This document shows positions 1 to 64,000 of a stretch of DNA of 64,000 nt, in pieces. The position numbers and the translations under genes were made by a program. The notes beneath the pieces were generated by a model. It did no database searches. It had not been told where the DNA came from and was given only the letters and a program-made list of their open reading frames with translations. Within the stretch, counting starts at the first letter, position 1; each line of letters begins with the position of its first letter. The stretch comes from Takakia lepidozioides (lineage: Eukaryota; Plantae; Bryophyta): assembly GCA_030704615.1 (NCBI GenBank), contig CM060732.1, forward strand, positions 11,160,001-11,224,000. Reading direction: 5' to 3'.

Positions 1-2161
1 TGTCAAAACCTTTGAAACTCACTACAGTATCCTTGGCAGAACTTCTAGGTCTAACAGTGAGGGGTCTTTTGCTGAATGGAGGGACACAGTTGGAAAAACT
101 GTTCCTATGATTCAAAACAGCCCTGATGAACTGGAGTATATTTCAATGGCTTATAACGCTCCCATTAGTTCTTCTGAGATTGTGGAAGCAATTGAACATT
201 TAAATGGATATAAAGCTGGTGGACCTGATGGTATTGTCAACGAGCTTATCAAGCACGGTGGCGATCCCATGATAGAGGCCCTAGTTCTCCTCTTTAACCT
301 TATCTGGAAGACTGAAATGATCCCCTTTCGCTGGCGACAGGGGGTCATTGTCAATCTATACAAGAAGGGTGACAGAGAAGAACCGGGGAACTACCGTGGC
401 ATCACGCTCCTCAATGCTGTTGGCAAGACATTCTGCAGAGTTATAAGTACTCGTCTCGAGGTTGATCTGGAGTCTAGAGGTTGTTTCCACGAAGGCCAAG
501 CTGGCTTTCGGCAAACAGGGGCTGTGTGGATCATATCTTCACTCTAAGCCAGATTATCCAGGGAAGGAAAAAAGAAGGGAAACCCACTTATGTTTTTTTC
601 CTGGATGTCAAAAAGGCTTATGACACAGTGTGGAGAGATGGCCTATGGTTCCGCCTCTGGTCTTGTGGGATCAAGGGAAAGATGTGGAGAGTTGTCCACA
701 ACTTGTATGCTCACACCAAAAGCTGTGTCACTGTTAACGGACAGAAGTCCAACTTCTTTGACATAGACCAAGGTGTAGCTCAAGGATGTACTCTCTCCCC
801 TCTGCTCTTCAATGTTTTCATCAATCAACTCCTCGAGGATGTGGAAAGTGAGGGATTTGGGTTAAGGGTGGGTGATACCACCATACCAGCCCTTATGTTT
901 GCGGATGACTTCGCAGGCATAGGGGAGACTCCAACCAATCTCCAGGAGTTGATTGATTGCGCGAAGAGATACTTTGATCTTTGGGGGCTAGAGGCTAATG
1001 TCAGCAAATGTGCAGTGGTAGCATTCAACGACAGAGGAGAGGGAGGAAGTGATCTTAAGTGGCAGTGGGGTAGCCAAGAGATCCCGGTCCTCCCTTCCTA
1101 CACTTACCTGGGTGTTGAGTTTTCCTCCAATTGTAATTGGGATGCACATATCCGGAAAGTTGTTCAAACTGGCAAGGGCAAAGCTCTGGGGCTCACTAAA
1201 TTTTTCCACTGCAGAGGGGTCAACTCTGAGGTTAAGAAAACCATGCTTTGTCGCGTTATTAGACCTGCCTTGGAGTACGGATCTGCAATATGGGTTGATA
1301 ACTCCAACCAGGCTAAGTCTCTAGAATCCATTCAAGTGGGGGTGCTTAAGGAGTGTATGTCAGCATGCTCCAAAACAGCCAATGTGGCTGTTCGGGGTGA
1401 GTTTGGCATTCCGTCCTTAAGCTCCCGACGAGATGAATTCAAGGTCAGATGGTGTAATTCAAGGTCAGCTGCAACATATGCCCAACACCAGATATCCTAA
1501 GTTAGTCGACTCTATATCTTGGAAACAGGACCGCCCTGTCAAACAGGCTAAGTCCTGGCAGAAGAGAGTAGAAGAGATTCTCAAGGACCTGGACCTGGAT
1601 CCGCAAGTCTTGACCCTGCTGGATAAATCTGACTTAGAGGCTGTAGTGTCCAAAGCCATGTCTGTTGCCATGAGATTGTCTGATGAAAATGAAGTTAGGC
1701 AGAAAACTTCCCTGAACTTGTTTCCAGTCTGTGACATGGGGGAGGACATCTTGATTGACCTCAAGGGTCTACCCACTCTCGGCACTAGACTGAAGACAAG
1801 TATTCATTTTCTGATACACTGTCCGGGGTTCTCTCACCAAAGAGCCGCTCTCTTCAAATCTATCAAGGGAATTGTGCCTGTACCCCTGTTTACCAACTTT
1901 GAAAGTCTCGAGGCTGAGCCAAAAGCCCATGCCCTCCTGAGGCCTAGTTTTTGGGCAAATCACACACAGCAGATTGATGCTTGTGTGAAGGGATTTCTAG
2001 AGGATATCTGGAAAACCCGGATTAATTCTATATATGAAGGTAAGTCTTACTACCAACGTCAGCCCCTGACAGAGGTAGGTTCTGTCCCTTTTGTTCCCGC
2101 TCAAACTTGGCGCGGGGTCAATGGCCACAAGGCTACGGCAAACAACGTCTTATGAGTACAA
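1..2161 (+). mobile_element. Non-LTR retrotransposon (RTE/RTEX-group LINE) ORF2, RT plus C-terminus; 5' part outside window, frameshifted
   Basis: ORFs 107-547, 481-1500 and 1433-2155 give RT motifs (GPDG, NYRGITLL, FLDVKKAYD, GVAQGCTLSPLLF, LMFADD, YLGV). Nearly identical to 30958-33386. Small indels near 511 and 1454. A ~95-bp deletion near 1795 removes the CPLC half of the C-terminal zinc motif. Clade assignment is tentative. Confidence 0.9.
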
Positions 2162-2709
2162 TCTTTTGTCATGAGGTACCCCTACCTTGTCCACAGGCAT
2201 CTCTAACTGATGGGTCAGAGGTATTCAGTTCTCAAATATGTTATGAGCACCTTTTACTGAATCATGAGAACACTCAGGATCCTGTCACAGCTTATGAATG
2301 CGCCTAGTGCAAAACGCGCTTCATTCTAAAGCTGCAAACCTTGCGAAAGATCACGAAGTGACTCCTGTTCCAGAATTACTAAAGTACATCATACGACATA
2401 AGTAGCTTTTATGAAAAGTTAATTCTTTTCACTCTAGACTCACAAGCGAGCTCATCAGATCTCTGCAACTGTGCTTACCACATCTCTAGTTTTGTTCTGA
2501 AACAACTCATTTGTTTTTTGCAACATGGTTTTAGACTCTGGATACGGTATGCATTGCTTCAAACAATATTGTGGACACAAGTTGACAAAGAAGCATTGCA
2601 AGCTCACTCGAGAAGCGTTTGGCACTTCAAGAGAACTCTTGAAGCTTTGAATCAATGTTCTGGAAACTATACAACACTTCTGACTCAAGATCTCTTTAAT
2701 TTTGCCCAG

Positions 2710-4209
2710 GTTTACCTTGTTCAACAAGTGTGGCCACCCCCTAACGATGATCGGGAAACCACCCTGGATGTCATCTTTTTCCATGGATTCCAGTTTGGAA
2801 AGGAAAGCAGTGTTTCACAGCACACATGGGTGCATCGTGACAATCATGAACTCTCCTGGCCAGTGAAGTGGCTGCCAGAAGACCTGGAAGGAACAGTGCG
2901 TGTTCTACTCGTATCTCATAGTGCAGATGTTAGATATTCCAACATCCAAGCTGTTGACGACTTTGGCAGGAGGTTGCAGCAAAGCTTAGTCAGGTACATT
3001 GCTTCTCACTTGAATACTATGGTTTGCTAGCCTGTTCATTGAACAAGAAGATAAGGCAGTCAAAAGAGATTCTCACTTTCGCTGGAATGTGAAGGCAGAT
3101 TCGGAGCCTAGCTCCTAGTCCTTGATCTTATCCACCTAGATGTTGAAAGGAAATGGTGAGGGTTAGCTGTTCAGAACAGGATCTGGAAATGTCATGCACA
3201 TTTTGGCGTCCAAGATCAAAATCTGATATTGCTTGATCCTGTTCATGTGCAGTTCATCTCGTTCCAGTTTCGGATGGCAAAAACCAATTGTGCTTGTTGG
3301 CCATGGCTACGGAGGTTTGGCTGTGAAGAGCTTAGTGGTACATACTGCAAGGACTGAAACCATGCCATGTGCGAACGAACTGGACAAGGAGGCTGCTGAG
3401 AATGCAAAAGCGTTCTTATCAAATCTCCGAGGCATTGCACACTATGCTGTTCCCCGTTCCGCAATGAACTTGGGAAGTTTTGGTAAATTGGAGCCCTCAG
3501 GAAATATACAACACGACCTGATTGAGCGTTTATCAACAGAATTTGAGGGAGTTATTTGTAGACTTCAAATCCACATCTTTGCTTTCGGAGAGGGCAAACC
3601 AACACAAAAATGGGTACATTCTCTGGAGTTTTTCATAATGACAAACCAAGAAATGCTGCGGAGTATTGGTACTAATAAAATTTACTAATTGGATAGGAAC
3701 ATGATGCAAGGCATTTTATGCTAGGTGTCAAGTAGTGCAGTATTTTAGGGTTAGCTAGGTGTATGTGCTGCTTCAACATTAACTAAGACTGGAGAATTTT
3801 TCCCCTCTGAGAGGTTGAATTGCTTACTTTCCATCACATGTGGAGAACACAGACCTATGGTAAATCTCCCTGCACAAGCAACGATGCACAGTGCAACAAT
3901 GCCGTGCAGATGAATCAGAAGCTGAATTGTGTCATCTATGGTCTAAGTGGTTTAGATATCTTGAAGGCTGCCTTGTATATAACAACTCTTTGAGGTTCAA
4001 GAAAGTGTTACTACTCCAGTGGTTGAAAAGATGAATTTTCTATCTCGTAGGGTTGGATTGTGCCGTATGAGTCTGCCATAAGATTATCTGGCTGTAACAA
4101 CTACAAAGTGGAGGAGTCTGATCATCTGGATATCACGCGACCTCCTTCCAGAGAACATATCATATATGACAAATTGTTGATGCTGCTGAAGATTTGCCAA
4201 AATCCACCG
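2710..4209 (+). CDS. Alpha/beta-hydrolase (SERAC1/PGAP1/DUF676-like, the type found at the N-terminus of bryophyte HNL NLRs); exons ~2710-2993, 3253-3613, 4051-4209; 5' exon(s) not identified
   Basis: Motifs DVIFFHG, WPVKWLPEDL, VRVLL, KPIVLVGHGYGGLAVKSL, IFAFGEG, IVPYESA, DHLDITRP. GT-AG junctions are phase-compatible (2, 0). Confidence 0.75.
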
Positions 4210-4389
4210 GTACGTCCTCATGTCAGTAGTGGACATTTTATCTCCTCGCCATAATTGTCCCTCACTTGTGTTATCATTAATGTGTCCCTGTATTCCGCCG
4301 ATGTAATCTGGATTTTGCAGCATAGTGATGACTAATGCGCAACACCTTCCACTGAGCTCTAGGTGAGCAATATCTCCCTTATGCTACAG

Positions 4390-6516
4390 GCTATCCTGCT
4401 GCAATCAATCTTACAATCTGACCCTGTGAAATGTGTCCTACAACGTCTCTTCTCAGCTTTAGTGCCCATTGTTTTTTGTAGATTGTGTTCTTAGCATATT
4501 TGCATATTGTGCATATGTTCTAATTTTTATCTGGTCACTGGAGTGCAGGGTGATGTGAACTTTGCTCTAATGATCCCTCAACTTGAAGGAGGGTGCCCAG
4601 AGGACTACAAAGCCATAACTGAGTTGTTCCTCGAGGTATGAATCAATGGATGATGACCATAAGTGTATTCTATTCACTAATCTTCACCGGAACTTGAGGC
4701 TTAAAAGCGGAACCTATTGATCCGGAGTTTGTGTTTTGCAGCGCAACATGATCAGGGAGGCAATTGCTTTTCTTCTGGATGTTTTGAAGCCTAACCTTCC
4801 AGAGCATGCCATGCTTCAAACTAAGGTAGAGTCAGCTCTGACTCTTACAATGTGCAGTGCAGATGGACTTGCATGGTCTGTGCCCTCCTGTAACTTGTCT
4901 GTTGGTTTCCTGTTCTTTCCCCTTGCTATGGTGTGCATCTTGATTATCCTTCCATGACCTTGTTACTAGTCCCCCCCCACTTTACATAGCTACTTTGCAC
5001 GTACTTAGTACTTACCTGTAGATATGATCGACAAGGTCATGTCAATCCACTGGATAATGCGGCTGACATGTGTAAATGAATGTTGTTGGTTATGCAGGTC
5101 TTGAAGATCAGTCTGGTCGCGTCCCCCAGCATAGCTGATTCAATTTTGGCAAAGGGCATGTTCAGCCATTATGACCGTCCTCAAATTGCTGAGCTCTGTC
5201 GGAAAGCTGGTCTTTACATGCATGCCCTTCAGGTCCTATTTCTGCTTTTGCACTCTTGCACTTTGTTTTCTGCTCATCATACTCCAATCTGTTAATTTTG
5301 TTGATCTACACTGGTGCGTCTTGACTCAGGGCCGGAATATACTTTCCATTAGGCCTGAGTGCACCTGCTCTTGGAGGAACAGGAAATATCCTGAATACAC
5401 TGACTGAAAGCGGAGACCTGTTATCGGGAGTGAATATTTTGTCCCCTCTTATTTGTGTTCTTTTTAATCTAGTTTTGTCTCCACATTAATTTTTGCAGTG
5501 TGTCTGGATGTATACATCATCCTTGCCCTGGAGGTCAAACAGTCACTTTTATGTCCATGCAAATAAAGTTTCTAATGATCCTTCCTTGTGCAGGTGAACC
5601 CAGAAAATGCGCCTCTGGTGGTTGGGCAATTGCTGGATGATGGCCACCCCAAGGATTTCATCAAGGACCTTATCTTGTCTGTCTGCTCTTTACTGCCAGT
5701 GGAGGCACTGGTTGATGAGTGTGAGAAGAGGTAATAAATTGTTCCAGGGTGGCTTTATGTCATTTTTAATCTGTTTGTTTGCTCCTAGCATGATGTCTAT
5801 GTCACAGTCAATTCTCAGGTTATGCGCAAGATGAAAATGTATGGAAAGAGGGCACATTACTGACTTTTTAATTCCATGTGGAAGCTGTCTGTTGTCTCAG
5901 GATGAATCAAACTAACAGTTTGATGGGTTGGACAGGAACCAGTTGGGATTGCTGACTCAGTTCTTAGAGCATCTTGTGAGTGAAGGGAGCGAAGATGTGC
6001 ATGCACATAATGCATTGGGGAAGATCATCGTTGATACAAACAAAGATCCAGAGCTCTTTCTGACCAGAAACCGCTACTATGACTCCAAGGTCATTGGTAA
6101 ATATTGTGAGACAAAGGATTACACACTTGAAGTAATTGCATATAGACGTGGTCAATGTGATGCTGAGCTTGTTGATGTTCCAAACAAGCACAAGCTCTTC
6201 AAGGTTCAGGCCAGGTACATCCCAACTCTATCTCCCGTCATTTGTGATTTTGTCTTGTGTTTTGCGTGATGTCTTAGAAAAGATAAAGAAATTACCTGAC
6301 TACATCTTGTTGGCGCTTCTTAGGTATGTGGTGGAGCGCATGGATCCTGACCTGTGGAAAAAGGTTATGCACCCAGAGTATCCAGAATACAGGAAGCAGC
6401 TTACTCTTGAGGTGTTGTCTATTGTTCTACTAGAGAGCAAGAACCGAGAGCAGGTGTTAGCCCTGTTAGCCACTTTGAAGGCACACTTGCCCCATGAGTT
6501 AGTTGAGCTTTTATAG
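4390..6516 (+). CDS. CHC: Clathrin heavy chain-derived exons (partial duplicate, internal exons deleted): 4390-4425, 4549-4635, 4742-4825, 5098-5232, 5594-5730, 5936-6214, 6324-6516
   Basis: Peptides [87 protein letters not shown] match plant clathrin heavy chain. All exons are open with canonical GT-AG. Stop at 6514-6516. Confidence 0.85.
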
Positions 6517-6584
6517 TCAAGAATGTTTTTCAAAACTCTGCCTTGAGTGGTAATCACCTCTAAAATATACTCTTTCTCACCATC

Positions 6585-6652
6585 TTTCCGCTCAAACTGG
6601 GCGCGGGGTCAATGGCCACAAGGCTACGGCAACCAACATCTTATGAGTACAT
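6585..6652 (+). mobile_element. 68-bp extremely 5'-truncated LINE copy (3' end of the 1-2161 family) with 14-bp target-site duplication
   Basis: Matches the last ~65 nt of the LINE (..gcgcggggtcaatggccacaaggctacggc..cttatgagtaca). Flanked by tctttctcaccatc at 6571-6584 and 6653-6666. Confidence 0.85.
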
Positions 6653-6684
6653 TCTTTCTCACCATCAATTACAGTGGTGGCATT

Positions 6685-7110
6685 GAATGGCCATGGGGAG
6701 GGAGGTGGGGATCTCAAATGGAACGGGGGAAGGAAGAGAGGCCCTGTGTCCCTTTCTACACTGTCCCTCCCTTCTGAAGTCAATGGACCATGCTTTGCTA
6801 TGTGATTAGGCCTGCTTTGGAGTAGGCATCAGCCGTTCGAGTTGACAACTCCAACCATGCCAAGTCCAGGAATGCATCCAGGTTGGGGCGCTCTAAGAGT
6901 ATCTGTTAGCGTGCTCCAGAACAGCTGTGTTGCTGTTTTGGTGTAGTTTGGCATACCTCCTTTGAGTTCTCCACGGGATGGGTTCAAGGTCAGATGGTGG
7001 GGTTGGTGGAACAGATTGCCTAACACCAGACACCTAAGATAATCAATTCTCTTTTTCGGAAACTAGACTACTATTGAACAGGTAGAAGCGGTTTTTAAGG
7101 GTCTGGATAT
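6685..7110 (+). pseudogene. Old degenerate fragment of the same LINE family
   Basis: Gapped similarity to 1035-1600, e.g. accatgctttg..attaggcctgctttggagta and ttcaaggtcagatggtg. Confidence 0.6.
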
Positions 7111-9717
7111 CAGCTAAAGCCACTCCACAATGTTTGCGACGACCATGGAGTGGAACTTTGGCGTCAAGATGACCGTAGATGCTGCATCGACAGCAGATTA
7201 GGCTGCTAATTCGGCACCAGAGACGGCGAGTTAATCATGTTCAAACAATACATGACGACTATTCCAATCCCAAATTGCAATCTCTCTTTTCTCTCGCCTT
7301 TCAAATCCAGTAGGAACACACGGCGAGGAGCTTGGCAATTGGTGGAAGCGACATGTATAGTGATGAAATATCGCAACAAAGCAATTGGCCGCATCAGAAT
7401 GACAGCAGGTCAGCAAAGGTAGTTTTTGTTCCCTTTTGTTGTGCCACCAGGGCTTTCGTAAATTTGACCTGATCCCAGATTTCTTCGTTCTCCCAATCGA
7501 GGATAGAAGTAATCTGGAAGTCCGGGGCCCAAGGGTGCTGGCACATTGGAGTGAGCGTTTTGAGGCTATTGGGCTCTCAAGTCAGCTTCAGAGGCAGCTT
7601 CACACTAATTTCTATTTCCTCGTGGCACAAATGGTCGCCTCTCATTTTAAGATAATAGGGTCTTCAATGGGCACTTGCGATGTGGCCGGTGGGCCCCGCG
7701 CACGGACGTCCGGCTCCCCAGCACCCCACCCGTCCCGCCCACCGCTGCGTGCGGTCGCCCAGCCGCGGACGCGGTTGCAACAACCGCGCCCTCGCCCCCG
7801 TCTGCCGCGCGGCCAGTCCCCCGCCCATGAGTCCGCTGCCCTCCAGTCTGCCAGTCCGCTGCTGGCCAGTCCGCTACCCAGCAGTCTGCCAGTCCGCCAG
7901 TCTGCCCGCCAGTCCGCTGGCCAGTCTCCTACCATTCAGTACGCTGACGGCGCAGGATCGCCATCGTCCATAACCCATCCGAGCCCTCCATTTCTAGGGC
8001 TACGAAAATGGCAATGATCTTCCCACCAAATCCCGGCCGCTCTCTTTTGACGGCTGTTTGTTGTCCGATGTTGCGGTAGGCGTTTCCATGCACGCGACTG
8101 TTCATCTTTTGCGCGCGATGTTCATGATGATGATGAAGCGTGTGCTTGAACATGAGAGGACTGTGTCGGCACTACAGCCACCATCGTGCATATGCTTCCA
8201 CTATTTTTACCTTCTTGTTGTGCTTTCGGAAACCTTCGTTTTATGGTTTGGTTCTATGTCATAAATATGGAAAATGCAGACATTTGTCGTCGATAACGTC
8301 CTCTGCTTGTGATCCGTCATGATACGTTTAGCCCCTTCGTACTGCATCCCTCATGAAAGCCTTCACAAGTTTAGTTCGTTAAACGAACCCATGGGTAACA
8401 TGGGCGCGAAAATGGTGGAAGCGTATGCACATGGGGGTGTGTATTGCAGATTTCGTATCGAACGATGGGACTGTTTATGCGACCAAGTATAGCGGCTTGC
8501 ATCCGTCGTGCATAAGTTGTGGAAAAGGGTGGAGAATATGAAGAAACCCAGCTTTGTGATGGATCCACATGGTATTATATAAGGGATGGCAGCACAAAAA
8601 AACAATTCGAGTCGTCACGGAACACCATCCAGTCGTAAGGTCCTCAAACCTCCACACGCACCTGCTGAATGCTGATGTCTGAGCCACGACGGGAGTAGGT
8701 GCAGAATCGGTACATTGTCGCATTTGCCAGGAGACGGACCAGGCTGAGACAATTGCATTTGCAAATGCGCGTGGATGTTTAAGGTCCGTTGTGTCGCGAG
8801 TCTGTTCACAGTGGGTCCGTTGGCCTGTCAGTGCTCCGGATATTCCCATTATCGCGTGCATAACAGTCAGTTTGGAGGCGGTCTGCTGGAAGTCCGTCTG
8901 TTGGGATATCAGTCTGACGCACTTGTGAATTTGTCAGTCTGCTGTGTCGGAAGTCTGTTGCACTAAGTCTGTTTGACTTCTTATTTTCCCTCCGGTCAGT
9001 CTTTTGGCTTGTTCTCCCGCCAGTCTGGCGAAACGTCCGTCTGCTGGACAGTTCTTCTCTATGGATATCAGTCTGTTGGACTGTGCATGCATCAGTCTGT
9101 TGTGCCGCGAGTCTGTTCACAATGGGTGTGTTCAACTTTCATATTCTCCCCTTACTCTCTTTTGTCTTCATTCCGCTGGCAGAGAAGTGCCTCCAATATG
9201 AAGCCGCTTCGCAAAGCGAATAGTCCGCTAGACTAGCGGTCCGGTGGACTCTCGGCCCGATGGGAAATGAGTCTGCTGCACTTGCGAGGACCGTCGATGA
9301 ATTTAGTACGATGCGTTCGTTCGGTGGACGTATTCAATGCGATGATGGCGGATAGTTGGCGCCTGTGAAATCGCGCCACGTTGGCAGTGCCATGCCCGCT
9401 TTCCCCTTCTACTTTTATTTTCTTCTCATGTTCCCTGTGCGATCGACTCCATTCTCTTCGCACCTGTTTCTTCGCACTGTTTTGCATTGTTTTGTTTTCC
9501 TCTTTGCGTTTCCATCACCGTAATGAAAGACGACCGTTCTTCCCCAGGTGTGGAGAGTTGCGGTGAGCAGCGAAGCGTCGCAAACACGCTCGCCTTCGTA
9601 ACAACTCGAAGTTCATCGGCTCGGTGAGGTTTTCACTTGCTGCGGTGTTTCCATTCCATTCTATGTCCTCTTCTTGCTTAGGGTGAGTCTTTTCATAGGA
9701 CTTCTATATGTCGCTCA

Positions 9718-10356
9718 TTGTCCTTGTACCTTCGTTTCATTCGGCAACGACAAAGGTACTGGTACTCACCAGACGAGTTTGATCATAAAATAGTGGAAGC
9801 ATTTGTAGACCTCCGCGCCCGGAAGCCCAAAAACTCGAATTGGCAGAAGGACAAGCTCTTCTGTCCCTTCTGTGAAGAGGTTATCAAGAACAAAATCCAA
9901 CTAAATCGGCATTGTGTCGACACGGGTTGCAAGGAGATTGTTGCAATGATTCCACAGGATTTCAAGCCTTGGCCGATACTGAAAGAAATGTCGATTGTCA
10001 AAGAGGCCACAAAGCGCTTGCGCGGATCAGTGTTGGACCCCCGCACTTTGGAATTAGACGAAGTGCGCGCACGGTATGGCGTCCATTGTGGTGGCCCATC
10101 AATGGAGGATTCGCAAGTGCAGGGAACGCCGGACGCTCCCAAAAAACATAAACTGAGTGATGGGGCCCAAAAAAAGGAGAGGCAAAAAAAGGAGAAGGCT
10201 GCAAGGTCTGCTCGCGAGGCAAGGGCAAAATCCACGCAACAGACTGAACCCCGTCCTGGGCGGCAGACCCACACCATCAGTACTGATACTGAAAGTGAAT
10301 CTGCTCAGGGCATGGAAGGGGTGACAAGTCCAGTGGACATTGACTTGCCTGACTAG
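9718..10356 (+). CDS. Element-encoded ORF/exon with C2HC zinc-finger-like motif and basic tract
   Basis: CPFC-x11-H-x5-C (CPFCEEVIKNKIQLNRHCVDTGC) and a KKERQKKEK tract. Open in both arms. Confidence 0.5.
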   Translation: MSLYLRFIRQRQRYWYSPDEFDHKIVEAFVDLRARKPKNSNWQKDKLFCPFCEEVIKNKIQLNRHCVDTGCKEIVAMIPQDFKPWPILKEMSIVKEATKRLRGSVLDPRTLELDEVRARYGVHCGGPSMEDSQVQGTPDAPKKHKLSDGAQKKERQKKEKAARSAREARAKSTQQTEPRPGRQTHTISTDTESESAQGMEGVTSPVDIDLPD

Positions 10357-11154
10357 ACTCGGCAGCAGACTCACACAAATATCGCGACCCATGCCATCGG
10401 TTTAGGGTCAAAACCAAAAACTCAACAGAGCGTTGAAGGGCCAGTCTGCCCTAGCACATTGCGCCTCGTTGACTTTGGGCTTTTCCCATCAGAGTGCCCA
10501 CCAATTGGGGATCCAGACTTCTTCCGTTATTTCTACAGAGTTGCCCAATCAGATCTGCTCCGCACATTCATCCGACAGGCGGAACAGAACTGGTTGAACA
10601 GCTTTGAAGATGAAGATGACGATGATGAAGTAGAGGAGGTAATGCTCAGTCTGACCGCCCAGTCTATTCTCTGTGCTGTTTGAGTCCATCATCGGGGGGT
10701 CACATTGCCTATTCAGTCTGGTCAGTCCGCTGCGTTCTCTCCTCAGTCCGCTGGCTCACTCCGCTCGTTAGTTAGTCTGTTTTATATGGCTGCATTACTT
10801 ACTGAGTCCGTTTGTCAGTCCGCTGGTCCAGTCCACTAGTATAGTCTACTAGTTGCCTCCACCCTACGTACGCACGTTACAGTCTGATGGTCTGTGAGTC
10901 CAGTCCGCTGCATGAGGTGAATATAGAGTCCACGTCCATGTTCCTGACGTCCAAGTTCTCTGCTGTGTACCAGGATGAACGTGTTTCTATTCGTAGGGCC
11001 ATTCAGGCTTGGCGGATACCTAGCAATGATGCTCCTTTACAAGCGACTGCAGTGCGTGTGGAAGTGGACCGCGTGCGAGAGTACATATTATTGAAGTATC
11101 CTGGGTCATCTGCTGCTATAGCGGCATTACATATTCAAGACGCGTCGGGGGGGA

Positions 11155-12123
11155 ATGCGTCTGGGACAGCCGACTCTGCCATCCAGCAGACTCCCATTCA
11201 GCAGGCCGTCATCCAGCAGACTCCCGTTCAGGCAGCCTGTCATCCGGCAGACTCCAACGGAGCAGACTCCCAACGAGCAGCATGTCATCCTACAGACTCC
11301 TCTCCAGGAGCCCATCATGCAGCCCATGCCAATGGGAAGTCCTGTCATCCAACAGACTGCGGACCAGCAGACTGACCAGCATACTGCCTTTCTCTCACAT
11401 AGCACGGCACTTTTTGCAGTTTGGCGATCGCCATCACCGGTAATTCGACCTGGAGCTGAAGACCTCACACTTCCCCGGCTTAGGGTGGGAGAAATTAATC
11501 CCCATTTGGATTGGCATAATGAGCGCCACCGGATTGTTGCGGACCGCTGGTGGTCATTTGTACCCTTTCATTATTCCATGGAGTTTTCTATTGAGGAAGC
11601 CAACCATGTTCTAGAAGCCGCCTCTGCTGTTGCCATTGAAGCCACAAGCGACCAAAATGCGCCGCCTCTACGTGTGCAGCTAATTCTCATGGATGACCCA
11701 CGGCCTGAAGACCTCAAACATATGCCTATGGCACATCCAACCTTTGGGGTGCGAATAAAGCACTTGTTCGGATTGACTGAGGAGGACTTTGAGCGCATGG
11801 CAGCTTCCTTCCTACAACACAGATGGATGCAATTTGGCAATTTCCGCTCATACCACAAGTTGATGAAGGATCTGCATAGTTTGAGGATGGACTTACTCCA
11901 TGGAACAGACCATTCACAGAAGTTTGTGGTGGATGACGCATTGCACTGGTTTGCATTGGTGATGGAGCGAGCAGTATTCGACATTGTTTTGCAAAATCCC
12001 AATGTCTTCAAAGTCCTGTGGTGTGGAATCCCAACTGAAGACCGCATCGGCGCCATTGCTCATCTCGATGGAGTGCCGGCAAATCAAGGACATTGGCCTC
12101 GTCGGAAATCTCTTGGAAGGTAA
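11155..12123 (+). CDS. Element-encoded ORF/exon of unknown function (QT-rich N-terminus, globular-looking C-terminal domain)
   Basis: 322-aa ORF, mirrored at 21009-21976. No family recognised. Confidence 0.45.
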   Translation: MRLGQPTLPSSRLPFSRPSSSRLPFRQPVIRQTPTEQTPNEQHVILQTPLQEPIMQPMPMGSPVIQQTADQQTDQHTAFLSHSTALFAVWRSPSPVIRPGAEDLTLPRLRVGEINPHLDWHNERHRIVADRWWSFVPFHYSMEFSIEEANHVLEAASAVAIEATSDQNAPPLRVQLILMDDPRPEDLKHMPMAHPTFGVRIKHLFGLTEEDFERMAASFLQHRWMQFGNFRSYHKLMKDLHSLRMDLLHGTDHSQKFVVDDALHWFALVMERAVFDIVLQNPNVFKVLWCGIPTEDRIGAIAHLDGVPANQGHWPRRKSLGR

Positions 12124-13892
12124 AATGTTATGGGCAACTTTCGTGTTTTAGCTCAATTTCTTTTGCCAACTTTTTTAGAAGTTCACATTTGCATAAACAT
12201 GTGTTGCAGGGCGAGTTGATCTGGGAGACAAGCAAGTTCAGGCTGCTTTCGACTCTTTTGCCAGAGGTGCAAGGGACCTTGTCCTGGCTTTACAAGGAGT
12301 TCGGGAGACTGTCCCGGGTAATAGGCCGGATCACTCCCAGCAGACTGCCCCGCACACACATACTCAGTATGTGCAAACAGTACTGAGCGGGCAGCGAACT
12401 TTGCAGACTTTGCAGCAGACCGAAGAACAGACCGGCCAACAGACTGCCCCTCAGCCAACTGTGCAGCAAACCAGCGAACATGGCCACCAGACTGCCCCTC
12501 AGCAGACTGTGCAGCAGACCGACGAATCCAGCCAGCAGATTGCCCCTCAGCAAAACCGTATCATAGATCTTACAGAAGAGTCCGAGGAAGCAATTGCCGG
12601 TGGGTCTTCCATACATGTTCTTGATGTTTCCCAAGTCCATGGAGATCCGAACACCCAGCTGGCTGTCCACCAGACTGACCAGTGGACACATGGAAGGACT
12701 GTCGAGCAACCTGTGGTGGGGCAGCATACTGTCTTCATTGATGAGCACATTGAACCGCAGACTAACCAGCAGACTGCATAGGTCACAGATGGAAAAACTG
12801 ACCAGGATGGCTAGGAGCGGCAGACTACACAGCTCAGCTCTGACTGCACAGTTCAAACTGCACGGCCTGACCAGCACACTGCACACTTCACAGAGGGAAG
12901 GACTGACGACCAACCTGCCACCGAGCACATTGCCCACATTGAGGAAGAGACTGAACCGCAGAGTTGCCAGCAGACTGCACAGTTCACAGACGAAAGGACT
13001 GACGAAAAACCGGCGGCCGAGCAGACTGCCCACATTGAGTAACAGGCTGAACATGCTGGCATGCAGACTGACAAGGAACCACATGCGGCGCAGACACCGT
13101 CGCGTATAGCGCTGGATTACATGGAGTCTGCTCCCTCACCCCTTGGACAGGTTGTGCCATTTCTTCTTTCAGCACTGTTGTTTATGTTTTAGCACATTGT
13201 GAAATTGGCCTAATTCGACATTTTGCTCGGTATCCTCACAGGATGTTCATCCCTCCGTCGGCAGACTGTCTATTTCTAAGGACATGACATCTTCTGCCCA
13301 TGCTGCAAACGTGGGATCGACAACCAAGAAAGGTGTGGGGGTGAGCACGCCCCCCGATGCGCGGGTCAGTTCTACGCATGCGACCCACGAAGCTGCAAAG
13401 ACAGGTCCAGCAAGTGTAAGCAAACCTGCTGACCAGCCTCTGTTGTGAAGTAGGGCGGCAGCACTGCGTTTGTCTGCTCTATCCAGCCCGCCTACAGCTG
13501 TCCCTGCTTCCCAGGGGAGAGGCAAAGCCAAGAAGCGGACTAGAGTGGATCCTGCTAAGGAGGTCGAGGAGGGTCCTAGTACCAAGAGACCGGCGGCGAA
13601 AAAGTCTGGCGTCTTTATGAACAAGAACCGCAAGCTGGCCTTGGACATGGACAAAGATGTGGGTCGTTTCCTGGAGCAGCACAGGTGAGTGCTGTGCTCA
13701 GTCTCCTCGTCTGTCTTTGTCGTTAAGTGCTTTGCGCTCTGTTGTGGTCAGTCTGCTGTTGGTTTCATCATTGTCTGTTGTGGTTAGTCTTGTCAGTCTG
13801 ATGAATTGTTCAGCCTGTAGAGTGTTTGGTACCATGTTGACGTCAGTCTGTTCAGTACATGAGGCTTCTCGAAGGATGGTCTGCTCTGTGCA

Positions 13893-14907
13893 GGATGGGT
13901 GCTCGGTTTGGCAAAGCACATGCTCTGCACGTGGAGGCGGGTAATTCCATGCTGATGTATTTTGAAGGGGACCAACGGTTTGAATTCGGAGTGTCGCCGG
14001 ATGACATAAAGGCGCTCCAGAAGGTTGAGTCGGAGTGCACAGATAGACTCCTGGAGCTGTGGTGTCGATTCTATGAGAAGTCGGTTGAGGCTGCGTTCAC
14101 CAACACTATTGATGTTCTTCCAACGTCGACGTGGATGGTGTTGAAGTCATTGGGGGTGGGGCAACATGAAAGCCTTCTGGAGGTCTTGAAAGGTTGCCTC
14201 AGCACTGAACGACTGGGCAAGGACTTGAAAGACTGCGATTTCATCTTGATGCCAATTGGGGACGAGTAAGAACTATTCCGAGTCTGCTGAGACTATCTCC
14301 TGAGTCATAGTCTGGTTTCGCAGTGTCGTCTTGACTCTGAGCAATTAAGTTGACCTCTGTATTTGTGCAGTGGACTGGGTTTGAAGATTGAGTCTGCTGA
14401 GTGGTCGGTCTGCTGAGTGTCAATCTGCTGAGTCTGCCCATCATGATTGTGCAATGACGCCATGCTGTTTGATACCATTGCAGGGGGCACTGGAGTGTTT
14501 GTATCATCGACCTCTGCAAGGGCTGTTACACTCACCTGAACTCTAGGTCGGACTCGCATAAATGTCCCTTTGTTCTAGGGTGGATTCGGAAGCTTCATGC
14601 TGAGTGCTTAGGGTACTCGATGGACTCACCAGAGTGGCTGGAGATTGTCCAAGCATTTCAGTTCCACGCGCCTGATGTGCCCCAGCAACCATTCAGCTGG
14701 GAGTGTGGCTTTTACGTCATGTCATTCATTCAAGTGTTTTATGAGTGGGTAAAAGTCAGAGCAAATGTCTCCAAGACTGCAAAGCCAGAGAGAGGAACAC
14801 ATTTCACGGCGGACTGGTTTACTTTCAAGTTTGCACTTGGGCAGCGAATGCAGTGTGCCCAGTATATCGTGCGGGGGTTGGACAATGTAGAGAAATTGCT
14901 CTCATGA
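13893..14907 (+). CDS. Ulp1-like SUMO protease (peptidase C48) catalytic exons ~13893-14265 and 14484-14907
   Basis: Phase-2 intron 14266-14483 joins ILMPIGDE to GHWSVCIIDL, followed by HLNS and VPQQPFSWECGFYV (His, Asn in place of Asp, Gln, Cys). Confidence 0.8.
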
Positions 14908-15548
14908 GTATGATGTACTTGTCCTGTGAAGTCTATGTACCGAAATAAAAAATGCGAGTCTTTTCGCTTACTATTCCAGTGGTGATGAGCACTTTTGTGT
15001 ATTATGGGTGCTGGCATGTTTTGTAATGTTGTCACTAAACTCAATGGACACAATGGTGTCAATTTTTCCATGCACTGTGCACCGGAGTCTGCTGAGCTTG
15101 AATGTGCGAGCAGTACGTTGCCGAGGCTAGGACTGGTGGGTCTAGTACCTAGTCTGGTAGGCACCATGTCCATGAGTCCGCTGGGACGCTGGATTGGCAT
15201 GAGTCGTTAGGGAGGTAGTCCACTGGAGCCTGTCCATTTTGAGTCTACTGTTGTGGATGAGTCTGCTTGAGACTTAGTGTGTCCAGCAGGCTGCTGGAAG
15301 AGTTGCAGGGATGAGGTGGAAGTGTGGTGAGCAGACTTTTGGAGTGGGCAACAGACTGACCAGTAGACTGGCTTACTGGCGCTCGCAGTCTGTTGACTGT
15401 GACTCTGTTGGGAGACTGTGCGTGAGTCCGTTGGGAGACTATGCTTGGGAGACTGTGTGGGAGTCAGTTGGGAGACTGGAGGAGTCCGTTCTTAGTATGT
15501 GCATTAGTCCATTGCGGACTTGTATTTCAGAAAGGGACAATGCTACCA

Positions 15549-15812
15549 GAGGAATTGCAGACTTATATTGTCTTTTTCGTGACACCTACAGGACGTGAAA
15601 CCTTGTCTCTTTTCGAGGAATTGCAGACTTATATTGTCTTCTCCGTGACACCTACACGACGTGAAACCTTGTCTCTTTTCGAGGAATTACAAACTTATAT
15701 TGTCTTCTCCGTGACACCTACACGACGTGAAACCTTGTCTCTTTTCGAGGCATTGCAGACTTATATTGTCTTCTTCGTGACATCTATACGACCTCAAACC
15801 TTGCGAATTTTC
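15549..15812. repeat. 66-bp tandem repeat, 4 copies
   Basis: Units start at 15549, 15615, 15681, 15747 (gaggaattgcagacttatattgtc..). Confidence 0.95.
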
Positions 15813-15959
15813 GAGTATATATGTGCTGCAGGTGCAGGTGCAGACACCCTCTTGCTGGTTCTCCGCAAAACCGTAGGCCGGGTTTTCCAGGCCTCCACAA
15901 AATCTCGTCTCATTTTCAGAGACATGTTGTTGTTGTCGTTCAGAGGACGGAAAGCTTCG

Positions 15960-17460
15960 CTGCCACAGGGTGCAACATTCCAGCCGCACTTTTCGCCAGG
16001 ATATCAACGAGCAGCCCTTTGCACATATCAAGAGCAGATCAGGCATGTGCCTCCAGGTATTTGTCATCACCTACAATGCGAAGTATGTCCACGAATTCTT
16101 GTTCCATTGAGGCTGAGACCTCCAGAGGTGCCTCGTTGTAGGGGAAGTCGTCCGGAGGATGTCTTTCCATGAATTGATTAGATTCGTCGTTGCCGCCGGC
16201 ACCATTGCCCAAGAGCAAGTTAGGTAATCCTCCATGAATGGTTCCCAGCGCCGTGCCACAAGCGTGCACAAGGAGGCCATCCTGCAGGTCAGGATGAAGC
16301 ATCTTCAGGACACGGACCTGATGCTTGCATAAGTTTCCCTTCATTGCCCATGGGCACGTGCAACAACCCCAATCGCAATCAGGATTGTAAACAATGTATG
16401 TTGTGCCGGGGTGGTTGTTGCTGAGAACGTAGGCTGGTTCACCAGGACCCAAGGGAAGAGAAACACTCTCAGCAAGAATGTCTCGTGCCGCAAGTATAGA
16501 ACTGGATATGTACTTTTCGTGTTTGTCATTTCTTATGAACCCGTGGGTCTTCAAATGGATTGCGTACCAGTAGTGTGTTAGCACATGGCCAGTGAGTTCC
16601 TATATAAGCCAGTCCACTCTACGACCACTCATCTTCCCTTTCCCCATGGCAAGTCTTGCCTTCAGATTTCCATGGTATGCCTCAATGCTTGCGTTTGTGT
16701 CTTGGCTCGCATGAGGGACATGGCGGGCTGCTGTACACCACATTGCTATTTTGGGCTTCCAGTACTGTTTGATATAGTCAAGAAATTCATGTCCTTTCGG
16801 GTATTTTGACCTCATACTGCCATCGGGTTTCGCCACAGGAGTCTGCCAGTGGACTGTAGCAATGGACTGCTGTAGTGGACCTCGACAATGGACCGGTGCT
16901 GTGGACCAACAGACTTACCAAATAGCGTTGATTTCTGCTTCGGCATCGTCCACAATGAAGGCATTGGGTCGCCAGCTCAGCAAATCTGCGAGGAGTGAAT
17001 CGCGCAAGGCTCTCATCCACGGAACCAGGTCTCTTGTCCGATTCCTCGCGGATAGGATATAGGCAACTGGTATACCGTTCAACCACTTGTCGAAGACCAT
17101 CAACATGTACAATGGGAACTGTTGGAATGCACAATGTAAGATGGTCAGAGCATGCAAATTCCGCTCAGTTCTGCACGAGAAGACTTCATAAGAGTGATGA
17201 GGTCTGCAGCAGTTCACAATGGGTCTGCCCCTCGGTCTTCCGCAACGTACACATGAAAACATACAGAAAGGGTCAGCACACCAAATTTTATGTGAATGTT
17301 GCATGGTACTATGCTATCATGCTTGTACAAGTCCATGGAATCGTCCGAATAGTATCTTGTCATGATTTGTCCCAAAGGTTACATCACATGCATCGATACG
17401 GTCATGTCCTAGTTCCAGCATTCGTCGTTTCTACCACGGAGTCTGTATGCCAATAGTGAA
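15960..17460 (-). pseudogene. MULE (Mutator) transposase, 5'-truncated, with stops
   Basis: IGIQTPW*..CDVTFGTN, LMVFDKWLNGIPVAYI, AFIVDDAEAEINAI, DTNASIEAYH, and SWIM finger CTCPWAMKGNLCKH. Confidence 0.85.
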
Positions 17461-17559
17461 TATCAAATCTCCATCAAAATGCTCGAATGTTGGCTCTAAT
17501 TTCTCCTCTTGATAGAAAAAAACGAACGCAGGATTCTGGTCTCTCCACATGCGCACACT

Positions 17560-17660
17560 TTCTGCATCATCGGCGTGTTTTTTGAAGGTTTGTCTCAAGG
17601 CGCAGGGGATAATGCCTTCACTACATTGGGTCTGGTCAGATGGTTGTTCAGGTCAGTTCG
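17560..17660 (+). pseudogene. Short fragment of a second DDE transposase (Sola-like)
   Basis: Peptide LHWVWSDGCSGQF resembles the Sola-type W/FSDGCxxQ(F/Y)K catalytic motif. Confidence 0.45.
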
Positions 17661-18224
17661 TTTCTCTTTTTCCACACAGTCTCCCAAGCATAGTCTCCCA
17701 ACGGACTCACGCACAGTCTCCCAACAGAGTCACAGTCAACAGACTGCGAGCGCCAGTAAGCCAGTCTGCTGGTCAATCTGCAGCCCACTCCAAAAGTCTG
17801 CTCACCACACTTCCACCTCATCCCTGCAACTCTTCCAGCAGCCTGCTGGACACACTAAGTCTCAAGCAGACTCATCCACAACAGTAGACTCAAAATGGAC
17901 AGGCTCCAGTGGACTACCTCCCTAACGACTCATGCCAATCCAGCGTCCCAGCGGACTCATGGACATGGTGCCTACCAGACTAGGTACTAGACCCACCAGT
18001 CCTAGCCTCGGCAACGTACTGCTCGCACATTCAAGCTCAGCAGACTCCGGTGCACAGTGCATGGAAAAATTGACACCATTGTGTCCATTGAGTTTAGTGA
18101 CAACATTACAAAACATGCCAGCACCCATAATACACAAAAGTGCTCATCACCACTGGAATAGTAAGCGAAAAGACTCGCATTTTTTATTTCGGTACATAGA
18201 CTTCACAGGACAAGTACATCATAC

Positions 18225-19239
18225 TCATGAGAGCAATTTCTCTACATTGTCCAACCCCCGCACGATATACTGGGCACACTGCATTCGCTGCCCAAGTGCA
18301 AACTTGAAAGTAAACCAGTCCGCCGTGAAATGTGTTCCTCTCTCTGGCTTTGCAGTCTTGGAGACATTTGCTCTGACTTTTACCCACTCATAAAACACTT
18401 GAATGAATGACATGACGTAAAAGCCACACTCCCAGCTGAATGGTTGCTGGGGCACATCAGGCGCGTGGAACTGAAATGCTTGGACAATCTCCAGCCACTC
18501 TGGTGAGTCCATCGAGTACCCTAAGCACTCAGCATGAAGCTTCCGAATCCACCCTAGAACAAAGGGACATTTATGCGAGTCCGACCTAGAGTTCAGGTGA
18601 GTGTAACAGCCCTTGCAGAGGTCGATGATACAAACACTCCAGTGCCCCCTGCAATGGTATCAAACAGCATGGCGTCATTGCACAATCATGATGGGCAGAC
18701 TCAGCAGATTGACACTCAGCAGACCGACCACTCAGCAGACTCAATCTTCAAACCCAGTCCACTGCACAAATACAGAGGTCAACTTAATTGCTCAGAGTCA
18801 AGACGACACTGCGAAACCAGACTATGACTCAGGAGATAGTCTCAGCAGACTCGGAATAGTTCTTACTCGTCCCCAATTGGCATCAAGATGAAATCGCAGT
18901 CTTTCAAGTCCTTGCCCAGTCGTTCAGTGCTGAGGCAACCTTTCAAGACCTCCAGAAGGCTTTCATGTTGCCCCACCCCCAATGACTTCAACACCATCCA
19001 CGTCGACGTTGGAAGAACATCAATAGTGTTGGTGAACGCAGCCTCAACCGACTTCTCATAGAATCGACACCACAGCTCCAGGAGTCTATCTGTGCACTCC
19101 GACTCAACCTTCTGGAGCGCCTTTATGTCATCCGGCGACACTCCGAATTCAAACCGTTGGTCCCCTTCAAAATACATCAGCATGGAATTACCCGCCTCCA
19201 CGTGCAGAGCATGTGCTTTGCCAAACCGAGCACCCATCC
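18225..19239 (-). CDS. Ulp1-like protease, mirror copy in right arm
   Basis: ORF translations 18225-18512 and 18863-19273 are identical to the left-arm copy. Confidence 0.8.
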
Positions 19240-21008
19240 TGCACAGAGCAGACCATCCTTCGAGAAGCCTCATGTACTGAACAGACTGACGTCAACATGG
19301 TACCAAACACTCTACAGGCTGAACAATTCATCAGACTGACAAGACTAACCACAACAGACAATGATGAAACCAACAGCAGACTGACCACAACAGAGCGCAA
19401 AGCACTTAACGACAAAGACAGACGAGGAGACTGAGCACAGCACTCACCTGTGCTGCTCCAGGAAACGACCCACATCTTTGTCCATGTCCAAGGCCAGCTT
19501 GCGGTTCTTGTTCATAAAGACGCCAGACTTTTTCGCCGCCGGTCTCTTGGTACTAGGACCCTCCTCGACCTCCTTAGCAGGATCCACTCTAGTCCGCTTC
19601 TTGGCTTTGCCTCTCCCCTGGGAAGCAGGGACAGCTGTAGGCGGGCTGGATAGAGCAGACAAACGCAGTGCTGCCGCCCTACTTCACAACAGAGGCTGGT
19701 CAGCAGGTTTGCTTACACTTGCTGGACCTGTCTTTGCAGCTTCGTGGGTCGCATGCGTAGAACTGACCCGCGCATCGGGGGGCGTGCTCACCCCCACACC
19801 TTTCTTGGTTGTCGATCCCACGTTTGCAGCATGGGCAGAAGATGTCATGTCCTTAGAAATAGACAGTCTGCCGACGGAGGGATGAACATCCTGTGAGGAT
19901 ACCGAGCAAAATGTCGAATTAGGCCAATTTCACAATGTGCTAAAACATAAACAACAGTGCTGAAAGAAGAAATGGCACAACCTGTCCAAGGGGTGAGGGA
20001 GCAGACTCCATGTAATCCAGCGCTATACGCGACGGTGTCTGCGCCGCATGTGGTTCCTTGTCAGTCTGCATGCCAGCATGTTCAGTCTGTTACTCAATGT
20101 GGGCAGTCTGCTCGGCCGCCGGTTTTTCGTCAGTCCTTTCGTCTGTGAACTGTGCAGTCTGCTGGCAACTCTGCGGTTCAGTCTCTTCCTCAATGTGGGC
20201 AATGTGCTCGGTGGCAGGTTGGTCGTCAGTCCTTCCCTCTGTGAAGTGTGCAGTGTGCTGGTCAGGCCGTGCAGTTTGAACTGTGCAGTCAGAGCTGAGC
20301 TGTGTAGTCTGCCGCTCCTAGCCATCCTGGTCAGTTTTTCCATCTGTGACCTATGCAGTCTGCTGGTTAGTCTGCGGTTCAATGTGCTCATCAATGAAGA
20401 CAGTATGCTGCCCCACCACAGGTTGCTCGACAGTCCTTCCATGTGTCCACTGGTCAGTCTGGTGGACAGCCAGCTGGGTGTTCGGATCTCCATGGACTTG
20501 GGAAACATCAAGAACATGTATGGAAGACCCACCGGCAATTGCTTCCTCGGACTCTTCTGTAAGATCTATGATACGGTTTTGCTGAGGGGCAATCTGCTGG
20601 CTGGATTCGTCGGTCTGCTGCACAGTCTGCTGAGGGGCAGTCTGGTGGCCATGTTCGCTGGTTTGCTGCACAGTTGGCTGAGGGGCAGTCTGTTGGCCGG
20701 TCTGTTCTTCGGTCTGCTGCAAAGTCTGCAAAGTTCGCTGCCCGCTCAGTACTGTTTGCACATACTGAGTATGTGTGTGCGGGGCAGTCTGCTGGGAGTG
20801 ATCCGGCCTATTACCCGGGACAGTCTCCCGAACTCCTTGTAAAGCCAGGACAAGGTCCCTTGCACCTCTGGCAAAAGAGTCGAAAGCAGCCTGAACTTGC
20901 TTGTCTCCCAGATCAACTCGCCCTGCAACACATGTTTATGCAAATGTGAACTTCTAAAAAAGTTGGCAAAAGAAATTGAGCTAAAACACGAAAGTTGCCC
21001 ATAACATT

Positions 21009-22244
21009 TTACCTTCCAAGAGATTTCCGACGAGGCCAATGTCCTTGATTTGCCGGCACTCCATCGAGATGAGCAATGGCGCCGATGCGGTCTTCAGTTG
21101 GGATTCCACACCACAGGACTTTGAAGACATTGGGATTTTGCAAAACAATGTCGAATACTGCTCGCTCCATCACCAATGCAAACCAGTGCAATGCGTCATC
21201 CACCACAAACTTCTGTGAATGGTCTGTTCCATGGAGTAAGTCCATCCTCAAACTATGCAGATCCTTCATCAACTTGTGGTATGAGCGGAAATTGCCAAAT
21301 TGCATCCATCTGTGTTGTAGGAAGGAAGCTGCCATGCGCTCAAAGTCCTCCTCAGTCAATCCGAACAAGTGCTTTATTCGCACCCCAAAGGTTGGATGTG
21401 CCATAGGCATATGTTTGAGGTCTTCAGGCCGTGGGTCATCCATGAGAATCAGCTGCACACGTAGAGGCGGCGCATTTTGGTCGCTTGTGGCTTCAATGGC
21501 AACAGCAGAGGCGGCTTCTAGAACATGGTTGGCTTCCTCAATAGAAAACTCCATGGAATAATGAAAGGGTACAAATGACCACCATCGGTCCGCAACAATC
21601 CGGTGGCGCTCATTATGCCAATCCAAATGGGGATTAATTTCTCCCACCCTAAGCCGGGGAAGTGTGAGGTCTTCAGCTCCAGGTCGAATTACCGGTGATG
21701 GCGATCGCCAAACTGCAAAAAGTGCCGTGCTATGTGAGAGAAAGGCAGTATGCTGGTCAGTCTGCTGGTCCGCAGTCTGTTGGATGACAGGACTTCCATT
21801 GGCATGGGCTGCATGATGGGCTCCTGGAGAGGAGTCTGTAGGATGACATGCTGCTCGTTGGGAGTCTGCTCCGTTGGAGTCTGCCGGATGACAGGCTGCC
21901 TGAACGGGAGTCTGCTGGATGACGGCCTGCTGAATGGGAGTCTGCTGGATGGCAGAGTCGGCTGTCCCAGACGCATTCCCCCCCGACGCGTCTTGAATAT
22001 GTAATGCCGCTATAGCAGCAGATGACCCAGGATACTTCAATAATATGTACTCTCGCACGCGGTCCACTTCCACACGCACTGCAGTCGCTTGTAAAGGAGC
22101 ATCATTGCTAGGTATCCGCCAAGCCTGAATGGCCCTACGAATAGAAACACGTTCATCCTGGTACACAGCAGAGAACTTGGACGTCAGGAACATGGACGTG
22201 GACTCTATATTCACCTCATGCAGCGGACTGGACTCACAGACCAT
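21009..22244 (-). CDS. Mirror copy of unknown element ORF (1-bp indel near 21797 relative to left arm)
   Basis: 411-aa ORF equals left-arm ORFs 10887 and 11155 joined by loss of one G. Confidence 0.4.
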   Translation of the reverse strand: MVCESSPLHEVNIESTSMFLTSKFSAVYQDERVSIRRAIQAWRIPSNDAPLQATAVRVEVDRVREYILLKYPGSSAAIAALHIQDASGGNASGTADSAIQQTPIQQAVIQQTPVQAACHPADSNGADSQRAACHPTDSSPGAHHAAHANGSPVIQQTADQQTDQHTAFLSHSTALFAVWRSPSPVIRPGAEDLTLPRLRVGEINPHLDWHNERHRIVADRWWSFVPFHYSMEFSIEEANHVLEAASAVAIEATSDQNAPPLRVQLILMDDPRPEDLKHMPMAHPTFGVRIKHLFGLTEEDFERMAASFLQHRWMQFGNFRSYHKLMKDLHSLRMDLLHGTDHSQKFVVDDALHWFALVMERAVFDIVLQNPNVFKVLWCGIPTEDRIGAIAHLDGVPANQGHWPRRKSLGR

Positions 22245-22773
22245 CAGACTGTAACGTGCGTACGTAGGGTGGAAGCAACTAGTAGACTATACTAGTGGAC
22301 TGGACCAGCGGACTGACAAACGGACTCAGTAAGTAATGCAGCCATATAAAACAGACTAACTAACGAGCGGAGTGAGCCAGCGGACTGAGGAGAGAACGCA
22401 GCGGACTGACCAGACTGAATAGGCAATGTGACCCCCCGATGATGGACTCAAACAGCACAGAGAATAGACTGGGCGGTCAGACTGAGCATTACCTCCTCTA
22501 CTTCATCATCGTCATCTTCATCTTCAAAGCTGTTCAACCAGTTCTGTTCCGCCTGTCGGATGAATGTGCGGAGCAGATCTGATTGGGCAACTCTGTAGAA
22601 ATAACGGAAGAAGTCTGGATCCCCAATTGGTGGGCACTCTGATGGGAAAAGCCCAAAGTCAACGAGGCGCAATGTGCTAGGGCAGACTGGCCCTTCAACG
22701 CTCTGTTGAGTTTTTGGTTTGACCCTAAACCGATGGCATGGGTCGCGATATTTGTGTGAGTCTGCTGCCGAGT

Positions 22774-23415
22774 CTAGTCAGGCAAGTCAATGTCCACTGG
22801 ACTTGTCACCCCTTCCATGCCCTGAGCAGATTCACTTTCAGTATCAGTACTGATGGTGTGGGTCTGCCGCCCAGGACGGGGTTCAGTCTGTTGCGTGGAT
22901 TTTGCCCTTGCCTCGCGAGCAGACCTTGCAGCCTTCTCCTTTTTTTGCCTCTCCTTTTTTTGGGCCCCATCACTCAGTTTATGTTTTTTGGGAGCGTCCG
23001 GCGTTCCCTGCACTTGCGAATCCTCCATTGACGGGCCACCACAAGGGACGCCATACCGTGCGCGCACTTCGTCTAATTCCAAAGTGCGGGGGTCCAACAC
23101 TGATCCGCGCAAGCGCTTTGTGGCCTCTTTGACAATCGACATTTCTTTCAGTATCGGCCAAGGCTTGAAATCCTGTGGAATCATTGCAACAATCTCCTTG
23201 CAACCCGTGTCGACACAATGCCGATTTAGTTGGATTTTGTCCTTGATAACCTCTTCACAGAAGGGACAGAAGAGCTTGTCCTTCTGCCAATTCGAGTTTT
23301 TGGGCTTCTGGGCACGGAGGTCTACAAATGCTTCCACTATTTTATGATCAAACTCGTCTAGTGAGTACCAGTACCTTCGCTCCTTCTTCAGTCTGGTTTG
23401 GTGCACAAAATCCAC
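22774..23415 (-). CDS. Mirror copy of the zinc-finger-like element ORF
   Basis: Same CPFC..H..C motif, with four amino-acid differences in the shared part. Confidence 0.5.
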   Translation of the reverse strand: MDFVHQTRLKKERRYWYSLDEFDHKIVEAFVDLRAQKPKNSNWQKDKLFCPFCEEVIKDKIQLNRHCVDTGCKEIVAMIPQDFKPWPILKEMSIVKEATKRLRGSVLDPRTLELDEVRARYGVPCGGPSMEDSQVQGTPDAPKKHKLSDGAQKKERQKKEKAARSAREARAKSTQQTEPRPGRQTHTISTDTESESAQGMEGVTSPVDIDLPD

Positions 23416-25440
23416 CTAGTCCGCTCCACCCTTTTCACAAGCATCCTCCATCGCTGCAGAATGAAACGAAGGTGCAAGGATAATGAGCGACAGATAGAAG
23501 TCCTATGAAAAGACTCACCCTAAGCAAGAAGATGACACAGAATGGAATGGAAACACCGCAGCAAGTGAAAACCTCACCGAGCCGATGAACTTCGAGTTGT
23601 TACGAAGGCGAGCGTGTTTGCGACGCTTCGCTGCTCACCGCGACTCTCCACACCTGGGGAAGAACGGTCGTCTTTCGTTACGGTGATGGAAACGCAAAGA
23701 GGAAAACAAAACAGTGCAAAACAGTGCGAAGAAACAGGCGCGAAGAGAATGGAGTCGATCGCACAGGGAACATGAGAAGAAAATAGAAGTAGAAGGGAGA
23801 AAGCGGGCATGGCACTGCCAACGTGGCGCGATTTCATAGGCGCCAACTATCCGCAGTCATCGCATTGAATACGTCCACCGAACGAACTCATCGTACTAAA
23901 TTCATCAACGGTCCTCGCAAGTGCAGCAGACTCATTTCCCATCGGGCCGAGAGTCCACCGGACCGCCAGTCCAGCGGACTATTCGCTTTGCTGAGGCGAA
24001 GCGGCTTCATATTGGAGGCACTTTCCTGCCAGCGGAATGAAGACAAAAGAGAGTAAGGGGAGAACAGGAAAGTAGCAGGTGCATGTGGAGGTTTGAGGAC
24101 CTTACGACTGGATGGTGTTCCGTGACGACTCGAATTGTTTTTTTGTGCTGCCATCCCTTATATAATACCATGTGGATCCATCACAAAGCTGGGTTTCTTC
24201 ATATTCTCCACCCTTTTCCACAACTTATGCACGACGGATGCAAGCCGCTATACTTGGTCGCATAAACAGTCCCATCGTCCGATACGAAATCTGCAATACA
24301 CACCCCCATGTGCATACGCTTCCACCATTTTTGCGCCCATGTTACCCATGGGTTCGTTTAACGAACTAAACTTGTGAAGGCTCTCATGAGGGATGTAGTA
24401 CGAAGGGACTAAACGTATCATGACGGATCACAAGCAGAGGATGTTATCGACGACAGATGTCCGCATTTTCCATATTTATGACATAGAACCAAACCATAAA
24501 ACGAAGGTTCCCGAAAGCACAACAAGAAGGCAAAAATAGTGGAAGCATATGCACGATGGTGGCTGTAGTGCCGAGACAGTCCTCTCATGTTCAAGCACAC
24601 GCTTCATCATCATCATGAACATCGCGCGCAAAAGATGAACAGTCGCGTGCATGGAAACGCCTACCGCAACATCGGACAACAAACAGCCGTCAAAAGAGAG
24701 CGGCCGGGATTTGGTGGGAAGATCATTGCCATTTTCGAAATGGAGGGCTCGGATGGGTTATGGGAATGGACGGTGGCAATCCTGCACCGTCAGCGGACTA
24801 GATGGCAGGGGACTGGCCAGCGGACTGGCAGGCAGATTGGCGGACTGCTAGACTGCTGGGCAGCGGACTGGCCAGCAACGGACTAGCAGACTGGAGGGCA
24901 GCGGACTCATGGGCGGGGGACTGGCCGCGCGGCGGACGGGGGCGAGGGTGCGGTTGCTGCAGCCGCGCCCGCGGCTGGGCGACCGCGCGCAGCGGCGGGC
25001 GGGGCGGGCGGCCTATTATCTTAAAATGAGAGGTGGCATATGTGCCCGGAGATTAGATTATTCCGAAATTTGACGTGGCAGAAGGGTATAACCGTTTTCC
25101 CATGCATATGTTCACACGAACTGTGTTCCCGATTTTGCGCTCGGTGTGTAGGAGGAGGGGAACGGAGGGAGATAGGGTTTAAGGATCATCGCTCCCTTGG
25201 TCCGAACGGGTGCGGAGTGTTAATAAGTAAACGTGTACATTTACCACCTGGTGTGAACGGGTATGGGGTTGAGTAGTACAGGGTTGGGTAATATTTTTGA
25301 CCCAGGGCTAGAGGGAGGGGTAAAGGTGACAACGGTAAACCATATTACCCCTGGTGCGAATGAAAAGCGATATCCATGAAATGCCACAGAAGACACGCTC
25401 GCCTTCAAGGTCCAGCTCACTTCACTTGAGAGCAGAATCC

Positions 25441-27030
25441 ATGGCGGAAAATGCCCTGACTTTATGCGAAGAGACTATCGATTCGGTCCAGTGCCTCACG
25501 TCCACCAACCAAGATTTGCAGATCAACAAGCAACAGTGTAAGCTACTGGCAAAGAAACTCTTAGGAATCCAAGTGACACTGGACAAGATCCGAGAAATCT
25601 CATCTGAAGAAGCAAGTGCCAATCGTTTTCATGCTGCAGATCACTGGAAGCAGGCCATCGAGGAGCTTTGTCGCATACTGAATAAGGCCAAGGTTCTGAT
25701 CAAGGACTATTGCTGCAAGGATCAGTGGCTGAATGCAGCGATCAGGCATGGCGATAAGAAGGAAGATTTTGCGGGATTACGAGGTGGACTGGCACACTTG
25801 GGTTCTGTGCGACATTTTCTCCCTGGGGATCAGTCAAGAGACGCTCCTTTACGCAGAAGCTTGCGACGGTAAACTTAGCATCACAGACTACGACGCTCTG
25901 GAGGCAGCGGCAAAGGAGGACCTAGACAGCCTCGAGACTTCCTTGAAGGTCCTCACGGACCATCATGTTTGTGTGGAGAGCTGCAAGCAAGGGTATCAAA
26001 CTGAGCAATGTCTTGCAGCGCAGCTGTTGAGGAGATTGCAATCCCCGGCCTCGGCCTCGCCAGTCACCCCAGATGTCGTCCGGAAATCGCCACTTATTTT
26101 GTGGGCGAATGCTGGAGAACTTGTTGACGTAAGTATGTTAGGGAACGGTAGCTTTGGGATGGTCTATGAAGTTACGTGGCAAGGCGAAAAGTACGCAAGG
26201 AAGGTATTCTTTGGAACGAAGACCTCTGGAGGTGCGGGGTTGGGACGAAAGTCCACAAAGAAGAAATCCTCCTCGGCAAGGGGGAACTCATTCTTCGAGG
26301 AAAAGGTGGCTGCTCTAGCGGGACTCAATCATCCCCACATCGTGCGGCTAGTTTGCTGCTCTCAGAGCAAGGAGGACAGCCTTCTGATGGAATTGATGAC
26401 CACTGACCTCTATGACCTCTTGAAAGGCAGACCCACGCCATTTTCGAATCTTCGAGCCGTTGACCTCATGCTGCAAATCGCCGAGGGGATGAAATATTTG
26501 CATGCCCAACAAAAAGTTCACCGTGATCTTAAGTCTATGAACATTCTGGTCAGCAGATCTTCCACCTTCTCTAGGAGAAGACGCACGCGCGTATGCAAAG
26601 GTGGGTGATTTGGGCGCATCAAAGATCAAGAATAACAGTACTAGGTACACTAATCAGACACTCGAGATTGGTTCCAGATTGTGGAAGGCGCCGGAGGTTT
26701 TCAGTTTGGTGGATGAAGAAGAGCGTCCTAGCAGGTCTCACCCTTGGACAGCAGATGTTTACAGTTTTGGGATTGTCTACGCTGAGATACACAGGAGAGG
26801 AGCCATTTGGGGAGGGTTTAACCGGGATTCGGAAGAGGGTGAAGGGCGGGGAGAGGCCATGGCTGCCGGTTAGTTGTCCAGCCAGGTTGGCTTTCTTGAT
26901 TGGAAAATGTTGGAGTGGTGACCCTCTCGAGAGACCTAATTTCTCAAAGATTTGCAGAGAGCTGAGATACATCAAAGGGCTCCTTCTGAAAGGTTCGGAT
27001 TGGCTCTTGGATTTTCGAAGAATGCGGTAA
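25441..27030 (+). pseudogene. DUF1221 (HeLo/4-helix-bundle) plus protein kinase, plant MLKL-like; about three frameshifts
   Basis: N-terminus INKQQCKLL..AIEELCRILNKAKVLIKDYCCKDQWLNAAI is DUF1221-like. Kinase motifs LGNGSFGMVY, YARK, HRDLKSMNIL, KVGDLG, WKAPE, ADVYSFG, ERPNF. Frame breaks near 25775, 26580 and 26790. Confidence 0.8.
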
Positions 27031-27729
27031 TTCTGGTCTGTTTGTACCCTTCGGTAGGCATTTGTGCAGCTGTAGACCTGGGGCCTTGATGTGGAGTCGA
27101 GCATATGCCCGATCCCGCAGTCTGGGACTTGAAGCGGGATACCTACTAAGAAGACCAGATTGTCTTAGTCTGTACGGCTTGAGGAATGTAAGCCCTTACA
27201 AATGTCATCTGGGAAATGTCAGGGTGCAGTGGGGTGTAGTAGTTCCTCTGGACGGTGACCGTTGTTTGTCGTATAATCTCGATATGTGGATTCTATTAAG
27301 TAGGATTTGGAGCAGCACTTCCGCCATGTGTTGGTCTTGGAAGGATGACTGGTCCAGGTCGTCCGCAATGGACATGACCTCTCGGTTGTGTCGAGCCAAA
27401 GTGGGCATGGTTGGGAGCTGTTAAGAGTCCTCGGTAGAGGTACTTAGCGCACCCCTGCCCGTTGAATGATGCCACCATTATCATGGCTCACACTTGTCTT
27501 CCGACCACCCTTCTAGGGTGAGAATGCTTTTGGTGGATGTTTGTCGGTGGAGGGCCCTCGCTTGTTGCAATCTCCTGTAATAGAAGGAAAAAAGAATGCT
27601 AACAGGCCTTGCAATGTGAGGACCCTGAAGACTGGATCCCTGGTTTCCTTCACCAACTACCACTGGCTTGTTTAATAATCATCTTTAGAAAGGCCAGTCC
27701 ACGGCTCTCAAAGTTATTTGCTTTTTCAG

Positions 27730-29156
27730 TCTGAAATTGAGATCTCGCAACTTGAAGGAGGGCGCCCAGAGGACTACAACACCATAACTGACCTGTTCCT
27801 TGAGGTGTGAATCAATGGATGACTGCGATAAGTGTATTCAATTCACTAGTCTTCACCTGAACTTGAAGCTTAAAAAAGGAATCTATTAATTATGAGTTTG
27901 TGTTGTGCAGCGCAACATGTTCAAGGAGGCAATTGCTTTTCTTCTGGATGTTTTGAAGCCTAACCTTCCAGAGCATGCCATGCTTCAGACTAAGGTAGAG
28001 TCAGCTCTGACTCTTACAATTTGCAGTGCAGATGGACTTGCATGGTTTGTGCCCTCCTGTAACTTGTCTGTTGTCTGTTCTTTCCCCTTGCTATGCTGTG
28101 CATCTTGTTACTAGTCCCCTCCACTTTACATAGCTACCTTGCAAGCACTTACCTGTAGATATGATCGACAAGGTCATGTCAATCCAGTGGATACTGTTTT
28201 TCCACTGGGTAATGCGGCTGCCAATGAATGTTGGTTATGCAGGTCTTGAAGATCAGTCTGGTCGCATCCCCCAACATAGCTGATTCAATTTTGACAAATG
28301 GCATGTTCAGCCATTATGACCGTCCTCAAATTGCTGAGCTCTGTCGGAAAGCTGGTCTTTACATGCATGCCCTTCAGGTCTATTTCTGCTTTTGCACTCT
28401 TGCAGTTCTCTCTGCTCATTATACTTCAATCTGGTGATTTTGTTGATCTACACCGGTGCGTCTTGACTCAGGGCCGGAATATACCTTACCTTTTAGGCCT
28501 GAGTGCACCTGCTCTTGGAGGAACAGGCAATATCCTGAATACACACTGACTGAAGGTTATCAGCAGTGAAATTTTTTCCTCCTCTTATTTTGTGTTCTTT
28601 AAAATCTAGTTTTGTCTCCACATTAATTTTTGCAGTGTGTCTGGATGTATAAATCATACTTGCCCTGGAGGTCAAACAGTCACTTTTATGTCCATGCAAA
28701 TAAAGTTTCTAATGATCCTTCCTTGTGCAGGTGAACCCAGAAAATGCGCCTCTGGTGGTTGGGCAATTGCTGGATGATGGCCACCCCAAGGATTTCATCC
28801 TGTCTGCTCTTTACTGCAGGTGGAGGCACTGGTTGATGAGTGTGAGAAGAGGTAATAAATTGTTCCAGGGTGGCTTTATGTCATTTTTAATCTGTTTGTT
28901 TGCTCCTAGCATGATGTCTATGTCACAGTCAACTCTCGGGTTATGCACAAGATGAAAATGTATGGAAAGAGGGCACATTACTGACATATTAAATGCATGC
29001 GGAAGCTGTTTGTTGTCTCAGGATGAATCAAACTAACAGTTTGATGGGTCGGACAGGAACCAGTTGAGATTGCTGACACAGTTCCTAGAGCATCTTGTGA
29101 GTGAAGGGAGCGAAGATGTGCATGCACATAATGCATTGTGGAAGATCATTGTTGAT
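27730..29156 (+). pseudogene. CHC: Second clathrin heavy-chain fragment, paralog of 4549-6035 including introns
   Basis: Same exons, introns and internal exon deletion. Frameshifting deletion at ~28799. Truncated after IIVD at ~29156. Confidence 0.85.
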
Positions 29157-29574
29157 AGTAGCTACACTGCACTAGTTTTTGCAGCATTATTTGCTTGGGA
29201 GGTTCCTTCCTCGGGCATCGTCAACTCGAAGCAGTGTAGAACACAGCTTTCTACACTGCTTTTCCACCGCATAAATTTTACTTATGAATGTCTAATTGTA
29301 TGAGATACATAAATTACCACACACCCAGTTCAAGAAGGGCTAGACCACTACAGCAGCCCTGGCCGGGTCACCTGCAGCGAACCCCACACCTCAGGCCCCA
29401 TTCTCCAGGCGCTTGGTCAGTGCCTCCGCTCCCAGCCCACCAGCAATTCAGGTCTTACCAGTTGAAAGATTTCTTGGATGATCTGAAGAGCTCCCTGAGG
29501 CATTATCCAACCTACAATCACAATCCATCCACATGGCATAAAAGTGAATTCCATGCGTCATAATATCAGCTCTA

Positions 29575-30370
29575 CCTGCACACCTATCTCCATAGGTGCT
29601 AGAAGAATTGGAGAATAGAGTAACTCACTGTTTAGAGTTCCTCCGAGGCACTTTCGAGTACGCATTGATGGTGATTTTTTCATACTCCGACATCTCATCA
29701 CCAGTAACTTGTATGATAGGATCTGCATTCGAATATAAAAAATACTTCATGAAGGTGTCATGTTTGTTTCTGGTGATAGTATATTGCTCGCCAGAACCTA
29801 CCGTTTTCTCTATCACGCCAGAGAGGCCTCGTGTCACAGTAAAGGGATGGCCAGTCTTGTTGATAATGTCTGTTGACTCCACACTCGCGAATACTCGCCC
29901 GAGGCTGTAACTGAAGCCCATCCATATAAACATGTTAGCTCATAAAGAAAATCACTTAGATGTCTTCAAATATCGGCACAAGAACCAGTCAATCAGTAAA
30001 ACAACCTCGAAGTGCGAGTGCCAGCAACAGTGGTGAATAGACCAGCTTACCGACTTCTGCGGGAAGGCCGCGGGTCACCTGATTTTGAGTAACCTTTTAT
30101 GGTGACACTTTCATTCCCGGCTATGTCATCACCATCAACTTCAAGAACAAGATGTAAATTGTCGTATAGACCATACTTGTAGTCCTTGTTGTAGCAGATG
30201 TCATAGGTATCACCATCTTTCAGTGTGGTCAAGCATGAAGTTGCTGCCTCCCCTTTTGCCTTGTCTAAACCATCTGAGGATTCTTCCAAAACTGGAGGAA
30301 GTACGGCGTCAGAGGATTCTATCAACGCCATAGGACGGCCAGTCTTGTTGATAATTTTGGTCCCTTCCAT
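29575..30370 (-). CDS. Small gene with two homologous ~95-aa domains (exons 30370-30051 and ~29911/29905-29629); resembles a small non-seed-plant family (DUF7748-like, tentative)
   Basis: Both ORFs share T.IINKTG.P....G..Y.I....Y.LY....V.GD.....E..TI..YSK. Phase-2 donor G|GTAAG and a matching acceptor are present. Confidence 0.6.
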
Positions 30371-30957
30371 ACCTCAATATCCCCTCTTTCTTCTCTTCAC
30401 CACAGGAAAGATACTCCGGAGGTTGTAAATAGGAACTCGACACTCAGTATTCTGGACCAAACAAATGTAGTTATGGTGTGCATCTTGTGGAAATGTTATA
30501 GAAAAGCACCTTGGCAGACATTTTCTCAATATGTGAAGAGCAAGATTATCAATGTAATGAAGCGCGTGGAGAGATAAATACAGTAGTTGAATACTTGTGC
30601 TCTCTTCTGCATGAGTTGGGAAAAAATGTCCTTACGCTGGCTTGGGTTTATCCTTGTTCGGCGAAATTGCGTCAACTCTTCAGCACCTCAATGCGTTTCT
30701 TCAACACCTGAAAGAGAGCCTACACACTTTTCTTCTCCCGTTACAAACAAACGGAAGTATAGTGGCCAGCACGATTAAGACCCACAAATAACAAATACCT
30801 TCAGATCAGAGATTTATATGAGAATCCAGTATCGTGTTTACCTTCCACAATTCACGACTAAAAATCTGAAAGTTAGTGAATGTACGTGCCAGGCACTTCT
30901 ACTGGCAGACAGTGCAACGAATAGCAAAGCTCCACACAAGTAGCCATTGGAGAGAGA

Positions 30958-33386
30958 TTGTACTCATAAGACGTTGTTTGCCGTAGCCTTGTGGCCATTG
31001 ACCCCGCGCCCAGTTTGAGCGGGAACAAAAGGGACAGAACCTACCTCTGTCAGGGGCTGACGTTGGTAGTAAGACTTACCTCCATATAAAGAATTAATCC
31101 GGGTTTTCCAGATATCCTCTAGAAATCCCTTCACACAAGCATCAATCTGCTGTGTGTGATTTGCCCAAAAACTAGGCCTCAGGAGGGCCTGGGCTTTTGG
31201 CTCAGCCTCGAGACTTTCAAAGTTGGTAAACAGGGGTACAGGCACAATTCCCTTAATAGATTTGAAGAGAGCGTCTCTTTGGTGAGAGAACCCCGGACAG
31301 TGTATCAGAAAATGAATACTGTCTTCAGATTGCCCACACAATGGGCAATTGCACTCTCCCTTTCCTCTCTGCTTCTGTTTGCTGTTCAAAGGTAGGCTTC
31401 CTGCCCTGAGTTTAAATTTCAGTCTAGTGCCGAGAGTGGGTAGACCCTTGAGGTCATCCAAGATGTCCTCCCCCATGTCACAGACTGGAAACAAGTTCAG
31501 GGAAGTTTTCTGCCTAACTTCATTTTCATCAGACAATCTCATGGCAACAGACATGGCTGAGGACACTACAGCCTCTAAGTCAGATTTATCCAGCAGGGTC
31601 AAGACTTGCGGATCCAGGTCCAGGTCCTTGAGGATCTCTTCTACTCTCTTCTGCCAGGACTTAGCCTGTTTGACAGGGCGGTCCTGTTTCCAAGATATAG
31701 AGTCGATTAATTTAGGATATCTGGTGTTGGGCATATGTTGCAGCTGACCCCACCATCTGACCTTGAATTCATCTCGTCGGGAGCTTAAGGACGGAATGCC
31801 AAACTCACCCCGAACAGCCACATTGGCTGTTTTGGAGCATGCTGACATACACTCCTTAAGCACCCCCACTTGAATGGATTCTAGAGACTTAGCCTGGTTG
31901 GAGTTATCAACCCATATAGCAGATCCGTACTCCAAGGCAGGTCTAATAACGCGACAAAGCATGGTTTTCTTAACCTCAGAGTTGACCCCTCTGCAGTGGA
32001 AAAATTTAGTGAGCCCCAGAGCTTTGCCCTTGCCAGTTTGAACAACTTTCCGGATATGTGCATCCCAATTACAATTGGAGGAGAACTCAACGCCCAGGTA
32101 AGTGTAGGAAGGGAGGACCGGGATCTCTTGGCTACCCCACTGCCACTTAAGATCACTTCCTCCCTCTCCTCTGTCGTTGAATGCTACCACTGCACATTTG
32201 CTGACATTAGCCTCTAGCCCCCAAAGATCAAAGTATCTCTTCGCGCAATCAATCAACTCCTGGAGATTGGTTGGAGTCTCCCCTATGCCTGCGAAGTCAT
32301 CCGCAAACATAAGGGCTGGTATGGTGGTATCACCCACCCTTAACCCAAATCCCTCACTTTCCACATCCTCGAGGAGTTGATTGATGAAAACATTGAAGAG
32401 CAGAGGGGAGAGAGTACATCCTTGAGCTACACCTTGGTCTATGTCAAAGAAGTTGGACTTCTGTCCGTTAACAGTGACACAGCTTTTGGTGTGAGCATAC
32501 AAGTTGTGGACAACTCTCCACATCTTTCCCTTGATCCCACAAGACCAGAGGCGGAACCATAGGCCATCCCTCCACACTGTGTCATAAGCCTTTTTGACAT
32601 CCAGGAAAAAGACATAAGTGGGTTTCCCTTCTTTTTTCCTTCCCTGGATAATCTGGCTTAGAGTGAAGATATGATCCACACAGCCCCTGTTTCGCCGAAA
32701 GCCAGCTTGGCCTTCGTGGAAACAACCTCTGGACTCCAGATCAACCTCGAGACGAGTACTTATAACTCTGCAGAATGTCTTGCCAACAGCATTGAGGAGC
32801 GTGATGCCACGGTAGTTCCCCGGTTCTTCTCTGTCACCCTTCTTGTATAGATTGACAATGACCCCGTGTCGCCAGCGAAAGGGGATCATTTCAGTCTTCC
32901 AGATAAGGTTAAAGAGGAGAACTAGGGCCTCTATCATGGGATCGCCACCGTGCTTGATAAGCTCGTTGACAATACCATCAGGTCCACCAGCTTTATATCC
33001 ATTTAAATGTTCAATTGCTTCCACAATCTCAGAAGAACTAATGGGAGCATTATAAGCCATTGAAATATACTCCAGTTCATCAGGGCTGTTTTGAATCATA
33101 GGAACAGTTTTTCCAACTGTGTCCCTCCATTCAGCAGAAGACCCCTCACTGTTAGACCTAGAAGTTCTGCCAAGGATACTGTAGTGAGTTTCAAAGGTTT
33201 TGACAATGTCAACCGATGAAGTCACCACTGCACCTTTAGTAGTCTTCAGCGCTTGTACTTGCTGACCGTTTTTCGGTTTGTACAAACGTTGAAGGGCCAA
33301 CCAGAATTTCTTGTCATTACCACCATGGTGGTTTGAGTTTATTTCACTGTATAACTTGTCCCAGTATAATTTCTTCTGAGACCTAA
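30958..33386 (-). mobile_element. RTE/RTEX-group LINE, 5'-truncated, intact RT ORF, 13-bp TSD
   Basis: 778-aa ORF with all RT motifs and C-terminal CPLC..HFLIHC. TSD cattggagagaga at 30945-30957 and 33387-33399. Confidence 0.92.
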
Positions 33387-33391
33387 CATTG

Positions 33392-33411
33392 GAGAGAGAG
33401 AGAGAGAGAGA
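33392..33411. repeat. (GA)n microsatellite at LINE insertion site
   Basis: gagagagagagagagagaga. Confidence 0.9.
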
Positions 33412-34632
33412 TGCGATGCCGCCAACCGAAGTTAGAGCCCTCCTTCCCTTGCGGATACGCCTTCCTTTCGGGGGTGGGCTCTAGGGAGCCATTGGAGACA
33501 GTATGACCGCTTCACAATCCACTTTCTCAGTCATGAAAGCGACGGGCGTGGACATTGCACATGTGAGTTCTACAGTGGGTTCTCATACTCGAGTGTCCAA
33601 GGATGGTCAGAAAACTGGCTTTCTACGTTTCTCCCCGACAACCGATGACCATTTACATAGCTTAACAAGGAGTCCAGCGAATTAACGTTCGAAACCGAAA
33701 TAAACTTGAATCCTTTTTACCTCGAAACAGGAGAGTGCACCTTCGAAGCTTGTCGGTCACTCTTAACGCCGTTCTTCCATCTGATGCAATCCAAGATGTT
33801 TAGAACGATGCCATCGATGGTCACAATGAAGGCCAAGTGAGAAAGTATGAAGGGCCCACCAAAAGAGTGCTTGCTTGCGCGCGAGCGATGAACACAACTC
33901 CTTGAAACACAACATAGAACCCCTCTCACCTGATAAATTTCATACTCACGTTGTCACTGAGAGCCTATTTCTCTTTGTCCTGGTGCGAAACCGCTGGAAC
34001 CTGATTCCAACATCAATTAGAGCTCTACCTTAGAACGCTAGCTTCTACTGCACTCCTATAAGATTCTTCTTTCTACTTGTAGAGCATTACGCACCGTGGC
34101 AGCTTCAGTGGCTCGGATTTCTCAACTCGAACGTCCAGCTTTACTGTAACGGTAGTACGCAGGCAGGGTAGCTTGTCAAATACTCAAAACCCTAAACTCT
34201 CCTGGAGGCTGGGAGCTCCACCTAGTCTAGTACTGTAACACTATGGGACAGCCATTGAGGTAGGATCCCTAAAGCTCGCCCCCGCCCCCCGACTAGGTCC
34301 TGACGGCCCAAAACGTATGATTGGAATTATGTGGCAAATGGAACTCGATATAGGTACGTAAATTCATTTTACTATTGGCTCCTCCCTGGAGAGGGCATGC
34401 CACCATTGTTTTTTCCTGATGTACCTTCCCCACTTAATACTTAACTATCAAGTTCCATCCCAGATGGTGAAACCATGTAAGACTTTATTTACAACATGTA
34501 CAATGGGTAAACGGGCATATGATGAGAAGTTCCGGGCGGGGGAGGGGGAGAGGAACGAGAAACAAGAGAAGAAAACAAAAGCTATAATAAACTACTCAAC
34601 CAGCGACGAAAATAGAAGCTATAGTAAGCTAT

Positions 34633-35003
34633 TCAAGCAGAGCGACCCTCCCAGCCAACAGCCAGGAGGAGATCATGCAAGGAGATAGGCAAAGTGTCAG
34701 GCAGAGGCGGAAGATGAGATGACGCGGAGCTAGCCACATCAGCCCGATGCAAAATGGATATGGCTTGTGCTCTCTGCAAAGCAACTGAAACACGTTGTCG
34801 ATAGTAGGCGACAAGGACGGAGGCATGTGGGATGTCAGTGGACCCGCTCTTGGCTGCATGATGTGCACATGTCCGTAGGAAATCGTCGAAGTGCCGGTGC
34901 AATGAGCCAAATATCTCGACCGCCAGTGGAAGAAATGTGTCAGTGAGATGACGATCGTTGTAGTCACGGTCCTTGGCCTGAGCTGCTACAGTGGCTGCTG
35001 TGC
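34633..35003 (-). mobile_element. 3' fragment of a CRE-clade (restriction-like endonuclease) non-LTR retrotransposon
   Basis: AAQAKDRDY..TFLPLAVEIFGSLH..YYRQRVSVALQRAQAISIL, characteristic of the C-terminal RLE domain of CRE elements. Confidence 0.7.
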
Positions 35004-38000
35004 CTAGTGTGGTAGCTGCACGAGATAGCTCATCCCAGATTCATGACTCTCTGACTCTCTCTCTCTCTCTCGTTCGCTTGCTTTGTGTGTGTGCGTCAAA
35101 ATGATTGGTGGGTATTGAATGAGGGTTTGTGCTCGCCCCAATTCGTTATCACAAGAAAGGTTGGTCCCGTGTGTTTTTGCATGGTTGCTTTTTTTTCTGT
35201 TGTTTGGTGGGGAATATCCGATCCCCAGAACTCCCACCTCCATATTCACAGAAATCGTCCCTGGTGGGGGCAAGACCGCTAATAGCTCATGCTTTGGACA
35301 GAGAGCACCATAGCTTTGAAACATAGCAGTCATGAAATCCATCGAGACACTTTCCCAAGACCCCTCTGAAATCGACAAGGGGTTGTAACACCTCGCTTGC
35401 TTTTTTTTTTGTACTCACTGTCCGGTTTTGTTGGCATGTGGTGTATATCTTGACATACTCCTCGGCTTTTTCTTTGCCCTTAGTTGGGCCAGAAATACTT
35501 TTTTCTCGAAAGGATGCCGCGGTGCGCTTGGCTCCACCGTGGCCCACAAGCGGGCCCATCGTGGCATTCTCTCAAGAGACTATCTCTGATCCCCTCCCTT
35601 CGGCACATAGAGACGCTTTTGCTTGTACCGGAGCAGTCCATTTTGCAAGTGGAACTGCGATTTCACCCCATCCTCAAGTCCCGCATTACAGACTTCGTCA
35701 TCTCATATTTCCGGTCAGCCTTTCGGATCTTCCTTTGGAGCGTCGTCTTCGCCCTAATAATACCAGCATGAGCTGCTGCTTTCTTTACTTAAGGCATTGG
35801 CCACCACATTGTCCCGTCCCAGTTTGTACTGGATTATCTCTCGTCGAACACCGCTAAAGTATCTTGTCACCTAAGTGTTTTGGGGACAACTTTAGGCTGC
35901 TGGGCAAAATTACTTCACTGTGATATTGTCCGTGAATACCTTCACCAGGTTGAAACCAACATAGTGGCGCCAAAGCTCAAGGCATTGCACCACCCCACGC
36001 CTTCATCTCTTTGCTCCGTGGCGTTGGCCATCGTCGCTCCACTTCATTCAGTTTCTTATTTTCGTAAGCCACTAGACGTCCATCTTGCATGAGTACACCC
36101 CCAATCGCGAAGTCCGACGCATCTGTATGAATCTCAAACGGACAGTCGAACTCCGGGATTTTCAAGACGGGAGCTTTTTCCCGCCATCCGCTGCTTCAAC
36201 TCGGCAAAAGCTTGCCCCACAAAAAGGTTTTCCATACCCATACCTAGGATTTACACAGAAGGTCTGACAGCGGCCCCGCGATCTTGATAAAATTTCTGAC
36301 ATACTTTCGGTGATAGCAGGCCAGTCCTAGGAATGGTCGCATTCCTGGGACCGAAGTGGAAGGCTCCCAGTCCAAGATCGCCCTCTAACCTTTCTGTTCA
36401 TCGCATTTTTGATCCCATCCTGCGTAATCACATGCCCCAGGAACTCCACTTTTGTGACCCTGAATTCGTACTTTGAAGCTTTGGCACACAGCTTCCCTTC
36501 CCACAATTTCTGGAACAACCTTTTTGAAGTGTTCCAGGTGCTCTTCATGTTGTTTTCGAGTACACCAAGATGTTCGTCGATTGTACACGATCACAAGTCA
36601 TCCACCACTCTGGAAAGGCTTGTTCATTAGCGTACTAACGATTGCGGGAGTGTTGGTGAGCCCAAAAGACATCACCAAGAACTTATATGAACCATAACAA
36701 TGTCCTGCACGCGGTCTCTCTCAATCTCCTTCCGCCACTCTTAACTTTTTACCCTCTTCCACTCGATTTGGAAATGGTAGCCGGACGCAAAATCCGATCC
36801 GGCCTGAAATAAACTTCGCTCCAGCCAAACTCGATCGAAAAGGTCGTCGATCCTTGGCAAATGGACCAACCGGTTTTTTATAGATCACCTTAGTCAGAGC
36901 CCTGTAATCGACACATATATTCCGCAACGTCCCATTTTTCTTGTCTGCGAATAGCACCAAGGGGCTCCGTAAGGTGATTTACTCGGCCGGATGTACCCCT
37001 TTGACATTAGATCCTTGAGCTGAGTCTTCAGCTCGACCAACTCTTTGTGACTCAACTGGTAGGGCGCCTGGCAGGCGGCTATCCGACCCGGTGTTACCTC
37101 AATCTTGTGGTCAACTCCTCTTCAAACGGTAACAAGCCGCTTGGTAAATCCTCCGACATCACAAACATCTTTGTATTTCTCCAAGATCCCTTGATCCAAT
37201 CTGGGCTCGGCTCCCTATCGCCTTTTCCCTTCACTTGTCTTACGTAAAGCAAAAAAACTGAGGCTCGTGTGGCTCCTCCACGACCCACTTGCTGATAGCA
37301 GGTTTATTTTTTTATTAATTATGTCACCCTCCCACGGGGTTTGGGCGTTTTTTTCCGACACTCGTAAAATTTCGCCACCATTCCTACTCAGTAGCATGAC
37401 TACTTTCTTGCGGCCATCTATGACCGGTCCGGATTTGCTCAAAAAAATCATCCCCAAAATGAGATCCACTCCATCGATCTCGCAAATGGTGAAGTTCTCA
37501 CGTCCCTCCCAACTCCCCAGCTGAAGAGGAACATCGAACGCCAACCTCGTCGCCAATTGTGGTTTCTCTTTTTGCAGAACACACCTCAATAGAGGCCCCC
37601 ACAAATCACTTGTCGGGAGTCCAGCTTTTCGTGCCGTTGCGTGTGGTCATGAAAGGAGTGTGACGCTCCTATGTCCAACCAATAACGACATGTTAGTTCT
37701 AGAAATTGTCCTACTCACGAACAATAACTGAGTGCCTTTACGCAGGGGGGCCATTTTCTAATACAACTCACAAGAGTAGTTGCCTACCTTGCAACTCTTG
37801 GCAACCACCGCTTTCACCAAGCGGCTGATGGTATCTTCGGATAGCTCTGTGGTTGCCCGAGTCATGTTCAATTGACGGGGCTTCGTGCACTTCTTAGCCA
37901 TGTGCCCGGGCTCCCCGCAATTAAAATACACTCCATCGAAGGTTGCATTCTGTCCACCATAGGTCGTTGCACCTGCTTTTCCTTTTGGAGCACCTGGTGC

Positions 38001-39012
38001 CGCCTTAATGTGCAAAGCCTTCCTTCGATTTCTAGTGCCCCCATTGTCGCCACGTGGCCAATCCATTTTTTTTCTTTTCCGGTCGGAAGAGTCACCTTCC
38101 ACCGAGTTCTTCTTGTGGTTCAAGCTCCGATGGCCTTGTCTTTCGCCCCTAGGGACATCTGATAATATTTCAGCCCTTTCAATTGCCTTCGTTTCAAAGT
38201 CTTAGGTGGCTTCTCTCCTCCCAACTCCTTCCCCGTCTGGCCCATAAGGCCAGTCCCCCGCCATAAAGTTGAAGACCATTTTTGGTTCTGTCATCGAACA
38301 ATAACACATTGAAAGCCTGAACATATCCCCGAATGTCATCCGTTTGCTTCAACTTCCTCATCTTGTCTCGGGCGAGCCAGGACGCGTTGAGGGGCACAAC
38401 CAGTCTCTTTCATAAGTTGTTCCTTGAACCCACTCCAGTTCAAGGTTTCCAGTTTGGACTTTTTGGTCCCGTGAAAGCGTTTCTTCTTCCTGCCACCATT
38501 GTTGGGCATAGCCCCTCAAATAGGTGGGAGCCACTTCCCACCCGATCCTCGTCTCTCAAACCTGGCCCGCCCGGAAGTACGGCTCTAGCTCCCAAGAACC
38601 AGGTGTTGAGTGCATTCCAATTTCAGACACCCTCGAAGGTGTCCGGTTCCTTAAGCTTCACCTTAAACTTTGCCTTAGTGGAAGTGACATTAGCCGCCTT
38701 CAACACATCTTTCAACGTCCCGCCAAACTGTGCCAACAATCCTTCCCAAAAGGCTGCTGGCATGGGAGACATCTGTTGGTCTGGTGGCGCCTCGGGAAAA
38801 TCCTCGGGCCCCGACTCCCCAGATTCCTCCCGTTCTTGAGTGGCCTCGCTTTCAAAAGCATGAATCGCCTCCTCATATTAACCCGCTTCGGCGACACGTC
38901 GCCCCCTTCGGGCTCACCAGGATTTATCCTCTTTCCAGTCGTTCCGCTTTCATTTTGGCTTGCCACCCCATGATGAGGCCGACCTCAAGGAGCATCGCGT
39001 ACTGAACTCTAA

Positions 39013-39024
39013 GCTCTGATACCA
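39013..39024 (-). promoter_or_regulatory. Primer-binding site for initiator tRNA-Met
   Basis: Minus strand TGGTATCAGAGC, 2 nt from the LTR edge. Confidence 0.9.
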
Positions 39025-39026
39025 AG

Positions 39027-39780
39027 TGTCGTGCACCTCACTTCGGTAAGCTCCCCTTCAAGTCATAGTTACTTGCTTTGATGCACGTGCTAAACTCCCA
39101 AACTGCCCGCCGGGCCAATTCGAAGCTTCGGCTACTCACCGGGGCATAGCGGTCCCCCTTTACTACTCCACAAGACCTTCTATCATTTGGGGCCTAGTGG
39201 AAATTCCCTTTGATTGCTGGCAGTCCGGAACAGCTCCCCCACACACCTTGGTCGTTTTCCCGCTCTCGATTACTTGCTAGTTTTTGGTTCACCAATTGGC
39301 TTGCACCGGTTCTCGGGGTTACTATTTCTCTATATATACTTTTTGTGGACTGTCCGCCGGGGGTTTCAACAAACAATAGCATCCTTTTATGGCGAACCAC
39401 CACGAAAACCCTCGATTCCCGGTGATGAGTCGCGGGGAGTCTTGGCCCACCCACCACGGCCCTATTGGACCGTGATGAGTCCCAAGACTCCTCACGACTC
39501 CCACCACCAAGGGTCCCTTTCCGCCTCCATGGTGAGTCCCATGTCATCCCCACTAAGTCCCACTAAGCTACCACCACCGCAACCCAATGTGCAGGGCTCC
39601 ACCTAGTGAGCGCCTCCGCCTCCTTGAGTGCCTTGGGCCACTCAAGGGTGCTTCAGCCCCCGTATCTATTGTTATCACTGCCCCCACCACAGGGGTCGCC
39701 CCTTTTGTGTCCCGACCCCCCTGCCCTCAAGGTGAAGGGCCACGACAAGCAGAGTGGCGGCCGCGCTTTGTGTTGTGACA
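39027..39780 (-). repeat. 5' LTR (TG...CA) of the Gypsy element
   Basis: Begins tgtc at 39027 next to the PBS and ends gtgaca at 39780. No second LTR in the window to confirm the outer edge. Confidence 0.65.
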
Positions 39781-40210
39781 ACTACTTGCATTCATGTGGA
39801 GATTTGTTATCGCCTTTGCATTGATCCCAATCATCTTTCTTCCTCCTAATATATTTGTTCTCCCTCTTCCACATTGTCAACAAGCTTGAGAGGCGCCACC
39901 CTTGGCCGGGACTCGGAGGAAGCCGGCCTAACTAGCTAGTGGAGAGTAGAGTCAAGTGGGGGTTTGGTTCTTTGCCATGGGACGCCATGGTACGGAGACA
40001 AACTCCCTTTGATTGGGGACGCCACAACATTGATGTTCGTTTCTGCAAAATGTACAAATCGATGAGGACATCGACCCCTGTTAGTAGGGGTGCGTGTCGC
40101 GGCCCTTTGGGCAGAGCTCGGTACAATGTCCCGACTCATCACTTACAATTCACTCACTTGGCCTGTGCCGCCCCATGTGACCACTTGAGGAACTGGTGCG
40201 CATTGTGACA

Positions 40211-40582
40211 TAGGGTAAAACACCATATGACCGTTATAGTTCCTATGACCGTTCACCTCATAATTGCTTGGATCAGGCCTGCATGAGCCACCATTGCTGG
40301 GCCCAAGACTGCTCATTTTTGCCACTTGGCAAACAGTTGTTTGATTAAACCCCAAGAAATATGAGTGGTCATAGGACTTCACACAAGCATTCGGATTGGT
40401 TCAACTTTGAAAACCCATAACTTTGTGTGGATTTCATGAAATCATGCATTTCCAAATGTGTTGGGATGCCCTCAGATGTGGGCATCTTATCAATTTATCC
40501 CTTATCGGGGTAAAAAAGACAAAAATTCACCGGTAGATCTTCCGCCATCTTTAGATGAACGGTCATAGGGTGTTCTACCCTA
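40211..40582. mobile_element. MITE with 25-bp TIRs, probable TA target (Tc1/mariner-pogo-like)
   Basis: tagggtaaaacaccatatgaccgtt vs revcomp tagggtagaacaccctatgaccgtt (23/25). Confidence 0.8.
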
Positions 40583-41390
40583 AGGAGTAAATGCTCAGTC
40601 AACGACGAGCATCGAGGTCATGAGGTCATGAGGTTACATTCATGATGGGCTTCATCTTGCCAATGTTGAAATCAACTAAATTTTATGTTTCAGGCATATT
40701 TTTTTGTGAAGGGAATGCTTCTACGGAAGGCGTGAAAGCCTCTTTGACAGACGGCTCTTCCGGCGGACAACCAAAACCAATCAACCAAATTGTGATCCTC
40801 CATAGAGGCAATTCGGGTTATCAGGGAATGCACCAAAACGTCCCTAACAGTGGATCTAAATTCTCAACTCTGGGCACCGCCACTGCAGCCCCTGGAGAGA
40901 GACTGGGTCACCTGCACATCCTCACCCAACCTGGTCATATATTTACCATCTAACTTACCCAACCTGGCCAAATCCGGAGGGCTGCCACTCATCAAGTTTC
41001 AACTCTCAAGCACATATCCTTCACCTGGATTCGAAGCTGCTATGGTATCTGCAATCTCTAGTGGACAATTTACCCCCGTCAGGTTTTGCCAGCGGTCCTC
41101 AACAAACAAGTATGAAGTATGAACCCAATGGCGGCCGCTGATCAACCTCTGGAAGCCTGGCTCTCATTCCACCTTTCCCTCTGGGTTGAGGGGCAGTCCT
41201 TTAATGAGCTTTCAGTGGACCCAAAGGATCCTTGCGACTTTTCCTCAACGATTGCAAGTGCAATTGGTGACCCTGAATTCAAAACCCCCTCAGATGTCGT
41301 CACCATTTTCTCTCTGAAAGTACCGAAAAGAGCTCCACACCACTTCCTGCGCCACCCACACTCGACACCACTCGACCCGTTGTCAAAAGG

Positions 41391-41890
41391 ATTCAGTAAA
41401 ATGGGCCATTTCATTTCCACCAAGGAGACGGCAACGACACAGGAGACGTGACGACTTTACTTCGCCCACGTCTTCAAGCATCATGGACTCCCGAAGGATA
41501 TTGTCTCGGACCGCGATCCAAAGTTCACAAGTAAATTTTGGAGGGCACTCTGGAGGAAAATGGGGACGAGGCTCAAGATGAATACCGCTTTCCAACCTAC
41601 GACGGACGCCCAAACGGAAAGGGTGAATTTCGTGGTGAAACAGATTTTACGGAATTACGTGTCGGCAGACCAATCGGACTGGGTGGAGCACTTGGACGCG
41701 GCAGAGTTCTGTTATAATAACACAAAACACTCCGCAACGGGAGTTTCCCCTTTCGTATTGGTCTATGGAAAAGCACCTCTGGTGCCGTCAAGTTGGGCCG
41801 CCCAAGACATTGAAGAACCGGCAGCAGCAACGGTGCTGGAAGAACGCGAGCGTTTATTGAAGCTCGCAAAGTACAACATTGCCAAAGCTA
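41391..41890 (+). pseudogene. Isolated Ty3/Gypsy integrase core fragment
   Basis: FSKMGHFI, HGLPKDIVSDRDPKFTSKFW, QTERVN, AEFCYNN..HSATGVSPF. Confidence 0.85.
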
Positions 41891-42499
41891 GGCTAGTGTG
41901 TAGAATGCATGCTAGCTTACAAAGTGAGAGAGGTAAATTGGATTAATCGTGTGTTTGTGTAGTACCAAAATCGGGTGACTCCTATCCAAGGGGCAAGGAA
42001 ACTTGCACATTCGTTGGGAGTTCACGTGCTAGTGCGCACCTAGCGCGTGCGCGTACTATAACTGCGCTACCGAGAGGGTTGCCTTGTAGTGCGGGCTAAC
42101 GCGGAAACTACGTGCTTCCGTTCACGTACTATAATCGTGTAGCCTCAGGATGAAGTCATAGTGCGGCTTCGGTGTGTTCCCGTACCTCAGGCCAGCATTC
42201 CAAGGCAGACCCAATTGTAGTGATTGGGGCACACGGTTGGTTCAAGGTTATCTTCCTAGTCAAAAAAAGGTTCAAGACGAACCCTTGCTCAAGGTGATGC
42301 CAAAAGTGGCATCACGAGCGGTTACAAGCAAATGTTGTTGCAATAAGGCGATTTGATCATCGGGGAGGATCGTTCCTTGGCCCTAAAGTGGGCCAAGAAG
42401 AGTACACTGGGAGGGCTTGCACATTTTCTACACCACCTCGCGAAAGTTTAGGATTGGCTAGCTTTAGTGAGCAAATTGTCAATGAGATTGAACTTGAGA

Positions 42500-45010
42500 G
42501 ACATGTAGATGTTGTTGCACCATCTGAGGGTATCAAGCTATTCGCACTCGTAGCAGAAAAGGCTTGATTACTTACTTCAAGTCAAATGGTATTAGTGCCA
42601 TGAGAAAATATGTTGAGACTGAGCACTCACACTTAGGTAGTAGATACGATGAAGATGTGAACAGCAGGGCAAATGATCTTTTGGAATGGCAACTTGCAAA
42701 GAAACGCCCAAAAGCCACACCTGGTACAATCTCCAAGTTCTTTTCTTCAATAGACCTTTTCAAAAATGATGCACCCACACAGAAGTCTTTCCTTCAGAAT
42801 CTTCTTCTGTTTGTGATTAAACAATACTTGCCGTTGAGGACAGTATAATCAGTGTAGCTACAAAGGTTGGCATTGGGCTTGTGTCCAAGTGTTGTGTTTC
42901 CAAGATGATCAGTGTTGTTGACAAAACTAGAGAGAAGTACGTCATTCTAGTATTGTCGTCGTATATCACAACAACAGCCACCTTCGACTTATGGATGTCC
43001 AAAGGTGCGCATAATATTTTCACTGTTGTCGTTAATTTTCTATCCTCCGAATGGGAACCTAGGCATGTGACAATTGGTTTATTTGAAGTAAATCACACTG
43101 CTCGACAGGCCATGGCGATGCAGCTGCAAAATCTGCACATTAAGAAATTGCTTCGCACATGTCATGTCTAAGGTTTGTCAGTATGCAAGCACCGATGAGA
43201 AAGTCTGTCGACGGTTCTCTTATGTGTCAATCAAAGTTGCTCAAAATGACATACAAAAATGTATCACCTGGCCTAAGAAATCCGGAAAAGACCTACAAGC
43301 ATGGGATGCTGCTTGTATTACTAAGGGACTCCGTCCAAGAAAGCTCAACACTTCTGCGAAAAATCGAGTAATTGGTTGTTTCATAGAAGTTCGAAAATTT
43401 CTAGATTGCATCATTTTTATATTGATTGGGCTAAATAATTCAAATGTGGCTTTGTGTTGTCTTATGTATGTAAATGTGATTGTGCATCTGAGTTGTATTA
43501 ATTTCTAATTGGTGTCAACATTTTTGTGGGATGCTTAGATTTGTAAGCCGTATTTTATTTCAAGATGCTCTTCGTTTTTGAGCAACCATCAATCACTGCT
43601 ACAGCCATACAGATAATTATAATCACAAATTGTGTCCTCAACCAAAGTAAATGACACTGGTTATTATCAGATGCTTTGAATTCATTCATCAGCCATAGCC
43701 TTGGTTGTTAAATATCATAGTGACATTGATGCAAGAATTGTAAATGACAAAGCTACGCCACAAGCCTGCTCACGTGAGCCTATGAGCCCAGGCACTTAGT
43801 CGGAGCTTGGGCGTCACGCTTAGTGGTCGTGATCACAGAGTGGTTGCGGTATTAGAAAGAGGGTATATACCCAGGATAAATTGCAGACCTATTCCCGCGA
43901 GAATACCAGCAGTGTCATTTGAAAAAATTTGGAAGGAATCAGATGGGATGCATTCATTATGTGCTTGTAATCAGGTGTGATGACTTATGTGGGTGTTAAC
44001 GACCACATAATTCGTAACCTCACAAAGCTACGTTATGTTATGATTTATTTTTTATTTTTTTTTCCGAAATAATAAATTTGATTTTTTTTTTATATATTAG
44101 AGAACTTGCGGGAGGTCCACGAATAATGTGGGCGTCATCACCAGATAACTCCTCACATTTTCTATCAAAAATTTATTTTTAGAAAAATGTTGGTTTTTTT
44201 TTTTTTTTTTTTTTTTTTTTGTCATTGGAGGACTTGCCCCGGGAGGTCCCCGAATTATGTGGGCGTCAACATGCACATAAATTCTCAAATTTATTATTTT
44301 TTATGTCATCGAAGGACTTGCGGGAGGGAGGTCCATTGAATTATGTGGCCGTCAACACCCACAAACAAACAACATAAGAGGCAATGAAGCAAAAACAATA
44401 TGAGGACATCCTGAAATAAATAGGACATCATGTGTAATATCTCGTTGTTCCATAGTGTAAACTCATTGTAGCTAAGAGTGTCCAAAGTTGATCTTACAAT
44501 GTCACAAACTTGGGTTTTGTCAGCAAAATTGGTTTTTTTTTTTTTTTTTCTCTTGGTTTTCTTCTCTCCCTTCAAAGTTTATGTCCCAAAATGGAATTGA
44601 TAATTATGAGCACAAACTTGGTTTTGTCAGCGAAATTTGGTTTTTTGTTATTACATTTTTTTTTTTTTCGTTTGACAAGCGGTTTGTGGCGATGTTGTCA
44701 CTTCAATCATGGAATAAGTGGCAATAGGTGAATGCACCGAAAATGCACGGAAATAGGTGAAACATCTGCAATTATGGGCCCCCTTTCCCCGGCTCCCGTG
44801 AGCCGAGGAGCTTCAGCCTGGCCAAGTTCATTGGCCAAGTTCATAAGCTCACGTGAGCTCGTGAGCAGGCTCACGAATTAGCATTCCTCTGGTATGTCGC
44901 AGCTAAACGATTTTGACAAGGAGCTGGAAGAACTTCAAGATCAACATGCAGAAAAAAGTAATGGGTGTCTTGACTCATTTTTTTGTCATTCCATGCACAA
45001 ATTTGAACAA
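42500..45010 (+). pseudogene. Degenerate hAT transposase, interrupted by an insertion at ~43755-44888
   Basis: BED-like GISAMRKYVETEH; TATFDLWMSKGAHNIFTVVVNFLSSEWEPRHVTIGLFEV; IQKCITWPKKSGK. Right boundary uncertain. Confidence 0.7.
43755..44888. mobile_element. Non-autonomous element with degenerate inverted ends (GTGAGC/GCTCAC motifs) and T-rich internal repeats
   Basis: agcctgctcacgtgagcctatga at left vs tcataagctcacgtgagctcgtgagcaggct at right. Repeated tatgtgggcgtca units at 43985-44360. Confidence 0.45.
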
Positions 45011-46324
45011 AAGGAAATGTAGTGGACAAGACCCCATTTTCAACCAATCAAAGAGCTTAGTTTGTTTGTCTGGTTCACTAGTCTGGAACAGTCCTTGTAA
45101 CCTACTTAATTTTTGGGAGATGGATGCCACCTGAATTTTTTATGGTGTCTGGACTTCAGCCTTCTCACATGCACATGGCCTGTCTCGACCACGACCCCCT
45201 CACCCCCTCGCCCCGCCCGACCGCTTTTTTTACCTTTGCTCTCCTCCCATCCTACCCCGTTTTTATTTTTATCTCTGGCTAAATCTGAGGTACGGAGCCA
45301 TACTTCCCTGATTTTGATCATGCGTATATACATATATACATTACTTTTCTCCCTTTCTGGCTCCTTTGCAAAGGACATGGTTACTTTAAGCTGAACCCTT
45401 CGATTCCATATTCCATTCCCTCTGCAGCTGAAAATTAAGGAGGCTTGGACAAACTCAGATAATGAGTTTGTCTCCTCTACTGAAAAATTCCTCAGCAAGC
45501 TAGAGGTGGTCAGAAAGCCTGCCCAGACATTACAGATTATTTGTCTTATGAAGGAATTGAAAAAAAAAAAAAAAACTTATCAAATGCTTTGCATAGTGCC
45601 AAAAGGTTATTCTTAGGTTATTGGAGCTAATTGAATGGACCCGCAAACTTTGGAATCCTATTAACTGGCGAACGCAACCTAGCTGAGTTGCTTAAAGCAA
45701 AGGAAGATACCTTTGTCGTAAAGCAGGTGTCAACTGGTCCCTACATGGGAAAGATGAACCTTTGTTTTTTTCTCAAGGCCAAGCGGCCACCACGATAAGC
45801 TCGCTTAAGATGTACAGGACTTTTCTCTGATGAAGCCAAAGGAGATGGCGGCACTTGCAACCTCTCATTTCTCTTATCTTTTCTACAAGAGGCCTTCTGC
45901 TCGACATCTTACATCTAAACAAGACGGTTGGGCTTGTTTCCCTCTGTCATCTCTTCTGTAGAGCTTGCGAATCTCTCAGCATATTTCTCGTCGATGGAAT
46001 TAGAAGATGCTATGTCCAAACTTAGTTCATTTAAATCCTCCGGACTAGATGGACTACCCCTTAAGTTTTTCAATGGAATCTGGTTAGAAATCAGTGATGA
46101 CTTTGTTCATTGACAGAAAACATCCTCACGAAAGGAATTATGCCTTCACAGCTTTCTAAAGTGTTATCGCGCTCATTCACAAAAAAGGTGATAATGATGC
46201 CTTATCAAATTACAGACCTATTTACTCTTCTTAATTCTAGTACAAAATCATTGCCAAGGCCTTGGCATCCAGACTCCAGCCCCTGCTCAGAAAAATTGAT
46301 CAGACCTGAGCAAACTAGCTTTGA

Positions 46325-47432
46325 GTGGGGGGTCTCCCTCTTCTCTTCTCTCCTTCCAGCCCAAGATAAGAGCGACTTGACGTCTGAAAAGAGACCCGAC
46401 TCTTGTGCGAATTTCGGATGTCTAGGCCAACGCAAAGCAGGGGGTGAGGGCAAAGACAACAAGAAATGGACAAGCATCCAAGAATGAGTTGCAATTGACC
46501 CTCAGTACAATGCTGCTCAACAAAGGCACCGATGTGTAAGTATGGCTACGGCCTCTTTATGCTCTGCGGCAGGGGGTGGTGGCACACAAGGTGCTCGCTC
46601 CTTGCGGAGCCATAGAAGTTGCGATCTCTCCCCTTGCTTGCAATCCCACATGCACAAGTTAGAGTGGCATGCAATTAGAACCCAAACATAAACACAGAGC
46701 GGCTAACTAACACCATGAGAACGACATACTAACATCTCGCGCACCTCGCACACACAGCAAACCGACAAGTTAATAGCCTAACACCATTGAAGCAGCGCAA
46801 TGCCCAAGCAGAAGATGAATGCGCTTCATGAACTCGACATGAAGCCTGAGCGGCGGCTCTGCCAGCAAATGGAAGGAGATACATTCACAAGCCGAGAGAA
46901 CAGCGGGTGTGGCAATGCAGTCGATGAAGGTTAAAGGGAGCGGAAGCACCGAACCTAGGCAAGGAGTCATAGTGCAGTAATGCTCAAGGGTCCAAATCAA
47001 CCGGGAGGACAAAGGTAGAACACTGTGCTCCACGAGGAGCTTAGACTGCACAAACGAGATGGCGGGAAGGGATGCCCCGGGTGGCTTTGGACGTCCTGGC
47101 GGGCGGACATGGCGGGCCCCTGACCACCCCACACACCCCCACCCCTGCTGGCAGCCCTGCATGGTACTCGCATTTCCAGCCAATTCTGAGGACGCCACGT
47201 TGCTGTCAACCGGCGTGGCATCCTTCTGGCCATGCCATTTCTGTACCCCTGCATGCCAAAAAAGATTCTGGCCCATTTACTCAATCCGCATGGTGTAAAA
47301 CGCGTTGGGAAGCTCTCTTGAAGCGCCACATTTCATCTTCAGGGTGCTTCTTCATCCCAGTTCATCTGCAGTAGTTGGTGGGCCCCGAAAAATCTCAAGC
47401 CACCCGATTCCAGTCGCTTGAGCATTTAGGGG
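46325..47432. mobile_element. ~1.1-kb insertion of unknown type inside L1 RT
   Basis: L1 peptide QTSF|VKDRMILVN is split here. Right end reads ..ttaggggttaa. Confidence 0.55.
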
Positions 47433-48310
47433 TTAAAGATCGCATGATTCTTGTTAACATTTTGTTGGCCAATGAGGCTTTACATTTTGCCTATGAATCC
47501 ATCCAGGCTTTGGCTCTTCTTATGTTGGACTTCAAGAAAGCCTTTGATAATATAAATTGGGAGCACTTGCTATGTGCGATTCAAAAAAGTGGGGTAACTT
47601 CCTCTCTTGGATTCGAATCCTTCTACACTCTGGTTCCTGCAAGGTCATAGTTAAAGATGCCCCTCTTCCTTCCCTCTCTTCCGTTCCGTCAGGCAGGGTT
47701 GCCCACTGTCCCTTTTTTTGTTCTTTATTGCTGCCGATGGCTTAGGCCCACCTCCTTCAAAGGCACCCAGACATCATAAGTTATGTCTCAAGATCCCTCA
47801 TTCTATTACCCCTAACTACAGTATTAAATCTTCACTTTATGCAGATGATACTGTCCTGCTTATGGACAACAACTCTTTCACAAATGTGGAAACGTATCTT
47901 ACAAGCTCTATCCTCTTTTTGTGATGCCATTGGGTTAAATATAAACTGGAGAAAATTTACACTCTCATTTAGAAGACCCCATGTGTGGCAGCCCACTGCC
48001 TTCAATGGGGGAATGATCTTGGTCTTCGGTGGCTGCAAGACGGGCACTCCATGTGCTATTTGGCCATCATGTTGGTCACGACCTCGATGATCAACATAGA
48101 AGTGAAGCTGTTTTGATTAAGCTCACAAGGAAACTATCTTACTAGAGCTCAGTTCATCTTTCTATTGGAGGCAAATTAGCTTTGGTGGTCAATTAGATTT
48201 TGTTGACTTCTTGTTGGTTCATCTCCTGGGTCTGGTCATGCTTCTGACCATCCCAGGTTTCTAGTTTCTGGTATGAGTCAGTCCGCGGTACCATGCTGCT
48301 TCCCTTCTGA

Positions 48311-48696
48311 AGGCAGGTTCACATGGCAAAAATCCGTCCGTCCCATCTAGCCATAGTGGTGGGCCCTCCACACGTGTGGAGGGGACGGACGGGACCGACG
48401 GTGCAACATGTTCACATGCAATAGTACACACGGACGCAACATATAAGTTTAGCAAGAGAAGCTCTCATAAAGAGCCCTCCGGCTAAACCCTACACACATG
48501 TTTTAGCCATGATAGCCAGGAGAAGGAATGAGGGATGGGACAGACAGCGACGGACAGCGGGAAGTACCTACAGTGGCCAGGCCGTTCGTCCCTTCCTCCC
48601 CATCGCGTTCCTCAAGGGTGGACCCCGGCCCTCCACACCCGCTGCAGCCGCCACGTCCGGATGGGACGGACGGATTTTTGCCGTGTGAACCTGCCT
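48311..48696. mobile_element. PIF/Harbinger (Tourist-like) MITE, 37-bp TIR, 3-bp TSD TGA
   Basis: aggcaggttcacatggcaaaaatccgtccgtcccatc matches the reverse complement of the right end at 36/37. TGA at 48308-48310 and 48697-48699. Confidence 0.9.
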
Positions 48697-49034
48697 TGAA
48701 CAAAATCTGGTCATCTGGAATTCACACTCCGTTGTATGTCATTTAACTCTCCCTGAATGGATCCTGCCTCTAGACATAAGTGGCTAACAAAGACAACCAT
48801 AACTTAAGGAGCTACTGGTATACACTGGATCCTATGCTGAATTGGTTGCAAGATTGAGGAAAGAAGTCGCTGTGGGAGAAGGACAGGGACGACACATTTC
48901 CGTAGAAGAATATGACAATCTAGTTACAGGGCATTGAGTGTTGCAACATTTGCATCATCCTCATAGCTTGTATAATCCTCTAGTTTGAAAAAAAGTGATA
49001 ATTTCCCATATGAAACAACTGCATGCTGCTTATG

Positions 49035-51444
49035 TCACCAGTAATCCTCACAAGAACAAACCCCATCTTGGAAGTGGTGGAAGCAGTTGGCATCCCGTAC
49101 AACAACTACTCGCCCAACAATCTTCGAGATGAACTTGATAGCTGAGTGACAGTCTCCACACACCCGGAGGTTCTTGATGATGCGGATGAGCGTCCCTGGG
49201 GGTGTGCTGATGAGCCCAAAAGCTATGGCCAGTTTTCTCACTATGGTGGGAGAGAGAAATTTTCTTATGGTCCTCCTCCTCATCATGCAACACAAAATGC
49301 GTGTCAGGGACATAGCCAGCCTCCTTCAGTTGGCCAGACAATATCTCCAGTTCAGCATGGATTTCCTCAATTTGTGGATGTAATTTATCTTCAGCAATGA
49401 ATGTATAAACCTGGTTGTCCACCTCAATGCTGCTGCACCCTGGCTCCTTTCTGACACCTCTGTCCTCCATCATTCTTCTCACCTTTGCTGTATCCTCCCA
49501 CCTGCCTCCTGCAGCATAGATGTTCGATAGCAGCACATATGTTGCAGTATCCTGTGGATCCAACTTGAGAAGGCACTGTGCTGCATGTTCTGCCACCTCC
49601 ACATCAGTATGAATGTTGCAGGCACCAAGCAAAGCCCCCCACACCGTAGCACCTACTTCGATTGGCATTTTGTTTATTAAATCCTGCGCCTCTTCCAGTC
49701 GTCCTGCACGGCCAAGAAGGTTCACCATGCAGCTATAGTGCTCCACTGTGGGAGTAAGGCCATAATCTCGGTTGATTGAATAAAAGAAGTGACAGCCTTC
49801 ATCCACCAGGCCCACATTGTTACAGGCAGAGAGAAGACATGTAAAGGTGACGCTGTTTGGCTTGAAGCCTTCCAGTTGCATTTGTTCAAATAGGTGTAGG
49901 GCCTCCATACCACGCCCATGTTGAGCATAACCTGCGATCAACACATTCCACGAGACCACATCACGTTTCGCCATTTTGTCAAACACGTTCCGTGCATCCT
50001 TCATGCTCCCGCATTTGGCATACATATTAACAAGGGTATTCTCCAGAATAATATCTGGCACAATTCTGCTTTTGTCGATGTCAGCGTGTACCTGTTTGCC
50101 TTTCCCCAGGGCAGCCAGGATGGCACAAGCGTTGAGAACACAAGTCAATGTCACCCTGTCAGGCATCACCCCTTCCAGTTGCATTTGTTCATACATCTGC
50201 AAAGCCTCCCTACCACACCCATGCTGAGTATATCCTGCCATCATCGCACTCCATGAGATCACATTTTGTTGTTCCATATTTCCAAACACTTGAACTGCAT
50301 CCTTCATGTTCCCACATTTTGCATACATGTTGACAAGGGCAGTCTCTAAAATGATATCCGGCACAATTCCAGCTTTTATGATGTCAGCATGTACCTCTTT
50401 TCCCTTTTCCACATCCGCTAGAATCGCACAAGCATTGAGAATACAAACAAACGTGACCCTGGTGGGCATCAGCCCATCCTGTATCATTTGCTCATAGGTT
50501 ATGAAAGCCTCCCTACCACACCCATGCTGGGCATATCCTGCAATCAACGCACTCCATGCAACCACATCTCTTTTAGCCATATTATCAAATACTTGCCGTG
50601 CATCCTTCATGCTCCCACATTTGGCATACATGTCGACAGTTGCAGTCTCCAAAATGATGTCTGGAGCAATTCCGGCTTTTATGATGTCAGCATGGACCTC
50701 TTTGCCTTTTTCCAGAGTTCCTAGGCTGGCACACGCCTTGAGAACGCAGATGAATGTGACCCTGTTGGGTGTCACCCATTCCTGTACCATCTGCTCATAG
50801 AGCTTCACAGCCTCGCTACCACACCCCTGCTTCACATATCCTGCCAACATTGTAGTCCATGTAAACACATCACGTGCAGGCATATTGTCAAACACTTGGC
50901 GTGCATCAACTACGCTCCCGTACTTGGCATACATGTTGACAAGAGTGTTGAGTAGAATGATTTTCGGCTTGAATCCATTTTGGATCATGTGAGCGTGCAC
51001 CTGCTTCCCCTCTGTTAAGCCTTTCATGTTGATGCACTCCTGTAAGAGAAAGCAATAAGTATTGGAATCTGCCACAACGCCTTGTTGGTTTAAAATGTGC
51101 AGAGCGTCTTTCGTTTGTCCTGCCTTCCATAATGTCCTCACATCCCCACATGTGACAGAAGAGTTCTTGGTGACTCCCTCTCTTGATCGCCACTCAATGG
51201 CAGTACTCCTGGTGGAGATGCCTGATCCAACCCTGCCATCCTGCGTGACTCTTTGGTTACAAACCTTTTCACACACACAGATTTCTCTCTTCGTTTGTAG
51301 TTCTTTTTCTCCAATCAAACTCCCGTAACATGCGTTGACCCTCCTACATAATTTATATATATCTTCATGAGGACATGCTCCTTGCACACATAGCAGGGTT
51401 GCAGAGCTACATCTACATTCTTTCAGTTGGGACCCTTCAATCAT
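49035..51444 (-). CDS. PLS-class PPR protein with E domains and DYW deaminase (organellar C-to-U editing factor); +1 frameshift after HSEK
   Basis: Repeated [22 protein letters not shown] motifs, PG box [12 protein letters not shown], then in another frame [25 protein letters not shown]. Confidence 0.93.
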
Positions 51445-52263
51445 CACCCTCTTATATTATGGGATACAAATTCTGCTTGACCTTGCATCATGGCAGATAG
51501 CTCTGCTTTCACCCAAGCAGGGTTCAATCCAAAGGGCCTCAATTGCACGCTAAGATTTGGAGTCTTGTGATCTTAGATTTCTCTCTGAAAGTGACCACTA
51601 GGCAGCTGAGTAAATACGCTTCAGAAACGGCGTCCCCCTGACCAAGTAAAGCTTCACACATATGCCAAATGACAGAACAGCCTTGAACCACCTACTTTCT
51701 GAACAGCCGACAAATAGCAACAGTAGAACTGCTTTTGCTGTATTTGTGCACTAAACAGAAAGCTGTCACTAATTTCAGAAAACAGTCCATAAAATGTTGT
51801 CATGCTAACATCAGTCACAAGCGCTAGTTGATAGACACTTTAAAGTCCTAATTCAAGACAGGTTGTCCCCTCACAGCAAAGGATCTGAGAAGAACTCCTG
51901 CCAGAGCAGTTCTTTGCTGAATCCTTGGCCAGTGTGCAAGAACTACGCGGAAGTGAGCCCTTAGACCGGTTCCTATTGCCTCGTCTCTTTGCACCATGCG
52001 AGTTATCTACAGACTATGCCCTCAAGAGTTTCCCACAGCCAACGTTAGCAGGGGAATGTTCAGTAGCAGATCTCCCCCTGCCTTTAATATCCAGTAGGTG
52101 ACTGCCGATTGTCGCTCTGCAGCAATATGTGTCAAATCTGTGCTACTTAGCCCTCTACATTAAAGGGGGAGCTCAACATGCTTGCAAGTTCACTTGCGGC
52201 GGAATTTCGATGGGCTAGGCGACCCTGAGGACAAACTCCTCAGTGACGGGCAGGCCTAATCGA

Positions 52264-52289
52264 GAACTCTCTCTCTCTCTCTCTCTCTC
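52264..52289. repeat. (CT)n microsatellite
   Basis: ctctctctctctctctctctctc run. Confidence 0.85.
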
Positions 52290-54091
52290 ACCGTATGCAA
52301 AAGAAAATCAAAGTGTCACTTGAGCAGATATTGAAGAAGCTGATGGAACGAGAAGAATGTCGAATGCACTTCCTGTCTCACCATAATGCGGGCAAGTTTC
52401 TGCCGGGATGGCTCAAGGAGCCAACGCACAACTAGCCGACCAAGAAAACGACACCAAAGATGAACACGCTATACCTTTCTTGGGTCTCCCTGGAGGCTGG
52501 GGAGGGGTCACAGCCATGACTCGCAAGGGTCCGACGCCCGGCATTGCCGAGCTGCATATATAATTCTCCTCCAGGCGCGATAATCTGCAGCATGATGCAA
52601 GGCTTCCCAGCCGTTCAGTAAAAGGAGAGGCCATACCCAAGGTTGTGTGCATGGCCTCTCCCTACGTGCTCACCACACCTCCGCCCCCTCCGCCATCATC
52701 CTGCAGCTCTAAACCTTGAGTCTAGATCCGTGCTGAAACAACACACACTGCAGGGTGGATGGTGCCATCGCTGGGCTCAGCGAGCATGCAGCCCTTGAAG
52801 CTTCCAAGGTTGCTCACTGATGGATGGGCAGACTCTGATGACGATTTTGGGTACCTACCTAGCTACAGTAAACTGCTCGCACCAACCTACCAAGATTCAC
52901 CCAAGTGAAGATAAAACAAGTAGCAATGCTAATAGCTACCCCTTTTTCTTCCGTGAGGCTCAACAGAGAGATGGGCTTTTGATTTCTCTTTCCTAAAATA
53001 CCACAGTGTCTCTAAAGATAGAAGGATGCCAGACCAGTTACATGACCATGCTTCCAGCGTTGCACAGCGGCCGCCAACTTCTAGACTTAAGTGGAAGAAC
53101 CAGTTGCATATACCAATAAAAGATTTAATAGTTTATCTTTATATTTTAATCATTTTTTAGTTATTTTTAGTATTCATTTTTTAGTCATAACCTAAATTTA
53201 TTAGAATCATTAAAAAAGAAATCTAGAATTTGGAGCAGAGCGCGATGTAGGAGCTCCGTGGTTTGCGGTGAGAGTGAGCCCCCAACGGTCTCTTCGTCTC
53301 CCTCCCAGGCCTCTCCATCGCTTACATCGGCTACCTCCCTATCGTTTGGGGGAAAAACCAATAGCATAACCCAAACCTCAGGAGCTTCTGCTACGTTGGA
53401 TACTAACTTTATTGATAACTTCTCAGTCCGGATCACAGAAATTCAAGTTTCCCATTTTGCAAGCCCACCATCATCACCTCTTCATCCTGGATCTCTCTCT
53501 TAACTCTCCCACAAGTAAGCGGCGCATTCCATCCGTATTGGGATTCCAAATCCCCTATAGTCGCTGTCAACTTCATGACGCTTAACTTCGCCTCTGCCAC
53601 CTAGTCGAGCCCCCCAGTGGCCGAAACCAGCTACCCCAAAACCCCTCCACACTCTCACTATCACTTCTCACCCACTCTCTAAGTCATCCAGTCTCAGCTC
53701 TTATCTCTCCAAACTCTATTCACTGCCCCCACTGCGAACAGTCTTGTTTTCGTGTCTTCTTCTTAACTCTCCTTCCTAAGTTTCTCTTCTCCCTGATATG
53801 GGTCCTCTCAATGCCGTGTAGCGCCGTCGCAACTCCAACTCCTGGAAACGGTGCCATCCAGGCCCATCCAAAACCCCGCTGATCACCCGACCCCAGCCAT
53901 CCTCAGGAACAGGATTCTTCCTGGCCCACCAGGCTCAGGCGATCCTTCCACATCAGCTCTAGGCCAGGAGGTCGGACCCCCCCATGCTCGCGTCACACCA
54001 TCTATAGACCAGGTGGCCGGGAACCCCCGTATGCGAGATACAGCCCGCACATCAGCAAGTACAAGCTCGTCAGGGGGAAATTGCTCCAACC

Positions 54092-55404
54092 ATGGACAAC
54101 ACACCCCTGGACGAACATGCCTTTCTGTTGAAAGAAGATTTGGAAGAACAGGAGGCGATGGCATTCGAATGGGATCTTATCTCCATGAATGTACCTCAGA
54201 TGCGCAAGAGAGTGGTATCTCTGGAAGAAATAGGCATCCTGGCCCACTTTCCAGGGAGAAAAGTTGGCCGAGCATATGTCCGAGACTGGGCAACTCGCCA
54301 CTTTGGGGGAGCTGGGGGGGTTTTTTTTCAATTGCATTTGAAAACCAGGCAGCTGCAGCACAAGCCCTCAATTTTAATCCTCACCTATATGGGTTCAACG
54401 TCAATATCTTCCCTTGGTCATCCAACATGGGCAACCGGAATGGCAAACTGTGGGGACCAAGAATTGTATCAGTCCCATTCATTTTAGATCAATATCTACC
54501 CAACCTCCCTGATATAGCCAACCACTTTGGGTTTTATCTGGGCTGCATCTCAGTATTTGACCCCTTCATGTGTATGGACAATATCAGGAGCGATCCGGCT
54601 TGGAGAGCCACCACCATTGCCTCAAGAGTGAATGACTCGGGTAGTGCAAAATTTATTTTAATGATGCCCAATGAGGCTGTCCTTCCGCCCTATGTCAGGC
54701 TATCAATTGATGATGAAGGTAACTACTTCACCATCAAGCTTATTGAGGATACATCATCACAAGTGTGCTTCAACTGTGGAAAGTTGGGCCACATCAAAGC
54801 ACAATGCAAAGCACAGAAAAGGAGAAGATCCGGTGTCAAAAACCATCATACAACCCCCCAATCGGCCAACAGGTATGATGCAAACACACCACCAAGGCAG
54901 TTTGCAAGCTTTGTAAGGAGGGAACAACCAAAGGGCCTCACCCCAACTGATCTGCTGCAAATGCATGGGCTTGCCGAGGAGGAAGCAACGCAACCCAAAA
55001 GCACCAGCCCCTTACCCAGAGTAAACAAAAATCTAAGACAACATAATGATCCTATGCGAGCGGAAGCATCACCAAAAAAGGCTTCTTGGAACTCCAAAGG
55101 GAAATGGATCCCAATGCAGAATGCACTGCCTTCTCCAACTCCACCTCTGGCGGACACAGGTATTCTCCCCAACGTGCCTCCGCCAAAAACCATAATCCTC
55201 ACTGGGATTGCCAGCCACTCCGCAATTGCAAAAAAAATCAGAGGTATCAAATCCTTCCCACACCTCGTTCTTAATTGCTCATCTGCAATCAACACAGATG
55301 ACATCCCCAAGGCCTCATGCATAACCCCGTTAGTGTTCAGGAAAGGACCCCCACAGTCCCTTCTTGTCACAGAATCGGCATGGGAGGATTTTGCTTCCTT
55401 GTGA
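54092..55404 (+). pseudogene. L1 ORF1 (gag-like, zinc knuckle), frameshift near 54320
   Basis: CFNCGKLGHIKAQC, preceded by an RRM-like GFFSIAFEN segment. Confidence 0.7.
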
Positions 55405-56531
55405 ATTACTGTTCAGGACGTTCACAACTTCATTGTCAATTGTCCACCCAGCACATGTCCAGAAAATATGCTCAGAAAGAAAATTCAGGACTTCTTGCTG
55501 GTTTTCCTACCGCACTATCACCTAGCAAGGACCACAAAAGTATTCTGGGACTCCTTTCTGGAAAACTTCCCTGGGCTCAGTTGCAACCCAGCAGTGCATA
55601 TCCTCGCTTTGTTAGAGGAAGCTGACATTTACCTCAACCCGCCACCCACGGGGGCAATCTGGGTCAAGAAAAGTATCATGGCAGAGCCAAGAGGGGCCAC
55701 CAGACTCAAACCCAGATTCAGGGACACACTCGCAAATGCATTATCCATCCTTGAGGCCATCATGGAAGCGGATATTGATGAAGAAAACCACAGAGGAGAC
55801 CTGCAGAGAACAAGAGACCACTTGTAAGGTGTACAAGTGCAGTTGACATCCTCCTCATCGAGTGTTTCGAGAAGTTCGGACTGCCCAAAAGAGGCCGCAT
55901 AGGATCAGGAGCTATCTGCCAACGCAATTCAGGGACTCACTAGTCAGCCCCAACTTTCTTCAGACAATTCTCCACAGGAAGGATCAACCCAGGGATAGCA
56001 CGCACCTCTATCTGGCCCATCTTCGGAGGAACAATGCAACACATTGGGCCAGGTTTTTCTTCCTCCCGCTCCCTGTTTTATCTTCTACCTAGACAGACTC
56101 AATTCCAAAAGATGTTGGTTGCTTTGTTGCAAGGGAGTTAAACAGGCTTGCAAGAAAATCCCAACAATTTCTTTGCCTCAAATGCTAGCTTTACCTTATA
56201 CACATGTCTCTAGTCCTGAATCTCCCACACCACCACTTCAGTTACATCCGCCCGCAGAATTCCTACAAAAAGCAGGCAGTCTTATTTCTATCTCAGCTCT
56301 CCAGCCAAACCAAGGCCAATTTACTACCACAATCCCGCCAAATCTTATTCACACTGTCGTCATGGTGATGATAAAAAAATAAACCCCCAAGCCTCCCACT
56401 GGTTTTCAATGGGTAAACATCCTACTCCCCACAGACAAAAGGGTCAAATTCTATTTTGATCACCCTGGGCCATCAAATGTGAGTAATACCTAGCCCTAGA
56501 AGTCCCTCTTCATGTTGATTAACCTGGACTC

Positions 56532-59500
56532 TTGGAATATTCGGGGTCTGGCCAGGGGCCAGACTCCCTTAAAAGAATCAGGCTTCGATCCTGGCTCAGC
56601 CCTATGCTGCAGCAAGACGCCATAGTAGCCATTCAAGAACATAAACTAAACACACCCAAAATCTTAGAACTCTCAAATCACTTGTGGCCCAAAACTCTAT
56701 CTCTTTGGAAACCCACGTCGGTGGGCTGTAGGGGAGGTATTGCCATCCTCCTATCTCCCTCCATCCACGCTCTCATGGTCTTAGAAGATTTATGGATCCC
56801 AGGAAGAGCTCAATTTTGTGCTATCAACCTCCCAAACAATGCAGGCTCCATAGGAATAGTCAACATCTACGCCCCCAACTCAACTGTGGATAGGACTGAT
56901 TTCTGGTCGGCTATAGACAATAAAATGAAAGACAAGCCGTACCTAGATAGCTGGATCTTGATGGGAGATTTCAATATGGTCGAAACCCTTCAAGATCGCA
57001 GGGGACCTTCCTCATCAAACCCATCCCAGGCAGAGACAGACTCGTGGAACTCCCTTCACCAAAACCATAACCTTACCAAAGCCATCACCTCCTCTCACCC
57101 CAACTCCAACCGCCCCGCATTTACCTGGACAAACAACAGATCGCTCAATCACTTACAAATGGCCAGGCTAGACAGATTCTACACATCTCTAAATCTAGCT
57201 CAATGGATCTCCAGAAACCCTCAGGCTCCGATTCAACTAGGTTTTGACCACGCCCTAGTTTCAGCATCCCTCAACATCCCTAACACTCAGGCTAGAGGAA
57301 GAGGCATTTTTAAACTGAACTCCTCCTTGCTTAAACTCACCTCCTTCAAACAAGGCCTTGTACAAGCATGGTCTCAAGCAGGCATGCTTGCCAGAGACCC
57401 AACCTCGAAATTCGAAGCCAAGCTCAAAGCCACATCCAATGCTGCTCAAGATATGAGCAAAGTATTGGCCCTGGCCCGCTCCCGGAAAATCAAAGCCTGG
57501 ACAAAATGCCTTTCTGCTTGTCAAGCTAGAATAGAATCCCCCAGATGTGATCTGCATACACACATGACCTATCTAGAAGCCAAACAAAACCTCGAAAACT
57601 TGCAATCAACTTTAGACCAAAAACTTAAACTTCAAGCGGGCATCAACTGGTCTACAAAGGGTGAGAAGATGACAAAATACTTCTTTGACAAAACAAAGCT
57701 TCGTAGATCATCCCAAAACATCACTGAACTGATCGACCAAACCTCAGGTGAGGTAGCCTTTGATCCCAAACAACTAGCAAGAATGGCAGAAAGACACCTT
57801 CAGTCCCTTTTCTACAGCAGTTCTGAGGGAGACACGACTCTATCTCATCATCAACTAGACTGCTTGTTAAAAACTCCCACTATCTTTTCCGGAGACCTGG
57901 CAGCTACTCTGGAAAGACCATTCACAGAAAAGGAGCTGGAGATAGCCCTCTCCAAGATGCACAATGGAAAATCGCCAGGGCTGGACGGACTCCCTGTGGA
58001 GTTCTACAAAAGCCTTTGGAAAGAAATTGCCAAAGACTTTCTCTCCATGGCAAATCACATCTTTGAGATAGGTCAGATGCCCGCCTCCATGTCCCAGGGG
58101 ATGGTGACTCTCATCTTCAAGAAAGGGGACCGTACCAACTTATCTAACTACCGCCCCATCACCCTTCTCAACGTGGCTTACAAGATCATAGCCAAAGCAC
58201 TGGCGCTACGTCTACAACCACTGCTGCCCAAACTAATTAGGCCAAACCAAACCAGTTTCATTAAGGGTCGCTACATCATGGACAACCTGCTCTTGGCTCA
58301 AGAGGCGCCACTCTTCGCTCATAAAACTGACCAAACCATTGCTTTGTTGCTCCTAAAATTCGAGAAAGCCTTTGATAGGGTGGAATGGTCATACCTATTA
58401 GGGACCCTTACCGAGATAGGCCTTCCAGACTCGTTCTGTCAGTGGGTACGCATTTTGTTGGCAAATTCCTCCAGCAGGGTCATTGTCAACGGGCAACTAT
58501 CCAAACCATTCTCTCTTTATAGGTCGGTCAGGCAAGGCTGCCCCCTTGCTCTTTTCCTTTTCCTTTTCGTGGCAGATTCCCTAGGATATTTGCTAGAAAA
58601 CAACCATGACATCCTGGGACTCCAAGTCTCTAACTATCATACACAACAGCCTGCACAAATCAAAGACTCCATGTTTGTTGTTGACACTCTTCTAATTCTG
58701 GATGCAACCACAGCAAACCTCAATACCACATCAGAAACTCTGGAATCATTTTGTCAAGCTTCAGGGTTCAAAGTCAACTGGACCAAAACATGCGCAATCC
58801 TGGCGGGGAATACAGCATCATCCTCAATAGGCACCATCCCTTCATGGGGTGCCCATCTAGGCCTGTCATGTCTGCAGCCTAGTCAATCAACAACATACCT
58901 AGGATACACATTTGGAATCGATCTAACAGATGAGCAACGCTTTGCTCCAACTCTGACGAAGCTAAAGAAGAAACTTGCCTTCTGTGGGTCAAAACACCTC
59001 TTCCTAATAGGCAGAGTTCTGGCTGCCAACCAGATTCACTCGGCTGGAATATGGTTTTTCTCTTCATCATGGAGGCCCAATCCATCCCAAACCAAACAGA
59101 TCAGAGCTCTCCTTAGGAACTTTGTCTAGGGGGCCAAAGACTCACACTCAAATCGCAAAAGACCCCAAGTATCTTGGAAGCAAATATGCCTCCCCAAAAA
59201 ACTAGGGGGCCTGGGCCTAATCGATCCAAACACACAAATCACGGCCCTACTTGGTAAATGGTTACCACGCTTCTTCAGCCCAGAAGGGGGATGGTGGAAA
59301 TTCCTGGTGGCAGGGAATATTCAAACCTCCTCGCCTCTCAGACACTGTTTATGGAACCCGTCCTTTCGCTGGGTGACACAAGGTTTCAAACATAAAACGG
59401 CTGGTTCCTCTCTATGGTCAACCATCTGGCATGCTTGGGCAAGGCTGAGACCTTTCCTTAAAAAATCTGAACCGCTATCCTATGACGAAACCATGAGGCA

Positions 59501-60083
59501 ACATTTATTTCTAAACAGCAAGATGCCATCTCAAGCGCAACGAACCCAGGCAAAAAGATGGTCTTCTTGGGACAGAGATGGGGTCACTCAAGTCAAAGAC
59601 ATCTGGCTCAATCACTCATTCAAGGACCATACATCCATAGCTCTCAAAATTGGAATGGCGAGAGCTGCGAAGGGCTATCAGGCTGTCCAAGACTCTATGC
59701 CATCTTCCTGGCTAGCAATTTTGCAATCTGGAGGCTCATCTCCCAACACTAACTTCTGGACTCTGGGAATTGTGAACAACACACTCTCGGTCTTCTTCAT
59801 TCAGGATAGAATGCAAAATGCCCTACTTGGATTTCCATTTTCAATCAACCCAGTGACAATGATTCTATCCCTTCAAAGCCAAACCCCGTTACATATCCCT
59901 TTGTTCATTCATACACCAATAAGAGTTTGTTACTGGTCCTCAAACTCAAAAGATATGAACCCGGACCCAGACCCGGCTATGCCCATTTACACCTGGCTGG
60001 CGTGTTCCACCTTCCTCTGGGTTCTGGGAAGACCTCTGGCATATCTGCAATTCGACCCCCAAGGAATGGAGCTGGTCATTTAA
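56532..60083 (+). pseudogene. L1 ORF2 (AP endonuclease plus RT), catalytic motifs mutated, stop at 59127-59129
   Basis: AIQEHK, NIYAPN, MGDFN, ARLDRFY, FDH; KSPGLDG, NYRPITLL, SVRQGCPL. MFVVDT replaces YADD and LKFEKAFD replaces LDFEKAFD. Confidence 0.9.
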
Positions 60084-60118
60084 AGGAGACCCAACCCCCT
60101 TCTTTGCATACACCACTA

Positions 60119-60729
60119 GGTGATCTATCAAGGCTTGCTCACACAAAACCTGAAACTCCCCCAAGAACTCTCTCCCCTGGTCCGTGAGTACCTCGGCTGG
60201 AGTACCAAATTGGCTAAGCACTCGATCTAAGAATGCGTACGCAGCCCCCTCACTTGCCTTGTCAGGCAATGCCACCAGTTCAATCCATTTGGAGAAATGT
60301 TCCACCATCACCAGCACATATTTGTTATGGCGAATCGTTAGTGGCAATGGGCCTGCAAAGTCAAGACTCCAACGATAGCCCAAACCTATAATCGGTAAAG
60401 GATGTAATTGTAGAGTAGGTGCATTGAAAGAAGCCCGCACTCTATCACACACCATGCACCTTGCCACTAACTGTTGGCCTACCTTCGTACTAAAGAGACA
60501 ACAGCCAGTGTGACTGCTAAGGAGAGAGATCGGATCCTACAACGAGCCAAGAGGTTCAAGTGGGAGGGGACTCACCTACTCCGAGTATGGGAGGATGGAC
60601 GAGTGAGGATTGTGCCTCATCCAACACAACGAGTGCGATTGGTACGCCATGCCCATGAGGAGTTGGGACATTTTGGGGTGCGGCGCTTTCATAGTTTGTT
60701 GCAAGGACATTATTGGTGGCGGGGCATGC
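60119..60729 (-). pseudogene. Gypsy integrase with internally inverted zinc-binding segment
   Basis: Minus strand: CMVC, WSLDFAGP, VEHFSKW, VLTDQGREF. Plus strand 60474-60729: HEELGHFG..YWWRGM. Confidence 0.88.
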
Positions 60730-62300
60730 TTCATATACATCTTTAGCACCACCAAGCTCCTCACTGATCTCTGGATCGTCATGCACACTATCTCTATGAC
60801 CAATCGCATGGGATGGACCAGCTTGAGCTCCCATTGCTAGAATGCATAAAAATGTAGATGCATGCCATCCTGGCACCATCTCCTCGTCCGTCTCACCATG
60901 CCAACGAGCTCCTATATCATCAAGCTCACTTGTGCATGGATTGCGACTCAATCCATCTGCATCCCGGTTGTCTATTCCGGCTCGATGCACCACCTGGAAG
61001 TCGTACTCTTGAAGCATAAGTGCCCACCATGCAAGCTTCCCTGTAAGCTTGTCTGACTCCATCAACCACTTCAATGGTTGGTGATCCGTGACAAAGGTGA
61101 AGAGATTACCATAGAGGTAGCATCTAAAATGTACCACTGCCCATACTGCAGCTAGACGGTCCCCTTCATATGAACTATACTTCGCCTCGGCATCATTGTT
61201 CGAGTGGCTAGCATATGCCACTACGAACTATCTTCCCTCATCATCCACATGTGTGAGCAGTGCTCCAATCCCCAACATACTCCAATCCGTATGTAGCTGG
61301 AAAAACTGCCTCCGAATAGGCCGCCTCAGTATAGGCGCAGAAGTCAATCGAGCCTTGAGTTCCTCAAAGGCTTCCTCCTGCTCTTCCTCCCACTGCCACT
61401 CCTGACCCACCTTGGTCAACTTGGTAAGAGCCTTTGCAATGCTGCTAAATCCCTTGACAAACCGTCGATAGTAGTTTGCCAACCACATGAAAGCACGAAC
61501 TTTGCTAATATCGATGTGGCATGGAGTGCGTGCAATGGCCTCCACCTTCGTCTTTTGAACACCCAATCCTCCAGGGTATATCATGTGGCCTTGATACTCA
61601 ATATGGTTGTGGAAGAACTTGCATTTCCCAGGGTGCAATTTCAACCCATACGCTCTCAAGCGCTCAAACACCATCTGAAAGTGTTTCTCGTGCTCCTCAA
61701 TCGTAGCACTAAAGATGATGATGTCATCAATGTAGCACCGGGCGAAGTCTAGCCCCGCAAGAATCCTATCCATGACCCTCTAAAACTTTGCAGGAGCATT
61801 CTTCAACCCAAACGGTAGGAACCGCCATTGGTACAAACAATCCTTCCCATGTTGGTCAATCCCCCAGAATACCGTCTTTTGCTTGTCAGCCTCTTTGATT
61901 GGCAACTGGTGGTAACCGGATCGCAAGTCCAATGTGCTAAACACCTTTGCATGCCCAATGGCATCAAAGATCTCCTCTGGAGTTGGCATGGCATATCTAT
62001 CGGACTTAGTCTGACGGTTCATAGGACGGTAGTCCCCACACATCCTCCTTTCTGTCCAATTGCCATAGATATCCTTCTTAGCTGGCACCGTTGCCGAGGC
62101 ATACTCCCCGCTTGACAACTCCACCAATCCAGCTTCGAACAACTCCATAGTCCGTGACTGGATCAAAGACCTCTCCATATCACTATACTTGTAGGGCGTT
62201 CGAAAAATTGGCGTGTCACTTGCCAAATCAATTCGAATCTCCTGGCCTTTCAAACTCCCCAAATCCTTCAAACCGAAGGCAAAGTAATTTCTATAAGCCC
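60730..62300 (-). pseudogene. Gypsy reverse transcriptase plus RNase H
   Basis: RMCGDYRPMN, STLDLRSGYHQ, LPFGLKNAP, YIDDIII, LHTDWS, TDHQPL. One frame broken only by stops. Confidence 0.93.
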
Positions 62301-62809
62301 TTAGAAATCGCTGGATCCTCCGCCTCTCTCCTCCGGTGACTATAGGTCCAACATCTGGTTCCCAGCTGTCCTTAGTGACTGCAACCTTGGGTACACCAAG
62401 CTTGGAAGTAGGAGACGCATCCTTTGGTTGCTAGATAGCAACCTCTTGGGCTTTATCCGCCTACCCTGACCGTGGCGTAGCCTCTACTTGCTCCGCCATA
62501 GCCACCTTGAGAACATCCTCTGGGGAAGAAACGTTCTCAACCTCTTCAAAAACATTGGCTACCTTGGCCTCCAACTGATTATCAGTGTATGGCTTTCCCC
62601 ACTCCTCATACTGCTGCTTGAGAGATCCAATGACTCTCTCTCTTTGCGCATCTCATCCCACTTCTGCCATGGGTGTTTGCACCCCATGATCCTGTGCTCG
62701 CCCCCACTTACTGCCTCCACCGTCCCGGTTGGCAGAGATGGTGCAATATCCAATGGAAGTGCAGAAGTAGCCACCAATGCTTGCAATCTCCGTTGCTCAG
62801 CCATGCACA

Positions 62810-63723
62810 AGCCAATGACCCATATCAAGCAATTGAGATCCATTGCCTGACCCAACACCTGGCGTCGTGATGTCTCTTACAGAGCTGACACAGCTGTAGT
62901 GCCCCTGGCAAATCCCATTGCCCGCTCTCGCTCATCCGCATTGGGCTCCACCAATTGCTATAGCACACTGTCCCAAATCAACCCAGGACCATTGTCTCGA
63001 AAAGCATGAGACAAAGGAAAGCTCATGAGCGTAGGCAAGGCTGTACGTGGCTACCCTACTCGATTTACCACTCCCTCTGTGGTTGCCTCCCTTGGTCCAA
63101 AATGCCCTCAACTGTGAGATTGGGGGGCCGTTGAATGGAATCGTATGCTCTCTTGAGCAGCTCTGGTGGTGCAAGATTGGTCCACCACAATCGAGGTTGA
63201 TGCGCTCGTGATCCCACCGCTGCTGCATCCAATAGCACCGCCAATCCAATCCAAGACCGCACCTAATGCACATTGGCCATAACCCTGGCCCGAGAGTCCC
63301 CCATAAGAGGAACATTCTCCAAGATATAGGCTAGAGGTTGCACTTGTCTCGTCTGCAAGTCACGCAACACTCTCAACATCTCAAATGCGATCGTGCATCA
63401 TGCAAGCCATTCCCATGACCTGCGAGAGAGTGTCCTTGGCAAGGCCATCCAGCTATCACCAAGTCAATGGCACCATGTCGGTCCAAATCATCTGCCCCCA
63501 GCAAGGTAATGTCTACTAGCAAGGCCTTTTGATACCCTTGAATTGATGAGAGAGACAACAACTCATGATACCGGTGTGTGAGCAAGGCGATGTGGCGCAT
63601 AGAAATACGTCGAGCTATCTCATCCTTCTCCACATACAAGTACTTGCGTACTTTAATCCCAGCTTGCAACAGTCCTGCAAGCCCAGTGCTCATGCCTCCA
63701 AACAGATCTAGCAAACAAATCCT
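62810..63723 (-). pseudogene. DNMT3-like C5-cytosine methyltransferase domain inside the retrotransposon pol region
   Basis: Motif I LLDLFGG; II YVEKD; IV DLVIAGWPCQ (63436-63444); VI YILENV (63311-63319); VIII DAAAVGSRAHQPRLWWTN; IX ERERAMGF; X RRQVLGQAMDL. Two frameshifts and several stops. Confidence 0.92.
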
Positions 63724-64000
63724 TGAGTCAGATGGTTGCCAGGTAATGGGCACTGTGTCCAAAGGAGCTAACTGAGGAGGTCCAGGTGATGTCACTGAAC
63801 TCCCCTCACTCATCAATGGAAAGACCTCCTGCCATGCTTGGTGCACACTCTCGCCTGCTACTCGCTGCAAATTCCCAACCGTACCCCACAGTGGAATATG
63901 CACAGGCACATGAGGAAGCAACTCAGCCTTGTATGCCAGTTGCTTGTCCTCATCAGGTGGTGGCCTATCATCTGCATGGCTATTGCCCTCCAAGAGCTCA

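Follow-up and report, generated by a model that had tools for sequence, protein, structure and literature searches.

The closest described relatives of the locus reported here are the Hyd-NLR (HNL) proteins of bryophytes, which have an alpha/beta-hydrolase at their N terminus (PMC3352924; PMC11218826), and NLRs with integrated domains (NLR-IDs), in which a domain of a host housekeeping protein is joined to an NLR part. HNL genes, as described in the text of PMC3352924, have phase-0 introns within the hydrolase and between the hydrolase and the NBS. The portions of PMC11218826 cited here report that, in tobacco, cell death is triggered by two hydrolase domains from Marchantia and that integrated domains occur in NLRs of non-flowering plants, Hyd-NLRs included. 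Clathrin/VPS repeat is named among the domains of Fabaceae NLRs in an excerpt of PMC11734081, and PMC10291037 describes the entry of oomycete effectors by clathrin-mediated endocytosis. In a 64,000-nt stretch of the Takakia lepidozioides genome (contig CM060732.1, positions 11,160,001 to 11,224,000; hereafter the window, with all coordinates on its plus strand unless stated), we find a hydrolase of this kind spliced to a piece of the clathrin heavy chain (CHC). We tentatively favor an account in which a transcribed Hyd-NLR hydrolase–clathrin chimera, likely formed by DNA rearrangement, once gave rise to a protein under selection and is now decaying.

A search of sequencing runs returned 10, 7 of which contained part of the stretch; contigs of four were aligned, one of them again at lower likeness. 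X5 and X6, from two separate studies, were presumed to be RNA, which is borne out by their spliced joints, and the DNA runs X1 and X7 contain none of these joints. The first-pass annotation had proposed a ten-exon frame, and all ten exons are indeed preceded by AG and followed by GT (the last ends in TAG), together giving a 1755-nt frame (584 aa) free of internal stops. RNA contigs back nine of the ten. The joints 2993>3253, 3613>4051, 4209>4549, 4635>4742, 4825>5098, 5232>5594, and 5730>5936 are present in both X5 and X6, and 6214>6324 is seen as a joint in X5, while X6 has a loose end there. At the fusion itself, the hydrolase exon ending at 4209 is spliced directly to the clathrin exon at 4549 in both RNA studies, with a depth of 26.4 in X5 and 37.2 in X6; X6 also contains a second isoform, 4209>4742 (depth 24.5 versus 37.2), which is likewise in frame. 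Two of the junctions singled out in the annotation, 4209>4549 and 5232>5594, were thus recovered in both studies, but 4209>4390 was not: the 36-nt exon 4390–4425, which has a weak donor, is skipped in both RNA runs and absent from every joint. Because neither this exon nor a competing acceptor at 4320 was seen in use, we take the supported frame to be 1719 nt, or 572 aa. No single contig among those aligned covers the entire transcript.

The visible coding sequence begins at a splice acceptor, position 2710, and its frame has no ATG until 3362; the start codon and an upstream exon lie beyond the window. If that exon supplies no start, eight out-of-frame ATGs come before the first in-frame one. 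A 109-codon open stretch at 2383–2709 was considered as coding sequence and rejected, since it lacks an ATG and, in X1, an insertion of 9 nt at 2546 creates a stop; we treat it as intron. A LINE retrotransposon at 1–2164, cut by the window start and 98% identical to an inverted LINE at 30955–33205 that holds an 838-aa ORF, is upstream of the first visible exon and therefore likely lies inside intron 1. At the other end of the gene, a short LINE tail (6585–6652) with a 14-bp target-site duplication occupies 6571–6666 in the 3' UTR, and X5, X6, and one X1 contig run into other sequence near 6550–6566.

In so transposon-rich a region, the join could in principle be an assembly artefact, or the hydrolase and clathrin parts could be two unrelated neighboring gene wrecks, and an unspliced X5 contig over 4180–4575 (depth 8.9) would fit such a view. 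We regard it as very improbable. An X1 DNA contig covers 3662–4653, across the genomic join, which is therefore present in another individual, and the fusion joints recur in two RNA studies. It was also suggested that splicing to the acceptor at 4320 would end the hydrolase with HSDD and a stop (4321–4335). No joint in the aligned RNA contigs uses this acceptor, so that this caveat falls away and the artefact reading with it is largely refuted; the HSDD stretch is possibly a remnant of the former next exon.

Three exons span the whole hydrolase domain: exon A (2710–2993), with VIFFHG and WP..WLPEDL, a phase-0 acceptor at its start, and no start codon; exon B (3253–3613), with the nucleophile elbow and the first in-frame ATG; and exon C (4051–4209), with the His motif DHL. 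Exon C ends at a phase-0 donor where relatives run on to NB-ARC, and the clathrin exon sits where they have a linker and NB-ARC. A HMMER scan with the hydrolase matched 94 relatives (best full-domain E values, 1e-47 to 1e-50), and NB-ARC is carried by 7 of the 17 longer matches scanned. The closest over the full domain are two hydrolase–NB-ARC proteins, P0127 and P0130, at 35% and 38% identity, respectively. Both the 3613 and the 4209 intron are phase 0, fitting the HNL pattern given in the text of PMC3352924 when compared by phase, and that at 2993 is phase 2. Judged by its sequence, the hydrolase can be classed as Hyd-NLR (HNL) type, in agreement with the first-pass annotation. The accompanying idea of an NLR with an integrated domain did not survive: NB-ARC is absent from the transcripts and from the window, in which a six-frame motif search found no P-loop, kinase-2, LRR, or MHD motif and one stray GLPL match. 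Searches with the hydrolase exons of word-indexed homologs, Pfam, and PDB sequences gave no match, and a single-sequence fold of exon B was uninformative (pLDDT 38.9).

The catalytic residues of the domain have changed. The Ser or Cys of GxSxG is absent, the nucleophile position being Gly (GHGYGG), whereas 30 pattern matches among relatives have Ser in 16, Cys in 7, Gly in 3 (one spurious), and another residue in 4. A His found in 7 of 7 aligned relatives is Arg here, and the late His motif is retained. The hydrolase domain is predicted to be catalytically dead.

The clathrin part corresponds to residues about 541–642 and 821–1022 of Marchantia CHC. Its exons lie at 4549–4635 (residues 541–569; the fusion acceptor, and the exon skipped in the second X6 isoform), 4742–4825 (570–597), 5098–5232 (598–642), 5594–5730 (821–866), 5936–6214 (867–959, or human CHC 853–941; PF00637, E = 2e-16), and 6324–6516 (960–1022), the last terminated by a TAG, premature by comparison with CHC. 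The exons have the same borders as in genomic CHC loci (for example, L029, L030, and L056), so the piece was copied at the DNA level. Similarity to CHC begins at about 4393, in the skipped 36-nt exon, which is a genuine clathrin remnant (4393–4425, about residues 530–540; 28 of 32 nt, or 87.5%, identical to the CHC locus L025) and marks the approximate genomic join. It extends beyond the stop to about 6553, the alignment to L025 being shifted over this tail (6517–6553) by a 2-nt insertion. Between the two retained blocks, whole CHC exons (residues about 643–820, some 178 residues) were deleted from one phase-0 site to another, and the joint 5232>5594 bridges the deletion in both RNA studies, confirming the earlier claim that the frame is kept across it. 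We found no repeats at the breakpoints that explain them. By Pfam profile positions, the deletion is about the size of one repeat plus one helix pair, so that helical register would be kept. About 305 of the 1702 CHC residues are present, and the terminal domain, full leg, and trimerization domain of a CHC are not among them.

This piece has diverged far more than CHCs generally do. It shows 68–75% amino acid identity to all 30 CHC rows aligned and about 73% to plant CHCs, whereas land-plant CHCs are at least 90% identical to Marchantia and to L025 over the same columns. Its nearest sequence is the contig L025 (dS 0.87, dN 0.15); dS to the rows grouping with Sphagnum CHC is 1.3–1.5, the other rows are saturated, and the protein tree leaves the copy unplaced (branch 0.94). 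These distances hint, weakly, at a moss rather than a liverwort as the host. The same fusion had been expected to be worth seeking in related genomes, and it did not turn up: none of the 94 hydrolase matches shows clathrin similarity, and none of the CHC sequences examined (120 of 227 matches and 80 of 155 loci) shows hydrolase similarity. Nor was a hydrolase–clathrin fusion among the papers listed by literature searches on clathrin with NLR integrated domains and on chimeric moss NLR genes, although the supplement of PMC11218826, which lists integrated domains, could contain one.

Several features of the clathrin piece suggest that its rapid change was not simply neutral decay. Relative to authentic CHCs, the copy has an excess dN of about 0.13 (0.165–0.171 versus 0.030–0.039 to the same outgroups); with half of the dS to L025, the ratio for this branch has a lower bound of about 0.3, and its true value may approach 1. 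In neutral simulations to equal divergence (1000 runs), the frame stayed free of stops in 2–6% (P = 0.02–0.06). The clathrin part contains zero frameshifts, for which P ranges from 0.07 to 3e-6 at assumed indel rates of 0.03–0.14 per substitution, and its splice sites are all intact (P about 0.05 under neutrality). We also examined the 233 sites at which L025 and L004 agree, 49 of which are changed in the copy, under three mutation models. Large hydrophobic positions were changed 8 times versus 14–17 expected (P = 0.006–0.016 across the three models), and the mean BLOSUM score of the changes was mildly high (P = 0.03–0.05), but a core-to-polar test lost significance under GC-to-AT bias (P = 0.12–0.20). 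Comparison with the organism's own CHC was limited to short pieces at 80% likeness; across some 45 codons of these pieces, a biased sample judged by eye, about 26% of codons differ synonymously versus about 40% for L025. Because of that bias, we rely solely on the L025-based bound of at least about 0.3. The retained frame, splice sites, and hydrophobic core point to a clathrin piece that was translated under selection and kept folded while changing fast. This signal sits on the clathrin piece itself; it cannot be dated against the fusion or tied to attachment of the hydrolase.

The question of when the piece was shaped is sharpened by a second, broken copy of the internally deleted CHC segment at 27741–29157, equivalent to 4572–6036 with introns included. 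It is 89% identical to the first copy with gaps, has both of its ends within exons, and has lost 16 nt from an exon. It lies 23 kb from the fusion, without a hydrolase and 700 bp behind an MLKL-like four-helix-bundle kinase pseudogene (25441–27030, with three frame changes). One X5 contig links kinase sequence (an exact 20-mer at 26711) to a clathrin exon, which is most simply explained by splicing from 26735 to 28732, out of frame and with an immediate stop; a template switch at a shared word of 6 nt is another possibility.

On one alternative, the fusion is young and was never functional, selection on the clathrin piece having acted before, within a truncated CHC paralog or some other chimera, and splicing from a broken HNL gene having captured the piece later. 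The second copy, likewise caught by read-through splicing without a hydrolase, would fit this scheme, as would the absence of the fusion from the hydrolase and CHC matches examined. Most of the amino acid divergence is common to both copies, and by-eye polarization against CHC assigns 7 changes to copy 1 and 6 to copy 2 since their split. A young fusion would also accord with the hydrolase paralog in X1, which is about 8% diverged (20 differences in 235 nt). However, copy 2 is a sub-fragment that begins and ends inside copy-1 exons and so looks derived from a copy-1-like gene, and no longer CHC-derived parent of the deleted piece was seen. Over their exons, the copies differ at 22 of 505 sites (76 of 899 in introns), and the 13 nonsynonymous to 9 synonymous changes amount to a slight, nonsignificant constraint (P = 0.07–0.35). 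On balance, we consider a fusion that never functioned unlikely.

Evidence for decay of a formerly functional chimera, the reading that we prefer, comes from the alleles sampled as RNA. Both RNA samples carry frameshifts, with different lesions in each, that prevent a full fusion protein. In X5, a 2-nt deletion at 4171 (27.8 of 27.8) makes the frame stop at the fusion joint, and two stop codons interrupt the hydrolase frame within the 32 nt visible of its upstream exon. We considered whether all alleles share a frameshift where exon 2710 begins and rejected this: the spacing after the acceptor codon is the same in relatives, with a Q 4–5 residues ahead of the VxxxxP motif in 16 of the 24 that have the motif. 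The shift in X5 is therefore placed in its upstream exon, and exon 2710 keeps its native frame. The deletions in X6 measure 22 nt at 5134 (74.9 of 74.9) and 1 nt at 5689 (63 of 126); the contigs are unphased, and we place both deletions on the fusion copy because the depth resembles that of the hydrolase exons (61) and copy-2 letters are lacking. The window allele has no frameshift in the fusion exons, and none was seen in X1 contigs among the 12 of 18 indels and 40 of 155 letter differences listed.

Allelic variation in the exons tells a similar story. After one of 23 exonic variants was dropped as a copy-2 letter, 15 nonsynonymous and 7 synonymous changes remained, a ratio that fits neutrality (P = 0.3–1.0); two further X6 variants from the lower-likeness alignment are nonsynonymous. 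Current variation is compatible with neutrality, although changes on dead alleles, from which part of these counts comes, are neutral by construction and tell little of an open allele. The annotation had allowed that the clathrin exons might be untranscribed or evolve neutrally: they are transcribed and bear marks of past selection, but their present variation does fit neutral expectations. Given the frame-breaking deletions in both RNA samples, the gene is likely decaying.

Loss-of-function polymorphism is frequent at immune loci, and the broken alleles might instead represent such a polymorphism in a gene that still works, in genotypes with an open allele, as an NB-ARC-less decoy or adaptor. 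The frame is open in the window and in the X1 contigs listed, both fusion isoforms are in frame, and substitutions spare the core. The activity of Marchantia hydrolase domains in cell death, as given in the cited part of PMC11218826, and the clathrin-mediated entry route of oomycete effectors in that of PMC10291037 would provide such a protein with a plausible setting. Against this stand the different frameshifts in two of two RNA samples, the Ser-to-Gly and His-to-Arg changes at positions conserved in relatives, the insertion of LINEs into the window allele, upstream and in its 3' UTR, and the out-of-frame ATGs ahead of the in-frame one, unless the upstream exon gives a start. A gene still at work thus seems to us an improbable reading. 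More doubtful still is a specific form of it, in which an NB-ARC-less sensor, made of an NLR executioner domain and a clathrin leg, would guard moss clathrin-mediated endocytosis, acting as bait for microbial proteins that seize clathrin, and signal via a partner Hyd-NLR, with open and null alleles coexisting. If that were true, the second arrival of this clathrin piece, behind an MLKL-like kinase, would be a hint that cell-death loci have recruited it repeatedly.

How might the chimera that we favor, once translated and now decaying, have arisen and acted? A genomic CHC segment would have landed behind the phase-0 donor of the hydrolase, replacing NB-ARC–LRR, and the product would have carried a noncatalytic hydrolase fold on a helical clathrin-leg piece of 300 residues. 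The adaptor-binding, light-chain-binding, and trimerization regions are presumably all missing from the retained leg piece, and for that reason the product could not build coats. Its most likely, though putative, mode of action is as a bait or scaffold, in which the leg piece would bind clathrin-acting proteins and the dead hydrolase would dock to a true Hyd-NLR.

The locus has implications for how plant immune genes acquire new parts. Here exon shuffling at a Hyd-NLR gene's conserved phase-0 intron has put a piece of a protein that ranks among the most conserved in plants in place of the NLR core, and that piece bears the signature of a recruited domain, namely fast amino acid change with frame and core kept. 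If the open alleles make protein, they offer a test both of whether bryophyte NLR hydrolase domains need a catalytic serine and of whether plants bait microbes at clathrin. Should the gene be decaying, it documents clearly, within a single species, how a chimeric immune gene arises and dies.

Compared with known systems, the chimera combines features of several. Like the Hyd-NLR/HNL proteins of bryophytes (PMC3352924 and PMC11218826, as cited in part), it has a whole N-terminal alpha/beta-hydrolase and phase-0 introns inside the hydrolase and at its end, but it lacks NB-ARC and LRR, has clathrin repeats instead, carries Gly for the nucleophile Ser, and has an extra phase-2 intron at 2993. More distantly, the Atlas neighbors of its hydrolase are DUF676/PGAP1-like clusters, recalling the DUF676/PGAP1-like (SesB-like) hydrolases that NLR-like proteins of fungi and bacteria carry; in a full-length alignment, a Burkholderia hydrolase–AAA–TPR protein scores 131 versus a shuffle maximum of 55, although that protein is only 23% identical and retains both GHSMGG and an NTPase domain. 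With CHC (PF00637), the chimera shares two blocks of residues, native intron positions, and the amino acid identity given above, but it differs in its internal deletion, its premature stop, and the loss of both ends. As in NLR-IDs, an NLR part is joined to a host housekeeping domain that has outpaced the divergence of its parent with its core spared; here, however, the host domain, known from sequence and transcripts, replaces the NLR core instead of adding to it. With NB-ARC missing, the chimera is neither an HNL nor an NLR-ID; it derives from the former and resembles the latter.

The hydrolase domain of the chimera, which is of the Hyd-NLR type, is, judging from its protein matches, frequently shuffled. 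Three of the proteins recovered in a HMMER scan with this domain place it in unusual homes: after a kinase (P0154), together with a Roc domain (P0201), and as a doubled hydrolase followed by NB-ARC-LRR-kinase (P0203). Close paralogs of hydrolase exon B (window 3262-3655) are also present in the DNA run X1 and in the presumed RNA runs X5 and X6, and the paralog in X1 diverges by ~8% from the exon in the window.

A second copy of the internally deleted clathrin piece lies downstream of an MLKL-like kinase pseudogene, the two spanning 25441-29157. The pseudogene and this copy are joined out of frame in one X5 contig. Contigs resembling the second copy in both X5 and X6 carry a 9-nt deletion, close to the 16-nt deletion of the window.

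Two LINE copies (1-2164 and 30955-33205) lie in opposite orientation with 98% identity, and the second retains an open, reverse-transcriptase-like ORF of 838 aa, so the family has been active recently. Between them is a very large inverted repeat (9753-15460 and 17672-23377, with outer arms reaching 7729 and 25008), whose arms are 99.7% identical across 5.7 kb and separated by a 2-kb spacer; we take it to resemble a recent DNA-transposon foldback. Two ORFs inside it had no match in Pfam. On the minus strand, one of two small tandem ORFs (29628-30373) matches DUF7748; the other has no Pfam match, although by eye it resembles its neighbor. Also on the minus strand, a PPR protein with E, E+ and DYW domains (49051-51456) has a DYW domain that ends early, ~33 profile positions in, likely through a frameshift.

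Finally, three long genomic loci matching clathrin heavy chain (CHC; L004, L005 and L006), together with similar loci, are placed by the tree near the CHC of Sphagnum. All of these lack introns over CHC residues 377-1697, which sets them apart from other CHC genes of plants.

Follow-up and report, generated by a model that had tools for sequence, protein, structure and literature searches.

A decayed Ty3/Gypsy retrotransposon of Takakia lepidozioides with a DNMT3-like cytosine methyltransferase ahead of a conserved in-frame stop codon

The window, a 64-kb stretch of T. lepidozioides DNA, ends in a decayed Ty3/Gypsy copy (60119-64000, minus strand) that carries a DNMT3-fold cytosine methyltransferase (MTase) ahead of reverse transcriptase (RT), RNase H (RH) and integrase (INT). 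The MTase module is a recurrent feature of the family and no one-off capture. The window element belongs to an abundant and ancient Ty3/Gypsy lineage of streptophytes; this copy is dead. We consider it fairly likely that in this family a first frame of Gag, protease and MTase is followed by a leaky, conserved UAG and then by RT, RNase H and a PHD-tipped integrase, and that the MTase, made at Gag level, would methylate the cDNA. Why transposons carry an enzyme by which they are normally silenced is a question that has stood since 2018, partly as the known hosts are awkward to work with. The family is present in Marchantia polymorpha, a genetic model in which the question can therefore be tested; its copies are not among the five DNA methyltransferases published for M. 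polymorpha (PMC5784723).

Layout and decay of the window copy

The gag, the protease and the 5' repeat lie past the window end, hence outside the 64-kb stretch. What remains begins on the minus strand with the final part of the ORF1 protease-to-MTase linker (63724-64000), which aligns with the intact Gag-PR-MTase protein P0304 from residue 825 onward. It is followed on the same strand by the broken MTase domain (62787-63723), the ORF1 C-terminal tail (62434-62786), the conserved in-frame stop with its type I readthrough-like context TAG CAA CCA (62425-62433), and RT and RNase H (60838-62424). Two lesions of the tail are peculiar to this copy, a small insertion near 62634 and a stop at 62461-62463. 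The Pfam scan of the window placed RVT_1, RT_RNaseH and rve downstream of the MTase. The RT-RNase H region has YIDD at 61734, in-frame stops at 61782 and 61230, and 73% identity to the intact ORF2 protein P0513, whose best PDB match is Ty3 Gag-Pol (E 3e-100). Both the Gag-PR-RT-RH-INT order and the Ty3-type RT that define Ty3/Gypsy elements were found in the family.

The zinc-binding (H2C2) segment of the integrase is inverted in the window copy (PF17921 on the plus strand, 60471-60728), and the opposite-strand joints at 60470-60476/60729 occur in host contigs. This inverted piece, the truncation at 60119, the Gln in MTase motif VIII and the family-wide stop at 62433 had been missed by the original prediction. 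The integrase core (rve; 60119-60476, minus strand) retains the first two catalytic Asp and has loose ends at 60119, where the element is truncated within the core and an L1 LINE adjoins. No match to the missing parts, namely the remaining integrase, the PHD finger and the 3' repeats, was found anywhere in the window. The MTase contains small deletions near 63381 and 63073 and four in-frame stops; many contigs from host sequencing runs are free of these lesions. As stated earlier, this copy is decayed.

The methyltransferase domain

All the MTase motifs named earlier were recovered on the minus strand, in linear order I-X and spread across three frames: DLFGG (63708), YVEKD (63636), GWPCQG (63450), LENVP (63322), DAAAVGSRAH (63229), RLWWTN (63193), ERERAMGF (62933) and RRQVLG (62867). 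The set had been called complete, but it is not fully intact, because the first Arg of motif VIII, present in 190/200 element domains, is replaced by Gln in the window copy. The HMM check with PF00145 gave a match above the cut-off over 63376-63999 (E 9e-6). The window domain is 64-70% identical to the domains of Marchantia, Calypogeia, Sphagnum and the close loci. Among 200 element domains, which are 35-70% identical, the catalytic Cys and the motif VI Glu are each present in 197, and the catalytic residues Cys, Glu and both Arg are retained in 190-197. The predicted structure (pLDDT 91.5) finds its best structural matches in DNMT3A/B, in agreement with the proposed DNMT3-like enzyme. The ESM Atlas search returned PF00145 clusters only.

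DRM would show a permuted motif order and is excluded by the linear one, as had been argued. A plant host DNMT3 would be a stand-alone gene with a C-terminal DUF3444; here the intronless, DNMT3-like domain is sited in the coding region of the element, and DUF3444 was absent from the 24 homologues scanned. That a host DNMT3 gene was captured a single time, or lies beside a Gypsy fragment by chance, is therefore a highly improbable reading: a hallmark of plant host DNMT3 is missing, human DNMT3A (profile E 8e-24) is far more remote than the best 150 hits (E 4e-42 or lower), and the same domain order, with the MTase inside terminal repeats and target duplications, is found in many loci and species. 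What can be said for it is that our tree took in no host plant DNMT3 sequence.

Range and relatedness of the family

Related copies do carry the MTase: it was found again in Marchantia, Calypogeia, Sphagnum, Closterium and 80 metagenome loci. The order gag-PR-MTase-RT-RH-INT is found in these 80 loci, a set that contains near-duplicates and whose members are not independent. Naturally intact MTase domains include those of L085, P0304 and Mp_4g09160. The N-terminal piece in the window has 24 longer homologues, the named ones being from Marchantia and Calypogeia, and there are 246 homologue clusters at E<=1e-30. In a sister clade, the MTase lies between RNase H and integrase. The phage MTases L082-L084 served as outgroups, with L081 left out; the virus collections scanned gave phage-type MTases only, or no match.

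The suggested kinship to the Klebsormidium elements is upheld by the repeat layout and the DNMT3 domain, and the K. nitens RT-RH proteins group in the RT lineage of the window element with moderate support, in a comparison that represents K. nitens by these proteins. Gypsy-DNMT3 elements as such are already known (KnitGypsy-Dnmt3, 2018). As anticipated, no description of such an element from a land plant was found in the literature searched.

A conserved stop codon between methyltransferase and reverse transcriptase

A lone in-frame UAG followed by CAA-YYN (62433, TAG CAA CCA in the window) divides the Gag-protease-MTase frame from RT-RH-INT-PHD. The N-terminal part of the MTase is in the RT/RNase H frame, and the intervening shifts net to zero, exactly as claimed. 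Of the ancestral DNMT-RT-RH-INT polyprotein that had been proposed, the one ancestral reading frame stands, but it is not one open frame, as the conserved UAG lies between. The enzyme had also been placed within pol; instead, it ends the Gag-protease-MTase frame, and the UAG separates it from RT-RH-INT. With the UAG in this position, the MTase would be part of the Gag-protease product, and a long polyprotein would need readthrough.

The stop is a family-wide feature and not decay of the window copy. It stands in one and the same column in 22 of 24 aligned in-frame linkers, lies 56 codons upstream of the RT start in 35 of the 43 loci possessing one, and is followed by CAAC in 30/30 distinct loci. 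Across five lineages (window, L085, L011, L007 and L076), the signal bases are identical at 7/9 positions versus 4/96 in the flanks, which are unalignable among these five. The distant, intact L085 has open frames of 1162+ and 1047 aa joined solely by TAG CAA TCA. UAG CAA YYA with a continuous downstream frame is found in four of the five lineages compared (window, L011, L076 and L085). The main locus subfamily has CAA CCC in 28/30, departing from CAR YYA at the last base, and only 4/43 loci carry the strict motif in frame. Across the stop and its context, two host DNA runs showed no variant that reached 15% at sites of high cover. Relatives differ in whether they have a single open frame: alongside the conserved stop described above, the MTase and RT share one frame in 20/314 MTase-bearing proteins, some clearly without a stop. 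The stop is thus not universal.

The type I readthrough signal is given as UAG CAR YYA in the available text of PMC11166343, and that of PMC2754532 states that all three stops are decoded in this context in plants. Because the stop context matches this tobamovirus signal, synthesis of the MTase at Gag level is likely. Judging from the sequence, readthrough of the UAG is very probable. Strong 3' RNA structure follows the stop in L085 (z -4.4), but the search for a conserved structure at this position was negative for both the window and L011. Of two possible RNA runs, one yielded no contig across the junction and the other a single one.

With the same element and enzyme, RT-RH-INT could instead be a separate product, arising from an internal promoter, from splicing or from ribosomes that reinitiate at an AUG close by; we regard this as unlikely. 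Reinitiation is suggested by AUGs that lie in frame shortly past the stop: in the main locus subfamily the third codon is such an AUG, and in L059, where two consecutive stops occur, the fifth. However, in neither the window nor L085 does an in-frame AUG precede the RT start; the first in-frame Met after the stop is codon 85 and codon 117, respectively, both past the RT start. Splicing occurs between protease and RT in Ogre elements, and in the main subfamily the sequence leading up to and including the stop resembles a splice acceptor, being rich in T and ending in TAG. Nevertheless, the stop reads TAA in 10/30 copies, the top G-to-A rate among 57 comparable sites; an AG acceptor is therefore disfavoured, as active lineages should not allow that change. 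The conserved bases 3' of the stop and the retained frame also argue against separate synthesis.

Ends, integrase and PHD finger in relatives

The ends lie outside the window and are described from relatives. Repeats in the order A-coding-B-A-B were found in L026, L033, L058, L061, L070, L073 and L077, and in L086 B is repeated at 468 bp. The termini are TG...CA, and the 4-bp target duplication is exact in 4/5 loci inspected, with one mismatch in the fifth. The MTase is thus sited inside terminal repeats flanked by target duplications. D-35-E spacing is present in 63/73 long ORF2 proteins, and a PHD finger sits at the integrase tip, beyond the stop and not on the MTase. Its ligand class is presumably the unmodified H3 tail, and it may, with about an even chance, steer integration to chromatin bearing that tail.

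These split repeats depart from the usual pair of complete LTRs, and no TGG primer site for a tRNA directly follows the 5' A repeat in the rows inspected. An internal CA-GC-TG junction and a G-tract are present. We hold it evenly balanced whether this junction acts as the template for both ends, with the integrase cutting after CA. An inverted repeat ends A, but self-priming from it was rejected, as the second subfamily lacks the inverted repeat. The rve integrase and target duplications, in place of a tyrosine recombinase, exclude a DIRS element; Troyka (CG...CG ends, 3-bp duplication, animals only; PMC12440569) differs from the TG...CA ends and 4-bp duplication. Split-repeat ends together with a DDE integrase suggest a replication route likely to escape programs that search for LTRs, and this may be why the family is unannotated.

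Role of the methyltransferase

The MTase dN/dS between copies was 0.17 over 27 between-subfamily pairs, which indicates purifying selection. Within the main (decayed) subfamily, it was 0.54-0.61 versus 0.29-0.42 for RT, so that the MTase is less constrained there. In our proposal, the first frame would encode Gag, protease and the DNMT3-like MTase and terminate at the conserved UAG, and occasional ribosomal readthrough would append RT, RNase H and the PHD-tipped integrase. Packed at Gag-like numbers, the MTase would likely methylate the new cDNA of the element. Release by the element's protease and presence in the particle are probable; cDNA as the substrate of the predicted activity might equally hold or fail. 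The stop codon thereby yields a concrete prediction on enzyme dose.

Action in trans on host chromatin or integrated copies, limiting the element itself or silencing competitors rather than marking particle cDNA, has a low probability in our view. Synthesis at Gag level would far exceed the need of one cDNA, the PHD finger indicates that the lineage engages chromatin, and host-benefit models are raised in the available text of PMC5890265. Nevertheless, the PHD finger is on the integrase beyond the stop and not on the MTase, which here is in the particle-forming polyprotein and in the sister clade lies between RNase H and integrase.

The CpG ratio is 0.52-0.62 in the window copy, where depletion is weaker than in the neighbouring LINEs (0.37-0.40), and 0.78 in intact L085; CpG depletion in these two copies lends no support to self-methylation. 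The lack of clear additional CpG loss would suit a role without catalysis, for instance the binding of DNA or RNA inside the particle, as would the Klebsormidium domain, which gave no methylation in yeast, an outcome its authors call inconclusive (PMC5890265, available text). The retention of Cys, Glu and both Arg makes this quite improbable.

Returning to cDNA methylation, a wider joint reading is offered only tentatively. A green-plant-wide lineage would place many active de novo MTase copies in each particle through a tobamovirus-type leaky stop, methylate its cDNA before integration, use the PHD finger for targeting and rebuild its ends from an integrase-cut CA-GC-TG junction instead of two LTRs. 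The MTase would have changed sides, lying with Gag in the streptophyte clade and with Pol in the chlorophyte clade, which alters its dose, and Marchantia, a tractable model, would hold many uncounted copies.

Comparison with known systems

The statements below follow the available text of each source. KnitGypsy-Dnmt3 of Klebsormidium nitens (PMC5890265) has the same Ty3/Gypsy enzymes, an intronless, non-permuted DNMT3-like domain under purifying selection, and the DIRS-like A-coding-B-A-B repeats common to the relatives of the window element. Its MTase is reported in the Pol frame with RT, whereas here a conserved UAG puts the enzyme on the Gag-protease side, and its host is Klebsormidium rather than a land plant. 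The PHD finger, 4-bp target duplication, G-tract and CA-GC-TG junction seen here were not found in that text. SymbioDIRS-Dnmt3 and SymbioLINE-Dnmt (PMC5890265) are likewise retroelements with a C5 methyltransferase, but have tyrosine recombinase or LINE machinery; SymbioDIRS-Dnmt3 domains performed de novo CG methylation in yeast (PMC5890265). EpiLTRs (bioRxiv 10.64898/2026.05.21.726589) also carry a C5 methyltransferase, but a DNMT4-related one, with DAM and a chromodomain. These three and the window family are separate captures.

PpDNMT3a/b, plant host enzymes (PMC6453930), share the DNMT3-type domain and linear motif order, but plant host DNMT3 enzymes have a C-terminal DUF3444, which none of the 24 homologues scanned shows. 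Chromoviruses and PHD-bearing retrotransposons (PMC6673714, bioRxiv 10.1101/2021.11.30.470311) also place a chromatin reader on the integrase C-terminus; chromoviruses use a chromodomain (PMC6673714), whereas the window family combines a PHD finger with a DNA methylation writer. In tobamovirus type I readthrough (PMC11166343, PMC2754532), a single in-frame stop likewise determines how much enzymatic product is made relative to the structural one. Tj1/Tosmo (bioRxiv 10.1101/2022.12.06.519325) also has an in-frame gag-pol stop, but with UGA CU. In the window family, the stop is placed after protease and MTase rather than after Gag alone.

The methyltransferase-bearing copy in the window

The Gypsy copy at 60119-64000 on the minus strand carries a complete set of C5-methyltransferase (MTase) motifs in linear order (63723 to about 62810), with reverse transcriptase (RT), RNase H (RH) and integrase (INT) downstream. 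The original prediction had placed this motif set upstream of RT on the same strand and suggested a PF00145 profile search, which gave a match above cut-off; RVT_1, RT_RNaseH and rve were also matched. The MTase is spread across three frames, the frameshifts cancel, and the MTase start lies in the RT frame, as had been predicted. At two frameshift sites, many contigs from DNA runs differed from the window, and at the third the contig ends were loose; the shifts are therefore lesions specific to this copy. The decay read from the sequence was confirmed, and the copy is dead: stops occur in the MTase, RT and RNase H, the first Arg of motif VIII is replaced by Gln, the integrase segment 60471-60728 is inverted, and the element is truncated at 60119, adjoining an L1 LINE. 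Its Gag, protease (PR) and 5' end lie past the window end.

The L1-type LINE (53797-60083, plus strand; zinc-knuckle ORF1, endonuclease-RT ORF2) stops 36 bases short of the point where the Gypsy copy is truncated, and no poly-A tail was seen on it. A LINE RT of another type is present in two copies of opposite orientation (30964-33480, minus; 1-2164, plus; 98.6% identical). Another, distantly related Gypsy element is present as fragments at 36000-41946 (zinc knuckle and RT-RH, minus; integrase piece, plus), which had no MTase match. A 5.7-kb inverted duplication of 99.7% identity (9753-15460 and 17672-23377) flanks a SWIM-domain frame, and each arm holds a Ulp1-type protease fragment. It probably represents a Mutator-like element or fold-back, and it may be an assembly artefact. 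The window also contains a PPR gene (49048-51456, minus) that has E and E+ domains and the beginning of a DYW domain, and an MLKL-like N-terminal domain with a kinase (25339-27030, plus), a second copy of which, 89% identical, lies near 4572-6036. Together, the PPR gene and the kinase identify the host as a land plant, and the range of the relatives suggests that it is non-flowering.

Range and relationships of the family

The N-terminal MTase piece of the window matched 24 proteins of greater length. Those with a species name come from Marchantia polymorpha and Calypogeia fissa, and most of the 24 have the layout Gag-zinc knuckle-protease-MTase. Of the 373 candidates from a metagenome scan, 197 were confirmed. 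Among the best 80 of the 197, which include several near-duplicates and are not 80 independent cases, the order gag-PR-MTase-RT-RH-INT was found wherever the contig was long enough. A further search, over 1.84 billion representatives, found 246 clusters at E<=1e-30. The MTase-bearing Gypsy family is real, old and widespread, and the enzyme is a family component, as had been proposed. Summed contig depth in run X1 was about 76,000-158,000 over the MTase, and the neighbouring LINE had 250-1,100; this is a rough indication that copies are numerous, and not a copy count.

The 314 MTase-bearing proteins comprised 167 of RH-MTase-INT type, 50 of PR-MTase type ending soon after the domain, 20 whose MTase and RT share one reading frame, and 77 partial ones. 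The RH-MTase-INT proteins (P0033, P0155, P0200 and kin) form a larger sister clade with the MTase between RNase H and integrase; its named members are the chlorophytes Chromochloris and Hariotina, and many of its proteins have Glu, not Pro, ahead of the catalytic Cys.

The MTase tree (FastTree) comprised the 202 domains left by a 75% redundancy filter, without host DNMT3 or a named Klebsormidium MTase. The window MTase grouped with Marchantia, Calypogeia, Sphagnum fallax and close loci (support 0.99; 64-70% identity), inside 56 sequences of MTase-before-RT type (0.89), beside which sit 144 of RH-MTase-INT type (0.70). In the RT-RH tree (131 of 245 sequences; several nodes weak), Coleochaete, Closterium and Klebsormidium joined successively, followed by a chlorophyte clade. 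Three phage contigs encode short MTases of DNMT3-like type (27-29% identity in the search), which are possible relatives of the donor.

The methyltransferase domain

The predicted resemblance to DNMT3 held. A profile of 16 domains was run against the PDB; its best matches were human DNMT3A/B (E 8e-24), ahead of DRM (2e-14), then DNMT2 and HhaI. The structure model of the Marchantia domain (pLDDT 91.5) had only DNMT3A/B/C as top fold matches. Of 200 element domains, 197 have the catalytic Cys and 197 the motif VI Glu; the motif VIII Arg pair is kept in 190 and 193. A dN/dS comparison, also suggested originally, gave 0.17 for the MTase over 27 between-subfamily pairs, 115 further pairs being saturated; integrase gave 0.12 and protease 0.30. 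Within the decayed main subfamily, the MTase value was 0.54-0.61, above that of RT (0.29-0.42).

A conserved stop between MTase and RT

The window reads TAG CAA CCA at 62433-62425 (minus) between MTase and RT. Among 42 loci that cover the end of the MTase as well as the RT start, 27 are in frame, with a one-column stop in 22 of the 24 aligned; the stop lies exactly 56 codons upstream of the RT start in 35 of 43 loci having that start. The 30 distinct stops (20 TAG, 10 TAA) are all followed by CAAC. Two host DNA runs with high cover at TAG CAA CCA showed no variant reaching 15%, and the neighbouring stop at 62461-62463 differed in nearly all of their depth. In L085, an intact distant copy with about 50% MTase identity to Marchantia, two open frames are joined solely by TAG CAA TCA. 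Across five lineages, 7 of 9 bases are identical in the stop signal versus 4 of 96 in the flanks. Proteins in the databases fit this arrangement. Open Gag-PR-MTase chains, about 1,230-1,450 aa long, terminate roughly 70-140 residues past the domain, and RT-RH-INT-PHD proteins of about 1,030-1,140 aa exist separately. The record of L085 and L086, which bears the label of a cyanobacterial metagenome assembly, contains an intact eukaryote-type element that is most likely a binning contaminant.

Type I readthrough is signalled by UAG CAR YYA (PMC11166343), and in plants all three stop codons function in this context (PMC2754532). Several observations speak against readthrough: CAA CCC with an AUG at codon 3 in the main subfamily, two consecutive stops at one locus, an in-frame strict motif in only 4 of 43 loci, some relatives that lack the stop, and strong predicted downstream RNA structure in L085 only (z -4.4). 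Reinitiation at an AUG is ruled out for the window copy and L085, since their first Met lies inside RT. Judged from sequence, the conserved stop is of a putative readthrough type and positions the enzyme on the Gag side. The original reading of an MTase within pol, in a single polyprotein, therefore stands for the shared frame of MTase start and RT but not for the side on which the enzyme lies.

Element ends and PHD finger

Relatives have A-coding-B-A-B terminal repeats; the elements start with TGTCATG and end with CA. Of the five 4-bp target duplications listed for them, four were exact and the remaining one had a single mismatch. All 15 rows have a G-tract ahead of the first B, and no tRNA primer site was found after the 5' A repeat in relatives. 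The inner B-A join reads CA, two bases, TG (CA-GC-TG in L008, L033, L061, L085 and L086); we infer that it may template both ends, with integrase cutting after CA. Six loci (L006, L013, L016, L017, L030 and L032) finish at the first B, three of them with target duplications; such A-coding-B copies would come either from B-B recombination or from integration off the internal junction. The integrase C-terminus is a PHD finger (PF00628), closest to those of CHD4, KMT2C/D, KDM5 PHD1, DPF3 and PHF21A, several of which bind the unmodified H3 tail.

Proposed mechanism

We propose that most ribosomes would terminate at the stop and yield Gag-PR-MTase, while a few would read past it and add RT, RH and INT-PHD. 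Being on the frequent product, the MTase would be plentiful at the site of cDNA synthesis, the particle, and element cDNA is its simplest predicted substrate. Related dinoflagellate domains perform de novo CG methylation, and the Klebsormidium domain gave a negative, inconclusive result (PMC5890265). CpG content (window copy 0.52-0.62 versus LINE neighbours 0.37-0.40; L085 0.78; the relative locus L011 0.28) gave no support for methylation by the element's MTase.

Comparison with known systems

MTase-carrying Gypsy elements are already described as a kind, and the present family is a variant. Later papers mentioning 'streptophyte' Gypsy-DNMT3 elements name no land plants in the portions available, and the main text of a plant LTR survey (PMC6317226) mentions neither methyltransferase, PHD nor Marchantia. 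The family is not described in the accessible parts of PMC5009743, PMC6673714, PMC5784723, PMC10952607, PMC12440569 or bioRxiv 10.1101/2021.11.30.470311. In literature outside Repbase and most subscription papers, no account of a land-plant family or of the conserved stop was found, in keeping with the original statement that no well-characterised land-plant family was known. New features are the occurrence in land plants, with model hosts named; a conserved stop of readthrough type that would place the enzyme Gag-side; the location of the MTase in either of two positions; and the structure of the element ends. Plant host DNMT3 is marked by DUF3444 (PMC6453930, in part), whereas none of the 24 homologues scanned has it. 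Fission-yeast elements share an in-frame stop with the present family, but theirs lies between gag and pol (bioRxiv 10.1101/2022.12.06.519325, in part). By the available text of its paper (PMC5890265), KnitGypsy-Dnmt3 has the same A-coding-B-A-B layout as the relatives studied here; its MTase lies in the Pol frame, whereas ours lies on the Gag side of a conserved stop.
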